IMG/VR virus record: IMGVR_UViG_3300026549_001031
Strand: one strand, 5' to 3'
Source: a virus
Taxonomy: Duplodnaviria > Heunggongvirae > Uroviricota > Caudoviricetes
Length of the DNA: 64,000 nucleotides
The position numbers were made by a program, and so were the translations under genes. Within the stretch, counting starts at the first letter, position 1. The number at the start of each line of letters is the position of its first letter. Positions 1 through 64,000 of the stretch are shown one piece after another. The notes under the pieces are model-generated. The model made no database searches, was not told where the DNA came from, and saw only the letters and a program-made list of their open reading frames with translations.

Positions 1-2
1 CA

Positions 3-191
3 GGCATAGGAGAAAAAGTAGCTAACTGTATATGTTTGTTTGGATTGCATCAAATATCAGCATTTCCTATTGATACTCACATAAAAAGAATAATTTATGA
101 CAAATATAATGGAAACATTGACATTGGAAAATATGGAGATGTAGCAGGAATAATTCAGCAGTACATATACTATAATTCAGCTTTCATGTAA
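3..191 (+). CDS. 8-oxoguanine DNA glycosylase (HhH-GPD family), C-terminal part, truncated by window start
   Basis: Own translation GIGEKVANCICLFGLHQISAFPIDTHIKRI...GIIQQYIYY* shows the HhH motif and the catalytic PxDTH motif of Ogg-type glycosylases. Confidence 0.8.
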   Translation, partial: GIGEKVANCICLFGLHQISAFPIDTHIKRIIYDKYNGNIDIGKYGDVAGIIQQYIYYNSAFM

Positions 192-212
192 GAATACAAA
201 GGAGGCATTGAT

Positions 213-434
213 ATGCAACAAGAAAGAGAAAGAAGGAATGAAAAAGGCATAGAGTTAATGCAGGTAATACTTGTGGAAATATTCAATGGAGACATTGATA
301 AAATGTATGACATTTTATATAAAGAAAATCCTCATGTGTGGGCATACGGTGAGACAAATGAGCAGCGAATAAAGAATTATTGCATGTATAATTATGATAA
401 GGTACTTAGGATTTTTATGAGAAAGAAAAAGTGA
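213..434 (+). CDS. hypothetical protein
   Basis: ORF with GGAGG SD. Confidence 0.6.
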   Translation: MQQERERRNEKGIELMQVILVEIFNGDIDKMYDILYKENPHVWAYGETNEQRIKNYCMYNYDKVLRIFMRKKK

Positions 435-477
435 GAAAGCAGAGGGTAAAATTGAGCAGAAAGGTTGGGCATACAAA

Positions 478-765
478 TTGAATGCTAATGCAAGAAAGTT
501 TAAGGTATTAACAGGGAATAATGAGATTAAGACAGAGGATTCAGGGTTGGTTGTGTTTAGACTTGATACACAGGAGTATTTTTGCGGACTTAATAAGTTT
601 GATAGACAACTTAGAAAGGCAAAGATATATCATAGCAAAAAATGGGCAGATGCAGCTGTAGAGTGGATTTTGGATAATAAAAAGGGAACACAAGCACAGG
701 ATTTGATTGTTTTACCAGTGGATTTAAAGATTAACATTAACAAATTAGGAAATACAGACAGTTAG
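478..765 (+). CDS. hypothetical protein
   Basis: ORF in coding orientation. Confidence 0.55.
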   Translation: MNANARKFKVLTGNNEIKTEDSGLVVFRLDTQEYFCGLNKFDRQLRKAKIYHSKKWADAAVEWILDNKKGTQAQDLIVLPVDLKININKLGNTDS

Positions 766-831
766 TGAGGGCAGCATAGAAAATAAAATGACTATATGCA
801 TCAAATATAAAAATTAGCATAGTTTGTAACC

Positions 832-864
832 TTAAAATATAATAAGAGTATTTATTATTTAATT
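832..864 (+). promoter_or_regulatory. conserved upstream motif TTAAAATATAATAAGAGTATTTATTATTTAATT (copy 1)
   Basis: 33-nt exact match to 54135-54167; both copies lie just upstream of an SD and start codon. Confidence 0.6.
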
Positions 865-873
865 AAAAGGAGT

Positions 874-1299
874 GTGTGGAATATGTTTGATATCTACAGA
901 AACGAGAGTAAGAAAGCTACTACAGCAGTAGCAACAGGCACTAAATATGATGCATTTAAGCATATTACAAAGAAGATGGGACTTAACTTCACAGGTCAGG
1001 AACTTGATGAAACAGATGAATTTCTTGGTTTATTTTGCCCTAACACAGAAAAGGAAATGATCATGGCGCTTAAACTGGATAAGGCAGTAATGGTTGATAA
1101 GTGTACAGCAACTGTAACACTTGATCCTGAAGATGCAGATGACGAGGCAGTTGCAGAGAGTGAGGCAGTTAAGAAAGCTATGAGCAATCATAAGAATTCC
1201 TTCAATAAGGCAATCAAAAGATGGATGGTGGCAATCTTAAGTAAGATTAAATCAGTAAATCCTGAAGTATTTGCAGAGGCAGTTAAGCAGGTACAGTAG
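874..1299 (+). CDS. hypothetical protein
   Basis: ORF with AGGAG SD. Confidence 0.6.
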   Translation: MWNMFDIYRNESKKATTAVATGTKYDAFKHITKKMGLNFTGQELDETDEFLGLFCPNTEKEMIMALKLDKAVMVDKCTATVTLDPEDADDEAVAESEAVKKAMSNHKNSFNKAIKRWMVAILSKIKSVNPEVFAEAVKQVQ

Positions 1300-1318
1300 T
1301 TAAAAAGAGGAATACAGA

Positions 1319-1897
1319 ATGAATAAAATAGTAACATCTAAGAATAAGAAAGAGTTCAGTCAGTACTTATCATATATTCTCAGGCATAAGCCTGGGGATA
1401 TTGGTTTGGAACTTGCTGATGGTGGTTGGCTGCTTACAGATGAATTGATCAAAGCAATCAATGAAAAGTCAGGACATTGGAATATTGATCTTGATACGCT
1501 GAAAGATGTAGTTGCTACAGATAACAAACAGAGATACTCATTCAAAGAGGATTTCAAGTTTATTAGGGCAAATCAGGGGCATTCAGTTAAAAACCTTAAC
1601 ATGGGATATGTACCTGTTAAGGCACCTGATGAATTGTATCATGGCACTTCAGAAGAAAATTACAGTAAGATTAAAGATAGTGGGCGTATACTTCCTATGA
1701 GTAGACAGTATGTTCACTTATCACCTGATAAAGACACAGCAGCTAAAGTAGGAACTAGACATGGTAAATTAGTAATAATTGTCATTGATGCTAAGCAGAT
1801 GCAGTGTGATGATTTAGAGATCTACAAGTCTGAAAATGGGGTATATCTTACAAAAGAAGTTGATGTAAAATATATTAAAAATGTGTTGACAAAGTAG
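1319..1897 (+). CDS. kptA: RNA 2'-phosphotransferase (Tpt1/KptA family)
   Basis: LSYILRH, KQRY, IRANQGHS, LYHGT, MSRQYVHLS and SENGVYL motifs. Confidence 0.93.
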   Translation: MNKIVTSKNKKEFSQYLSYILRHKPGDIGLELADGGWLLTDELIKAINEKSGHWNIDLDTLKDVVATDNKQRYSFKEDFKFIRANQGHSVKNLNMGYVPVKAPDELYHGTSEENYSKIKDSGRILPMSRQYVHLSPDKDTAAKVGTRHGKLVIIVIDAKQMQCDDLEIYKSENGVYLTKEVDVKYIKNVLTK

Positions 1898-1914
1898 GCA
1901 AATTATGGTAATAT
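1886..1914 (+). promoter_or_regulatory. sigma-A-like promoter for the ncRNA/tRNA region
   Basis: TTGACA-17nt-TAATAT with extended -10 TG. Confidence 0.7.
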
Positions 1915-1922
1915 AGTATTTG

Positions 1923-2232
1923 GTAAGGGAGATAAGGAAAAGGAAGTAGTTGAGGCGTGTATCAATTACAAACCTTCTTTCAAAATGATGTTAATGTCCT
2001 AATTAAACCGAGGTAAAAAGTGTGAGAGGGCTTTATTTCCCTTACATGGAGCAGGTTGTACCTGGCAGATTGTCAGATATAACATTGAGATAAGTTAAGG
2101 AAGTTGATTTTTATATCACGCCTAGGTCAATGGTGGATGACACGGACTTCTACAATGGTTAATAAGTCTTATGTAGAGCAGAGGGCAGCCTTAAAAGGTA
2201 TGTTTGTTTTGCATAAGCGAACGGGTCTCAAA
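1923..2232 (+). ncRNA. candidate structured ncRNA, 5' of tRNA
   Basis: No ORF; 15-bp stem 1923-1937/2031-2045 with G-U pairs; hairpin 1946-1969 whose loop region (1953-1959) is complementary to 2117-2123. Confidence 0.5.
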
Positions 2233-2242
2233 TAAATAATAT

Positions 2243-2315
2243 TGCGGGGTGGAGCAGTTGGAAGCTCGCTAGGCTCATAACCTAGAGGTCACAGGTTCAA
2301 GTCCTGTCTCCGCTA
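2243..2315 (+). tRNA. tRNA-Met(CAT), initiator-type
   Basis: Full cloverleaf: acceptor TGCGGGG/CTCCGCT with 1:72 mismatch, D-stem GAGC/GCTC (A11-U24), anticodon CTAGG-CTCATAA-CCTAG, T-loop GTTCAAG; CCA not encoded. Confidence 0.95.
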
Positions 2316-2316
2316 C

Positions 2317-2565
2317 TTGGTCGGTGATTGAAAAGGACCTTGCTTGAGTAAGCACGGTGCATCAGTGAGATGACTTTAGGTCAGACAGAAAGGGCATCGG
2401 CTAGGAAAAAAGCGAAAACCACATTGCATTTATTTGCAAAGGGCAACTTGGTAATAGGATAACGGGAGGACAAAGTTAGTTTAACTACGGCTTGCGAAGG
2501 TTGCGTTTGCAGGAAGAAGGTCTAAGCCCGCGAGATGGGGAGAGCATCTAGGTTAAATTACCATT
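2317..2565 (+). ncRNA. candidate structured ncRNA, 3' of tRNA
   Basis: GC-richer non-coding stretch; stems 2319-2326/2395-2402 and 2449-2455/2557-2563; local hairpins including one with a GCGA tetraloop. Confidence 0.45.
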
Positions 2566-2600
2566 ACATAAAGATTAGGAGTTAGACTTAAAGCAATGAG

Positions 2601-2635
2601 GCATCTACACATGAAAAAGTGTGGGTGCTATTTTT
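2601..2635 (+). terminator. rho-independent terminator
   Basis: GCATCTACAC/GTGTGGGTGC hairpin followed by T-run. Confidence 0.65.
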
Positions 2636-2658
2636 AATGAAAAGGAGATCATTGGGAA

Positions 2659-2946
2659 ATGAGAAAAGACAGTGTAAAAGAGACAGCTGAAACAGAGGAA
2701 AAGACAGTATGCAAGAATGTGATGATTAACAGCATTGAGAAAGTAAAGCAGTTCTGTACAATTTCAAATGAGGCACCATTTGATGTGGACTTGATCAGTG
2801 GCAGATACACAATTGATGCTAAATCAATTATGGGTATCTTTAGTCTGAATCTTTCTAACCCTATCGAAATGGTTGCACATTGTGATATCACTTCAGATCA
2901 AGGAGAGAAATTCTTTAATGATATAGCAGGGTTTATTGTGGATTAA
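2659..2946 (+). CDS. HPr-family protein lacking the His15 site
   Basis: DVDLISGRYTIDAKSIMGIFSL (Ser46 motif); no GLHARP-type motif. Confidence 0.8.
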   Translation: MRKDSVKETAETEEKTVCKNVMINSIEKVKQFCTISNEAPFDVDLISGRYTIDAKSIMGIFSLNLSNPIEMVAHCDITSDQGEKFFNDIAGFIVD

Positions 2947-2960
2947 GACTTGGGAGGTAA

Positions 2961-3215
2961 ATGATTATGCCTAGAAAATGTAACAGAATTAACTTGTATC
3001 ATAATGGATATGATATACAATTTTTAAACAATGAGGCAGAGGTAGAGAAATATATACGGAGTGTGATAGAACCTCATATGAATTTAGGTCCTAGAGTAAT
3101 GTATGATAAGACAATTCGTGGAGAAGATGGTACAAATCTAATTAAGACACGTATCATTAGATATAGATATGATACACTATATGAGGAAGACTTCTTCATT
3201 GATTATTTAGAGTAG
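2961..3215 (+). CDS. hypothetical protein
   Basis: ORF with GGAGG SD. Confidence 0.6.
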   Translation: MIMPRKCNRINLYHNGYDIQFLNNEAEVEKYIRSVIEPHMNLGPRVMYDKTIRGEDGTNLIKTRIIRYRYDTLYEEDFFIDYLE

Positions 3216-3243
3216 TACACAGAATAAAAACAGGACAAGCATT

Positions 3244-3278
3244 TAGCAGTAGCTAGTAACATAGTTACTGCTATTTTT
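3244..3278 (+). terminator. rho-independent terminator
   Basis: TAGCAGTAGCTA/TAGTTACTGCTA hairpin plus T-run. Confidence 0.75.
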
Positions 3279-3603
3279 ATACATTAAATTGAAATTTGTT
3301 TGAAATGACCATAAATAGTTAAGCAGTAGGTAAAAATGCTGTTACACTAACTACAAACTAAATCGACGATATCACAGACATATATTTGAATAAGAAGTAT
3401 ATTTAATAATTTTTAATAAAAGAAAAAATTAGATTGATTGGAGGCATTGGAAGATGGGAATGGACATTGGTGTTGAGATAAACAATCCTAAAAAATGATT
3501 TCATGGTAGTTGTAAATAAGCTACTTGGAATAAATAATGAAGTAATCAGTAATAAAAACAGCAATGCAGCTAAAAAATTAGTTTAGTTAAGGAGGACAAA
3601 GTC

Positions 3604-4161
3604 ATGGGTGCAAAAAGAGTTGAGTATCAGATCGTAGGAAGATACATGGATGGTTCAGAGGTTACAGGATATCATTTACAGAGTCTTGAGACTGGAAAAG
3701 AAGGCAGGTATGATAGAGAGGCAATTGCATATCTTGTAGGTAGAGGACAGGTTACAAACTGTGAAGGACAGATCTACAAAGACAAGTTACTCTTGAGAGG
3801 TAAGGGCATGAGTCTGAATGACTTACCTGTAGTAAATGAGAAAGGTGATTTAAGAAATGCTGATGGACTTGGTAGAGTTAAGAGAGGTACAGCAGCAGGT
3901 AAGGCAATTACACAGTGTAACTTAGTTGGTAGCATTATAAATGGCAGAAATGTCGTTGGTTATGTACTTCAGAATTCTGGTGGTGGACAGAAACCATTTA
4001 AGAGAGAAGAGGTACTTGTAATGGCAAAAGCTGGACAGATTGGAAATGCTAGAGTACAGCAGTATCAGGGCAATATGATCCTTAAGGGAGTCAATTGTGA
4101 GTTAAGGAGTTTACCTAAGTATGATGCAAAGACAATGCAGCCTGTAACTGTAAGAGGTTAA
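3604..4161 (+). CDS. hypothetical protein with two copies of a repeated phage domain
   Basis: Internal repeat VTGYHLQ...REAIAYLVGRGQVTN / VVGYVLQ...REEVLVMAKAGQIGN; strong SD. Confidence 0.7.
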   Translation: MGAKRVEYQIVGRYMDGSEVTGYHLQSLETGKEGRYDREAIAYLVGRGQVTNCEGQIYKDKLLLRGKGMSLNDLPVVNEKGDLRNADGLGRVKRGTAAGKAITQCNLVGSIINGRNVVGYVLQNSGGGQKPFKREEVLVMAKAGQIGNARVQQYQGNMILKGVNCELRSLPKYDAKTMQPVTVRG

Positions 4162-4237
4162 ATACATAGGTTGAGATTGAGAGTGCAGAGTTGTTCTTTT
4201 TAGGATACAGTGAAAATTGGGGATTTGGGGCATACAG

Positions 4238-4271
4238 AATAGGCAGTCTGGTTTAGAGGCTGCCTATTTTT
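4238..4271 (+). terminator. rho-independent terminator
   Basis: AATAGGCAGTC/GGCTGCCTATT hairpin plus T-run. Confidence 0.75.
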
Positions 4272-4327
4272 GTGCTTTGTGATATAATAAGTATATTTAA
4301 TATTTATTTTTATGGGAGGATAGAGAA

Positions 4328-5110
4328 ATGAGTTTCGACATGAGAAATAGGGCGCATGAGCAGTATAAACTTATGAATAACTATTATGGAAAAGAGATTA
4401 AAGCATGTGTAGAAAAGACTAAGGTTTACAGAACAAAGGTAGAGGGCATTGATGAAAGAGTTGGACAAGGTCACTTTAGCAGAGTTCAGCGATTAGAGGA
4501 CTGTGGTACATCTGATGCAATTATGTCATGCACTAAAGCTCAAGGCAGGGTTGCAGCACTGAACTTCGCATCATTTAAGAATCCTGGCGGTGGCTTTATG
4601 AATGGAAGTAAAGCACAGGAAGAGATGTTATGTCATGATTCATTCTTGTACAACGTCTTAGAAAAAGAGACCAACTTCTATGAGGAAAATAGGAGAGATG
4701 TGAATAGGGGAATGTATTACAATGCTGCACTATATTCACCTGATGTTACATTTGTTGAGGCAGACACACGTGGAATTAAGAGAGAAAAGGCATGTGATAT
4801 TATTACATGCGCAGCACCTAATTGGTCAGCAGCAAGTAAAAATGGTATTAGCATAAGTGAATGTAATAAGGCATTAAGAGAAAGAATTGAGTTTATTTTA
4901 GATGTGGCACAGGCTAATCATGTTGACACATTGATTTTAGGAGCATTTGGCTGTGGCGTATTTAAGAATGATCCTAGGGTTGTGATTGAAACATTTGAAA
5001 AGACACTAAATAAAGAGAAATACACCATCAGAGAAGTAATATATGCAGTACCTAATAAGAAGAGTGACAACTATAAGGCATTCGATGCATACTTGAGTAA
5101 GGAGGAATAG
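4328..5110 (+). CDS. TIGR02452/DUF2263 family macrodomain (bacterial-type PAR glycohydrolase)
   Basis: LNFASFKNPGGGF...AQEE, ITCAAPN and LILGAFGCGVFKN motifs. Confidence 0.9.
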   Translation: MSFDMRNRAHEQYKLMNNYYGKEIKACVEKTKVYRTKVEGIDERVGQGHFSRVQRLEDCGTSDAIMSCTKAQGRVAALNFASFKNPGGGFMNGSKAQEEMLCHDSFLYNVLEKETNFYEENRRDVNRGMYYNAALYSPDVTFVEADTRGIKREKACDIITCAAPNWSAASKNGISISECNKALRERIEFILDVAQANHVDTLILGAFGCGVFKNDPRVVIETFEKTLNKEKYTIREVIYAVPNKKSDNYKAFDAYLSKEE

Positions 5111-5111
5111 C

Positions 5112-5474
5112 ATGGAAGATAAAGGGGATAAAAAAGAAGAGAAAGATGTGGACATGCTTTCACAGTTTTATACAAATGTGAATATGCCTTTGTACATTAT
5201 TGGTGTGATAATCAGCATAGTAGTATTGCTGGTTGGTGCAGAGTTGTTAAAGGGATATGAGCCTGTGGCATCAGGTTTAGCAACAATTTTGTTTGTGGTG
5301 TTTATGTATATTGCGTACAAAATTGGTTATAATAAAAGAAAGTATGATGGATTGAAACTCACAACAGCGAGTAAGGCAAAATACATTGTACTTACAGTAA
5401 TACTCATTCTTGGAATTTTAATTACAGTATCAATTATTGTTGGGATGATTGAGGTCAAAATGGTACTGCATTAA
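5112..5474 (+). CDS. small membrane protein (3 TM)
   Basis: Three hydrophobic segments; SD present. Confidence 0.6.
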   Translation: MEDKGDKKEEKDVDMLSQFYTNVNMPLYIIGVIISIVVLLVGAELLKGYEPVASGLATILFVVFMYIAYKIGYNKRKYDGLKLTTASKAKYIVLTVILILGILITVSIIVGMIEVKMVLH

Positions 5475-5475
5475 A

Positions 5476-5504
5476 TTGACAAAATGAGCAAAATATGATA
5501 TAAT
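5476..5504 (+). promoter_or_regulatory. sigma-A-like promoter upstream of a 74-aa ORF and the array
   Basis: TTGACA-17nt-TATAAT with TG extension. Confidence 0.8.
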
Positions 5505-5535
5505 ATACACAAAAGACAGAAAGGAAAGAGGCATT

Positions 5536-5760
5536 ATGGAGAGAAGAGCATCTAGGGAGGTTAGTTTAACAGATAAAGAAAAAATTCAGCAGGAGTTTTT
5601 TGCAGATGAGCGTAAAGCTAATGAAGAAAGACATGGTGGGGTTTATGAGAAAGACCCGTTCTATTGGGGTTTATTCACTTCAGAACAGAAAGCACAGGAG
5701 CAGAGAGCATTAGCACGTAGAGAAAAGCGTCTGGCTCAACAGGCAGAGACACTTGATTAA
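5536..5760 (+). CDS. hypothetical protein immediately upstream of the array
   Basis: ORF after promoter and SD. Confidence 0.6.
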   Translation: MERRASREVSLTDKEKIQQEFFADERKANEERHGGVYEKDPFYWGLFTSEQKAQEQRALARREKRLAQQAETLD

Positions 5761-5803
5761 ACAGAGACACATAAGATAAAAAGTATAGCAGAGTACAAAA
5801 GAT

Positions 5804-8800
5804 AATATATCAAGATAAATAATAAACATTGTCGCATCGGAGTGAATCCTTAAGCGGAATCAGTATTAGAATGTGAAAGCGTATCATAAAACGAAATAAA
5901 CATTAAGATATTAAAGTGTATCAAAGGCTTTGATAAGCATTAAGTCATTCGAGTGAATCAGTATTGGAATGTGAAGGCATATCATAAAACAAAATAAACA
6001 TTACGATATTAAAGTGTATCATAAAGGCAAATAAGAATTGGATTACGCAAGTGTATCAAAAAATCTTATAAGCATTGCAAATATAAAGTGAATCAATCTT
6101 GATAGAAATAGGTATTGGAAAAATAGAGTTAATCAATGAGAGTAATAGGCATTGTCACATTCGAGTGAATCATGAGGTACAATAAGCATTGGAAAATTTA
6201 AGTGAATCACGATGACAAATAAGCATTGAAAAAATTAAGTGAATCAAAAATGGTAATAAGCATTGGAAAGATCTAGTATATCAAAATCATTTATATACAT
6301 TGGAAAAATATAGTGTATCAAAAAGTTCAATAAGCATTAAAAGAAAAAAAAGTGAATCAGAGGAAAGGATAAACATTAGCCATGTCGAGTGTATCATAGG
6401 ACAGAATAAAAATTATGCTGGAACAGTATATGAAGTGAATCATACAGAAATAAACATGTGTCAGGGCAAGGAAATAAAATTACTATGTACAAGCGTGTTA
6501 AAATGTCATAATGATTAAGCATCAGTATGAAAACCAAGCGTATCAGAATAAATAATAAACATTAAAATCGCGGAGTGTGTCGTGATAACTAAGCATTAGA
6601 ATATCAGAATAAATAATAAACATTAAAGTCAGAGAGTGTGTCACTGGAGTCAAGAATCAATAAGACGGCAAAGCGTATCATCGTCCACTAATAACATTAA
6701 AATGGCAAAGTGTGTCAGAGCTGGAAAGCATAATTACAAATTTGCAGCGTATCAATAAAAAATAAGTCACATTAAATTATGTAAGTGAGTCATGTCAAAC
6801 GATCAGTATTATGGTGCGATAGCGTATCAATAGAAGAGATTAGAATTATAATGAGTGAGTGTATCATAGTGGGGAATAAACATTGAAAAAACAAAGTGTA
6901 TCAGCATTGGAAAAAAGTAGTGAGTCACAGTGTCTTACGAACATTAAGTTTAAATAGTGTATCAATTTAGTAAATAAACATCATAAGTGATGAGTGTGTC
7001 ATGGGCGAGGAGATTAAAATTATTATGTATAAGCGTGTCGCAGAATGTGAACAGCATTAAGTGTGTCGAGCGTATCAGGTTCAATAATTTACATTATAAG
7101 AAGTGAGTGTGTCAAACTGATTAAACATCAGTAGAAAAAATTAGCGTATCAGGTTCAATAATTTACATTGCAAGAAGTGAGTGTGTCAAAATGCATAAGC
7201 ATAATTAATGCTGGGTAACGTATCAAATCGAAGCATCAACATTGTTTCTATAAAGTGTGTCAGAGCGGATAAGCATAATCAAGTACAAGTAGCGTATCAT
7301 AAGTAACTATCAGCATTAAATGATATAAGTGAGTCATATTTGATGATCAGTATTAGAGAGCTGAAGTGTATCAATTGCTGTGATTAACATTAAAAGTTGC
7401 GAGTGGATCAGTTAAAAAAAATGAGAATTAAAATGATGAGTGCACCATAGGAGGGAATCAGCATTGATGTATTTGAGTGTACCAGAACAGTGATAGACAT
7501 TGAGGTTTTAGTGGGTCGTAGGAGGAAAATAAATATTATAGACGATTAGCGTATCACATCATAGTTATAAAAAATGAAATACATATCACAATCGTTAATC
7601 AACATTAACAAAAAATAGTGTATCGACAAAGAAGATAGAAATTATGCTATGAAAGTGTGTCAAGGGGAAATAAAAAATTAAGCTATAAAAGCGTATCATA
7701 AAAAAATAATAGACATTATACTAGAAAAGTGAATCATAGTAGATTTATCACTATTGCAATTGAAATTGAGATATGGAGTGAATCAGAATAGGGTTATGGG
7801 AAAGCAGTCAAAAGTATTATTAAGGGCACTAATGATTTTTGTAGGACTTGCCATATTTGAGTCAGTGCTTCAGAATAAAAATTGTTTAGCAGCTGGTTTA
7901 AGTATTACAGGATATTACATACTTATACTTGTTGTTTCCTACATTGCAGGAAAAGTAAGTAGAAAGAGAAATAAAAGAGATACACACCAAAGAGGTTGAA
8001 CATACATTAGAATAAAGAGTGTATCATAGATAAAAATATAATAGTAAGTCAAGCAAGTGGGTCATTCATTAAAATCAACATTTTAGAAGGCTAGCGGACC
8101 AGAAAGTAAAAGTAAGGGCAATAGATGTAAGTGTATCAACGAGTGCTGATTAGACATTATAGAAAATTAGTGGATCAAATGCTATAATAAATAACATTAG
8201 AGTTAAGTGTATCAATAGAAGCAATTAACATTAGAATACTGTAGTGGGTCATGTTATTAAATACAAATCTGAAGGACATAGCGTATCATCACAAAAAACT
8301 AACATTGTAAAGTGTAAGTGAATCGCAATAAAGGATAAGAATTAATTTGAGGTAGTGAATCAACAGTAACAATTAACATTGGTACAAAATAGTGTATCAG
8401 TTCGAGAATGGGTAGTGTGTCGTGGAGAGATATCAACATTGTTTATATTAGCGTATCAGGGCATGAAATTAACATTGTAATTAAATAATGTATCATATCA
8501 AAGCTATGAATCAGCATTGTTTTAGTTTAGTGTATCAAAAACGAAATTAACATTAAATTAATGAGTGTGTCAGATAAGAAAAGGTTAATTGAGTAGACAA
8601 AGCGTATCATTGTAGAGAATAAGCATTAAGATGTGGAGTGTATCATTAGTAATAACTAACATTTGTAAAGATAAGTGTACCAACGAAATCAATCGACATT
8701 AAGATAAATAAGTGAGTGTGTCATAAGGAGGTAATCAACATTAATGATAATAAGCGTATCAGAAAAGCAAAATTAACATTGCATTTATTTAGTGAATCAC

Positions 8801-10110
8801 AATAAAGAATAAGCATTATGCTATTTAAGTGAATCATAGGAGAAAATTGGCATTAAAAAACCTTAGTGAGTCATGTGAACCTATTAGCATCACTTACCTA
8901 AAGCGTACCTAAGAAAAAATTAGCATTATTTAATTCAAGTGGATCATAAGAGAAAATTAAAATCATTGCTCTCTAGTGAGTCACCATGATCAATAAACAA
9001 CACGTGAAATTAGCGTATCAAAGGTTGAAATCAACATTGATGTACTTTAGTGAGTCATAACCAACAATAAGCAGTTTCCCTATGCAGCGTATCAGAAAAT
9101 AAGATCAACATTGAAATTGATGAGTGAGTCATTATAGCCAATAAATAACATGGATAGATAGCGTATCAATGTCTGTTAGTAACATTACGACTGTGAAGTG
9201 TATCATATCTGGCGAATTAAAATTGTGGGCAGTAAGTGCATAAGTTCAGCGAAACAACGTTAGAAAGAATAAGTGAATCATTGACAAATGTAGTTTATCA
9301 AATAGAAAAATCAACATTAAATTTTATTAGTGTATCAATATAAAATGATAATATATCAGGATGGTTAATTAGCATTACAGATATTTAGTGCATCAACATA
9401 CGTTATTAAAATTGTGCGTGTAAAGTGTATCACCAGTATTCATAAAGATTAGCATATCAAAGTTCTAGAATACTATTATAAAATTGGGGTGAGCCATAAG
9501 AATAAACAAACATTATGTGACGTTAGCGTATCAGGTTTAATAATAAACATTGTAATAATTTAGTGAATCTTATCAGCAATCTGATTAGCATTAGGAGAAA
9601 AAAGTGTATCACAATATTTAACTAACGTTGAGAAATACGAGTGTATCACTTTAGCATATCAAACAAACAGAACAACATTAAGTAATAAGAGTGTGTCATT
9701 GGAAAAAATCGAGATCAACATATCAGAGCGTACCGATATATTGAATTGACATTGCATCTAGTGAGTGAATCGACATTGCAAACAAACATTATGTGACGTT
9801 AGTGGGTCACCTCCTTAAATATAAAATCATAGAAAATTAGCGTATCATTTTTGAAAATAAACATTGGTGGAAATTAGTGAGTCATTCTTTTTAATATAAA
9901 ATTAAAAAAGAATAACGTATCATTTGGTTGAATCAACATTGAGAAGAGTTAGTGAATCATAGTAAAAAATAAACAATACAAAGTATGAGTGCATCAATCA
10001 AAAAAATAAACATTTAGTGATGTGAGTGTATCATATCAGGCAATTTAAGTCATATAAATGTTTAGCATATCAAATGAGTATATCAACATTGTAATTATTA
10101 AAGTGTTTCG
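5804..10110 (+). repeat. TIGR-like dual-repeat guide RNA array (~37-nt units, roughly 100+ units)
   Basis: Period of 37 nt: edge repeat AG[T/C]G[T/A/G][A/G]TCA, ~9 variable nt, loop repeat AT[A/C]A[A/G]CA(TT[A/G]), ~9 variable nt; non-coding; unit ends covary; interrupted at ~7785-7995. Confidence 0.88.
7796..7999 (+). CDS. small 2-TM membrane protein inserted in the array
   Basis: Periodicity stops across ~7785-7995; ORF has two hydrophobic helices and a basic tail; weak SD. Confidence 0.5.
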   Translation: MGKQSKVLLRALMIFVGLAIFESVLQNKNCLAAGLSITGYYILILVVSYIAGKVSRKRNKRDTHQRG

Positions 10111-10134
10111 TAGTTTAGTAAGGAGAGTACAGTA

Positions 10135-10902
10135 ATGAAGTATATGGGTTCTAAAGCCTCAATAGCAAGTGAAATTTTACCTTTCATTCATAACTATATA
10201 TTTTTAAACAGTATAGATACATACATTGAGCCTTTTATGGGTGGATGTAACATGATTGATAAGGTTCAATGTAGTAAAAGATTAGCATATGATAAAAATA
10301 AATACCTTGTATCATTGTTTCAATACTTACAGAATGGTGGAGAGTTGCCTGAAGAAGTATCAAGAGAGCAATACAATGATTGTAGAGTACACTACAAGGC
10401 GAAAGATAACTTCTATGCAGATTGGTTCACAGGTGCAGTTGGTTTCCTTGCAGGGTTTAATGGCAGGTTCTATGATGGGGGATATGGAGGTACATCAGGT
10501 TCAGGTGATACATTCAGAGACTACTATCAGGAGAGTAAGGCAAACATCTTAAATCAAATGAAAGACCTTACAGATGTGGAATTTGCAGTGTCAGATTATA
10601 GGGAGTTACATCCTAGTGGCTGTTTGGTTTATATGGATCCTCCTTATGCAGGTACAAAAGGATACATGACAATCACAAAAGAGTTTAATCACAAAGAGTT
10701 TTGGGAGATTGCAAGAGAGTGGAGTAAGGATAACATAGTTTTAATTAGTGAGGAACAAGCTCCTGATGATTTTGACATATTGTGGCAGGCAGAGGTAAAT
10801 AGAAACATACATGTCACAAATAAGGGTAAAGCAACAGAGAAGCTATTTATACATAGTTCAATAAATGATAAATCAGATAAAGATATCTTATTGGACTTCT
10901 AG
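10135..10902 (+). CDS. DNA adenine methyltransferase (Dam/D12 class)
   Basis: KYMGSK, EPFMGG and YMDPPY motifs. Confidence 0.9.
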   Translation: MKYMGSKASIASEILPFIHNYIFLNSIDTYIEPFMGGCNMIDKVQCSKRLAYDKNKYLVSLFQYLQNGGELPEEVSREQYNDCRVHYKAKDNFYADWFTGAVGFLAGFNGRFYDGGYGGTSGSGDTFRDYYQESKANILNQMKDLTDVEFAVSDYRELHPSGCLVYMDPPYAGTKGYMTITKEFNHKEFWEIAREWSKDNIVLISEEQAPDDFDILWQAEVNRNIHVTNKGKATEKLFIHSSINDKSDKDILLDF

Positions 10903-10960
10903 TTCTACACTCCATGCAAATAAGAGAAAATTTTATTTTTATTTGTGAAAGGAGAAGGAC

Positions 10961-12730
10961 ATGGCTAAAGAGAAGTTGCATCCTGCATTAGTCAGAGAGT
11001 CAAAGAAAACAATTGATGAAGCAATACAAAAGTTGAATGACTTTGGTAAGGTATTTGTTTGTAGACCTACTGGTTTTGGTAAGACATATATGCTAATTCA
11101 AGTAGCTAAGTTTTATAACAAGCTATACCCTGATAAAAAGATTGGATACATTTATCCATTGGATATTATACCTTCAGAGATTAAGGTTAAATATGGAAAG
11201 AACAGTGATGATAGTGAAGTAAGGGCAGCTGTTAAGAATTTGGAGTTTATTTCTTATATGACCTTAACACGTAGAATAAATGAGAGGGGCAATGATTTTT
11301 GGTTAAATCAGTTTAAGGATAAATACTCCATATTGTTAGTAGACGAAGTACATGCAGCAGGTTCTGCAGGCTTTAGACAGGTTTATGACTCCATTAAAGA
11401 TATAATTGGACCTGAGGCAGGGCAGTTGAAAATGATTGGAGTGACAGCTACTCCAAACAGAATGGACGATGAAGAAGATAAATCAGTCTTGAATGATATA
11501 TTTGATAACATTCAAGTGTATGAATATACATTAGCTAATTGTATCATGGACGGTATTATTGATAAGTTGGTCATTGGTACTTATAAATATAACATGAAAG
11601 AGTTAGCAGAGCAGTTAAAGGGAGAGACAAAAGCAAAGGCAACTAAAGCAGGACTAAAGTTTAATGATGAATCATTCAATGTGGAATTAGGGAAGATCAT
11701 TAAAGAAAATGGTACAGAAGCAGAGTTCCTTTATAAGTACCTTGCTTTGGCAGGCTATGACCTTAGCAAACAGAATGAGAAATACTTTAAATTCATAGTA
11801 TTTTTCAATAATATACAGGATGTTGCAGAGAGAGGACCTATAGTTGAGGGATGGTTTAGCAGTGCTTTTAATGAAGTTGCAAAGAGTAAATTAGGGCTCA
11901 AGCGTGACTTCTTGGTTAGGGCACATTACTTAACTTCAAGTGATACAGAGGATGGTTTAATAGATACTCTGGTAGAGGAGGATAAGAAGCATAGGTTTAA
12001 GTATAATAACACTAAGAAATTGACTAGTGTACAAATGAAAGATAAATATATCGTTGACTTGATAATGACAGTCAATATGACAAATATGGGTTATCATGAC
12101 GATGATATAACAGGCATAGTAATGTTAAGAGGTACACGTTCAGAAATTGTTTATTATCAGCAATTAGGTAGGGCGATATCAGTTACAAATGAGCATAATC
12201 CTTTGATTTATGACTTTGTAAATAATGTTAATACAAAGTTTTGGAGTAAGAAAGACAGACAGAGTGAGATTGCTAGCAAGGTACTTGGTGGTGGAGCAGA
12301 CGAGAGAACAGGTGAGGGCATTGACTATTCTAAGTTTGTTGCATCAGCAGATGGAGATTATGATGCAGGTGATGCATTCTTGAACAGATGGAGTGACATT
12401 TACTATTCTGAGAAGGCACAGCTGGAATACTTGTATAATGATAGGAAAGCACCATTGGTTGCTATTTCAGCTGACACAGGTAAGAGTTGTTCATACATTG
12501 CAAAGGCATTGATAGAGGATGGTGTTACATTAAGACCAGAAGATGGCATGTACAAATATGAACTTAAGATCGCTGAATCAAAAGTGAGAAGCAAGGAAGA
12601 AAGAATGAATGCATGTGCAATTATGAAGTATCTGCTTAGTAAAGGAGCTTCAGACATGTATACAAAAATAAGAAAGACAGAAGAGACAATATACAATAAG
12701 ATTTCAAAATTGATCAAAGGTGGTAAATAG
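10961..12730 (+). CDS. SF2 (ResIII/DExH-type) helicase/ATPase
   Basis: RPTGFGKT Walker A, DEVH, TATP and YYQQLGRA motifs. Confidence 0.85.
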   Translation: MAKEKLHPALVRESKKTIDEAIQKLNDFGKVFVCRPTGFGKTYMLIQVAKFYNKLYPDKKIGYIYPLDIIPSEIKVKYGKNSDDSEVRAAVKNLEFISYMTLTRRINERGNDFWLNQFKDKYSILLVDEVHAAGSAGFRQVYDSIKDIIGPEAGQLKMIGVTATPNRMDDEEDKSVLNDIFDNIQVYEYTLANCIMDGIIDKLVIGTYKYNMKELAEQLKGETKAKATKAGLKFNDESFNVELGKIIKENGTEAEFLYKYLALAGYDLSKQNEKYFKFIVFFNNIQDVAERGPIVEGWFSSAFNEVAKSKLGLKRDFLVRAHYLTSSDTEDGLIDTLVEEDKKHRFKYNNTKKLTSVQMKDKYIVDLIMTVNMTNMGYHDDDITGIVMLRGTRSEIVYYQQLGRAISVTNEHNPLIYDFVNNVNTKFWSKKDRQSEIASKVLGGGADERTGEGIDYSKFVASADGDYDAGDAFLNRWSDIYYSEKAQLEYLYNDRKAPLVAISADTGKSCSYIAKALIEDGVTLRPEDGMYKYELKIAESKVRSKEERMNACAIMKYLLSKGASDMYTKIRKTEETIYNKISKLIKGGK

Positions 12731-12734
12731 AGGT

Positions 12735-14225
12735 ATGAAGTATAAGTCAGGAGATAGATTAGGGAATACAACCTTATATGTGGAGCAGACATATTACTCA
12801 AAGGTCATTTGTCGTTGTCAGAAATGCCTTGAAAGTGATGTTTACACAGAGGAGGAATTGGATTTTGGCACTGGTTGTAGAATCTGTGACAATATTAGCA
12901 GAGAAAAGCAGAGGTTAGTAATTTCACCTACAACTGATATGAAGAATGTAGCTAAGTTGTATGCAAAGCAGACGTACAGAAGTGGTTCAACAGTAGCATT
13001 TACGATGCCTGCAGGCTATAAGCTTGATGGGGTCGGCGTTGGAAGTGAGTTTGGACAGTTCAGAGTACAGGACTTTGTAGGTAAGGTTTATAGAAATGGC
13101 AATGGCTGGAAACATGGTGATCCTAAGCAAGTAGTTGCAATCTGTAAGTATTGTGAGACATACAGCAGGTTGATTGATGTTAGCAAGGTTGCAGAGTATA
13201 TTAAGACAGGTAAGGGTTTAGATGTACAGTGTCCTTGTTGTGGTAAGATCATCAATGAGGCTAGAGGCAGAGTTGATGCACTTAAGAAAAATAAGTCAGA
13301 GCATCTGAAAAAGGTGGTTGCAAAGAACAATAGCAACGAGGCTAAGAAAACTACAGAGGATGGGATTTCAAAGCTTATCAGTAGAGTTAAATCACCTTTG
13401 GATAATGTGAAGCCTGGTAGTAAAATTGACAAGCTTTTAAGTAAAGTTAAAAGCATGAATGCTGATTTAGATATACAGGATATTGAACCAATTAAGTCAA
13501 GCTACAAAGTGGTTTGTACATGTGGTAAATGCGGTACAGAAGTAAGTGTTTTGAGTTCTAACAGGAGTAAAGAGGTTGAATGTCCTGGTTGTAAATTAAA
13601 AGCAACAGACATCAATTATGTTGGTGCTTATAAGAGAAATTACGTAGGCACTACTAAAAACTTAATGGAACTTCTGGGAAGAGATGGAGATACATGTACC
13701 GTTAAGTGTAATTCATGTGGTAGGGTTTATACAAACATTAAGTTTTATGACTGGTATAAAGGAAAGGTCATTTGTAATTGTGATAATAACACACTGACTG
13801 ATGTGCTATGCAATGAGTGTGGTGAGTTTATGACAATACCTTTGGGTAAGGTCATTGGTAAGGTAGACAATACAGAAGAGATTGTATGCAATAAGTGTGG
13901 AGCTAAGTCAGGTCATACTTATGGAGAGATCTATGATGATTATTTGGAAGCACCTAGTGTAGCAATCACTACAAGTAATAAATTAGGTGTGGCTAGAAAG
14001 AAATTAAGAGAGTCTACTGAAAAAGTAAACAATGAGCTTGTGAGAACAAAAGAGCCATTGTTCATTGGAACAGATGGCAAGATGTATTACAGATGTACTT
14101 GTTTGATTCATGACTCTGACATGATATTAAATGATGATGAGATTGCAGTATTTAATCATCAACAGTGTACTGATGCAAGACAGCATATGATGAAGGATAT
14201 AAACAAGGATAATGTTAAGTTCTAA
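12735..14225 (+). CDS. multi-zinc-ribbon cysteine-rich protein
   Basis: About ten CxxC/CxC clusters; ATG at 12735 after GAGGT SD. Confidence 0.7.
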   Translation: MKYKSGDRLGNTTLYVEQTYYSKVICRCQKCLESDVYTEEELDFGTGCRICDNISREKQRLVISPTTDMKNVAKLYAKQTYRSGSTVAFTMPAGYKLDGVGVGSEFGQFRVQDFVGKVYRNGNGWKHGDPKQVVAICKYCETYSRLIDVSKVAEYIKTGKGLDVQCPCCGKIINEARGRVDALKKNKSEHLKKVVAKNNSNEAKKTTEDGISKLISRVKSPLDNVKPGSKIDKLLSKVKSMNADLDIQDIEPIKSSYKVVCTCGKCGTEVSVLSSNRSKEVECPGCKLKATDINYVGAYKRNYVGTTKNLMELLGRDGDTCTVKCNSCGRVYTNIKFYDWYKGKVICNCDNNTLTDVLCNECGEFMTIPLGKVIGKVDNTEEIVCNKCGAKSGHTYGEIYDDYLEAPSVAITTSNKLGVARKKLRESTEKVNNELVRTKEPLFIGTDGKMYYRCTCLIHDSDMILNDDEIAVFNHQQCTDARQHMMKDINKDNVKF

Positions 14226-14610
14226 GAAGAAAATTGAGATTAACATGAGAGTTTACAGGATGTTGCATTATGAAAATGATGTAATGTCCTGTATTTTTGT
14301 ACAGTGGTAAATATATGATATGCAGTTCAATAGACATTGATTAAGAATCTGCATTTTTTAAGAAATTGATTTTTGTGTGACAAAAGAGAGGAATGACTTC
14401 AGAATTTTCAGGTACTTCAGAACGCTAGTCCTCGACATTGGGTCAAAAATAGGGTAAGCATTGAGAAAAATTTAGCTAGACAGTCAAGGTTCCAAAAATT
14501 GGTGCAAAATAAAAGATTTTCTGTGAGTGAGAATAGTTTAGAGGAATAGAATTGTATATAAAATTTAAGAAATTGTTTGTAGTATATGAACAATTTACAA
14601 GAATTAGAGG

Positions 14611-14639
14611 TTGACATAAGTAGTAATTTCAATTATAAT
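14611..14639 (+). promoter_or_regulatory. sigma-A-like promoter
   Basis: TTGACA-17nt-TATAAT. Confidence 0.75.
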
Positions 14640-14673
14640 GTATATAGATAGTAAACATAAAGGAGATAAAGAT

Positions 14674-15819
14674 ATGCAAAGTAAGTTTGAGTTAAGCATT
14701 TCAACTGGATATGTGCCTGATTGGGGAATAGTTGAGGCATTTAGAGAACTTTATCAGAACGCTATTGATAATGAGACAATCAATCCTGAAAATAAAGCAT
14801 ACTTTTCATTTGTGCAAGAGGATGAAAAAACAGGTACAGTAAGGATTACAAACAAGACATCAGTTCTTACAAAAGAAAGTCTTCTGTTAGGCAGCACTAC
14901 AAAGGCAAATGATGAAAATACCATTGGTAAGCATGGTGAAGGCTACAAGATTGCGTTTATGGTGCTTTTGAGAAATGGGAAAAAGATCAAGGTTTACAAT
15001 TCATCTGCAAAGGAGATGTGGGAGGTTAGACTTGTCAAGAGCAGAAAGTACAATGGTCAACTTGTGACAACAGTCTTCGTGCAGAAGGATGCAGTATGGA
15101 AAAAGAAGACTGATGATAACCTTACCATTGAGGTTTCAGGAATTACACCTGAAGAATATGCAGAAGTCGTTGATAAAAACCTGCATCTGCATGAGTATAA
15201 GTCAGTGGCAGTAGGAGAATATGGTGAGATCTTACTTGATGAGAGTGAGGCAGGTAGGGTTTATGTTGAGGGCTTGTATGTTTGTGAGAGCAAGGGATTC
15301 AAGTATGGTTATAACTTAAAGGCATCAAGAATTAACCTCGACAGAGACAGAAAACTGGTAGACTCCTTTCATTTAGAGTGGGAGACATCAGGAATGTGGG
15401 TTAAGTTAAGTTCTGAAAATGCAGAGTACAAAGAAAGCTTTGCACAGTTGGTTTCAGAACATACACGAGATGTTTCTAAATCAGCAAACAATGATTGTTT
15501 TACTTTCACTGCAGCTGAGGCATATGAAGCAGTTTATGAGAAGTTTCTCAGAGAGAATGGTAGCAATGCAGTTCCTGTAACAGACAATCTGGAATATGAG
15601 GAAGTCAAAAGATCAAGTGGCTACAGACCTGTAATTGTATCAGAGGACATTGCAACTATGATTCATAAGTCAAAAACATACGTGGAGCCTGTAGAGATCG
15701 CAGTGAAACCTGTCAGTGTTAAATTAAGTGAGTGGCTTGAGGGAGTTAAAGATAGACTTTCAGAAGATGAGATTGATGACCTTGAGACATTAATTTCGGA
15801 GATAGAAGACATTGAGTAA
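14674..15819 (+). CDS. GHKL (HATPase) family ATPase
   Basis: AFRELYQNAID N-box and IGKHGEGYK G-box; start chosen from AGGAG SD. Confidence 0.8.
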   Translation: MQSKFELSISTGYVPDWGIVEAFRELYQNAIDNETINPENKAYFSFVQEDEKTGTVRITNKTSVLTKESLLLGSTTKANDENTIGKHGEGYKIAFMVLLRNGKKIKVYNSSAKEMWEVRLVKSRKYNGQLVTTVFVQKDAVWKKKTDDNLTIEVSGITPEEYAEVVDKNLHLHEYKSVAVGEYGEILLDESEAGRVYVEGLYVCESKGFKYGYNLKASRINLDRDRKLVDSFHLEWETSGMWVKLSSENAEYKESFAQLVSEHTRDVSKSANNDCFTFTAAEAYEAVYEKFLRENGSNAVPVTDNLEYEEVKRSSGYRPVIVSEDIATMIHKSKTYVEPVEIAVKPVSVKLSEWLEGVKDRLSEDEIDDLETLISEIEDIE

Positions 15820-15958
15820 AAGGACTCACAGGTTAAAAAGAAAGAAGCATAGTTGAGTTTAGGGGTGTGCATTTGGAGTGATGTACACCTCTTTTTGAGC
15901 ATACATAAGAATATATAGAAATATAATTTTTATATTTTTTGATTGGAGTGGATAGAGC

Positions 15959-17347
15959 ATGCAATTTACAGTAGGACAGCAGTTAGGATTTAATATAATA
16001 CTTAATGGATGGAATACCTTCATTACAGGGGGTGGTGGTGTAGGTAAAACAGAACTTATACTAAAAACAGCTGAACACTTACAAAATATAGGTAAGTCAG
16101 TAATGATGTGTGCACCTACAGGTATGGCGGCATTGAAAATAAATGGAGTTACAGTACACAGACAGTTTAATGCACCTGTTGGAGTATTGAATTACAGGAG
16201 AGACATGTATGGTGCGGATGATGAACTCATCAAAACTGATGTGCTGATCATGGATGAGGTTAGTATGTGCAGAGTAGACTTATTTGACTTTGTATGTAAT
16301 AAGGTACTTGATGCAAATAGAGTTAGACATAATATGGGTTTGGAGGATATACAGTTCATATTAGTAGGAGACTTCTTTCAGTTAGCACCTGTACTTTTAC
16401 CTAATGAGAAGATTGCATTGGATAAATACTATGGTAAGGATATGGATGCAGGATATGCATTTATGTCAAAGTTTTGGGACATGTTCAATTTTGTACCTGT
16501 CATACTTACAGAGGTAGTCAGACAGAGAGACAGTAATTTTATATTAGACCTTAACAAAATAAGAGGCGGCGACAAGGTTTATGTAAACTACATTTATGAA
16601 AATTCAAATAAAAATGAAATTGATTGGGCAATTACTATTTGTGGTACTAACAGTGAGGCTTCAGAGATAAACACTAGGAGATTAAGAGAGATTAATGAGG
16701 AATCTACCTTCTATGAAGCAATAACAGAGGGGGATGTGTTACCTACAGATGTAAATGCAGATTTCATGTTGGAATTAAGAGAGGGTGCAAGAGTAATTGT
16801 AATAGTGAACAGTAGTGAAAGTGGTAGTTACAAGAATGGAAGTCTTGGTACAGTAGTAGGTTTATATGACAATGAAGTAATTGTGCAACTGGATTCAGGT
16901 GAGACAGAGTCACTTATGAGATATACATGGCCTGTATTCAGATATAGCATAGAAAAAGACGAGTGTGGCATTGAAAAGTTAACGAAACAACAGGTAGGAA
17001 GTGTTACACAGTTTCCTCTGAAATTAGCATACGCTATCACAATACATAAGAGCCAAGGGCAGACTTATGATAAAGTAAACCTTAGTCCTTATAGTTGGGA
17101 TTGTGGACAGCTATATGTGGCAATTTCACGTGTAAGAAGTTTGGAGAATCTTCACTTTAATTATGCACCTGACTTAAGTTATGTAGTAGTTTCATTAAAT
17201 GTAATTAAGTTCCACAATAAGTTAGTTGAGATTGCTAATGCAAATGGTAATAAATACAGTATTGAAAAAAGACAGACAGCGACAAAAAAGAAGTCAGAGT
17301 TTGATTCAGATATGAGTTTACTTTTAAGTGGTTTAGGAGGACATTGA
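15959..17347 (+). CDS. Pif1-family SF1B DNA helicase (copy 1)
   Basis: GGGGVGKT, DEVSM, GDFFQLAPV, QFPLKLAYAITIHKSQGQT and GQLYVAISR. Confidence 0.92.
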   Translation: MQFTVGQQLGFNIILNGWNTFITGGGGVGKTELILKTAEHLQNIGKSVMMCAPTGMAALKINGVTVHRQFNAPVGVLNYRRDMYGADDELIKTDVLIMDEVSMCRVDLFDFVCNKVLDANRVRHNMGLEDIQFILVGDFFQLAPVLLPNEKIALDKYYGKDMDAGYAFMSKFWDMFNFVPVILTEVVRQRDSNFILDLNKIRGGDKVYVNYIYENSNKNEIDWAITICGTNSEASEINTRRLREINEESTFYEAITEGDVLPTDVNADFMLELREGARVIVIVNSSESGSYKNGSLGTVVGLYDNEVIVQLDSGETESLMRYTWPVFRYSIEKDECGIEKLTKQQVGSVTQFPLKLAYAITIHKSQGQTYDKVNLSPYSWDCGQLYVAISRVRSLENLHFNYAPDLSYVVVSLNVIKFHNKLVEIANANGNKYSIEKRQTATKKKSEFDSDMSLLLSGLGGH

Positions 17348-17348
17348 G

Positions 17349-18608
17349 ATGGCAATGTTAGCAAATGGAAAGTTTACAAACAGTCAGCAATTTGGGTTTG
17401 ACACAATAATGAGTGGTAGGAACTGTTTTGTAACTGGGGATGCAGGTACGGGAAAGAGTTTTCTACTCCTTAGAGTAGTTGATGCACTTAGTAAACAAAA
17501 GAAGAGAGTAAGAATAATGGCACCTACTGGGTTGGCTGCACTTAATGTAGATGGTGTGACATTGCATAGAGGATTTAAGGCACCTATTGGACCTCTGATT
17601 AAAGAACCTAAAGCTATAACTAGCATGCTGGGAGATTGTGATGTGCTTATTATTGATGAGGTGAGCATGGTTCGAATTGATTTGTTTGAATATTGTATCA
17701 AACAAGTTGTTGGTGCTAACGTGAAGAGACGAAAGGCAGAATTGCCTGATATACAGCTGATTTTGTTTGGAGACTTCTTTCAGTTACCTCCTGTACTTAC
17801 ACCTGGTGACAGAGACATACTGAAAATGGTTTATGGGGACATTGATAAGGGATATGCCTTTAAGTCAAAATGGTGGGACATTTGCAATTTTACTTATATT
17901 TCATTAAAAGAAATAGTTAGACAGGATAATGTTGAATTGCAGAGAGCACTTGAGCAGTTAAGAAGAGGTAATACACTAGGATTGAAATTTATACTTCAGA
18001 ATTGTAGTGATGAGCCTATCAAAAATGCAATTTCATTGTGTGGTACACGTAAAAAAGCAGATGCAATCAATGCAGAAAAATATAATATGCTGACTGGTAG
18101 GGAAAAGACATATACAAGTGAAGTTGAGGGCGAGGTAAGAGATAGTGATAAGCCTGTAGATGATGAGATAAGTCTTAAGATTGGTGCTAGGGTACTTGCA
18201 TTTATGAATAATCCTGCAGCTGGATATATGAATGGAGACATGGGAGAAGTTATTAACCTTAATGAATACACAGTTACAGTTAAGTTTGATAATGGAACAG
18301 TTGCTGACGTGGAGCAGGCATCTTGGTATATTAAGGGCTGGAATGAAAAGACTCAGGACATTGAGATAATTGGTACATACAGTCAAATTCCTCTTAAGCT
18401 TGCCTATGCAATTACAATACATAAAAGTCAAGGACAGACATATGATGCAGTCAACCTTGATCCTAGGTGTTGGGAGAATGGGCAGTTGTATACAGCATTG
18501 TCACGTGTCAGAGATGTGCATAACCTGTATCTGATGGACATTATGTATCCTAGTTACTTAAAAGCATCTAGGGATGTGCGTATGTTTTATAAAATGAATA
18601 ACATGTAG
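17349..18608 (+). CDS. Pif1-family SF1B DNA helicase (copy 2)
   Basis: GDAGTGKS, DEVSM, GDFFQLPPV, QIPLKLAYAITIHKSQGQT and GQLYTALSR. Confidence 0.92.
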   Translation: MAMLANGKFTNSQQFGFDTIMSGRNCFVTGDAGTGKSFLLLRVVDALSKQKKRVRIMAPTGLAALNVDGVTLHRGFKAPIGPLIKEPKAITSMLGDCDVLIIDEVSMVRIDLFEYCIKQVVGANVKRRKAELPDIQLILFGDFFQLPPVLTPGDRDILKMVYGDIDKGYAFKSKWWDICNFTYISLKEIVRQDNVELQRALEQLRRGNTLGLKFILQNCSDEPIKNAISLCGTRKKADAINAEKYNMLTGREKTYTSEVEGEVRDSDKPVDDEISLKIGARVLAFMNNPAAGYMNGDMGEVINLNEYTVTVKFDNGTVADVEQASWYIKGWNEKTQDIEIIGTYSQIPLKLAYAITIHKSQGQTYDAVNLDPRCWENGQLYTALSRVRDVHNLYLMDIMYPSYLKASRDVRMFYKMNNM

Positions 18609-18736
18609 AATAAAGAGTAAGCAAGTGTTTAATGGACGACTACAAATAGTAAAATGTGGTCGTCCTATTTTTATGCTTAGAGATATAAGAAAGAAATAAT
18701 TATTTATTAAAATAATTGTTTAGGAGGAAAGTTAAA

Positions 18737-19825
18737 ATGCAGTATGATTTTAGTAAAATGCACTATCTTGACAAGAGATACAATTACAATATTGTAGTCA
18801 AGCCTAATACATTTAACAAGAACAGTGGAAAGGAGGTATTACAGTATGCAGTTGGGGCATTACTCTATATGCCTGCTTCAAATGATAAAGTAGCATCTCG
18901 AATTATTGCGGGACAGGCAGAACCATGGAAGTCAATCGTGCTTGACCTTGAAGATGCACTTGGAGATGATCTGGTAGGGTTTGGACAGAGAGCAATTGTT
19001 AAGACAGTCACTAAATTAGGTGATGCAATTAAGGATGGTAAACTTACAATTGATAATTTGCCTCTTATCTTTGTAAGAGTGAGAGAGCCTAAGCAGATTA
19101 AAGAGACACTTGAGATGCTGGGCGAGTATACACAGTACATAACAGGGTTTAACATTCCTAAATTTGATAAGACAACTTGTGATGAATACATCAAGGAGTT
19201 TGTCAGCGTCAGGAATGAAGTAAAGAGCAAGTATAAAACAGATTTGTACATTATGCCTATTATTGAGAACAAGAACACAATGTATAGACAGCTTAGAATG
19301 GATAATCTGTTATACATGAATGATAAGCTGCGAGCAATTCAGGATAGCGTACTCAACATTAGAGTTGGCGGTGCAGACTTCTGTAGTGTTTATGGAATCA
19401 GGAGAAGTATTACAGACGACATTTATGATATTGGTGTAGTACGTAGTGTACTTAATGACATTATGAATGTCTTTGGTAAAAGTTATATTGTCAGTGGTCC
19501 TGTATGGGAATACTTTGAAAATAAGGAGGATCCATCTGATGAGAGGTGGAGAGTAGGTTTACAGCATGAGTTATATGCTGATAGGTTGAATGGTTTCATT
19601 GGTAAAACAGTAATTCATCCTAGTCAAGTATTGGAAGTACAGTCAAGTTTAGTTGTGCACAAGGAAGATTATGATGATGCAATGAATATTATTGGAATGA
19701 ATGCAAACTTAACAGGGGTTAAAAAGAGTGCTGCAGGGAATAGGATGAATGAGGTCAAGACTCATTGGAACTGGGCACGTAAAATTGTTGGTTTAGCAAG
19801 TGTTTATGGTGTACGTGAAGATTAA
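18737..19825 (+). CDS. ter-associated HpcH/HpaI aldolase/citrate-lyase-like protein
   Basis: GALLYMPA, LDLEDA, NIRVGGADF, SGPVWEYF, GKTVIHPSQ and MNEVKTH. Confidence 0.85.
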   Translation: MQYDFSKMHYLDKRYNYNIVVKPNTFNKNSGKEVLQYAVGALLYMPASNDKVASRIIAGQAEPWKSIVLDLEDALGDDLVGFGQRAIVKTVTKLGDAIKDGKLTIDNLPLIFVRVREPKQIKETLEMLGEYTQYITGFNIPKFDKTTCDEYIKEFVSVRNEVKSKYKTDLYIMPIIENKNTMYRQLRMDNLLYMNDKLRAIQDSVLNIRVGGADFCSVYGIRRSITDDIYDIGVVRSVLNDIMNVFGKSYIVSGPVWEYFENKEDPSDERWRVGLQHELYADRLNGFIGKTVIHPSQVLEVQSSLVVHKEDYDDAMNIIGMNANLTGVKKSAAGNRMNEVKTHWNWARKIVGLASVYGVRED

Positions 19826-19869
19826 GTATGCATGATTTACTGAAAACCTTAACTAGTTATACAGTAAGG

Positions 19870-19898
19870 TTGACAAGAACAAAAATTTCAATTATAAT
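19870..19898 (+). promoter_or_regulatory. sigma-A-like promoter
   Basis: TTGACA-17nt-TATAAT. Confidence 0.75.
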
Positions 19899-19930
19899 AT
19901 AAATATAGTTAAGGTTGGAGGTAAATTGAT

Positions 19931-20617
19931 ATGTACGAGATTACAAAAGGATACAAGCAGGGAAGATCAGTATTATTTTATGACATTACAGATGTAATGA
20001 GTAAAGAGACACGAGAAAAAGTAGATAAGGATACAGTAGTTAAGTTAGCTGAAGCGGGAGAAGTGAAAGATACTAAAATTCAGTGGTGGCAGGGCAAGGC
20101 TATTGTGCGTAGTAATACTAAGTTTGACATTCTGAAGTTGAACGACAGCGGTGAGGTTGTAGGACAGGCACCAGTGGTTACGAGAAGTAGATCAGGTGTA
20201 AAAAGTGCAGCTCAGGTGTGCAAGGAGGTTTATGGCATGTATCCTCCTGAAAATAACATTGATGTTTCAGACAAGGCTACAGTGGTTGGTAGTATCAAGA
20301 CTAAAAGAAAGAGAAATGAAAAAGTGTTTGCAGGTTATGACATGGCAAATGTCAGAGAGGTACGCGAGAATAAACCTAATTTCAAGTTTGATAAAGACAG
20401 TACCATTGGAAATATGGTGCTTGACATGATCAAAGATTTTGGACTCAAGGATACAGAGACATACTATCAGCAGCTGGCTAAAAAAGTGGACATGAACAAA
20501 AAGGTTGAGACTACAAACAAAGCAATGGTTGCTGGCATTCAGAGAAGTGTAGCAACATATTTGATGAACATGGCTAACCTTGAGACAAGGGAGACTTATC
20601 TGAAATACACAGTGTAG
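19931..20617 (+). CDS. hypothetical protein (N-terminal repeated phage domain)
   Basis: N-terminus resembles the repeat in 3604-4161. Confidence 0.6.
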   Translation: MYEITKGYKQGRSVLFYDITDVMSKETREKVDKDTVVKLAEAGEVKDTKIQWWQGKAIVRSNTKFDILKLNDSGEVVGQAPVVTRSRSGVKSAAQVCKEVYGMYPPENNIDVSDKATVVGSIKTKRKRNEKVFAGYDMANVREVRENKPNFKFDKDSTIGNMVLDMIKDFGLKDTETYYQQLAKKVDMNKKVETTNKAMVAGIQRSVATYLMNMANLETRETYLKYTV

Positions 20618-20740
20618 TTTAAGGATATACACTGTCAATTACAAAAGAGATGCATATCAATTAAATAAGTAATACGTATAAAACTACTTCGAAAATAAAA
20701 GAAGTAGTTTTATTTTTATTTATAAATAAAGGAGAGAATT

Positions 20741-22147
20741 ATGAATAAGCATATGTTTAGGTGTTTAGGCATATTGACAGTTTTTACATTACTTGTAGGA
20801 ATGTTTGATAGCACTAAAATGGAGGTTTTTGCAGATAGTTATAATGTGGTTACACTGGGGGCAGATCTGTCTGAAGAGCAGAAAAACTTGATGTTCGATT
20901 ACTTTGGGGTAGATACAGATAATGTTCAGGTAATTACAGTAACAAATAAGGAAGAGCATGAGCTATTGGATGATGTAGCAACTAAGCAACAGATTGGTAC
21001 ACATACGTTTAGTTGTTCATACATAGAGCCAACAGATGAGGGTGGCATTCATATTAAGACAGCTAATTTGAATTGGGTCACCTGTGATATGATTAGAAAT
21101 GCATTGGTAACAAGTGGCATTACAGATTGTAATGTCGTTTGTGCAGCACCTATTGAGGTAAGTGGTACAGGTGCACTGACAGGCATATTTAAAGCATATG
21201 AGACAGTCAGTGGTGAGGAGATGGACGGTACAAAGAAAGAGCTTGCATCTGAAGAATTAGTTGAGACAGCTGAATTAGCAGATGACATTGGTCAGGATGA
21301 AGCAAGCAATATAATGAATGATGTTAAGCAGGATGTAATCAAAGATTCCGTTACAGATGATGATATAATCAAGGGTTTGGTAAAGAGCGCAGCTAAAACA
21401 CAGGGGGTTGAACTTAAGGATGAACAGATAGACAGTCTTGTGACATTCTTTAGTAAAATTGGTGCTTGTGATTATAACTTTGATGCAATTAAGAGTGCAT
21501 ATGATAGTTTAGATAAGACAGCAGCTGATGCACTAGAGAGTGCTAAAGAGACAGCTGGATTTTTAGGTAAAATCAGAGATTTCTTTAGTGACTTATGGGC
21601 TAAAATAAACGGTTCATATGAGGAAAAACAAGAGGCAGCTAAAGAAGAGCAGAAGCAAAAGAGTTTAGGTATATTGAACAATGTAAAGGATGATGTGCTT
21701 GGAGCCAAAGCAGTTGTAACAGATACAGATGGTGGAGCTAGCAGTACTGAAGAAAATAATACAAAAGAGAATAAAGAGAGTACACATAAGGAACATTGGT
21801 ATGACTTCATATTAACATGGTTTAATGCAGGAAACAATGATACAGACAGCGATAAAAAAGAGACACAAACAGAGATAAAGAGGGAGCAGACACCTAGGAA
21901 AAAGAGTAATAACAGTTCACAAAGTGAAAACTCACAGGTTGAGGAAAATTCACAGAGTGATAAGAACAGCTTAGATAAAGCAGGCAGTCAATCAAATAGC
22001 GATGAGAGCTCAAATAAAAATGAGAATGACAAGGGAAACTTAGGGTATGTCACTTATGATGTAGAAAATGCAAATAAAGAGAGCACAGGGCAGGATAACA
22101 ATAGTAAGGGGTCACAGGATAATTCGTTTGACAGCTTGGTGCAATAG
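20741..22147 (+). CDS. secreted DUF1002-domain protein
   Basis: Signal peptide; VTLGADL and EVSGTGALTGIFKAYE motifs; low-complexity tail. Confidence 0.8.
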   Translation: MNKHMFRCLGILTVFTLLVGMFDSTKMEVFADSYNVVTLGADLSEEQKNLMFDYFGVDTDNVQVITVTNKEEHELLDDVATKQQIGTHTFSCSYIEPTDEGGIHIKTANLNWVTCDMIRNALVTSGITDCNVVCAAPIEVSGTGALTGIFKAYETVSGEEMDGTKKELASEELVETAELADDIGQDEASNIMNDVKQDVIKDSVTDDDIIKGLVKSAAKTQGVELKDEQIDSLVTFFSKIGACDYNFDAIKSAYDSLDKTAADALESAKETAGFLGKIRDFFSDLWAKINGSYEEKQEAAKEEQKQKSLGILNNVKDDVLGAKAVVTDTDGGASSTEENNTKENKESTHKEHWYDFILTWFNAGNNDTDSDKKETQTEIKREQTPRKKSNNSSQSENSQVEENSQSDKNSLDKAGSQSNSDESSNKNENDKGNLGYVTYDVENANKESTGQDNNSKGSQDNSFDSLVQ

Positions 22148-22274
22148 CAGTGGAACTTAAATATGGTCTGAACTATACCTTTTAGATGCTGAACTATGAC
22201 TATAATATATGCATTGGTTTCAAATTAAAGTAGTTTTAATAAATAAAAAATTAAGTTAATTGGAGGTCAGTGTT

Positions 22275-22886
22275 ATGGCATTAGTAATGAAGATAGTAGG
22301 CATTAGTAACAAAAAGAACGGCATGAATTATTCTGTGGCTGATGGCAGTAGAGAACCTGATGGATCATTAAGAACAATGCAGGTCAACAAGTATCAGATT
22401 GTAAGTGCAGTACTTGGAGGCAATAACATTTGTAATGTTAGGCTTAACAAGAAAGGGTTTGGCATTAAGCAGGATGATAACAGAGTGAAATATGTGCAGG
22501 TAGACTTTGATTCTAATACAAGGGTACTTGTAAATAATTACATTGCACAGAGAAAAGCTGCTGAGGAGGCAGTTAGAGAAGAGAGTAGACGTAGAAAAGC
22601 TGAAGAAGAGAAGAAACAAAGGATCAATGTGCATGTAGAAATCAATGGTAACAAGGGGCAGAGTACAGCAATACATTATCATGGAGATTACTACTCTAGT
22701 CCTGAGAGATTATGCAAGAAGTTCAATGCAGATCCACATAAGTTTATTGAGTTATACAATAAAGGATACTCTATTGATGAGGCACTTGGACTTAAGAAAT
22801 TAAGACCTATCGAGGAAGTAAGAAAGACAGCAGCTAGAAGAGCAAAGTTACTTGATAGTATGTCAGCTAGTCGTGGCGAATGTTAG
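22275..22886 (+). CDS. hypothetical protein
   Basis: ORF with GGAGG SD; N-terminal repeated-domain-like segment. Confidence 0.6.
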   Translation: MALVMKIVGISNKKNGMNYSVADGSREPDGSLRTMQVNKYQIVSAVLGGNNICNVRLNKKGFGIKQDDNRVKYVQVDFDSNTRVLVNNYIAQRKAAEEAVREESRRRKAEEEKKQRINVHVEINGNKGQSTAIHYHGDYYSSPERLCKKFNADPHKFIELYNKGYSIDEALGLKKLRPIEEVRKTAARRAKLLDSMSASRGEC

Positions 22887-22906
22887 TTTAGTTAGGAGGT
22901 ATACAC

Positions 22907-23620
22907 ATGTTAAGGGTTTGGGTTACAAATAAATTACTTGACAACAATACAGGAAAACTTGTGGGCTATGTAATTAGCGATGTTGATACAGGTCAAACAA
23001 TGAGAGTTGCAAAGGATCAGTTAAAGATGGCAGTAATCAATAAGCAGTGTGAGTGTATGAATATGACACTTACATGTGATGGTAGACTTATTGGAAAAGC
23101 ATCTAGGTTACCTGCAAACGCAGCTAATATGGAGTTTGCTAGCAGAAATGCAGTGGCTAATACTAGCATACCTGTGATTGATGCAGTATTGACTAATGGT
23201 AGAGGAATTGGAGCAGTACGAATTAAAGATGCAACAGGTAATTCAAGCTTTATGAGTGGATTGATTGCAAAGAATAGTTTAGCATCTGGCACTATTGTAG
23301 GAGATGTGCAAAATGTTCCTCGCAGATCATATAGTAAGTTTAGAAATACCTTTATCAATAATTGCAAATGCAGTGATAAAGATTTTGCAGTCAGCAAAGT
23401 TGGAAGTTCACACAGTACAGATTATGTAGTACAGGGACCATTTGATGCTATTAGCAGTGTAATAGTTGAGAATGGCTTACTCTCAAACAAGATTAAGCCT
23501 GTTGAATATTTAAGTGCAGACACATTAAGGGTTCAGTGCTTAACTGGAGTAAATGATGTACGTAAAGCAGTTAAGGATGCATTTAGAAAAGCAGAGGCAG
23601 CCAAAAAGAAAAGGGCTTAA
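22907..23620 (+). CDS. hypothetical protein (N-terminal repeated phage domain)
   Basis: GKLVGYVISD...MRVAKDQL...N pattern; SD. Confidence 0.6.
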   Translation: MLRVWVTNKLLDNNTGKLVGYVISDVDTGQTMRVAKDQLKMAVINKQCECMNMTLTCDGRLIGKASRLPANAANMEFASRNAVANTSIPVIDAVLTNGRGIGAVRIKDATGNSSFMSGLIAKNSLASGTIVGDVQNVPRRSYSKFRNTFINNCKCSDKDFAVSKVGSSHSTDYVVQGPFDAISSVIVENGLLSNKIKPVEYLSADTLRVQCLTGVNDVRKAVKDAFRKAEAAKKKRA

Positions 23621-23764
23621 GACACTAGATTAGGTTTAGCTAGTATGTGGAGATTGAGACAGGGCAGTAATTGGGGCATACATCAAAAAATTGGTGTATG
23701 TCCTAATTTTATGCTTGTGTATATATGAAAATATATTTATTTTTATTTTAAGTGAGGTAAGATT

Positions 23765-24877
23765 ATGCATTGTGTGTTGTATTTCAATCAGTGGTTTTCA
23801 TCTATAGGAAATATTATAAAAAAGATTAAGGAGACAAATCCTGGTGTTTATGTAATTGCATCTTCTAAAAATCCTGATCATGTGTATAAAGCCTTTGTAG
23901 ACAAGTTTATTGTGGAAGAGGACTATGCAAATGTAGATGATTACATTGATTTTGTAGTAAATACTTGTAAGGAAAATAAGGTAAACTTATTCTTTGTGAA
24001 AGCTAAGCAGTTAGAAATTGCAAAGAACAAGGATAAGTTTAATGAGATAGGGACAGGGCTTGTGCTTGAAAATTATGATACATTGGAGAAATTAAGTAGC
24101 AAGGCAGATGTTTATGCTAGACTTGGGGAGGTAGACTTCCTTAAATGGCTGATACCTGACTATTACATTTCGAACAAATATCATAACACTAATCATAGTT
24201 GGGTGTGGCAATCTATAGAAAATGAAACATTTTGTTTCAAATATGATAGTGATGAGGGTGGCATGTCATTTAGGAGAGTGAGAGACATTAGCTTAAATAT
24301 AGATACACTTAGAGATCAGCAATCTAACATAGTGAGTAAGGAACAAGCAATTAATATGATTAAGAATGCAAGCAGGGAACAATTGAACAAAGTATTGTTT
24401 ATGGAGATACTTGATTCACCTGAAATCAGCGTTGATTGCTATAATAGTAAGAAGGGGTTCATAGCAGTATGTAGATGTAAGGAGCAAAGAAAACAGAGAG
24501 TATTCTATAACGAACTATTGTATTACATATGCAAGGAGATTGCTAATACATATGAGTTTAAGGGTCCTTTCAATGTGCAGTTTAGGTTTAAGCATGGGTC
24601 AGATACAGACAGCTTAACAAATATCAGGTTGCTCGAGATAAATCCTAGAATGTCAGGTGGTTTATACTATCTTGCAGCAGTAGGTTTGGATATTGCACAG
24701 GCAGTATTAAAGGATGCATTAGATGAAAAGGGAATAGGCACTGATATAAGAGATTATAATATTGATGAGTTTAGAAATTTCAAGGATAAATATGTGACAT
24801 ACATTGAACATGCAGTAGTGTTGCAGGGTAAAAATAGAGAAATAGACTTAGTGGAGGTTAGGAACAGTGGAAAATAA
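23765..24877 (+). CDS. ATP-grasp protein (ter-associated type)
   Basis: YFNQWFS N-terminus, GGMSFR, PEISVDC, FNVQFR and LLEINPRMSGG. Confidence 0.85.
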   Translation: MHCVLYFNQWFSSIGNIIKKIKETNPGVYVIASSKNPDHVYKAFVDKFIVEEDYANVDDYIDFVVNTCKENKVNLFFVKAKQLEIAKNKDKFNEIGTGLVLENYDTLEKLSSKADVYARLGEVDFLKWLIPDYYISNKYHNTNHSWVWQSIENETFCFKYDSDEGGMSFRRVRDISLNIDTLRDQQSNIVSKEQAINMIKNASREQLNKVLFMEILDSPEISVDCYNSKKGFIAVCRCKEQRKQRVFYNELLYYICKEIANTYEFKGPFNVQFRFKHGSDTDSLTNIRLLEINPRMSGGLYYLAAVGLDIAQAVLKDALDEKGIGTDIRDYNIDEFRNFKDKYVTYIEHAVVLQGKNREIDLVEVRNSGK

Positions 24878-25469
24878 ACAGAGACAGCAGGAAAATGAAA
24901 ACATGCAGGATACGGAAGAGGTGAGGCATAATAAGAAAAAAGTAAGTACAGCTCAATTAATAGGCAGGGAACTTATGAAATTTGTACTTGCAATAGCAAT
25001 TACAGCTGGTCTAACATTTTTGTCAATAAGATACATTGCTCAAATTGTTGACGTGTCTGGTGATAGTATGAATAACACTTTGCATGATGGGCAGACATTA
25101 TGGATAAATAAGTTTGACAAACAATATGATAGGTTTGACATTATAGTGTTTAGACATGGTGCATCAGTAGATGATGATGGATATGCAATTGGGGATGAGA
25201 ATCTTATAAAAAGAGTAATTGGACTTCCTGGAGAGACAGTCAGGATTGATGAAAAAGGCAGAATATACATCAATGGTGATGAGCTCAACGAGAACTATGG
25301 AAAAGATACCATTGATGATCCTGGTCGAGCAGTTAAAGAAGTAAAATTAGCAGATGATGAATACTTTGTACTTGGAGATAACAGAAATGACAGTTTAGAT
25401 TCAAGATATGAAGTAGTTGGGAACATTAAGAAGTCTGATATAATTGGAAAATTATTTAAGAAGTACTAG
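24867..25469 (+). CDS. lepB: signal peptidase I
   Basis: TM segment, VSGDSM (catalytic Ser), IKRVIGLPGE (catalytic Lys) and GDNRNDSLDSR. Confidence 0.92.
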   Translation: MENKQRQQENENMQDTEEVRHNKKKVSTAQLIGRELMKFVLAIAITAGLTFLSIRYIAQIVDVSGDSMNNTLHDGQTLWINKFDKQYDRFDIIVFRHGASVDDDGYAIGDENLIKRVIGLPGETVRIDEKGRIYINGDELNENYGKDTIDDPGRAVKEVKLADDEYFVLGDNRNDSLDSRYEVVGNIKKSDIIGKLFKKY

Positions 25470-25517
25470 TATTTGTAAATTTCAATAAAAAGTGATATAA
25501 TATAGGAGAAAGCTAAA

Positions 25518-26786
25518 ATGAGAAATGATGATGTAAGAAAGTATGTTAATAACATTGTAGAAAGGGAGGGCATGAACATAGGGAAGTTTATCACAGTCGA
25601 GAAAAGGGATAAAAACACTAAGAGAGATTTTCTATTCGTTAACAAAGAGCAGTGTAAGCATATACCTTGTAAGGCAAGTGACATGATTGATATGTGTAAA
25701 GCACTTGGAGAAGGAGTTGCAAGCATACTCAAAGAAAGAAAATCAAAGAGTTGTTTAGTTATAGGCTTTGCAGAGACAGCAACAGCAATTGGACAGATTG
25801 TGGCAGACACATTAGATTTTGGCGTTAAGCAGTGTGCAGTAAAATACACCGTGACTACAAGAGAAGATGTACAAGGAACAGAAAACTTACTAACATTCGA
25901 GGAAGAGCATAGTCATGCAACAACTCAAAAACTGCTTTGTGTAGAGGGTGTTACAGACAATGATATTTCTGATTATGACACAGTAGTGTTTGTAGATGAT
26001 GAATTAACTACGGGAAATACAATCATAAACTTTATAAAAGCATTAAAGTCAAAGAGTAAGACAGAATTTAATGGACACTTCGTTGTAGCTAGTGTCTGTA
26101 ATTGGCAGGATAAGGCATCAAAAAAGAGATTTGAAGGACATGGAATTGAAACAGTTGCATTGTTTAGTGGTGAGATTGCAGACGTAAATGCAAAAGTCAT
26201 TGGAGAATACAGTGAAAACAGTGGTTTGATGGAGTATGTACCTAGTAGTTCAAATGTCACATACCTTGACTTGAGAGATACAGAGTACAAAGAAATGATG
26301 TTTGAGTCATCTAGAGTAGTAGATGATATCATGTACAAAAGAGAGTATGCAGTGGAAACATGTGATAAAATACTTGATCTGCTTGGAGTAGACATTAGAA
26401 ATAATGGATATAAACATATAAGAGTGATTGGTACAGAGGAGTTTATGTATGTACCTATTAAACTTGCACTTGGACTTGAGAAAACAGTAAAGGGCGGTGT
26501 TGATGTAGTATGTCAGGCAACTACAAGAAGTAGTATTGCAGTGTCAAAAGAGCATAGTAGCTTTAAGGATAGTATTGTATGCAAGTCAAAAGTGAGCAGC
26601 GTGTACAGTAAAGATAGAAATACATACATATACAATTTAGTACATAGAGCAAAAGGTGGCAGCACAGAGAGAGAGCAGGAGTTAGTACTTCTGATAACAG
26701 ATAGTAGCAATGAGAAGCAGGTAAAGAAGCTTAGCGAAGAATTGAGTGGACTTACAAATAGCAAGGTTTATGCAATATTAGTTTAA
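25518..26786 (+). CDS. ter-associated phosphoribosyltransferase (PRTase plus TRSP-type C-terminus)
   Basis: IGFAETATAIG, FEEEHSHAT, FVDDELTTG, GTEEFMY and ATTRS. Confidence 0.85.
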   Translation: MRNDDVRKYVNNIVEREGMNIGKFITVEKRDKNTKRDFLFVNKEQCKHIPCKASDMIDMCKALGEGVASILKERKSKSCLVIGFAETATAIGQIVADTLDFGVKQCAVKYTVTTREDVQGTENLLTFEEEHSHATTQKLLCVEGVTDNDISDYDTVVFVDDELTTGNTIINFIKALKSKSKTEFNGHFVVASVCNWQDKASKKRFEGHGIETVALFSGEIADVNAKVIGEYSENSGLMEYVPSSSNVTYLDLRDTEYKEMMFESSRVVDDIMYKREYAVETCDKILDLLGVDIRNNGYKHIRVIGTEEFMYVPIKLALGLEKTVKGGVDVVCQATTRSSIAVSKEHSSFKDSIVCKSKVSSVYSKDRNTYIYNLVHRAKGGSTEREQELVLLITDSSNEKQVKKLSEELSGLTNSKVYAILV

Positions 26787-26803
26787 TTAGGAGGACAGTT
26801 AAA

Positions 26804-28009
26804 ATGAGACAGTTTGGCATGATTACAGAGGATGGAACATGTAACAAGAAGTTGATGGACATGGATAAGTTGGTTAAGACATCCTACAAGAAAGAGGACG
26901 TGGTGGTTTTACTGAAAAACCTATCTGATTGTATGAAAGAACTTCCAACAGAAGAGAGGGAAAAACTTATTCAGAGCGGTGTACATTACAGTGAAATGTT
27001 ACCTCAGGAGAAGGCACCTTCAGCAGAATATGAAGCATTATATGAAAAAGCACTTGCAAACAAGAAATTGGAAATTGCAAATGATATTGCAGTTGTGTCA
27101 GAGATGATCCTGGATGAGTCGTTGTATAAAGAGATGGGGCATGTGCCTGTAATTATTAGTTTGGCACGAGCAGGTTTACCTGTAGGTATCCTCATTAAGA
27201 GATATCTTAAATACAAGTACAATATTGATTGTCCTCACTATGGAATTTCAATTATTCGTGATAAAGGAATCGACAAGAATGCTATGGAGTACATCTATAA
27301 AACAGAATGCATCGAGCATGGCAATTCAGTTATGAACATGTTCTTTGTTGATGGTTGGACAGGAAAAGGTGTAATTGATCAGCAGGTTAAAGAGGCAGTT
27401 GCAGACTTGGCAAAAGAGGACTCTAAGAAATGGGGCATGTTGAGTGATGAGTTGTACGTGCTGGCAGATCCTGCTAACATTCTGGAGGGTTGTGGTACAC
27501 ATGAGGATTACTTATTACCTAGTGCTTGCTTGAACAGTACAGTAAGTGGTCTGACCAGTAGAACAATTCTGAATCAGCATATCAATGTTGAGGATGGAGA
27601 CTTTCATGGTGCTGTTTACTTCAACAAGTTTGAGGATATCGACAAGAGTAATGAGTTTATCGACACTGTTTCAAATGAGTTCCCTCATACAGAAGAAGTA
27701 ACAGTGGACAAAATTAACAGTATGAAACCTGAAGAGGGCTGGACAGGCATGAGTATTGTGCAGGACATTTGTAAGTTAATGAATGTACCTGACTATAAAA
27801 AAGTTAAGCCTGGTATTGGAGAAACAACAAGAGTGTTGTTGCGTAGAGTACCTTGGAAAGTACTTATCAATAAGGACATTAGTGAGGATGACCCTGACAT
27901 TCAGCATATTTTGGTACTTTGTAGAGAAAAGAAGATTCCTACAATGAGATGGGATTTAGGACATTATAAAGTGTGTGGAATCATTAAGGAATTGAGTGCA
28001 GATGCTTAA
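26804..28009 (+). CDS. ter-associated StiP-like protein (PRTase-like plus PELOTA-type domain)
   Basis: HYSEMLP, SLARAG, FVDGWTGKG, PSACLNSTVSGL and KPGIGETTRVLLRRVP. Confidence 0.85.
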   Translation: MRQFGMITEDGTCNKKLMDMDKLVKTSYKKEDVVVLLKNLSDCMKELPTEEREKLIQSGVHYSEMLPQEKAPSAEYEALYEKALANKKLEIANDIAVVSEMILDESLYKEMGHVPVIISLARAGLPVGILIKRYLKYKYNIDCPHYGISIIRDKGIDKNAMEYIYKTECIEHGNSVMNMFFVDGWTGKGVIDQQVKEAVADLAKEDSKKWGMLSDELYVLADPANILEGCGTHEDYLLPSACLNSTVSGLTSRTILNQHINVEDGDFHGAVYFNKFEDIDKSNEFIDTVSNEFPHTEEVTVDKINSMKPEEGWTGMSIVQDICKLMNVPDYKKVKPGIGETTRVLLRRVPWKVLINKDISEDDPDIQHILVLCREKKIPTMRWDLGHYKVCGIIKELSADA

Positions 28010-28061
28010 GGTTTAAAGGTTTGGACATAAAAGACATAAAGGACTAGGAGCAGTTGGTAGA

Positions 28062-28628
28062 ATGATGGTTAAGAACAACATTAAATATGTGCTTGAGCAG
28101 TATCAAGGGAATTTAAGCTCACCTGTAATTGTTTATATTGTCACTAAAGATAATGGTATATACATTGGTCATAAGGCAAAGGACATTGCAGGTGGATATG
28201 ATGTAACATGGTGTTGCAAAATGGAGCATCAGGATAAGTATGACAGACATGAAAGTATTGTTTCTATACTTAAGGAAGTAGGGAAGGATAACAGTACAAA
28301 AGTAGTTTATTCAGGTCAGAACAAGGGTAAGCAGGGAGATGATGTACCTGCTTTACTCTATAACATAGAGGGTTCAGTTCACAAGCATAACAGAAAAATG
28401 TATGAGCAGGTTGTACTTGAGAATTTTAATAGAGAAGCATGTGCTAGACTTGACGAGGCAATGATGAGTATGAGAGGGCCTCAGTTAGTGGAAGAGCAGA
28501 GAAAGAATGTGAGATCAAAATTAAAAGAGAGTGAGATCACTGAATTACATGGAATCAACAGTAAATTAGAAGCAGCTGGCATGGTAGTTGAGGGTAAAGA
28601 GAATTTAGATATCAAGGTAGACTTTTAG
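28062..28628 (+). CDS. hypothetical protein
   Basis: ORF with SD. Confidence 0.55.
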   Translation: MMVKNNIKYVLEQYQGNLSSPVIVYIVTKDNGIYIGHKAKDIAGGYDVTWCCKMEHQDKYDRHESIVSILKEVGKDNSTKVVYSGQNKGKQGDDVPALLYNIEGSVHKHNRKMYEQVVLENFNREACARLDEAMMSMRGPQLVEEQRKNVRSKLKESEITELHGINSKLEAAGMVVEGKENLDIKVDF

Positions 28629-28643
28629 AGCAGGAGAAATAAC

Positions 28644-29444
28644 ATGAAGAAACATATATTATATGCATCTGACTTGGATAGAACACTCATTTTTTCAAAA
28701 AGATTCATAGATGAAAGTAATTTTAAGGGTGCTTATGAACTTGTAGAGACAAAGACAAACGAGGATGGTAGCATTGAGAAAATTTCATATATGTCACCAT
28801 CTGTTAAAGAGGGCATTCAGGAATTGAATAGCAATGATCAGATTACATTTGTACCTGTGACAAGCAGAAGCCTGGAGGAGTATAACAGAGTCAAATTAGG
28901 GTTTGTACCTGAATATGCAATAGTAGCAAATGGAGGACTTATTATTCATAATGGAGAGATCGTTAAAGAGTGGAGTGAGTACATTAGAAAGAATGTGAGT
29001 CTACCTAGGTTAATGCAATTAAGCATGGAATTATCAGAGTTTAAGAGCTTAGATCCTGATAGGATGCCTAGGTTAATTGATGGATGTTACTTATTTACAA
29101 AAACAGTTCATCATCAGAAATTTGATGAGGAGGCAGATGCTATTTCAGTAGCATATGAGGATATTGACTTTACACGTCAGGGTAATAAATGTTACCTTAT
29201 TCCTAAATGCTTTTCTAAACAGGTGGCATTAAGGTGGTTGTGGAACAAGTTAAACAAACCTTATATCATTGCATCTGGGGATAGTCAGTTAGATTTACCT
29301 ATGTTGGCACTGGCTAACAAGGCTATCATTCCTGATCATGGTGCTTTAATTAAAGAGGGCATTGTGACAGACGCTAGGACAGTGTCAGGTGGAGTGGAGA
29401 GTCCTTTGAGAACAATTGAGTTTATCAAGGGATTTTTAGAATAG
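28644..29444 (+). CDS. HAD-superfamily hydrolase (ter-associated type)
   Basis: ASDLDRTL, PVTSR, ANGG and ASGDSQLD. Confidence 0.88.
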   Translation: MKKHILYASDLDRTLIFSKRFIDESNFKGAYELVETKTNEDGSIEKISYMSPSVKEGIQELNSNDQITFVPVTSRSLEEYNRVKLGFVPEYAIVANGGLIIHNGEIVKEWSEYIRKNVSLPRLMQLSMELSEFKSLDPDRMPRLIDGCYLFTKTVHHQKFDEEADAISVAYEDIDFTRQGNKCYLIPKCFSKQVALRWLWNKLNKPYIIASGDSQLDLPMLALANKAIIPDHGALIKEGIVTDARTVSGGVESPLRTIEFIKGFLE

Positions 29445-29513
29445 ACATATACTTGTAAAAATCAAGTTTTTGTGATATAATATATAAGAAAAGTTAAGAA
29501 AGGAGTAAATAAT

Positions 29514-29792
29514 ATGATCGACTATGAGGAAAGATTAGAGCGTCAGCTCAACGAAAGATTAGCAGAGGCCAAGAAAGGATATGCAGAAGACTGTGAGGCA
29601 AGATATGCAGAAAGATTCGCAGAGGCCAAGGAAAGATTTGAGAGAGAGGCTAAGGCAGTTGGTATGGTAGAAGTAACCAAGGACATGAATAGGTCACTGA
29701 CATATAACAAGATCATTGAAACTTTAGCAAGGAAGTACAACTGGGATGCTGAGTTAGCATCAAAAATGCATGAGCATTTTGATAATAAATAG
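29514..29792 (+). CDS. small helical protein with internal EAK repeat
   Basis: Own promoter (29453-29481) and SD. Confidence 0.6.
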   Translation: MIDYEERLERQLNERLAEAKKGYAEDCEARYAERFAEAKERFEREAKAVGMVEVTKDMNRSLTYNKIIETLARKYNWDAELASKMHEHFDNK

Positions 29793-29833
29793 GAGGCAAG
29801 ATTTAAGACAGGCATAAGAAGGGATAGGTCAAT

Positions 29834-30211
29834 ATGGAATATAGAATGAAACAGTCATACTTAAGTAACTACTTTTTAAGTGACACTGTAGAAAATGAGA
29901 GATACCTTGTAGAGGACATCACGAATCATATGTTCAATGCATGGAATGACAAATTGGAGGTCATGCTTAGAATTTGTGACTACTATACTTTTATGTATAG
30001 GTTTTATGAGGATGGCTGCATTGTTCTTCAGATGGCATGTGAAAATACAAAGGACTCAGAGACAGAACGGGTTGGACATTCCGATGATACTCATTTTGAA
30101 TATGAGTCATTAGATGAAATGTTGAAGGACTGGTGCAAGAGGTTAAAGGACAGTGAAGCATCTGCATTTGCAGAAGAGATAGACTTCATTGAAAATATGA
30201 AAGCAGCCTAG
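29834..30211 (+). CDS. hypothetical protein
   Basis: ORF. Confidence 0.55.
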   Translation: MEYRMKQSYLSNYFLSDTVENERYLVEDITNHMFNAWNDKLEVMLRICDYYTFMYRFYEDGCIVLQMACENTKDSETERVGHSDDTHFEYESLDEMLKDWCKRLKDSEASAFAEEIDFIENMKAA

Positions 30212-30252
30212 CAACAAAAGTGTTGCAGTAGTAAATAGGAGCATGCAGGGCA

Positions 30253-32343
30253 ATGGTTAGTTTAGGACAGGATTCAGAAAATAAACAGTGTAGTTTAGAG
30301 AATATCATTGTCGATGATGTTAACACTTCTAATTTGGAGTTAATGAAGCAGTGGTATTCAAAAGCTACAGTGTATATTGACAAGAGGTTTGAAATTCCTG
30401 CATCGAAAAGTGTAGTTGTTACTAGTAGAAGTGCTAGCATGCACAAGATACTAGATAAGATTTCTAAGGTAGACCTTGGAAATGAGTCACAGACAGAGAA
30501 TTTCAGACTAAAGACACGAAATTGGTGTATAGGACAGTTCAGGGAGTTATTCAAGAAATTGGATAATGGGGAGGATGCAGTATTGTTTATTGACAGTACT
30601 CCTTCAAAACATGAGTGTACATACATCAAATGGTTAGTGGACATAGGTGTTAAAGTTTGTATCATATCAGATAAAGATGTTGGACTTATAGATGGGTTTA
30701 AAGTAAGTAAGTCAGGAACACATGAGCATCTTGATTACAAGAAAGGCACTCAAGTTGAGAAAGAGAATACATCTGTTAGTGTGGTTAAACAGGAGCATCA
30801 TATTCATACACTTGATGAGGCAGAAGAAGCAATATGTGAAAATTTAGGTACAATCAAGCTAATTATCAGTGGTGTTACTAAATATAGAGATACAATTGAT
30901 AATTTTTATGGTAAAATGTACAAAATTGGTACACAAGATGGAAATTACTTGTTTGAGCATGGTTTTGGAAATGTTACATTGGAAGAAACGAACTCAATGC
31001 CTAGATTTAACATTGAGAAGCATGATTACATAGTCAGTACCCTCTGTATGTACTTAAAAAATAAGGAATTTGCAGACAAGCTAAAAAGTGTGTTTGATCA
31101 GGGTGAATTAAAGGCAGACACAGGAAGTAGATTGTATAACAAAGTAGTTTATGTAGTTTGCACGTTAAACAGAATGGAATCATTGTCAAGTGGAAACTGT
31201 ACAGTGGTTTATTATGGGGCACCTACTAAAAAAGATGAGATAGTCCTTAGTATTCTTGGTATGACACGGAATGTAGGTGTGGTTGTACTTAAGTCTGATA
31301 AGAGTAAGCAGTTCATTATGAAAGATGAGCTGGATAGAGTATTTCAGACATTTGAACTTGAGGGCACAGCAGAGCAGTTTGAGATGCCACATGTGGATAA
31401 AAGAGAGGCACCTGGAACAATGGCAGCTGGGGCAGCTCAGAGAGTGGCAGAGACATTATATAATGGTGATACACTCGGAATGTACAGACCTGGAATGTTT
31501 GTCACAGCAGAGTCAGTTTTATTCAGAACAGCATTTGAAGAAATTGAACTCTGGATTGGTAAGGATGTATATTTAAGACCTGGCTTTGAAGGAAGTTTCG
31601 ACAGATGTAAAATGCCTTGTATGTTTAAGGTGATTGATGGTGTAAATGGAAATGTCTCTGACTATTTGAGAAAGATCAAGAGTTATGTAGGAAGAAAGAC
31701 ATTATTTGTAAAGCATGCATGTGACTTAAAAAACAGTTTATGTAGCTCAACACCTAGAATGAATATTATGCATGGTACAGATGTGAATGGTACAAAGGCA
31801 TCTGATCAATTTGCATTCTTTAAGTCAGGTAAGCTTGATAAAGAAAGAATCAAGAAAGGCATAAATTACAGTTATGGTTTTATGTCTAACACTAAGCAGG
31901 ATTTCTTACTTGATAAGATTGAAGAGATGCTTAATGATAAAACAATAGACATATCTAGTTTTGGAGATAGGCAGGAGTATGAGAATTTTGTACTTGGTGC
32001 ATTGTTAAATTTGGACATTGAAGCTTTAAGAACAATACAGGGTATGGAATTTTATAAATCTAATCCTAACATAATACTTCTGTTAACTGATGAGAATACA
32101 TTGACAATAAAAGATGTAGTCTTATTAAAATTTATGTGGTCATTGGGATATGATATTTTGATCTATGTACCTACATGCTATACATCAATAGAAAATTATG
32201 TAACAAATGATTTCATGTATGAGAAGCATGTAATTGGTGAAGCTACATATGATATTCAGGTTTCACTACTTGATACACTTAGTAACCTTGCACCTGAAAA
32301 AGAGAAAAAGACAGGTTGGTTTAATAAATTGTTTAGAAAGTAA
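30253..32343 (+). CDS. YceG-like ter-associated protein
   Basis: TMAAGA...L...G.YRP, RTAFEEI..W...RPGF and GYDILIYVPTCY..IE patterns; directly upstream of TelA as in yceG-yceH. Confidence 0.7.
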   Translation: MVSLGQDSENKQCSLENIIVDDVNTSNLELMKQWYSKATVYIDKRFEIPASKSVVVTSRSASMHKILDKISKVDLGNESQTENFRLKTRNWCIGQFRELFKKLDNGEDAVLFIDSTPSKHECTYIKWLVDIGVKVCIISDKDVGLIDGFKVSKSGTHEHLDYKKGTQVEKENTSVSVVKQEHHIHTLDEAEEAICENLGTIKLIISGVTKYRDTIDNFYGKMYKIGTQDGNYLFEHGFGNVTLEETNSMPRFNIEKHDYIVSTLCMYLKNKEFADKLKSVFDQGELKADTGSRLYNKVVYVVCTLNRMESLSSGNCTVVYYGAPTKKDEIVLSILGMTRNVGVVVLKSDKSKQFIMKDELDRVFQTFELEGTAEQFEMPHVDKREAPGTMAAGAAQRVAETLYNGDTLGMYRPGMFVTAESVLFRTAFEEIELWIGKDVYLRPGFEGSFDRCKMPCMFKVIDGVNGNVSDYLRKIKSYVGRKTLFVKHACDLKNSLCSSTPRMNIMHGTDVNGTKASDQFAFFKSGKLDKERIKKGINYSYGFMSNTKQDFLLDKIEEMLNDKTIDISSFGDRQEYENFVLGALLNLDIEALRTIQGMEFYKSNPNIILLLTDENTLTIKDVVLLKFMWSLGYDILIYVPTCYTSIENYVTNDFMYEKHVIGEATYDIQVSLLDTLSNLAPEKEKKTGWFNKLFRK

Positions 32344-32354
32344 AGGAGAAAGAC

Positions 32355-33569
32355 ATGGCAATTAAGAAAGGAACAGACACAGGCACAGATATGGCAGGTT
32401 CAGCAGTAACAGTTGTTGATGCACCATCAGATAATGGAGCAGTTTCATTATCAAAATCAGCTATTGAGCAACAGAGAGAAACATATGACCTTGCTAATTC
32501 AAGAGAAGCATATAAGCAGGAGATTATTGCAAGTGGAGAAATTGACAGACTTACATCAACAATTGATGTTACAAACACTACAAGTATTGTGGAGTTTGGA
32601 AAAGAGCCTGCAACAAAGATGGCTGGTTTGGCAGACCAGGTGTTATCAAAATACAACAGTACAGCAGTATCTGATACATCTAAAATGGTTGAGTCTCTGC
32701 TTGGAGTTATGAAGAAGATTGACATTCAGGAAATCAAGAGTCTTGATGAATTAAAAGAAGAGCATAAGAAGAAAGGATTCTTTGGCAGGTTTAAGGAATC
32801 AGCTCAGGAAAAACTGGATAAGCTTGTTGGTAAGTACAAGGGCGTAGCAAATGAGATGGAGCAGATTTGTACACAGCTTTCTGTTTATGAGCAGCAGATC
32901 AAAGATTCAAATAAAGACATTGAAAAAATGTATGAAGCAGCTAAGGAAGAGTATAAGCAGTTAGTAGCAGTTGTGATGGCAGCTGAGCAGGCTTGCAAGG
33001 AAATCGAGGAATACAAAGATCAGCTTGCATCAGAGGTAGAGACAGATGCATCTGGAGAAAAACAGTTTGAACTTCAGAATGTACAACAGGCATTAACACT
33101 TATGCAGCAGAGAACAGCTGACTTACGTGGGGCAGAGACAGTAGCATTACAGAGTATTCCTACATTCAAGATTCAGGAGTATACAAATGCTAACTTAGCA
33201 AGAAAAGTAAACAGTGCATTTATTGTAACAGTACCTGCATTTAAGACAGCACTTGTTAACAGTGTGATTGCTAAACAGCAGTCAATTCAGGCACAGGGTT
33301 TAAGTTTATTAGATGAAGCAACATCACAGGTAATCAGAATGAACGCTGATAATGCAATTGGACAGTTACAGCAGAGTCAAAGATTAGCTAATACAAGCGC
33401 AATTAAGGCAGCTGACATTGAGTATTCATGGAATACAATTATGAATGGAATCACACAGTACAAAGAGATGGAAAAGCAGTATGCTGAAATTCGTAAGGAC
33501 GAGGCTAAGAGAATTGAGGATGCAAATGCAAGGTATTTGCAGAGCATTTCAAATGGCACAGGCATCTAA
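32355..33569 (+). CDS. toxic anion resistance protein (TelA/YceH family)
   Basis: SIVEFG, coiled coil, ALQSIP, NLARKVNSAFIVTVP. Confidence 0.88.
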   Translation: MAIKKGTDTGTDMAGSAVTVVDAPSDNGAVSLSKSAIEQQRETYDLANSREAYKQEIIASGEIDRLTSTIDVTNTTSIVEFGKEPATKMAGLADQVLSKYNSTAVSDTSKMVESLLGVMKKIDIQEIKSLDELKEEHKKKGFFGRFKESAQEKLDKLVGKYKGVANEMEQICTQLSVYEQQIKDSNKDIEKMYEAAKEEYKQLVAVVMAAEQACKEIEEYKDQLASEVETDASGEKQFELQNVQQALTLMQQRTADLRGAETVALQSIPTFKIQEYTNANLARKVNSAFIVTVPAFKTALVNSVIAKQQSIQAQGLSLLDEATSQVIRMNADNAIGQLQQSQRLANTSAIKAADIEYSWNTIMNGITQYKEMEKQYAEIRKDEAKRIEDANARYLQSISNGTGI

Positions 33570-33606
33570 AACAAAGACAGGCAGTAGGCAATAAAGAGGA
33601 TAGACA

Positions 33607-33640
33607 GTTGAGAGGTTGTTTAGACAGCCTCTCAATTTTT
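33607..33640 (+). terminator. rho-independent terminator
   Basis: TTGAGAGGTTGT/ACAGCCTCTCAA hairpin plus T-run. Confidence 0.75.
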
Positions 33641-33695
33641 ATATTGACAAATATAGTGTTTAGTGGTATAATAGAGAAAAGAGGAGGTGTGAGAC

Positions 33696-33779
33696 ATGAA
33701 TGAGGGTGGAGGACCAGCATTTAAGATGGATATTCAACATAGGGCAGACATTGATCATAAAGTTGCAGTAGGTGTATGA
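33696..33779 (+). CDS. 27-aa small ORF
   Basis: Consensus promoter 33644-33672 and GAGGAGGT SD; MNEGGGPAFKMDIQHRADIDHKVAVGV. Confidence 0.4.
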   Translation: MNEGGGPAFKMDIQHRADIDHKVAVGV

Positions 33780-33991
33780 TCATTAGTAGTCAAAGATTGT
33801 ACCTGATTGAAATACAGTAGGTCAGGTACAAAATGAAAAATTAGCCTTGCATAAGTGCAATAGGCATTTGGCAACACAAATGTTCATTGCAGTTGTACAA
33901 GTTGGCACATAAAAATTAAGAGTTGACAAGTTATAGTGATTTTGATATAATAAATGTATAGAAAACGGACAAAGAGTAAAGGAGTTTTATT

Positions 33992-34990
33992 ATGCTGATC
34001 ACTGTAGCAAAAGTAGGTAACAAAGGATTTATGTGTTATAACCCTGATACTAGAAAGTTATCAGAGGTAACAAGACTGGACATTAACAATAACAAGGTAC
34101 ATGTTGAAAATCTTAAGTCTACAGGTAGATTAAAGACTATCATTGGAGAGGACAAGGTTCCCTCTTACAAGACAGGCGATATGAGATATACACTAGTTAC
34201 TTATATGACTAACAATGGTAAAATAATGAGTGGACTTCTGATAAGTAACTATTGTACATCTAAAATAGCTACAGAGCAGTGGTTACATGATAATAGACAT
34301 TTAATTGTCAATTACTCATGTAAAAATAAAGTGGTTGACAGAGAGATTAAGATTGCTCGTTATGATAATGATGATTACCATAAGTTATATAAGATATACA
34401 GCAGTATTGGTTTAGCAACTTCAAATAAAATCAATGGTGGCAACTACTCTTATCTCATGTGCTTTGGTAATTATGTAATGGAGTCAGCGAGTACTCAATC
34501 AACATATGAGGGATTCTATGAGTCTCATAAGTTGGTGTATAAGTTACTTAAGAACTGTGAGATTAATCATATGGTAAAAATACCACTGTCATTTAAGTTA
34601 AAAGATGGACAAGTTGTAAGTATGGTGAACAAGTATGTTTATAAGGTAGACTTCTTACTGAATGAATCCAGACATAAGATACTGATTGCTGAGCAGGATA
34701 AAAGATTACTTGGACTTCTGAAATTCAAGGGAGCGACATTGAATAGATTAACAATGTCTGACATAATTGACCTTGTACAGTATAAAGATGAGTTGGACAA
34801 GGATATGTCTGTTTATACAGTAATGGATAAGTCAAGAAAAGAGAAAACAGAGGATAGTTACCTTTCAGATGGAATTTGGACTATTGGAAATGGTAGACTT
34901 GACAATGGTAGTAAGACAGTCTCCTTGAGATATAACATTTTGTTTAACAATGGAGACATTAACATCCTAGCAAATAAATTAACTGCTTAG
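33992..34990 (+). CDS. hypothetical protein
   Basis: Promoter 33923-33951 and AAGGAG SD. Confidence 0.65.
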   Translation: MLITVAKVGNKGFMCYNPDTRKLSEVTRLDINNNKVHVENLKSTGRLKTIIGEDKVPSYKTGDMRYTLVTYMTNNGKIMSGLLISNYCTSKIATEQWLHDNRHLIVNYSCKNKVVDREIKIARYDNDDYHKLYKIYSSIGLATSNKINGGNYSYLMCFGNYVMESASTQSTYEGFYESHKLVYKLLKNCEINHMVKIPLSFKLKDGQVVSMVNKYVYKVDFLLNESRHKILIAEQDKRLLGLLKFKGATLNRLTMSDIIDLVQYKDELDKDMSVYTVMDKSRKEKTEDSYLSDGIWTIGNGRLDNGSKTVSLRYNILFNNGDINILANKLTA

Positions 34991-35179
34991 GGTCTATCAG
35001 ACCTAATAGATTTTTGATATAACAGTGGTATAAAGAATAGAACAGATAAGAATATAGATATGCAGATTGTTTAGTGGGTATTAGCAGTACCCACTATTTT
35101 TATGTCTAAAAGTATGCATTATTATATAATAAGGGTATTTATTTTATAATTATTTTTTACAAGGAGGTCATGTAGAGAC

Positions 35180-37018
35180 ATGGATAAAAAGGAAAGGTTA
35201 AAGGGTCTAACATCTGCTGAAGTTGAGCAGAGCAAGCAGAAGTTTGGTGTCAACAAACTTTCTGAAGCTAAGCAGGATGGAGTACTTGATATGTTCCTTG
35301 ATGCATTAAAGGACGTTTGTATTCTTGTTCTTCTTGGTGCACTGGCAATTAAGTTAGCAATTGTCATTGCTGGTCACTTCTTTACTGCATTTGCTGGTGA
35401 GAATGATGCAGTAGAGATCATCAGCATTCTTTTAGCAGTGGCATTAGCTACAGGCTTTAATGTTCTGAATGAGTACAGGAATCAGAAAAGAAGTAATGCA
35501 TTGCAGGAAGAGTATGGTAAGGTATATGCAAAGATCATGCGTGATGGTTCATTACAGAGCATTTTGACGAGTGAGATTGTCAAGGGTGATGCAGTGTTGT
35601 TGCAGTCAGGAGATAAGGTACCAGTTGATGGTTTAGTAATCGACGGTAAGATTAAGGTATCTCAGGCAGCGTTAAATGGAGAGTCACGAGATGAGACTAA
35701 AACAGCAACAGATAGTATGGAAGAGGCAGAGTCAACTGATTACTCATCACATAGTAAAGTGTTTATGGGTTCAGTAGTTACTTCTGGTGAAGCATACATG
35801 GTAGCTACAGTAATTGGTGATGCATCTGAATTAGGTAAGATCAATCAGTCACTTAATGAGTCAGACGAGGAAGAGGTTGTTGATGCAACAACAGCTAAAC
35901 TTAATAAACTTGTTGCTCAGATTGGTAAGCTTGGTACAGCATGTGGTGTCATTGCTGGTATTTTACAGGTTGTTTGTTCAATTGCTAGAGGCAATGTAGC
36001 AATTGAGGCTGGTGCAATTGGTTCTTTAATTGCAGAAGCAATTATGCTTGGTGCAAGTATCTTAATCATGGCAATTCCTGAAGGATTAGCTCTGATTGTT
36101 TCAGTTATTCAGGGTATGAATAGTGAGAACATGTACAAGAACAACATTCTTGTAAGTCATAAGAATGCATTTGCAGACTCTGCTTTTATGGATATCCTCT
36201 TTAGTGATAAAACAGGTACCATTACTCAAGGTAAGTTATCACTTGTTGAGTTTATCACAGGCGCAGGAAAAATTGTTTCAGACTTAGATTCAAAAGAGTT
36301 TATTGACTCAATTACAGTTAATAACTTGGCTAAGGTTTCAGAGGGCAAGGCAATTGGATCAAATAACATGGATAGAGCACTTCTTACATATGCTCTTGCT
36401 CATGGTTATAAAGAAGAGAACAGCTTTGATAAGAGTCAGGTCATTGAAGTAAGCGGTTTCGACTCTGAAAAGAAATGTGCAACAGCAGAGCTAAAGGGTG
36501 GTGTGACACTTTGGAAGGGTGCTACAGAGAATATCATTGATAAGGTTACACACTTTGTTGATGAAGATGGCACTGAAATGAAATTCTCGGACAAGGATAA
36601 GAAAGCAGTATTAGATAAGATGCATGAGCAGTCATGCAGGGCTATGAAGTTATTATCAGTGGCTAAAATTGAGAAAGACAAGACAATTTTACAGGCAGTC
36701 TTATGTTTAAGAGATGATGTACGTCCAGATGCTGTAAATACAGTTAAGGAACTTCATTCAGCAGGTATTCAGGTAGTAATGGTTACAGGTGATATGAAAG
36801 AGACAGCAGTGGCTATTGCACAGGATGCAGGTATCTTAACAGGAGATGCACAGGAAGTAATTATTACACATGATGAACTTGAGGAACTCAGTGATGATGA
36901 ACTTAAGGAAAAGATTCCTTACTTAAGAGTTGTAAGTAGGGCAAAGCCTCTTGATAAGAAGAGACTTGTAAACTTAGCGAAACAGCTTGGTCATGTTGTA
37001 GGAATGACCGGAGATGGT
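35180..37018 (+). CDS. P-type cation (Ca2+-type) ATPase, exon 1
   Basis: LNGES, IPEGL, DKTGT (phospho-Asp), KGATE, MVTGD and MTGDG at the exon end. Confidence 0.93.
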
Positions 37019-38222
37019 AGATTATGCCCGGTATTATAGTAATATAGTGCTTGAATCTCTTTGAAAATGCTGGGAGTTGGTAAAATCTTAACTGCTACAA
37101 CATAAGAATGAAATAAGTCTAGGTGTGAATGAGCCGAAAGGCAGAAAGAAATGTTAAGATTGCGTCATGCTGAAATAAAAGCCTTGCAATTTCGGGCTAG
37201 TTGCAAGGTGCTAAAACGTTTAACAATCCATAATCAGCAGGAAAGCATCGAATAGATGAATCCTCATCGACTATTACGTAGAATACAGTGTATTCGAAGT
37301 GGAGAGACATCCTGAATGAAACTTGTTTAGGATGATGATATAGTCAGGGTACTTAGAAAAACAATTCAAAACTTCAAAACTAAAAGAAATACAGTAAGAA
37401 TAAAAATGATAGACAGGAGGTGAGAGGTTATGACATATGAAGAATGTATGAATAAGAAAGAAATTGTAGGCGAGTATACACAGATGGATGTTAGATACAA
37501 TGGACAAAAGTATAATATCAGCATTGGGGATAGAGTTGGTAGACTTAAGATTGTGAATCTTGTCAGATTTGTTCAGGGTAGTACAGTAAGAAAAGGTTGC
37601 ATTTGTCTGTGTGAGTGTGGAGAATACATTGGACCGTCTAGGTTAAGATCTTTATTAGATGGAGATTTAGTCAGTTGCGGTTGTTATAGTTCTGAAATAC
37701 ATAGCAAAATGCTTAAAGAAAAGAACTATAAACATGGAGAATCTGTCAGAGAGCATAGAACAAAATTATATACAATCTGGGCATCAATGTTAGACAGAGC
37801 TGAAAATGCTAATAGACCAGATAGTAAGTATTATGCTGACAAAGGAATTACAGTGTGTGACGAGTGGCATGATTTTACAGTCTTTAGAGATTGGGCTAAC
37901 AGCAATGGATATGTGGATGGACTTTCTATTGATAGAAAAGAAAACAGTTTAGGATACTGTCCTAATAATTGTCGTTGGGTGGTGTTAAGTGAGCAGAACA
38001 AAAACAAAACGAACAATAGATACTTAGAATACAATGGAAAGAGATTAACAATCACAGATTGGGGTAGACTCACAGGATTGAGATGGGATACAATAAATAT
38101 AAGGTTAGAGGCTGGTAAAACAGTTGGTCAGGCATTAGGTTTTGAAGATTAGTATTGGTTTTGAATTGGTTTGGAAAATCTAATAAAGAGAGATAACATC
38201 AACGATTATTAGAGAGTGCACG
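37019..38222 (+). mobile_element. group I intron
   Basis: Splits GDG|VNDSPALK; 5' exon ends in U forming a U-G pair in P1 (GGT-A/T-GCC); intron ends in G; core elements AAATGCTGGGAG, AATCAGCAGG, TCATCGACTA and GATGATATAGTC. Confidence 0.9.
37430..38152 (+). CDS. intron-encoded HNH-type homing endonuclease
   Basis: GDRVGRL...CLCECG...SCGC, LYTIWASM and SIDRKENSLGYCPNNCRWV; lies inside the intron. Confidence 0.88.
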   Translation: MTYEECMNKKEIVGEYTQMDVRYNGQKYNISIGDRVGRLKIVNLVRFVQGSTVRKGCICLCECGEYIGPSRLRSLLDGDLVSCGCYSSEIHSKMLKEKNYKHGESVREHRTKLYTIWASMLDRAENANRPDSKYYADKGITVCDEWHDFTVFRDWANSNGYVDGLSIDRKENSLGYCPNNCRWVVLSEQNKNKTNNRYLEYNGKRLTITDWGRLTGLRWDTINIRLEAGKTVGQALGFED

Positions 38223-39011
38223 GTAAATGATAGTCCGGCTTTAAAAGCAGCCGATTGTGGTTTTGCAATGGGTGATGGAACAGCAGTTGCTCAGGAAGCG
38301 GGCGACGTAGTTATTCTGAATAACAGTTTAACATCCATTAAGAATTGTATCTTAAACGCAAGAACAATGATGAAGAGCATTGGGAAGTTTCTTATTTTCC
38401 AACTTACAGTCAATGTGAGCACTCTGTTAATGAATGTACTTTCACCAGTACTTGGTTGGACAGAGCCATTCAGCATTGTAGAAATTTTATGGATCAACTT
38501 AATCATGGATACACTTGCTGCTATGGCATTTGGTGGAGAGCCAGTGCTTGAGAGATATATGGCAGAGAAGCCTGTTAAGAGAGAAGCAGACATTCTTACA
38601 AAATATATCAAGGCATCAATTGGAACAGCAGCAGTGTTTATTACAATTGGTTCTCTGTTAATACTTGAGAATGTAGGTGGTTTTGCAGCAATGTTAACAC
38701 CTTCAACATGTAGTGATCCTGAATTATACAAGAAAACATTGATGTTTGCATTCTTCATCTACTCAATCATCTTTAACAGTTTGAATACACGTTCAGAAAG
38801 ATTCAACTTATTTGAAGGACTTGGTCAGAACAAGAGATTCATTTATGTAATGGGTTCAATCTTTGTATTACAGACTCTGATTATTGAGTTTGGTGGCAGA
38901 GTGTTTGGAACAACAATGCTTGATATTAAATCATTACTTGTTACAATGGCAATTGGTTTAGTAATCATCCCTGTGGATATGGTTAAGAAACTTATAGTTG
39001 GTAAGAAATAA
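38223..39011 (+). CDS. P-type ATPase, exon 2
   Basis: VNDSPALKAADCGFAMGDGT...FQLTVN...LWINLIMDT and C-terminal TM helices. Confidence 0.92.
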   Translation, partial: VNDSPALKAADCGFAMGDGTAVAQEAGDVVILNNSLTSIKNCILNARTMMKSIGKFLIFQLTVNVSTLLMNVLSPVLGWTEPFSIVEILWINLIMDTLAAMAFGGEPVLERYMAEKPVKREADILTKYIKASIGTAAVFITIGSLLILENVGGFAAMLTPSTCSDPELYKKTLMFAFFIYSIIFNSLNTRSERFNLFEGLGQNKRFIYVMGSIFVLQTLIIEFGGRVFGTTMLDIKSLLVTMAIGLVIIPVDMVKKLIVGKK

Positions 39012-39535
39012 TCATAGACAATAAGGGATATTACATATCTGAATAAAATAAATACACATTAAAGGAAGAGCAGTGCACGACTAAACAGTTTGTGCACTGT
39101 TTTTCTATGTTCAGACATGAGAGGAATGGACATAATAAATATAGGGGTGAGTCTTATAAAAATGAAGGTGGATAGGCATAGTAAGTTAGACAGTGGTATA
39201 AAAATGAATAAGCATTGGGCTATTTATGTTTAACATAGAGGTTTATAAGAAAAATAGGGTAGAAAAATTTGGAATAAAATAAAAGGTAGTTTAAGCATTA
39301 TTTACTAGTATACACATTGGCTAAAAATTGGGGTAGACAAGTTTTGAAAATTTTCAGACAGTTCATTGAGCAGTGATTAAAAATCAGCTTTATTGAAAAA
39401 TTAGGTTCTTAAATGATAAAAGAGAGACTAGTAAAAATGTGAAATCGACTCTTGATTGAAATTACTTATTGACAAATTGTATTTAAGTTGGTATAATATA
39501 TTTGTAAGGTTGAGAAAGAAAGGGGAAAACATGAA

Positions 39536-39970
39536 ATGAAAAGATATACCATTAAAAATAAATTGAGTAAAAGCAAGGTTAAAGAGATTAAGACATTTGC
39601 AATTGTTACAGGAGCATGTTTGGCAATTGCAGTATTCATATCAGTTGGAAGTGTAGCAACTGGAACAGCAGTTGGTTACAGAGGATTACCTAGAGAACAA
39701 GTTGAGAAACTTTGTGAGAAGGAGGGCATTGCACCTAGTTTAGTTTATGCCACTAGACAAGCAGGTCAGGTCATCAATGATAAAAAGTTGATACATGAAC
39801 TTGGAGAGTATGCAGCTAAGGCAGACACAGACGAGGAAATAGATGTGCAGGATGCTTTAGTGAAAATACTTGGTTGTAAGAAAGCAACAGCTGAATACAT
39901 AGTGAGGACATCAGATATGATGCAAGCAGCAGAGGACTATGAGAATAATAACAGTGAGGAAATAAGGTAG
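39536..39970 (+). CDS. membrane-anchored hypothetical protein
   Basis: N-terminal TM; promoter 39469-39497. Confidence 0.6.
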   Translation: MKRYTIKNKLSKSKVKEIKTFAIVTGACLAIAVFISVGSVATGTAVGYRGLPREQVEKLCEKEGIAPSLVYATRQAGQVINDKKLIHELGEYAAKADTDEEIDVQDALVKILGCKKATAEYIVRTSDMMQAAEDYENNNSEEIR

Positions 39971-39985
39971 AAACAGAGGTTTATT

Positions 39986-40678
39986 ATGAAAGAGGCATTT
40001 AGTGAGTTTGAAAAGCCTAGTGTGGCAGTAGATACAGTAATCTTAAGAGTTAAAGACATAGCTGAAAGAGATGGTAAACGCTTGGTACCTAAGATGGTTC
40101 AGGTGTTACTTGTTAGAAAGCAGGGTAGTAAGAAATGGCAACTTCCTGGAACTATTGTAAGACTTGGAGAAACTTCAATGAATGCAATAGAAAGAAAACT
40201 TGGAGCAGAGGTTGTTGAGAATGGGGCATTTGAACAGCTTTATACAGTAGACAATAACGTTGATAGGGATGAAAGAGGTCATGTGATTTCTATTGTTTAT
40301 CTTGATATGTTAAAACCTAACAGCAAATCAAAAGATTTAGACCTTGAGGGATATGATGTACAGTGGTTTTGGGTAAGCAGAGACAGATACTTTATGAATG
40401 TTGCATCTCAGGAAATATTAGATGAGCTTGCATATGATCACAAGAGCATTATAAGTGATGCAATAGACAGAATAAAAGGTAAACTGCTATATACAGATAT
40501 AGGGTTTAACTTTGTAGGAGAAACCTTTACAGTAAGAGAACTAGAGTATACATTTGAGGCTTTGAATGAATACAAGATTCCTGGTTTCAGACGATTGATT
40601 TCAGATAGAATCACTGGTACTGGAGAAATGAGCAAGGGAAATGCCTTTAGACCAGCAGAGGTTTATAGGAAAGCATAG
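39986..40678 (+). CDS. NrtR-like Nudix/winged-helix protein (ADP-ribose-responsive type)
   Basis: PSVAVDTVI, WQLPG, EQLYT, RDERGHVISIVY, LAYDH, FTVREL and RPAEVY. Confidence 0.85.
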   Translation: MKEAFSEFEKPSVAVDTVILRVKDIAERDGKRLVPKMVQVLLVRKQGSKKWQLPGTIVRLGETSMNAIERKLGAEVVENGAFEQLYTVDNNVDRDERGHVISIVYLDMLKPNSKSKDLDLEGYDVQWFWVSRDRYFMNVASQEILDELAYDHKSIISDAIDRIKGKLLYTDIGFNFVGETFTVRELEYTFEALNEYKIPGFRRLISDRITGTGEMSKGNAFRPAEVYRKA

Positions 40679-40696
40679 GATAGAAAGGGAAAAGAC

Positions 40697-41194
40697 ATGG
40701 CTAAAAAGAAGGATCCATTTAAGTTGGAAATCACAGATCTTAGTTTATTAAGAATCAGACGTGTGTTTGATTGGAAAATCTACTTTGATTACAATGGTGA
40801 GCACTACATGATAATCAGTGATGACGATGAAGATATTCACACATCATTCTATAAAAGAGAGATTGACAGTCAGGGAAAAGTAACAACGCATTGTTTATGT
40901 GGGGTATTTAGACATTGCTGTGCTAATACATTCATTAGAGATGTATCAAAGATGCATAAGGGTGGATTAACATACTCTAACATTGATAGAGAGTTTTTTG
41001 TCAAACAGTTAGTGACATTTGGTTTTGCAGGTGGACTCTTTGAAAAAGAGTACAAGTACAAAGAGAAAAGAAAAGCAGCCATTGAAAAAGAGATTGAGAA
41101 GCTTAGAGAGGAAATGCATAGCTTGGAAACTAACTGGAGAACTACATCAGGTCATGGATCAAAATGCTATGTGAAAAACAAGGAGGACAAGTAA
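40697..41194 (+). CDS. hypothetical protein
   Basis: ORF. Confidence 0.55.
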   Translation: MAKKKDPFKLEITDLSLLRIRRVFDWKIYFDYNGEHYMIISDDDEDIHTSFYKREIDSQGKVTTHCLCGVFRHCCANTFIRDVSKMHKGGLTYSNIDREFFVKQLVTFGFAGGLFEKEYKYKEKRKAAIEKEIEKLREEMHSLETNWRTTSGHGSKCYVKNKEDK

Positions 41195-41196
41195 AA

Positions 41197-41814
41197 ATGG
41201 AGAAGATCATTAAAGATAAAGTTAATGGCAAAGATGGAGTTTACCTGCCACAGTTAAAAGGGGAGTCTAATCCTTATGATACCTTATGGTACTTATCAAT
41301 TGAGATTGGTAGGGCATACATCTTTAGAACGAGAAGATTAGGTACAGGCATTGATGATGGGGTGGGAAGTCTTAAGAAAGCATATGATAAGCTATACAAT
41401 CAGCTAGAGCAGCTTACAGAAGAGGAAAGAGACTTTCTGATGAAAGATTCAATGTTTAACAAGATTGATTTCTTCAATACAAATGGGGAAAACAACAGAC
41501 TTATGGAAATGGAGAATGAGTCATTTTCTAGAATGTCATATGAAAGTCAGCTGGTAACTAAAGATTTCCTGGTGGCTACACTTGGAGAGGAAGAGGGCAC
41601 TAAAGAGTTTAGTAGACGCTGTGAACTTGTGAAAGTAGGGCGTCGCTATAAAAAGGATTTCCTTATGAGTGTACGCGAGTACTTATCTGGGGATGTAGAT
41701 AGCAATGATGGAATTAAGGCATTTCTTGGTAATTTTGATTACGAGCTTATAGATGATGATGTACAGCTTATGATTGATGTAAATGCAACAGGTCACAGAT
41801 TCTACAATGAATAA
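41197..41814 (+). CDS. hypothetical protein
   Basis: ORF; start placed after GGAGG SD. Confidence 0.55.
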   Translation: MEKIIKDKVNGKDGVYLPQLKGESNPYDTLWYLSIEIGRAYIFRTRRLGTGIDDGVGSLKKAYDKLYNQLEQLTEEERDFLMKDSMFNKIDFFNTNGENNRLMEMENESFSRMSYESQLVTKDFLVATLGEEEGTKEFSRRCELVKVGRRYKKDFLMSVREYLSGDVDSNDGIKAFLGNFDYELIDDDVQLMIDVNATGHRFYNE

Positions 41815-41829
41815 TGGAGGGTGTAGACA

Positions 41830-42681
41830 ATGGGTAAAAGAGTAAATACAACTGTTAAAGAGAGAAAAGCATTACTTAAAGAACTTGGGTATACAGAAGA
41901 TGAGATGCGGCAGTTTTATGATGAGGCAGCTGAAGTAAACAGCAAGATCTCGGCGCTTAAGAATACAGGGCATAAGTGGACGGACTTAACAGTTTATCAG
42001 ATGAGACAGCTTCCTGGTTTGAAAGAGAGGGCATTGGGGCATCTTAAGGCAAAGCAGCAGGAGGAAGAGGCTAAGCAGGCTGAGGAGGAAAGAAAGCAGC
42101 AGGAAAGAGCCAACTACAAGGCTAATTTTGAGGGAAACATGCTCAAAAAGATTGATGCAGGGGAGAAGTTAACAGAGGAAGAACTCAAGACATTGGTTTG
42201 TGAGTATGAGTATGACAAAGAAGAGAGTGCAGACGTATACAAGGATAAGAGAGGCGTTGATACAGTAGTTCAGCTTAGAGATGGAAAAGACAGTAGATTT
42301 TTCAATATCTACTGGGTTGAGGATCTTAGCAGCTTTGGAGTAAATGAGTTTAACTCACAGCCTTGTGAAGTAGTCAAGGTTTATGATACAATCAAGATTG
42401 AGAAATGGGTAGGTAAGAGCATCGCTGATCCGTTCGAAAAAGTAGAAGATGCAGAGGTTAAGAAAAATGAGACAGAGACTGAAAAGGCTGTAACAGAGGT
42501 TAAAGAAGATGTAGCAGAGGTTCAAGAGGACACAGGCAGTAAAATTACAGCTGATACCATTGACAAGATTGTAGATTACATGGCTGATCATTGCATTGGT
42601 TGTAACATTTATTGTTTAACTGCATTTGAAATTAAAGAGATGCGTGAATATTTAAAGAAGCATATCAGTGATATTAAATAA
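41830..42681 (+). CDS. hypothetical protein
   Basis: ORF with SD; coiled-coil segment. Confidence 0.6.
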   Translation: MGKRVNTTVKERKALLKELGYTEDEMRQFYDEAAEVNSKISALKNTGHKWTDLTVYQMRQLPGLKERALGHLKAKQQEEEAKQAEEERKQQERANYKANFEGNMLKKIDAGEKLTEEELKTLVCEYEYDKEESADVYKDKRGVDTVVQLRDGKDSRFFNIYWVEDLSSFGVNEFNSQPCEVVKVYDTIKIEKWVGKSIADPFEKVEDAEVKKNETETEKAVTEVKEDVAEVQEDTGSKITADTIDKIVDYMADHCIGCNIYCLTAFEIKEMREYLKKHISDIK

Positions 42682-42759
42682 AGAGTACAGAGGTTAATAA
42701 GGGGCTAGACATTGAGATAAAAAGTGTCTAGCCTTTTGTAGAATAGGAGAGCAGTACAA

Positions 42760-43314
42760 ATGATAATGATAGCAATTAAAAATAAAACATATACAGGGGT
42801 GAAAAGGGGGTTATTCTCAAGAAAGGTAGAATTAAAACCTTATTTGAGAATAGGTGATACAGAATACAAAAACAGTGTACAGGTTATATCTGATGCAAAC
42901 TTACTATATTATGATAAGAACATTATACTGTTTAGAGCAGGTCATAAGGATAGAGAGGATATTGCATCAAGATATGAGAAGTTAGACATAGCAGATGCGG
43001 ATGTATTCTTTAACATTATGGATATGAACAAGTTACTTAATAGTAAATACTTAGAGTTACTTGTGATGACTATTAAAAAGAAGGAGCAAGCATTAAATGG
43101 TTACATAGAAATCGCTGTGATAGACACTGATAAAGAAGAGGTACTTTGTAGAGAAAGAGCTGATGCAGCTAATAATATGGTAGATCAGCAGGTAGGATAT
43201 AGAGTCTTTCTTGATAGAAAAGGAGATGGGTTGAGTATCAGTGGTATTTCAGTGACTGCATCACATAAGGCGTCTGACTGCATCAAATGGTTTATCAATA
43301 GTATTGATAGATAA
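42760..43314 (+). CDS. hypothetical protein
   Basis: ORF with SD. Confidence 0.55.
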   Translation: MIMIAIKNKTYTGVKRGLFSRKVELKPYLRIGDTEYKNSVQVISDANLLYYDKNIILFRAGHKDREDIASRYEKLDIADADVFFNIMDMNKLLNSKYLELLVMTIKKKEQALNGYIEIAVIDTDKEEVLCRERADAANNMVDQQVGYRVFLDRKGDGLSISGISVTASHKASDCIKWFINSIDR

Positions 43315-43387
43315 AAAGAGTGGCATACTTATTGACAAAATGGGTTTAAGTGTGATATAATAGATACTAGAATAGGAGGATACATAA

Positions 43388-44119
43388 ATGAAAAGTGGCA
43401 TATTGGATAAGATCTTCGAGGCATTATATAAAAAGTCAAAGCATGGTCAAGAAATGGAGGACACTAACAATGGGCTTAGTGAAATACATAAACCAGCATT
43501 GGAAGGAATCAAGGGGCAGCAAATTAAACTTGATATAGACAGTGTAAAAAATGGTGAGTGATCTGATGATAATAAACTGGCAACCATTGAAATTGGAGAG
43601 GGCAGGGAGTTTGTTCTTGGTATTGAGGGCATAGGTTGTGAACATGCATTTAAAAACGACAGGCTCAATGATATGGCAGACATTGATACAATTATTGTAA
43701 CTGATGGATGTATGGTAGGGCGTACAGAATCATCCTTTGAGATTAAGGGATGTGCAGTGTACTATGGAGATAAGGCATACAAGAAAGGATTTGCTTACTT
43801 AGATGTACCTTTTGATGATCTTGATAAAAAAGGATATGACGTTGGAGCAGAGTACTTTTACATGAGAGCAGATGATGTAGGCAGGGGATGTACAACATGT
43901 TACATAAATGTTTATGGAGAGAGTCCTTGCAATGATTGGAGTTGTAACCTTGACAACTATAAAATAGTAAAACTCTTTGAATACAAGGATGAGACATTAC
44001 AGTTTATTAGTGGGTACAGGACAAGTATTCCGGCAGCATATAAAGGTAAAAATCCTGACTTTTTAGTTGTGGAGAATACAGGTAGAGAGTTAATAGTCAG
44101 GGTCAGAAATAAATACTAA
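43388..44119 (+). pseudogene. gene with a single in-frame TGA (43559-43561): nonsense allele or readthrough
   Basis: Promoter 43332-43361, AGGAGGA SD and ATG 43388; the frame stays open after the TGA into the listed 43673-44119 ORF. Confidence 0.6.
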
Positions 44120-44139
44120 CAGAAAGGAAAACATAAATC

Positions 44140-46092
44140 ATGGATAGATTAGTTAGAGTTGCAACTATTTCTCCTCGTGTACATGTGGGAAATGTGGATG
44201 CTAACATTAATGAAATCAAAGAGGCATATGAAAAACTTGTAAACAAGCACGGTAATGTGAATATCGTGGTTACACCTGAACTTAGCTTATGTGGGTATAC
44301 TGCACAGGATCTGATGTTTAATCAGTCAATATCTGATTACTTTGCAGAGGATAAAATTACAGCTAGCATTGATGCATTGATCAATTCAGTGCATTATGGA
44401 ACAATACTTGTAGTTGGTGCTCCTGTTGTAGTAAATAATGCAATGTATAATTGTGCTATTATCATTGCAGCAGGTGAGGTACTTGGGGTTGCTCCTAAAT
44501 GTTACTTACCTAATTACAATGAGTTCTATGAAAAAAGATGGTTTAACAGTGGTTTTGATGCTCAAACAACATCAATTAAACTTTGGAGACAGCAGGTACC
44601 TTTTGGTAGATCATTGGTGTTTAATACTGGAGACTTCAAGTTTGGAGTAGAACTTTGTGAAGATTTATGGGCACCTAATCCTCCTTCAGTAGACATGGCA
44701 CTTAATGGGGCAGAGGTAATTCTTAATCTGTCAGCAAGTAATGAGACCATTGGTAAAAGTGATTACAGACGTTCATTAGTAGCACAGCAGAGTGCTAGAT
44801 GCATTTGTGGATATGTGTATTGCTCAGCAGGCAGTAGTGAGAGTACATCTGATATTGTGTTTAGTGGGCATAGCATGATTGCAGAGAATGGTTCAATTCT
44901 TTCAGAAGCACGGTTGTTTGATAAGAACAATAGTATTCTTGTGAATGACATTGATCTCAACAAGATTAGACACGATAGAATGGTTAATAAAACATTTACA
45001 TTTGGACCTAAAGAGTCATTGAGAGAGATCCGATTAAAATGTAGACATAGACAGGTTGGCGGCGGTTACAGACATAACTATGATCATACAATAAGAGAAA
45101 TCAGCATTACACCTTTTGTACCTAGACTTACAGAGTCAGATAAGAGATGTGATGAGATCTTTAACATTCAGACAGAGGCACTGGCAAGAAGATGGGAGAG
45201 CATTGGTTGTGAAAATGCAGTCATTGGTGTTTCAGGTGGTTTAGACAGTACACTTGCATTACTGGTTGCAGTTGGGGCAGCTGATAAACTTGGATATGAT
45301 CATAGCAGAGTATTAGGTATTACAATGCCTTGTTTTGGAACAACATCAAGAACAAAGAGTAATGCAGTGAAACTCATGGATGTGCTTGGTGTTTCATCTA
45401 GAGAGATCGATATTAAGGCAAGTGTTAAGCAGCACTTAAAAGATATTGGACTTTCAGAGGATGATAGAAGCCTTGCTTATGAAAATGCACAGGCACGTGA
45501 AAGAACACAGATACTTATGGATATTGCAAATATGAGCAGTGGATTTGTGATTGGTACAGGAGATTTAAGTGAACTTGCATTAGGGTGGTGTACTTATAAT
45601 GGGGATCATATGTCAATGTATGGTGCGAACAGCAGTATACCTAAGACATTAGTAAGGACACTGGTTGAAAGAGTAGGCTTAACAATAGCAAACACTTTTG
45701 ATAGGGATGCACGTAGTGAGATGATTGATTGCATCAAAGACATTCTTGCAACACCTGTTTCACCTGAATTACTTCCTCCTTCAGAAGATGGCACTATTGC
45801 TCAGCTTACAGAAGATAGTGTTGGACCTTATGTATTAAACGATTTCTTCCTGTATTATACATTAAGGTTTGGGTTTAGCAGAGAAATGATCATTTCATAT
45901 GCAGTTGAGGCATGTCAACAGAGTGAGAATTACAAGTATTCAGAGGGAGAGATCACTTATTGGTTAGATAAGTTCATTAAGAGATTCAAGAGGGCACAGT
46001 TCAAACGTAACTGTTGTCCTGATGGAATCAAGGTAGGTTCAGTATCACTTAGTCCTCGTGGAGATTGGCGGATGGCAAGTGAAGTAGAATAA
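44140..46092 (+). CDS. nadE: glutamine-dependent NAD+ synthetase
   Basis: Nitrilase domain (TPELSLCGY, PKCYLPNYNEFYE, ELCEDLW) plus SGGLDST, ENAQARERT and GTGDLSELALGWCTYNGD. Confidence 0.95.
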   Translation: MDRLVRVATISPRVHVGNVDANINEIKEAYEKLVNKHGNVNIVVTPELSLCGYTAQDLMFNQSISDYFAEDKITASIDALINSVHYGTILVVGAPVVVNNAMYNCAIIIAAGEVLGVAPKCYLPNYNEFYEKRWFNSGFDAQTTSIKLWRQQVPFGRSLVFNTGDFKFGVELCEDLWAPNPPSVDMALNGAEVILNLSASNETIGKSDYRRSLVAQQSARCICGYVYCSAGSSESTSDIVFSGHSMIAENGSILSEARLFDKNNSILVNDIDLNKIRHDRMVNKTFTFGPKESLREIRLKCRHRQVGGGYRHNYDHTIREISITPFVPRLTESDKRCDEIFNIQTEALARRWESIGCENAVIGVSGGLDSTLALLVAVGAADKLGYDHSRVLGITMPCFGTTSRTKSNAVKLMDVLGVSSREIDIKASVKQHLKDIGLSEDDRSLAYENAQARERTQILMDIANMSSGFVIGTGDLSELALGWCTYNGDHMSMYGANSSIPKTLVRTLVERVGLTIANTFDRDARSEMIDCIKDILATPVSPELLPPSEDGTIAQLTEDSVGPYVLNDFFLYYTLRFGFSREMIISYAVEACQQSENYKYSEGEITYWLDKFIKRFKRAQFKRNCCPDGIKVGSVSLSPRGDWRMASEVE

Positions 46093-46122
46093 ACAATCAT
46101 AGCAATTAAGGAGGTATACATT

Positions 46123-46587
46123 ATGAGATATGCTGGTAAAACAGTTTGTTTAGTTATGTGCAATGGAGATATCATTGCTGCATACGAGGACGATGATGAG
46201 GCAGAAGGAAAGGCATTTGAGATCAACAACAATAATGCAGATGCAGCAGCAAGGGAGGCAGGATATGACCCTGACGACTTATCCGATTCAGAGGCGGCAG
46301 AGTTTGCTTTTAAGGGAGGCTTTGATGGGTATGCATATGTAGAATATGTTCAGATACCTGAAGAAGATGAAGAGGACACTGACGAAGATGATGACAACTT
46401 CAGTAGAGTGGATGAGGACTCTGAGTTCTACACAAGTGAGGGAGATACATTAACATATGGAGATGTAATCAGTGCAATTGATGCTATGTGCAGTGACGAT
46501 GAAGATGAGGACAGTGAAGAAGATGAATGGGACATTGACACAGGTGATGACACTGACGAGGATGATGACACTGACTATTATCTTTGA
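46123..46587 (+). CDS. highly acidic small protein
   Basis: Very high D/E content, strong SD. Confidence 0.65.
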   Translation: MRYAGKTVCLVMCNGDIIAAYEDDDEAEGKAFEINNNNADAAAREAGYDPDDLSDSEAAEFAFKGGFDGYAYVEYVQIPEEDEEDTDEDDDNFSRVDEDSEFYTSEGDTLTYGDVISAIDAMCSDDEDEDSEEDEWDIDTGDDTDEDDDTDYYL

Positions 46588-46618
46588 CAATAGGCTTGGG
46601 TGGAGCAGGAGTTAAGAT

Positions 46619-47554
46619 ATGGCAAAATTTAGTAGAGACACCTTATATGCAGGAGTGATTGGTACAGCAATAGGTGATGCACTGGGAGTACACGTAGAGT
46701 TTAGAAATAGAGAAGCATTGAAGAAAAATCCTGTTACGGACATGATTGGGTATGGAACATGGAATGTACCAGCAGGTACATGGTCAGATGATACAAGCAT
46801 GATGCTAGCAACAGTGGATGGGCTGAACAAGGCAGGATACAATTTTGATGGAGGCACTGTAAATAAGTCACATATGGCATGTGAAATTATTGCATGCAAC
46901 TTCATAGATTGGTTTGTGTCAGGTGAATTTGCAGTAGGACATAATAGGTTTGACTGTGGTAACACTTGTGGTAGAGCAATACATAAAATGTTACAGGGAT
47001 ATAACATTGATGAGTGTGGTGTTACAGATGAAGATGCACAGGGCAATGGTAGTTTAATGAGGATATTTCCAGCAGTCTTTTGTGATGATGCTTGTACATT
47101 AAGAGCTAGTAGACTAACACATAATAATGATGTGTGTGACTCTGCTACAATGATGTTTAAGCATATTATACTGGAGATAATCAATAGTACAGGCAATAGG
47201 ATAAGTAAGCAGAACATTATAAATAAAGCAATTAACAGTGTAAACGAGAAATACATGATCAATTTGTTTGGTGAGCATACTACAGAAATAAGTAAAGTTT
47301 CAGAAAAAGATATTGGATCATCTGGTTATGTAATAGATACATTGAAAGCTTCAATTTGGTGTTTTGTTACAACTGATAACTACAGTGAATGTGTGTTAAA
47401 AGCAGTAAATCTTGGAAATGACACTGATACTACAGCAGCTGTTGCAGGTTGTTTAGCAGGTGTTTATTATGGTATCAACAATATTCCTGAAAAGTGGATC
47501 AGTATGTTAAATGACAGAGATCTACTTGAAAGAATATGTTACAATAAAAAATAA
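46619..47554 (+). CDS. ADP-ribosylglycohydrolase (DraG/ARH family)
   Basis: GDALG, WSDDT, GNGSLMR and GNDTDTTAAVAG. Confidence 0.92.
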   Translation: MAKFSRDTLYAGVIGTAIGDALGVHVEFRNREALKKNPVTDMIGYGTWNVPAGTWSDDTSMMLATVDGLNKAGYNFDGGTVNKSHMACEIIACNFIDWFVSGEFAVGHNRFDCGNTCGRAIHKMLQGYNIDECGVTDEDAQGNGSLMRIFPAVFCDDACTLRASRLTHNNDVCDSATMMFKHIILEIINSTGNRISKQNIINKAINSVNEKYMINLFGEHTTEISKVSEKDIGSSGYVIDTLKASIWCFVTTDNYSECVLKAVNLGNDTDTTAAVAGCLAGVYYGINNIPEKWISMLNDRDLLERICYNKK

Positions 47555-47574
47555 AGAGAGGACAGGTAAAAATA

Positions 47575-49161
47575 ATGAAGAAAGACATTACAAAAATGGA
47601 CTTACTTGTGTCATTTGATACTACAGGCAGTATGTATCCTGTATTGTCACAGGTAAGAAGAGAGGTTGAGCAGTTTGTAAAAGATATGTTTGCAGAGTTT
47701 GCAGATCTCAGACTTGGTATCATCGCTCATGGAGACTACTGTGATAAGGATGATCCTTATACAATTAGAGTCATGGACTTTACAAGAGATGAAGAGAGAC
47801 TTTGTAAGTTTGTAAGAGAGACAGCACAGACATATGGAGGCGACGCTGATGAGTGTTATGAACTTGTATTGAATACAGCTCATAAAGAGCTGGAGTGGCG
47901 TGATGATGCTGATAAGATCATGATTATGATTGGTGATGCATCACCACATAGTGTGAGTTATAGTATGAATAAAGATGGACTTGATTGGAGAAAAGAGGCA
48001 GACACATTAGCAGATAGAGGCATCAAGGTATTTGCAGTTCATGCACTTGCAGGTTGGAGGAGCTCATCCAGAGGATTCTACAAGGCAGTAGCAGAAAAGA
48101 CATTGGGCATCTATTTAACACTTGATCAGTTTAATGAGATTGTTGATCTTATCAGAGCAACGGTATGTCAGCAGAGTGGTGAGGAAAGACTCAATGAGTT
48201 TGTCACAATCATTAGAGATAATGGTAAAATGACACGTTCAATGGAAAACAACATTAAGCGTCTGCGTGGTGAGGAAGTAGAGGACACTTATGATTACTAC
48301 AGAGATCATACTACAAAGAGAAAGAGAACACATTCAAGCGGTGGTCATACAGATGAGGCAGTAGTAATTAAGGATATGGACGAGCTGGTGCCTGTAATGC
48401 CTGGTAGATTTCAGGTAATGACAGTTGATGAGAACTGTGACATTAAGGGATTCGTGACAGCCAATGGTATCGAATTCAAGAAGGGCAGAGGATTTTACGA
48501 GTTGACAAAGGCTGAAACAGTACAACAGTACAAAGAGATCATTATGCAGGATAGAGAGACAGGAGAAATGTTTAATGGATCTCAGGTAAGAGAAAAGTTA
48601 GGCTTGCAGCCTCAGACAGTAAAAGGTGGAGTGCATGAGAAGTTATATGCAAAAGATGCTAAAGAATTTAGGATCTTCGTTCAGAGTACCTCAGTTAACA
48701 GGAAGTTAATTGCTGGTACAACCTTCCTTTATGAGATTGCAGACCTGGAGGATGCAGGTACAGAGATTAAGGAAGAAGAAGCACCTGTAGAAAAGAAAGA
48801 AGCACCTGTCAAGGAGAAAGAGAAACATACAGAAAAGAAAGAGACTAAAAAAGATGGAAAGAAAAAGACTGGAGCAGTTAAGAAAAAAGATGATGCAGTC
48901 AAGAAAGAGAGAACCGCTACTAAGAAAAAGGCAGTTACGTCTGAAAAGAGAGCAGCAACAGCTGTAGATAAGAAAAAAGCAGCTGAATTAGCAGCAAAGA
49001 TGCATTCATTAAAGAGCCTGAGCACGGCAATGGACAAGGTAAAGGATGGCGCTGAAAGATATCAGCATAGTCAGAACAAGAAGAATACAGAGTTCTTGAG
49101 AAACAACCTTAAAAAGACAATCGAGACAGCTCAGAAGTTGTTAGATGCTCTGGGAGAGTAA
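47575..49161 (+). CDS. vWA-domain protein with Lys-rich linker
   Basis: DTTGSM MIDAS motif, HGDYCD, GGDADECYE and IGDASPH. Confidence 0.85.
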   Translation: MKKDITKMDLLVSFDTTGSMYPVLSQVRREVEQFVKDMFAEFADLRLGIIAHGDYCDKDDPYTIRVMDFTRDEERLCKFVRETAQTYGGDADECYELVLNTAHKELEWRDDADKIMIMIGDASPHSVSYSMNKDGLDWRKEADTLADRGIKVFAVHALAGWRSSSRGFYKAVAEKTLGIYLTLDQFNEIVDLIRATVCQQSGEERLNEFVTIIRDNGKMTRSMENNIKRLRGEEVEDTYDYYRDHTTKRKRTHSSGGHTDEAVVIKDMDELVPVMPGRFQVMTVDENCDIKGFVTANGIEFKKGRGFYELTKAETVQQYKEIIMQDRETGEMFNGSQVREKLGLQPQTVKGGVHEKLYAKDAKEFRIFVQSTSVNRKLIAGTTFLYEIADLEDAGTEIKEEEAPVEKKEAPVKEKEKHTEKKETKKDGKKKTGAVKKKDDAVKKERTATKKKAVTSEKRAATAVDKKKAAELAAKMHSLKSLSTAMDKVKDGAERYQHSQNKKNTEFLRNNLKKTIETAQKLLDALGE

Positions 49162-49300
49162 AATTAATACATAATATAAAATTAAGAGCAGTAGTTTAGT
49201 TTATACTAGGCTACTGCTTTTTGTTTACTTGCATATAAACTAGCATAAGAGTAATAAAAATTAGATTTTTTATTTTTAATTTATTATTTTTGAGAGGATT

Positions 49301-50731
49301 ATGAAAATGGTTGAAGGCTTTGGTAAAAAGTGGTTACAGAAGGTAATAGTTTCGTTAGTTGTAATGGCTACAGGTGTTAGTGGTATTGGTGCAGTAGTAA
49401 ATGGAGTTATGAACATTGCTAATGGTTCACCTATACAGGAAGTAGTTAAAGATGTTGCAACAGATGCAGTTAAGACCAAAGCAACAGAGGCATTGAGTGG
49501 TGCAGTTCAGACAAATAGTTCATTTGGTGGACCTAAATATAAAATGGTGTCTTATAAAAAGAGCAATATATTTGGGTATTTAAGACCTGGTTGGGATTCA
49601 GAAGTCTATGGATATAATGATGGAGTATTTATTGGAAATAGGACACACAATAAACCTAAGGGAGTCAATCTTAAGTGGAATAATAGAAATGCAATGGATT
49701 TTGAGATAGGACAGTTTAGAAAAGAGAATGTAAGATCTGGAGATTACATAGCATATAACTCTAAGACATTTACTTTTGTAGCTGGTAATGTTGATAAGTT
49801 TAAGTTAAACGGTTACATTTTGGAATATGATGAGTATTATAACAAAGCTACAGTTGTAAAATATAAGAAGGGCAAGAGAGCAGATAAAGGTATTGTGATT
49901 GATAGTGACAACACAGTACAGTACAAGAATTTGGACAAGGATAATGTGCTTGCTACATTTGATACAAGTAGTTCAAGCTTTGTAGAAAACAAGAAAGCAA
50001 CCAAAAAATGGTTTAGTAGCAATTTACCTGATGATGATATTAAAGTAAGTTTTGATAGTGACAATAATAAAATAGATATGTCATTTGATGATACAAAGAT
50101 TGCAATTAGTTGCGCAGATGATACATTGGATTTTACAACAGATAAGACAGTATTTAATGGAAATGCATTTAAGTTTAATTGCAAGACAGCTTTTAATGAT
50201 ACATTGAGTGATGGTCACTGGATCAATTATGATTATGAGGTTGCAAATAAGATTGGAATTACACAGGATGATGGAACAGTTGGAGAAGTCAAACTTGCAA
50301 GTGAAGAGGATCTTAAGAACGTAAGTGATGATCATGTAAACATTAAAGCATTATCAGTGTCATTGATTAAGACAGGAGCACATGCAACAGTTGAGTTGCT
50401 TGTTGAGGATAAGATTGGAGCCATTAATAGTTTAGTTGAAGTCACTACAGGAAGTAGTGTTACAGATAGGATAAATGATGTAGTCGATGATGCAATAGAT
50501 AAGGCAGCTGGTACAGATACAGAGAGCACTGAAGAATCAAGTGATAGCAGCTCAAGTGAGGGATATGACAGTTCAGATGATGAGTATGAATATGAGACAT
50601 TTCCTGATGGGTCATATAGAAAAATAAAGAAGGACAGTAAAAGTTCATCAGACGGCGATAGTGGAGATAGTTTATACAATAAGGTTAAAGATAGACTTAA
50701 CAAGAGTGGGATAGACTTTAATATAAATTAA
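49301..50731 (+). CDS. secreted/membrane-anchored hypothetical protein
   Basis: N-terminal hydrophobic segment; S/D-rich tail. Confidence 0.6.
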   Translation: MKMVEGFGKKWLQKVIVSLVVMATGVSGIGAVVNGVMNIANGSPIQEVVKDVATDAVKTKATEALSGAVQTNSSFGGPKYKMVSYKKSNIFGYLRPGWDSEVYGYNDGVFIGNRTHNKPKGVNLKWNNRNAMDFEIGQFRKENVRSGDYIAYNSKTFTFVAGNVDKFKLNGYILEYDEYYNKATVVKYKKGKRADKGIVIDSDNTVQYKNLDKDNVLATFDTSSSSFVENKKATKKWFSSNLPDDDIKVSFDSDNNKIDMSFDDTKIAISCADDTLDFTTDKTVFNGNAFKFNCKTAFNDTLSDGHWINYDYEVANKIGITQDDGTVGEVKLASEEDLKNVSDDHVNIKALSVSLIKTGAHATVELLVEDKIGAINSLVEVTTGSSVTDRINDVVDDAIDKAAGTDTESTEESSDSSSSEGYDSSDDEYEYETFPDGSYRKIKKDSKSSSDGDSGDSLYNKVKDRLNKSGIDFNIN

Positions 50732-50829
50732 TCCTAGCATCAAGAATTATAGAGTTGTGGTAGACGCATCTAGTGATGTGATATCTTAGTAGAGGCAAGT
50801 AAAAAAGAATATAAAGGAGACATATAAAA

Positions 50830-51723
50830 ATGAGTTTTGACATTCCAATGAAAACAACAGGAGCATTAGATTTTTCAACACTGGCAGGAGGAAATGCACC
50901 TACACAACAGAACATGCAGGGCATGCAAAATATGCAGGGTGCACAGAACATGCAGAATATACAGGGTGCTAATTTAGGTAATCAGGGGTTCGGACAGCCT
51001 AGCATGAATCAGAATATGGGAAACATGGGAGGACAGGCAGCTAATCAGCAGTTCAATGCAGGAAATAATATGGGTGGTTATGCACAAAACATGGGAAATC
51101 AGCAGGTGCAGAATTTTCAGCAGCCTGTAGCTAAAAAGAGACCAGCAGTAGGTAAGGGAGTAATACTTAAGAAGGGTCAAAAGTTAGCCTTGAGTGATAA
51201 TGGGGCAGCATTGAAAAATGTTAAGGTTTGTCTTGGTTGGGATGTGCTAAATCAGGGCGTTGACCTTGATGCATCTGCTTTTATGCTTGGTGCAGATAAT
51301 AGAATCGTTGGCGATGATTGGTTTGTCTTTTATGGACAGACACAGAGTCCTGATGGAAGTGTAAATCATTCAGGAGATAGTCAGGGTCAGGGAGATGGCG
51401 ACGATGAGACTATTAGTATTGCATTGGATAGAATCAATCAGTCAGTAAACAAAATCACATTTGTTGTTACCATTGACGAGGCTTTGGAGAGAGGTTTCAA
51501 TTTTAGTATGGTGGCAAATGCCTATGTTAGAGTGGTAAATGCAGATACGAATGTAGAGATTGCTAGGTTCACATTGTCTGAATATTACAACAATGTTACA
51601 TCAATGGTCGTTGGTGAGTTGTATAAGCATAACGGACAATGGAAGTTCAATCCTGTAGGAGATGGGGTTGCGAAGGATTTAGCAGGGTTATGTGAGATGT
51701 ATGGAGTTAATGTTGCAGGTTAG
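50830..51723 (+). CDS. TerD-family protein with Q/N/G/M-rich N-terminus
   Basis: LGWD, DLDASAF, FVFYG, GDGDDETI and GELYKHNGQWKF. Confidence 0.9.
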   Translation: MSFDIPMKTTGALDFSTLAGGNAPTQQNMQGMQNMQGAQNMQNIQGANLGNQGFGQPSMNQNMGNMGGQAANQQFNAGNNMGGYAQNMGNQQVQNFQQPVAKKRPAVGKGVILKKGQKLALSDNGAALKNVKVCLGWDVLNQGVDLDASAFMLGADNRIVGDDWFVFYGQTQSPDGSVNHSGDSQGQGDGDDETISIALDRINQSVNKITFVVTIDEALERGFNFSMVANAYVRVVNADTNVEIARFTLSEYYNNVTSMVVGELYKHNGQWKFNPVGDGVAKDLAGLCEMYGVNVAG

Positions 51724-51740
51724 AAATTAAGGAGGTCATT

Positions 51741-61496: not shown

Positions 61497-62012
61497 ATGG
61501 GAAACATTGAGAGTGAAAAGGTACATGTGGCAATAGTTGGTATGGGCAAGAATAATAAGGAAGTAAGCAGTAGAGATGTAGAACTTGCAGAGGCAGTCAG
61601 ACACCTGTACACATATTATATGGCTTATGACATCAATAGAGATGGGATAGACATTGAGCAGTTAAGAAATACCATGAGTAATGTGATTGGTGAACATAAG
61701 GAAATTGGGTGTGACCTAGGATTAAGTAAAGACAGCTCTGCAAGTGAGGTAGTGCTTGCATTTGATAAATTATCAAATGAACTTCAGAAAGAAGTAATTG
61801 AGCATATAGCTAAAGAAAGTTCTGCATCTAGTGAAAAAGATGAAACAGTGATGAAATTAGATGGCATGATTAAAAATGTCAACTTTGAGAGTTTAGTGAG
61901 AACTACAGAGTATGTTCCTGGTAGGAAAGAAAGAAGTATTGTTACTGGACCTAAGGAGTTTGGAATCAGTTTATTAGAAAAAAGAAGAGGGCATTACAAA
62001 AGACATTGGTAA
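61497..62012 (+). CDS. hypothetical protein
   Basis: ORF with SD. Confidence 0.55.
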   Translation: MGNIESEKVHVAIVGMGKNNKEVSSRDVELAEAVRHLYTYYMAYDINRDGIDIEQLRNTMSNVIGEHKEIGCDLGLSKDSSASEVVLAFDKLSNELQKEVIEHIAKESSASSEKDETVMKLDGMIKNVNFESLVRTTEYVPGRKERSIVTGPKEFGISLLEKRRGHYKRHW

Positions 62013-62114
62013 GTTTATAATAGCATTATCAATAATTTTCAAATAAACTTGAAAATTGAATATATTTATGGTATAATATAAATATATTAGGAAAGAGAAG
62101 TGAGGTAAACTTAA

Positions 62115-63029
62115 ATGATAAAAGGACATATTAAAAGAGAACGTAAACGTAAGAGAGTTTGTAAGAATATTACAAGAGTAACAATTGCAAGTGCAGTTGT
62201 AGCTTGTGGAATCACAGCAGGCATGAATGTTTATAGCTATAATACAAGACAGGATGCTGCTAAAGACATTAACAAAGTAATCAAGACAAGTGCAGTTGCA
62301 GTTGAGACAGAGGCTGATAAAGTTGAGAACATGACAATTTCAGTAGTTGCATCAGACAATGAGTTGTTAACATCATCATATGAAGAGGCTAACAATGATA
62401 CAGTAGCTAAGGCAGCAAGTGTAGTTAATGCAACATTGAATGATGAGGTCATAGACAAAGCTATTGATAATGCACAGAAGAAAAAAGAAAAGGCTCAGCT
62501 TGAAAAGATTGCAAACAGTGGTAAGAAGTGCAAATCAAGTTTAGTAGCTCAACAGACAGTCAATGTAAGAGAGATGCCTAGTCAAAATTCAGATAGACTT
62601 GGCAGTTTTAAAAAGGGCAGTTTAGTTGACACATTGTCCTTATGTAGCAACGGTTGGTATAAGGTAAGTTACAATGGAGATGAAGGCTTCGTACATGGGG
62701 ATTATCTGGATGAGGTGGCTCCTATGCTCAAGGTAGAGGCTACAGCTTATTGGAATAAGTACAATAGAAAGACAGCTGATGGCAGTAGTTGTAAGACTGG
62801 TATTACATTAGCAGGTAAGCGTTCATGGTTAGGTAAGGCATGTTACATCTACAGATGCAACTCTGATGGATCAGTCGGGGAATGCTTAGGGTACAGAGAG
62901 TTCCATGATACAGGCTATGGTAAAAATGGAGACATTCCTCGTGGAGAAACAATTGATATTTATATGCCTACAGAATCAGAGTGTAGACAGTGGGGAAGAA
63001 AGAATATTTACATTCAGTTTATCAACTAG
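62115..63029 (+). CDS. SH3b plus 3D-domain protein
   Basis: TM anchor; VNVREMP...GWYKV...GFVHGDYL SH3b; VEATAY...HDTG...IDIYM 3D motif; promoter 62049-62077. Confidence 0.8.
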   Translation: MIKGHIKRERKRKRVCKNITRVTIASAVVACGITAGMNVYSYNTRQDAAKDINKVIKTSAVAVETEADKVENMTISVVASDNELLTSSYEEANNDTVAKAASVVNATLNDEVIDKAIDNAQKKKEKAQLEKIANSGKKCKSSLVAQQTVNVREMPSQNSDRLGSFKKGSLVDTLSLCSNGWYKVSYNGDEGFVHGDYLDEVAPMLKVEATAYWNKYNRKTADGSSCKTGITLAGKRSWLGKACYIYRCNSDGSVGECLGYREFHDTGYGKNGDIPRGETIDIYMPTESECRQWGRKNIYIQFIN

Positions 63030-63047
63030 TCAGCTTATGGGAGGACA

Positions 63048-63860
63048 TTGGGAATGTATAAGGATATCTTCGGTAGGGATATTAAAGACATGGACGCAGT
63101 TGTAAGTGCTAGTCATAGTGGCAAGCTGACAGCTGGAATCTATTACAATAACAGGGTGATAGACCTTGAATCTGAAGACTGCATCACGCATACAAACATT
63201 ACACAGGTTGGTGATGTGATGGTCATTGACAAAAAGAATATGCAAGAGAAGTATGACAAGATTGTTGAACTCAACAGCAAGGAGTTTAATGCAGAGTGCA
63301 AGGAAATTACAGTGAATGACCTTGTTGAAGGTGGAATTTATGAGACAAAGACAGGTATCCAGTATATTTATCTTGGTCCTGCTTGGAAGCTCTATTCTTA
63401 CAAGAAAAACATTAGAAATGGAGCATATAGACGTTGTTTCTTTAAGCCTGGTAAGGAGAAATATGTGAGCAAAGGAAAAAATCTTGAGCAGCTTATCAAT
63501 GAGGCAATTGAGAGCATTGATGATGGAACTGATGGCATGTTAAGATTTTTTAAGTTCTCAACTCCTAAGTTGTATAGACTTGTAGGAATGATTGATGAGG
63601 ATGAGTTAAATGACTTCAAGGCATTTGGTCATATGGGAGTCATTGATAACAACATTAAGGACTTCACATTTTTAGAGACATACAACAGACACAGGATTTC
63701 AGCTATGTCATATGATATGTACTTTAGGGCAGGATATGGTGCTCGTATTGAGTTTGACTATGATCCTGAAATTGGTAGAGATGATGATAAGTATTTTGAA
63801 AGAACACTCAATGCAATTAAGCAAGCAGGTACAACACATGGTATCTTGGTAAGAGAATAA
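63048..63860 (+). CDS. hypothetical protein
   Basis: ORF with SD. Confidence 0.6.
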   Translation: MGMYKDIFGRDIKDMDAVVSASHSGKLTAGIYYNNRVIDLESEDCITHTNITQVGDVMVIDKKNMQEKYDKIVELNSKEFNAECKEITVNDLVEGGIYETKTGIQYIYLGPAWKLYSYKKNIRNGAYRRCFFKPGKEKYVSKGKNLEQLINEAIESIDDGTDGMLRFFKFSTPKLYRLVGMIDEDELNDFKAFGHMGVIDNNIKDFTFLETYNRHRISAMSYDMYFRAGYGARIEFDYDPEIGRDDDKYFERTLNAIKQAGTTHGILVRE

Positions 63861-63893
63861 GGGTTTAGCAGTAAAGAGTGAGAGGTTGCATAA

Positions 63894-64000
63894 ATGAAAA
63901 TATTGAGAGTGCAAAGTATTGAGTCAATGATAGACATGACTAAAAAAGATAATGGACCAGCTGAAATAAAAAGGGATACTAAGTCAGAAAAGGTAGATAC
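63894..64000 (+). CDS. hypothetical protein, truncated by window end
   Basis: GAGGT SD and ATG; frame open to the end of the window. Confidence 0.45.
   Translation, partial: MKILRVQSIESMIDMTKKDNGPAEIKRDTKSEKVD

Follow-up and report, generated by a model that had tools for sequence, protein, structure and literature searches.

Can a guide-RNA array and its effector work as one system when they lie tens of kilobases apart on the same replicon, and how would such an array renew its guides? This question is raised by a 64,000-nt stretch of DNA (hereafter the window; IMG/VR virus record IMGVR_UViG_3300026549_001031), in which a 37-nt repeat array occupies positions 5804 to 10110 and a gene for a Nop-like protein positions 57790 to 59043, both on the + strand. 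Our analysis makes it likely that the two form a dual-repeat TIGR-TasA system with its parts ~48 kb apart on one ~496-kb gut element, in which TasA would process the guides and block its targets without cutting them.

The window derives from a 496,540-bp contig, and the contigs from gut metagenomes that carry orthologous sequences reach 550 kb. The element family comprises dozens of strains from human and livestock gut assemblies, and the replicon could represent either a jumbo phage or a megaplasmid; nothing on this family was found in the literature searched.

The array and the predicted TasA protein

Autocorrelation across 5804-10110 peaks at 37, 74 and 111 nt, and the 37-nt unit consists, in order, of a 9-nt edge, a 9-nt spacer A, a 10-nt loop and a 9-nt spacer B. 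An initial sequence-only reading had described a 37-nt period with two alternating boxes at this location, and its coordinates and example units proved exact. Column information is carried by the edge (consensus AG(T/C)G(T/A)(A/G)TCA, unit positions 1-9) and by the loop (consensus AT(A/C/T)A(A/G)CAT(T/C)(A/G), unit positions 19-28), and both spacer segments have ~0 bits, except that the final base of spacer A is biased towards A. Edge (AG...TCA) and loop (AT...T(T/C)(A/G)) end in similar triplets and differ in box D. A profile-based parse recovered 87 well-formed units from 110 edge boxes and 98 loop boxes, and in 67 of these units the spacers are exactly 9 + 9 nt; the same parse returned no well-formed unit in 12 control segments of 4.4 kb elsewhere in the window. 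The first unit begins at 5804 and the array ends with a truncated edge (10102-10110).

The size given by the initial reading (~4.3 kb and more than 100 units) agrees with the ~110 edge boxes, but the run is not continuous: it is broken at ~7786-8017 by an ORF, and about one unit in five is broken or out of register. The variable segments, read initially as ~9 nt long and mostly unique, are not all unique, several units being duplicated. The interrupting ORF (7796-7999, + strand), located inside one array unit, encodes a hydrophobic 67-aa putative membrane protein with two helices predicted by eye and no Pfam match; within one lineage, 12 relatives have it at 95-100% identity, and the other lineage lacks it.

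TIGR arrays are defined by two alternating repeats of 8-12 nt with 9-nt spacers (PMC12045711), which is the organization observed here, with a unit one base above the typical 36 nt. In 61 of 64 window units, base 6 of the edge is Watson-Crick complementary to base 3 of the edge that follows (compensatory, with A-U in 48 and G-C in 13; Fisher p=1.1e-10), as it is in 177 of 181 guide clusters, and the covariation test detected no positive base association within one edge. The same pair is formed between different edge repeats of the processed guide in the TasR structure (PMC12045711, Fig. 6G legend). This covariation, the strongest of the tests for a TIGR array, fixes the strand of the array, identifies the edge box and implies selection on cut 37-nt RNAs. 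A minus-strand reading was also considered and rejected, as gene orientation, the promoter and the match of the boxes to those of known arrays point to the + strand.

The edge differs at one or two positions from that of FpTIGR and belongs to the type found beside the nearest array-bearing Tas relatives (L001 and L127), and edges of this gut-clade type occur beside P0005 and P0038. The complete 9-9-10-9 layout, together with a near-identical loop, recurs in three viral tas-adjacent arrays (L054, L057 and L061). Taken with the covariation, these likenesses in sequence make the proposed identification of 5804-10110 as a TIGR array well supported. Within the loop, L1-L8 and L2-L7 pairs are found in 171 and 141 of 181 guide clusters, respectively, in a register that is ambiguous: a 10-nt loop, a 9-nt loop with a 10-nt spacer B, or an 8-nt spacer A would be compatible with the data. 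Folding of single guides gave no significant structure, as expected if guides are held by protein. The sole Rfam family matched was tRNA, and there was no CRISPR match.

The protein encoded at 57790-59043 has no Pfam match, to a nuclease or otherwise. Its sole PDB sequence matches are TaTasR (9MTY, E 4.5e-9) and SpTasH (E 2.1e-8), both limited to the coiled-coil and Nop parts, and the ten best fold matches of its predicted model (pLDDT 80) are TasH and TasR complexes; weak fold matches to IS110 were also obtained. In the model, the coiled-coil helix begins at residue 11, which leaves no room for a nuclease and thus points to a TasA, with a helical insertion at approximately residues 59-167. 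The Nop-like ORF noticed initially is real, and its assignment as a nuclease-free TasA is supported by both the matches and the model. An IS110 bridge recombinase was rejected, as Pfam and the model reveal no N-terminal DEDD/RuvC-like domain. The protein is 41% identical to P0119, by eye a near copy of FpTasA, a protein studied by experiment; the motifs of the window protein are not among the listed rows of Table S1 of PMC12045711. A plasmid collection contained no match to this TasA, and matches in phages were only distant.

Y384 aligns with the processing tyrosine of SpTasH (Y289). H296 of SpTasH aligns with M391, and a histidine three residues further on, H394, is invariant in a 39-row alignment; 118 of 118 scored homologues have it too, among them those with intact adjacent arrays. 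Orthologues within the element family show dN of 0.022-0.024 against dS of 0.34-0.35 (dN/dS ~0.07); judged by these rates, TasA is under purifying selection.

Spacer evolution and the search for targets

The origin and expansion of TIGR spacers have been named as open questions (PMC12045711; bioRxiv 10.64898/2026.09.09.750476), and with dozens of strains in the family, the evolution of a TIGR array can be read directly. We compared 17 orthologous arrays from two lineages, whose 438 distinct spacer pairs group into 224 clusters. The arrays are collinear in unit order, both array ends are common to both lineages, and strain-private units are spread evenly over successive fifths of the array (11, 11, 15, 13 and 17), so that the arrays show no growth end of the CRISPR type. 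The changes observed are internal indels, 11 clusters present as adjacent duplicates resulting from tandem duplication, and re-paired halves, with 16 pairs sharing spacer A with an unrelated spacer B and 24 the reverse, against ~2 each by chance (the pairs are not independent). This comparison suggests that guides change by rewriting within the array, in contrast to CRISPR, where new ones join at one end.

In five disjoint strain pairs, box positions differ by 1.2-1.5%, fourfold-degenerate sites by 4.2% and spacers by 3.7-5.2%, the boxes thus diverging about 3-fold more slowly than the fourfold-degenerate sites. Compared to the 4.2% of these sites, pooled spacer divergence is 5.2% at one pairing threshold (p=0.02) and 3.7% at another (p=0.22), and the strain comparison revealed no conservation of seed positions. 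The boxes thus appear constrained and the spacers appear to drift at about the neutral rate, with a transition-rich spectrum of changes. A hypervariable mode was considered on the basis of a three-gene estimate (1.5-3x the synonymous rate) and is rejected, since this estimate was not upheld with 7-16 genes and disjoint pairs. Every strain keeps 65-105 distinct units with exact 9-nt spacing.

Spacers A and B both mirror the composition and skew of the carrier's + strand. Were the two halves captured from the two strands of a skewed target, their skews should be opposite. Selection for purine-rich RNA is an alternative cause of the shared skew, and spacer composition tracks the carrier in ordinary tas-adjacent arrays as well. 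Renewal in place is favoured over capture by these sequence patterns taken together, but not proven. We tentatively consider a further-reaching possibility: arrays of this family might create guides without taking up foreign DNA, building a library of ~100 in place as units are duplicated and mutated and their spacer halves re-paired, with selection acting on nothing but the scaffold. Such a library, broad and largely random, could then serve the remote TasA in DNA surveillance or silencing. If true, in-place generation of guides would answer how TIGR arrays expand without adaptation machinery.

Targets were sought in eight registers as spacer A next to the reverse complement of spacer B. Against three control geometries and against shuffled pairs, paired matches showed no excess, either in 73 kb of the element's own DNA or in ~310 kb once related elements were included. 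The paired-spacer targets above a shuffled control that the initial reading proposed to look for were thus not encountered in ~310 kb of own and related-element DNA. Near-neutral drift of the spacers, with no conserved seed positions, is not what fixed essential targets would predict.

These results bear on an alternative in which the scaffold matters more than the spacers, with TasA handling the array mainly as a regulatory act, either by cutting the 5′ part of the transcript that the array shares with the methyltransferase, helicase and Zn-ribbon genes or by being titrated by the array, and most guides lacking a true target. Constrained boxes and end-pairing beside transition-rich spacers that evolve near the synonymous rate (3.7-5.2% vs 4.2%), spacers A and B that copy the composition and skew of the carrier's + strand, the uninterrupted passage from the array to the downstream methyltransferase gene (no terminator between them) and the result of the target search are all compatible with this explanation. 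We nevertheless regard it as unlikely, because the 65-105 distinct and exactly spaced units kept in each strain far exceed what a processing switch needs, because composition tracking is shared by ordinary tas-adjacent arrays, and because a mixture of purifying and diversifying selection could average to a neutral rate; moreover, the target search covered only own and related-element DNA.

Separation of the array from tas and the choice of effector

The tas gene lies 47.7 kb from the array end in the window, and this split layout, suspected from the sequence at the outset, is kept in relatives. In each of three relatives a single contig carries both parts, with the array end 45.0-45.3 kb from tas; the methyltransferase gene that closes the array lies 45,319, 45,063 and 45,036 bp from tas (47,655 bp here). 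No array was found near tas in the window or within 10 kb of it at four orthologous loci, and no tas within 10 kb of the array among the genes called in the relatives examined. Adjacency of tas and array, a feature of all described TIGR-Tas loci that is descriptive given the 5-kb flanks of the published motif search, is not observed here. At 76 of 91 Tas homologue loci we counted at least four phased edge boxes (a rough count, some loci being redundant), with a median of 14 and a maximum of 89, compared to 97 in the window by the same count. The array can thus be called unusually large relative to the median, but with 89 boxes in one tas-adjacent array it is extreme rather than unique. The adjacent array at L127 is divided by an IS607-like element, and such an insertion is one route by which separation could start.

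Where one replicon has an array with a selected scaffold but no tas close by, and a selected tas with no array close by, the simplest reading is that the two are partners, and from this genomic arrangement we infer that array and TasA are cognate. Counting against this pairing, the nearest array-bearing Tas relatives have 36-nt units with a 9-nt loop, and arrays with 37-nt units adjoin Tas proteins of a different clade from the window protein in a FastTree tree (some redundant or partial rows left out). The array might then be a true TIGR array whose partner is a second Tas encoded at another site of the 496-kb replicon, one that might belong to the 37-nt-unit clade and might carry a nuclease, with the protein at 57790-59043 using other guides or none. 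This explanation, which we consider improbable, draws on the 10-nt loop, nearly identical to that of the L054 and L061 arrays with their Tas of the other clade, on the coverage of our tas search (~15% of the replicon), and on the three closest non-family TasA relatives, which also lack an adjacent array, so that some could be guide-less. On the contrary, the edge repeat is of the gut-clade type seen beside P0005 and P0038, and the window TasA keeps its Y/H pair under purifying selection. In addition, a search with the L054 Tas yielded no many-member cluster and no 0.4-0.55 Mb contig among its best 120 matches, a weak observation made on representatives only.

The genes flanking the array offer other candidate effectors. 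A perfect sigma-70-type promoter with an extended -10 (5476-5504, + strand; 12/12 consensus positions) likely drives the array and is followed by an ORF of 74 aa without known family (5536-5760, + strand), which has a counterpart of 74-81 aa at the same position in all full-length relatives. Downstream, Pfam identifies a D12-class adenine methyltransferase and an SF2 helicase, accompanied by a cysteine-rich (Zn-ribbon-like) gene (10135-14225, + strand). No terminator is predicted between the array and the methyltransferase gene, the next + strand site being an intrinsic terminator-like hairpin (14254-14293) that closes the probable transcription unit. Given this promoter and the lack of a terminator before 14254, the array is probably co-transcribed with its neighbours, sharing a transcript with the 74-aa ORF, the methyltransferase, the SF2 helicase and the Zn-ribbon-like gene. 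It is conceivable, though very unlikely, that guided methylation or cleavage is carried out by this downstream block, which follows the array in all family members, or by a free-standing HNH encoded two genes upstream of tas in the family. However, a 43%-identical relative keeps the helicase and Zn-ribbon genes without array or methyltransferase, and none of these proteins has a Nop domain match in Pfam; we do not judge them to be the array's effector. The HNH, for its part, is absent from the tas neighbourhood of P0002-P0005 and is separated from tas by one gene and promoter-like sites; a complex prediction of TasA with the nearby HNH scored 0.00, which is evidence neither way.

Finally, we consider it most implausible that the region is a decaying repeat without function, or an array that binds protein at the DNA level, such as an iteron or partition site. 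About one fifth of the units are broken, and large replicons do carry iteron-like arrays, but compensatory pairing between different repeats makes sense only on a processed RNA and the layout matches that of tas-adjacent arrays.

The split TIGR-TasA system that we prefer would operate along the lines of the established TIGR mechanism. The promoter at 5476 would drive + strand transcription of the array, and a TasA dimer would bind the edge and loop boxes in trans and cut mid-edge, after base 4, by means of the Y384/H394 pair; cutting within each edge repeat has been shown for SpTasH. Cutting would release ~90-100 different 37-nt guides to be loaded on the TasA dimer, each of which would direct it to ~18 bp of double-stranded DNA, spacer A reading one strand and spacer B the other. 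TasA, having no nuclease, would clamp the site and block transcription or replication; the DNA affected would most likely belong to competing mobile elements or be host genes. Repression without cutting is known for a stem-loop-class TasA and a nuclease-dead TasR (bioRxiv 10.64898/2026.09.09.750476). The library would be renewed in place, through point mutation, duplication or deletion of units and new combinations of A and B halves, and would have no polar end for acquisition.

Comparison with known systems

The published TIGR motif search started from tas loci and took their 5-kb flanks (PMC12045711), so that arrays tens of kb away are missed; the expectation that neighbourhood-based searches would overlook this system is thereby supported. 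Array-less Tas proteins, which were left as an open question (bioRxiv 10.64898/2026.09.09.750476), may be misread where the array is remote. In the TIGR literature searched, we found no description of a remote array, of one this size, of an asymmetric 37-nt unit or of a strain series.

FpTIGR/FpTasA of Flavonifractor plautii (Faure et al. 2025, PMC12045711) resembles the window system in its solo Nop-domain TasA, 9-nt spacers, gut Clostridia context and an edge with the same AG box D. In contrast, its array is adjacent to tas and not 48 kb away, the ~110 units of the window compare to typically 5-15, and the window differs from it by the 37-nt unit with its asymmetric 10-nt loop, by the absence of a terminator right after the array and by ~125 extra TasA residues, most of which form a helical insertion at the tip of the coiled coil. 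The best sequence and fold matches of the window TasA are SpTIGR-TasH of Salicola phage CGphi29 (PDB 9W03/9W04/21KL) and TaTIGR-TasR (PDB 9MTY), which share its edge type, end-to-end edge pair and aligned processing tyrosine; SpTIGR also shows an A-biased last base of spacer A. Unlike TasH and TasR, the window protein has no HNH or RuvC domain, and its histidine lies 10 residues past the tyrosine instead of 7. The viral TasA loci IMGVR_UViG_3300036833_000235, IMGVR_UViG_3300036834_000114 and IMGVR_UViG_3300036785_000787 have the same 9-9-10-9 layout and a near-identical loop consensus, whereas their arrays are tas-adjacent, G+C-rich and 29-36 units long, with a Tas of another clade.

IS110 bridge recombinases share the Nop-like RNA-binding fold, as indicated by weak fold matches, and differ from the window TasA by their DEDD/RuvC domain. 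CRISPR arrays likewise alternate repeats and spacers, but those of the window are 9-10 nt long without polar spacer addition; the lack of polarity, the duplications, the re-pairing of A and B and the near-neutral drift set this array apart from CRISPR-style acquisition. Apart from adjacency, the window system is a dual-repeat TIGR-TasA, and the predicted product is a compact nuclease-free DNA binder with 37-nt guides and a natively multiplexed array of ~100.

Periodicity and block exchange within the array

Between positions 6635 and 7290 of the window, the array displays a higher-order period of 74 nt that results from the alternation of G-C-closed with A-U-closed units, named after the pair that joins base 6 of one edge to base 3 of the next. 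In several G-C-closed units of this segment, the loop core lies approximately 3 nt nearer spacer A while the unit length of 37 nt is unchanged. At five orthologous loci (L093, L097, L098, L100 and L101), a different block is found in place of the first ~20 units at the 5′ end of the array and is accompanied by an extra 94-aa ORF, which together show that a block has been replaced at the array start.

The window array also contains a hydrophobic 67-aa ORF (7796-7999), which lies within a single unit, with an edge box on one side and a loop-like box on the other. This ORF is 95-100% identical across 12 of the relatives compared, all belonging to one array lineage, and is missing from the compared relatives of the second lineage.

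Genes separating the array from tas and elsewhere in the element

Much of the interval between the array and tas is occupied by a large Ter stress-response cluster (18716-55556) encoding a C-C lyase, ATP-grasp, PRTase, StiP, YceG, TelA and several TerD paralogues. The window further carries two tandem Dda/PIF1-like helicase paralogues (15959-18608), a single tRNA-Met (CAT) gene (2243-2316) and, two genes upstream of tas, a free-standing HNH gene (55918-56325). Members of the family conserve this HNH gene; other close tas loci do not. In the related locus L099, an IS605-type TnpB gene occupies, from position 19734 on, the place held by a DUF1002 gene in relatives.

NAD and ADP-ribose genes, namely those for Tpt1/KptA, PARG and NAD synthase, are found in the window at 1319-1897, 4328-5110 and 44140-46092. 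In four related elements (L001, L112, L113 and L116), tas adjoins a NUDIX-NrtR and isochorismatase cluster, which in two of them also includes NAMPT and a PRTase. These clusters beside tas could serve as an NAD-restoring counter-defence.

Arrays beside tas at other loci

A 36-nt array adjoins tas in L127 (11274-15100), on a 600-kb contig, and is interrupted by two genes of an IS607-like element, coding for a resolvase and TnpB. In L125 (8700-9900), on a 474-kb contig, a heavily degenerate TIGR-like array lies upstream of the tas gene encoding P0081. TIGR arrays with units of ~38-39 nt and an edge repeat longer than usual are present in L006 (8100-9800), upstream of a gut-clade tas carried by a 250-kb viral record. 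The array adjoining tas in L018 (2712-6431), with 89 phased edge boxes in 3.7 kb, falls only slightly short of the window array in size.

Follow-up and report, generated by a model that had tools for sequence, protein, structure and literature searches.

Dual-repeat TIGR-Tas systems such as FpTIGR-TasA, TaTIGR-TasR (PDB 9MTY) and SpTIGR-TasH (PMC12045711) combine a solo Nop-domain Tas protein with an adjacent array, usually of 5-15 units of 36 nt, in which an edge repeat, a 9-nt spacer A, a loop repeat and a 9-nt spacer B follow one another in that order, and an intrinsic terminator is typical of them. In such systems box D opens the edge repeat and box C closes it, so that the two can pair; the arrays are processed to RNAs of one unit each, which Tas binds, and the two spacers of a guide target opposite strands of DNA. 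According to the published rule, the boxes covary between edge and loop (PMC12045711). In addition, Faure et al. 2025 (PMC12045711) described an extra edge pair, formed between different edge repeats, which is "always supported by covariation"; in the known systems this pair varies between loci. SpTasH has been reported to use Y289 and H296 for the processing of its guides (PMC13421893), and TasA proteins to repress transcription (bioRxiv 10.64898/2026.09.09.750476). TIGRFinder (Xu et al., bioRxiv 10.64898/2026.09.09.750476) sets the phase of the edge, and so distinguishes edges from loops, by the complementarity of the first and last bases of the 4-nt edge gap.

A 37-nt dual-repeat array and its departures from described systems

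We analyzed a stretch of 64,000 nucleotides of viral DNA (the window), which belongs to a jumbo phage: its proteins recur on contigs 392-550 kb long, including one with a human gut label. Flanking genes and a pattern scan led to further assemblies of the phage and to relatives (L numbers below). Three features of the window are needed here:

5804-10110, + strand: 37-nt dual-repeat TIGR-type array, comprising no fewer than 94 regular units besides others that are deleted or fused
7796-7999, + strand: small hydrophobic ORF interrupting the array, with the same insert in L006 and L023
57790-59043, + strand: TasA-type Nop-domain gene of 417 aa, without N-terminal nuclease, probable effector, 47.7 kb from the array

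The array spans 4.3 kb with a period of 37 nt. A motif-and-spacing parser returned 90 regular units of 34-42 nt, 67 of them exactly 37 nt and four of them 36 nt long, and a second parse, in which both columns tested below for covariation were neutralised, returned 94 units. The 37-nt unit length was likewise found in L022 and L023. [quoted passage not shown] The loop repeat starts with A-T and ends with T-T/C-R, its first A being invariant in 297/297 cases.

The order of elements, the box D- and box C-like ends and the solo Nop-domain Tas protein are common to this locus and the described dual-repeat systems. The boxes, AG and TCA, have diverged but retain the ability to pair, here as G-U. In contrast to the described systems, the units are 37 nt long with a 10-nt loop, they are far more numerous, the tas gene is remote instead of adjacent (no array was found within 10 kb of it), and the extra pair is polymorphic inside one array. 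The loop boxes have diverged from those of the edge, with only the first A and part of box C matching, and no intrinsic terminator was found on the + strand after 10110. Since strict membership fails on unit length, loop boxes, tas adjacency and terminator, the array was filed as a variant, which works like a dual-repeat TIGR-TasA system.

Covariation between the two ends of each unit

The first-pass annotation of this DNA had claimed that the second base of each unit (A or G) covaries with the penultimate one (T or C), and that the two bases pair in a folded RNA. The stretch and the units that bear most directly on this claim are the following:

6713-9917, + strand: stretch covered by that annotation, 69 regular units, of which 45 are A-T, 22 G-C, 2 G-T and 0 A-C at position 2 and the penultimate base (Fisher p=5e-16)
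5845-5881, + strand: A-C mismatch unit, the second of the array, whose mismatch is shared by four related phage assemblies (L006, L020, L021 and L022)
9492-9528, + strand: G-C unit, with loop and spacer B in common with the A-T unit at 9768
9768-9804, + strand: A-T sister of the 9492 unit, a compensated switch between sisters

The five units quoted in support of the claim (6713-6749, 7110-7146, 7258-7294, 9492-9528 and 9768-9804) read exactly as described, and the covariation was confirmed both in that stretch and in the whole array, where the 90 units comprised 63 A-T, 23 G-C, 2 G-T and 2 A-C combinations (Fisher p=5e-17). The exact 37-mers alone (n=67) gave p=2e-12, and the neutral parse of 94 units gave A-T/G-C/G-T/A-C counts of 66/24/2/2. 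When mutual information was computed over all aligned units, as had been proposed as a check, columns 2:36 ranked first among 666 column pairs (permutation z=37; runner-up 9.7). In a 42-unit subset, none of 500 shuffles equalled the pairing of the real units, and scores dropped strongly when the register was slid. Loop position 16 showed no covariation with position 21 or 22. The earlier statement that the exceptions are mostly G-T, with a single A-C case, did not hold for the array as a whole, which contains two G-T units (6923 and 7332) and two A-C units (5845 and 10029); three of these four are G-C in relatives. The unit at 5845-5881, near the array start, is a conserved one that is perhaps unprocessed or regulatory.

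The odds ratio between position 2 and the penultimate base was 362 at a lag of 0, 0.07 at +/-1 and about 3 at +/-2 (p=0.07). A link that is strong within a unit, negative between adjacent units and weak two units away implies a register of one unit. Likewise, the two bases were complementary inside one edge in 65/90 cases and across the unit in 88/90, so that the cross-unit geometry is evident from the sequence alone. The TIGRFinder rule scores both bases within one edge, whereas here the cross-unit complementarity is the higher of the two. As TIGRFinder seeds on 4-bp gaps and was applied to arrays around tas loci, we infer that it might miss a remote array whose loop gap is 5 nt.

The pattern was replicated in the phage L023, whose 89 units comprised 60 A-T, 27 G-C, 1 G-T and 1 A-C; among the 49 units of L023 that were unlike any seen before, the covariation remained significant (p=3e-12). 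After collapsing 383 unique units from all assemblies into 240 families, the covariation gave p=3e-38, although pooled counts of this kind are partly dependent, since units descend from one another.

Shared descent could in principle account for the pattern if one G-C founder had been copied as a block from R2 to Y36, with no current selection for pairing. A tree of unit interiors inferred 16 and 20 changes but only two supported independent pairs, and because this formal tree gave no clear answer, some weight was left on ancestry. Moreover, the loops of G-C units are somewhat distinct and more degenerate (2.1 vs 0.8 mismatches to the consensus; p=9e-5), T follows C-ending edges in 78/84 cases, as if origins had been few, and only A-T units make up the blocks that have expanded recently in L020 and L022. 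However, halves are reshuffled through the loop repeat (24 shared-half pairs), which would erode the link, and yet A-C combinations stay at about 2%. In three spacer families, of which 9492/9768 is the best case, both ends switch between sister units that have one identical spacer in common. Many different loops, and three different bases at the first position, occur among the G-C units. In addition, the lag-2 correlation lies within what avoidance between neighbouring units predicts (see below), which speaks against duplication of a 74-nt dimer, and the co-inherited states are exactly Watson-Crick and located at the published pair. Ancestry without pairing is thus an unlikely explanation, and we favour selection for pairing in each unit. 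Among orthologous units, G-C <-> G-T flips were observed in five families, and A-C was involved in only two.

Taken as a whole, the covariation of the array ends is real, highly significant and largely explained by the published TIGR structure; the pairing of position 2 with the penultimate base is well supported and matches that structure (PMC12045711). The covarying pair is therefore one already published (Faure et al. 2025), and the main value of the array is confirmatory. The array also offers a natural experiment, with two closing-pair states among hundreds of units and pairing across the unit rather than inside the edge, and a set of ready-made native substrates for testing the published speculation that edge pairs govern guide maturation. 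In view of its 37-nt unit length, the G-U box pair, the decay of the loop boxes and the remoteness of TasA, annotation tools and array designs need to accommodate a wider range of guides.

Strand, processing and the candidate Tas effector

Two features upstream of the array bear on its transcription:

5476-5504, + strand: perfect sigma-70-type promoter (12/12, extended -10), kept in L022 and L023
5536-5763, + strand: ORF of 74 aa with no family match, between promoter and array

The first-pass annotation had also concluded that the + strand is transcribed, pointing to G-T wobbles among the exceptions. The conclusion is probably right, but the wobble argument failed: the asymmetry was not significant (G-T vs A-C 2:2 in the window and 8:5 in pooled unit families; p=0.58), such exceptions do not decide the strand, and both kinds arise by single transitions. 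The + strand is favoured by other observations. Positions 3:35 are able to pair on this strand in 382/383 units, and they are mostly U-G (344 units, next to 21 C-G and 17 U-A), which would be C-A on the other strand. The promoter at 5476-5504, the probable start of the array transcript, points into the array, and the arrays of homologs sit on the strand of their tas gene.

The gene at 57790-59043 was assigned to the TasA type because its alignment runs from residue 4 with the post-nuclease part of TasR. Its sequence matched TasR 9MTY (E=4.5e-9) and TasH (E=2e-8), more strongly as a profile, and the ten top matches of its predicted fold were all TasH and TasR chains. Two TasA homologs with 46-48% identity, P0005 (L013) and P0038 (L015), are directly followed on the same strand by 36-nt dual-repeat arrays with edges AATG|TATCA. 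These arrays resemble the 37-nt array in a near-identical edge repeat with the same boxes and an A-T extra pair, but differ from it in that they adjoin tas, have units of 36 nt and a canonical 9-nt loop ending in CCA, form a box pair that is mostly U-A, and keep the extra pair almost invariant. The shared edge repeat ties the 37-nt array to the TasA clade by homology. For two other TasA homologs, no nearby array was present in the DNA examined. A second tas gene may lie elsewhere in the genome of about 400 kb. Scans of viral contigs with TasA, the 74-aa ORF and the unit pattern gave no matches. In the alignment of the processing dyad, TasA Y384 corresponds to SpTasH Y289 and M391 to H296, with an invariant H394 three residues further on, and self-processing of guides by TasA appears plausible from these residues.

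It is also conceivable that the array yields functional small RNAs for a protein other than TasA, e.g., one from the co-oriented methylase-helicase-Zn-ribbon block. This idea is supported by the unusual loop boxes, by the lack of a terminator separating the array from the genes downstream of it, and by a gene order that is also that of L022 and L023. Nevertheless, the more distant phage L024 has the helicase and Zn-ribbon gene with no array within 10 kb, and the edge repeats are nearly those of arrays adjoining TasA homologs, which makes a partner other than TasA very improbable.

Regarding processing, the proposal that it takes place inside the edge repeat is well supported, but the exact bond is not: from the covariation, the cut can be placed only at one of three bonds, those leading from Y36 to the next R2 (the Y-G-N-R gap), and the exact 5+4 split of the edge repeat is an assumption. 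RNAalifold predicted no pairs on unit RNA; hence R2-Y36 is not a free-standing fold and would need the Tas protein, and the absence of a fold in naked RNA is expected for two isolated pairs formed only on protein. The missing fold would also suit satellite-like DNA, or a repeat bound by protein at the DNA level with no RNA role, as would the failure to find spacer targets, since no matches above shuffled pairs were obtained in roughly 240 kb of DNA from the phage itself and from related loci. Such repeats, on the other hand, would hardly contain two variable 9-mers of fixed length per unit and complementary covariation 34 nt apart on one strand, and the conserved promoter and the Tas gene in the same genome argue against them as well. 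We give this possibility almost no credence; a functional guide RNA, as originally proposed, is well supported and agrees with the published TIGR structure (PMC12045711).

The explanation that we consider very probable is that of a 37-nt TIGR variant served by a remote TasA. The promoter at 5476 would drive transcription of the array on the + strand, and a dimer of the remote TasA would bind each unit, so that box C in the 5' half of an edge repeat (NRUCA) meets box D in the 3' half of the following one (AGYG). Two pairs would then form: the box C/D pair U3-G35, which is a wobble in this array, and the extra edge pair R2-Y36. A cut between Y36 and the next R2 would release dual-spacer guides of about 37 nt. 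Selection would keep the R2-Y36 pairing in each unit, with G-U as a tolerated intermediate between A-U and G-C. Loaded TasA would most likely bind DNA and repress transcription without cutting, and by analogy with other TasA proteins such repression is the likeliest output of the system. In this explanation, the covariation, the register, the replication in other phages, the Tas homolog and the arrays of its homologs were computed here, pair geometry and repressor activity come from the literature, and we infer transcription, processing, action in trans and targets.

Neighbouring units, array growth and surrounding genes

Where a unit ends with C, the following unit hardly ever has G at position 2, both in the window (5804-10110) and in L023 (3382-7371), T being the base that nearly always follows. 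Neighbouring G-C units were observed once in the window vs 5.9 expected among regular units (p=0.005) and once in L023 vs 8.7 expected (p=5e-5). C and G occurred in the same edge in only 4/387 unique edges, three of which represent one orthologous site and the fourth of which precedes a deleted unit. Duplication of a 74-nt dimer was rejected as the cause, given that lag-2 G-G counts equalled the expectation from avoidance only (p=0.27-0.36), and so was avoidance of a restriction site or DNA word, given that outside the array the 5-mer occurs about as often as expected (32 vs 33.6).

In the CUUG tetraloop, a C-G pair forms around a two-base loop (PMC10401711). By analogy, the avoidance may arise from an intra-edge C-G pair that competes with pairing across the unit. 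When all G-C units were pooled, their loops were more decayed (p=5e-11), which may reflect either greater age or compensation by the G-C pair. Tentatively, and with more doubt than confidence, we suggest a second, undescribed TIGR design rule, exposed here because A-U and G-C closing pairs are mixed in one array, by which an uncut edge with C and G could mimic a loop repeat and block processing, while G-C closure may rescue decayed loops. If true, rule and rescue together would account for the choice of the right register by a symmetric Tas dimer on a remotely encoded array of 37-nt units.

The array also contains short units, 20-27 nt long and with a single spacer (6899-6922, 8395-8417, 9276-9295 and 9428-9454), several of them kept in other strains, and chimeric units from recombination through the loop repeat were found in related assemblies (L006 5069 and L008 472). 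The hydrophobic ORF insert at 7796-7999 was not seen in L022. L020 and L022 have units in common with the window at both ends and in internal blocks; blocks of new units, nearly all A-T and with consensus loops, differ among the three. Array growth seems to be internal and not at one end.

Concerning the homologous loci, TasA homologs adjoin TerD genes in L012, L013 and L017 and NAD-salvage genes in L012-L014. At L015 11250-15200, the 36-nt TIGR array beside the TasA homolog is split by an IS605/TnpB element and continues as degenerate sub-arrays. The 232-aa minus-strand gene called at L013 11271-11969, which overlaps the TIGR array, is probably not a real gene.

In the window, the region upstream of the array encodes a Tpt1/KptA RNA 2'-phosphotransferase and a PARG of the microbial type (1319-1897 and 4328-5110), together with a tRNA at 2243-2315, which was the only hit of an Rfam scan. 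A tellurite/stress-type cluster at 18716-33569 and 50830-55556 comprises three TerD genes, TelA, StiP, PRTase, ATP-grasp, YceG and AIM24. Finally, a P-type cation ATPase (35180-39011) is present as two ORFs around an ORF of 240 aa (37430-38152), which looks like an HNH-type endonuclease by eye and possibly marks an intron.
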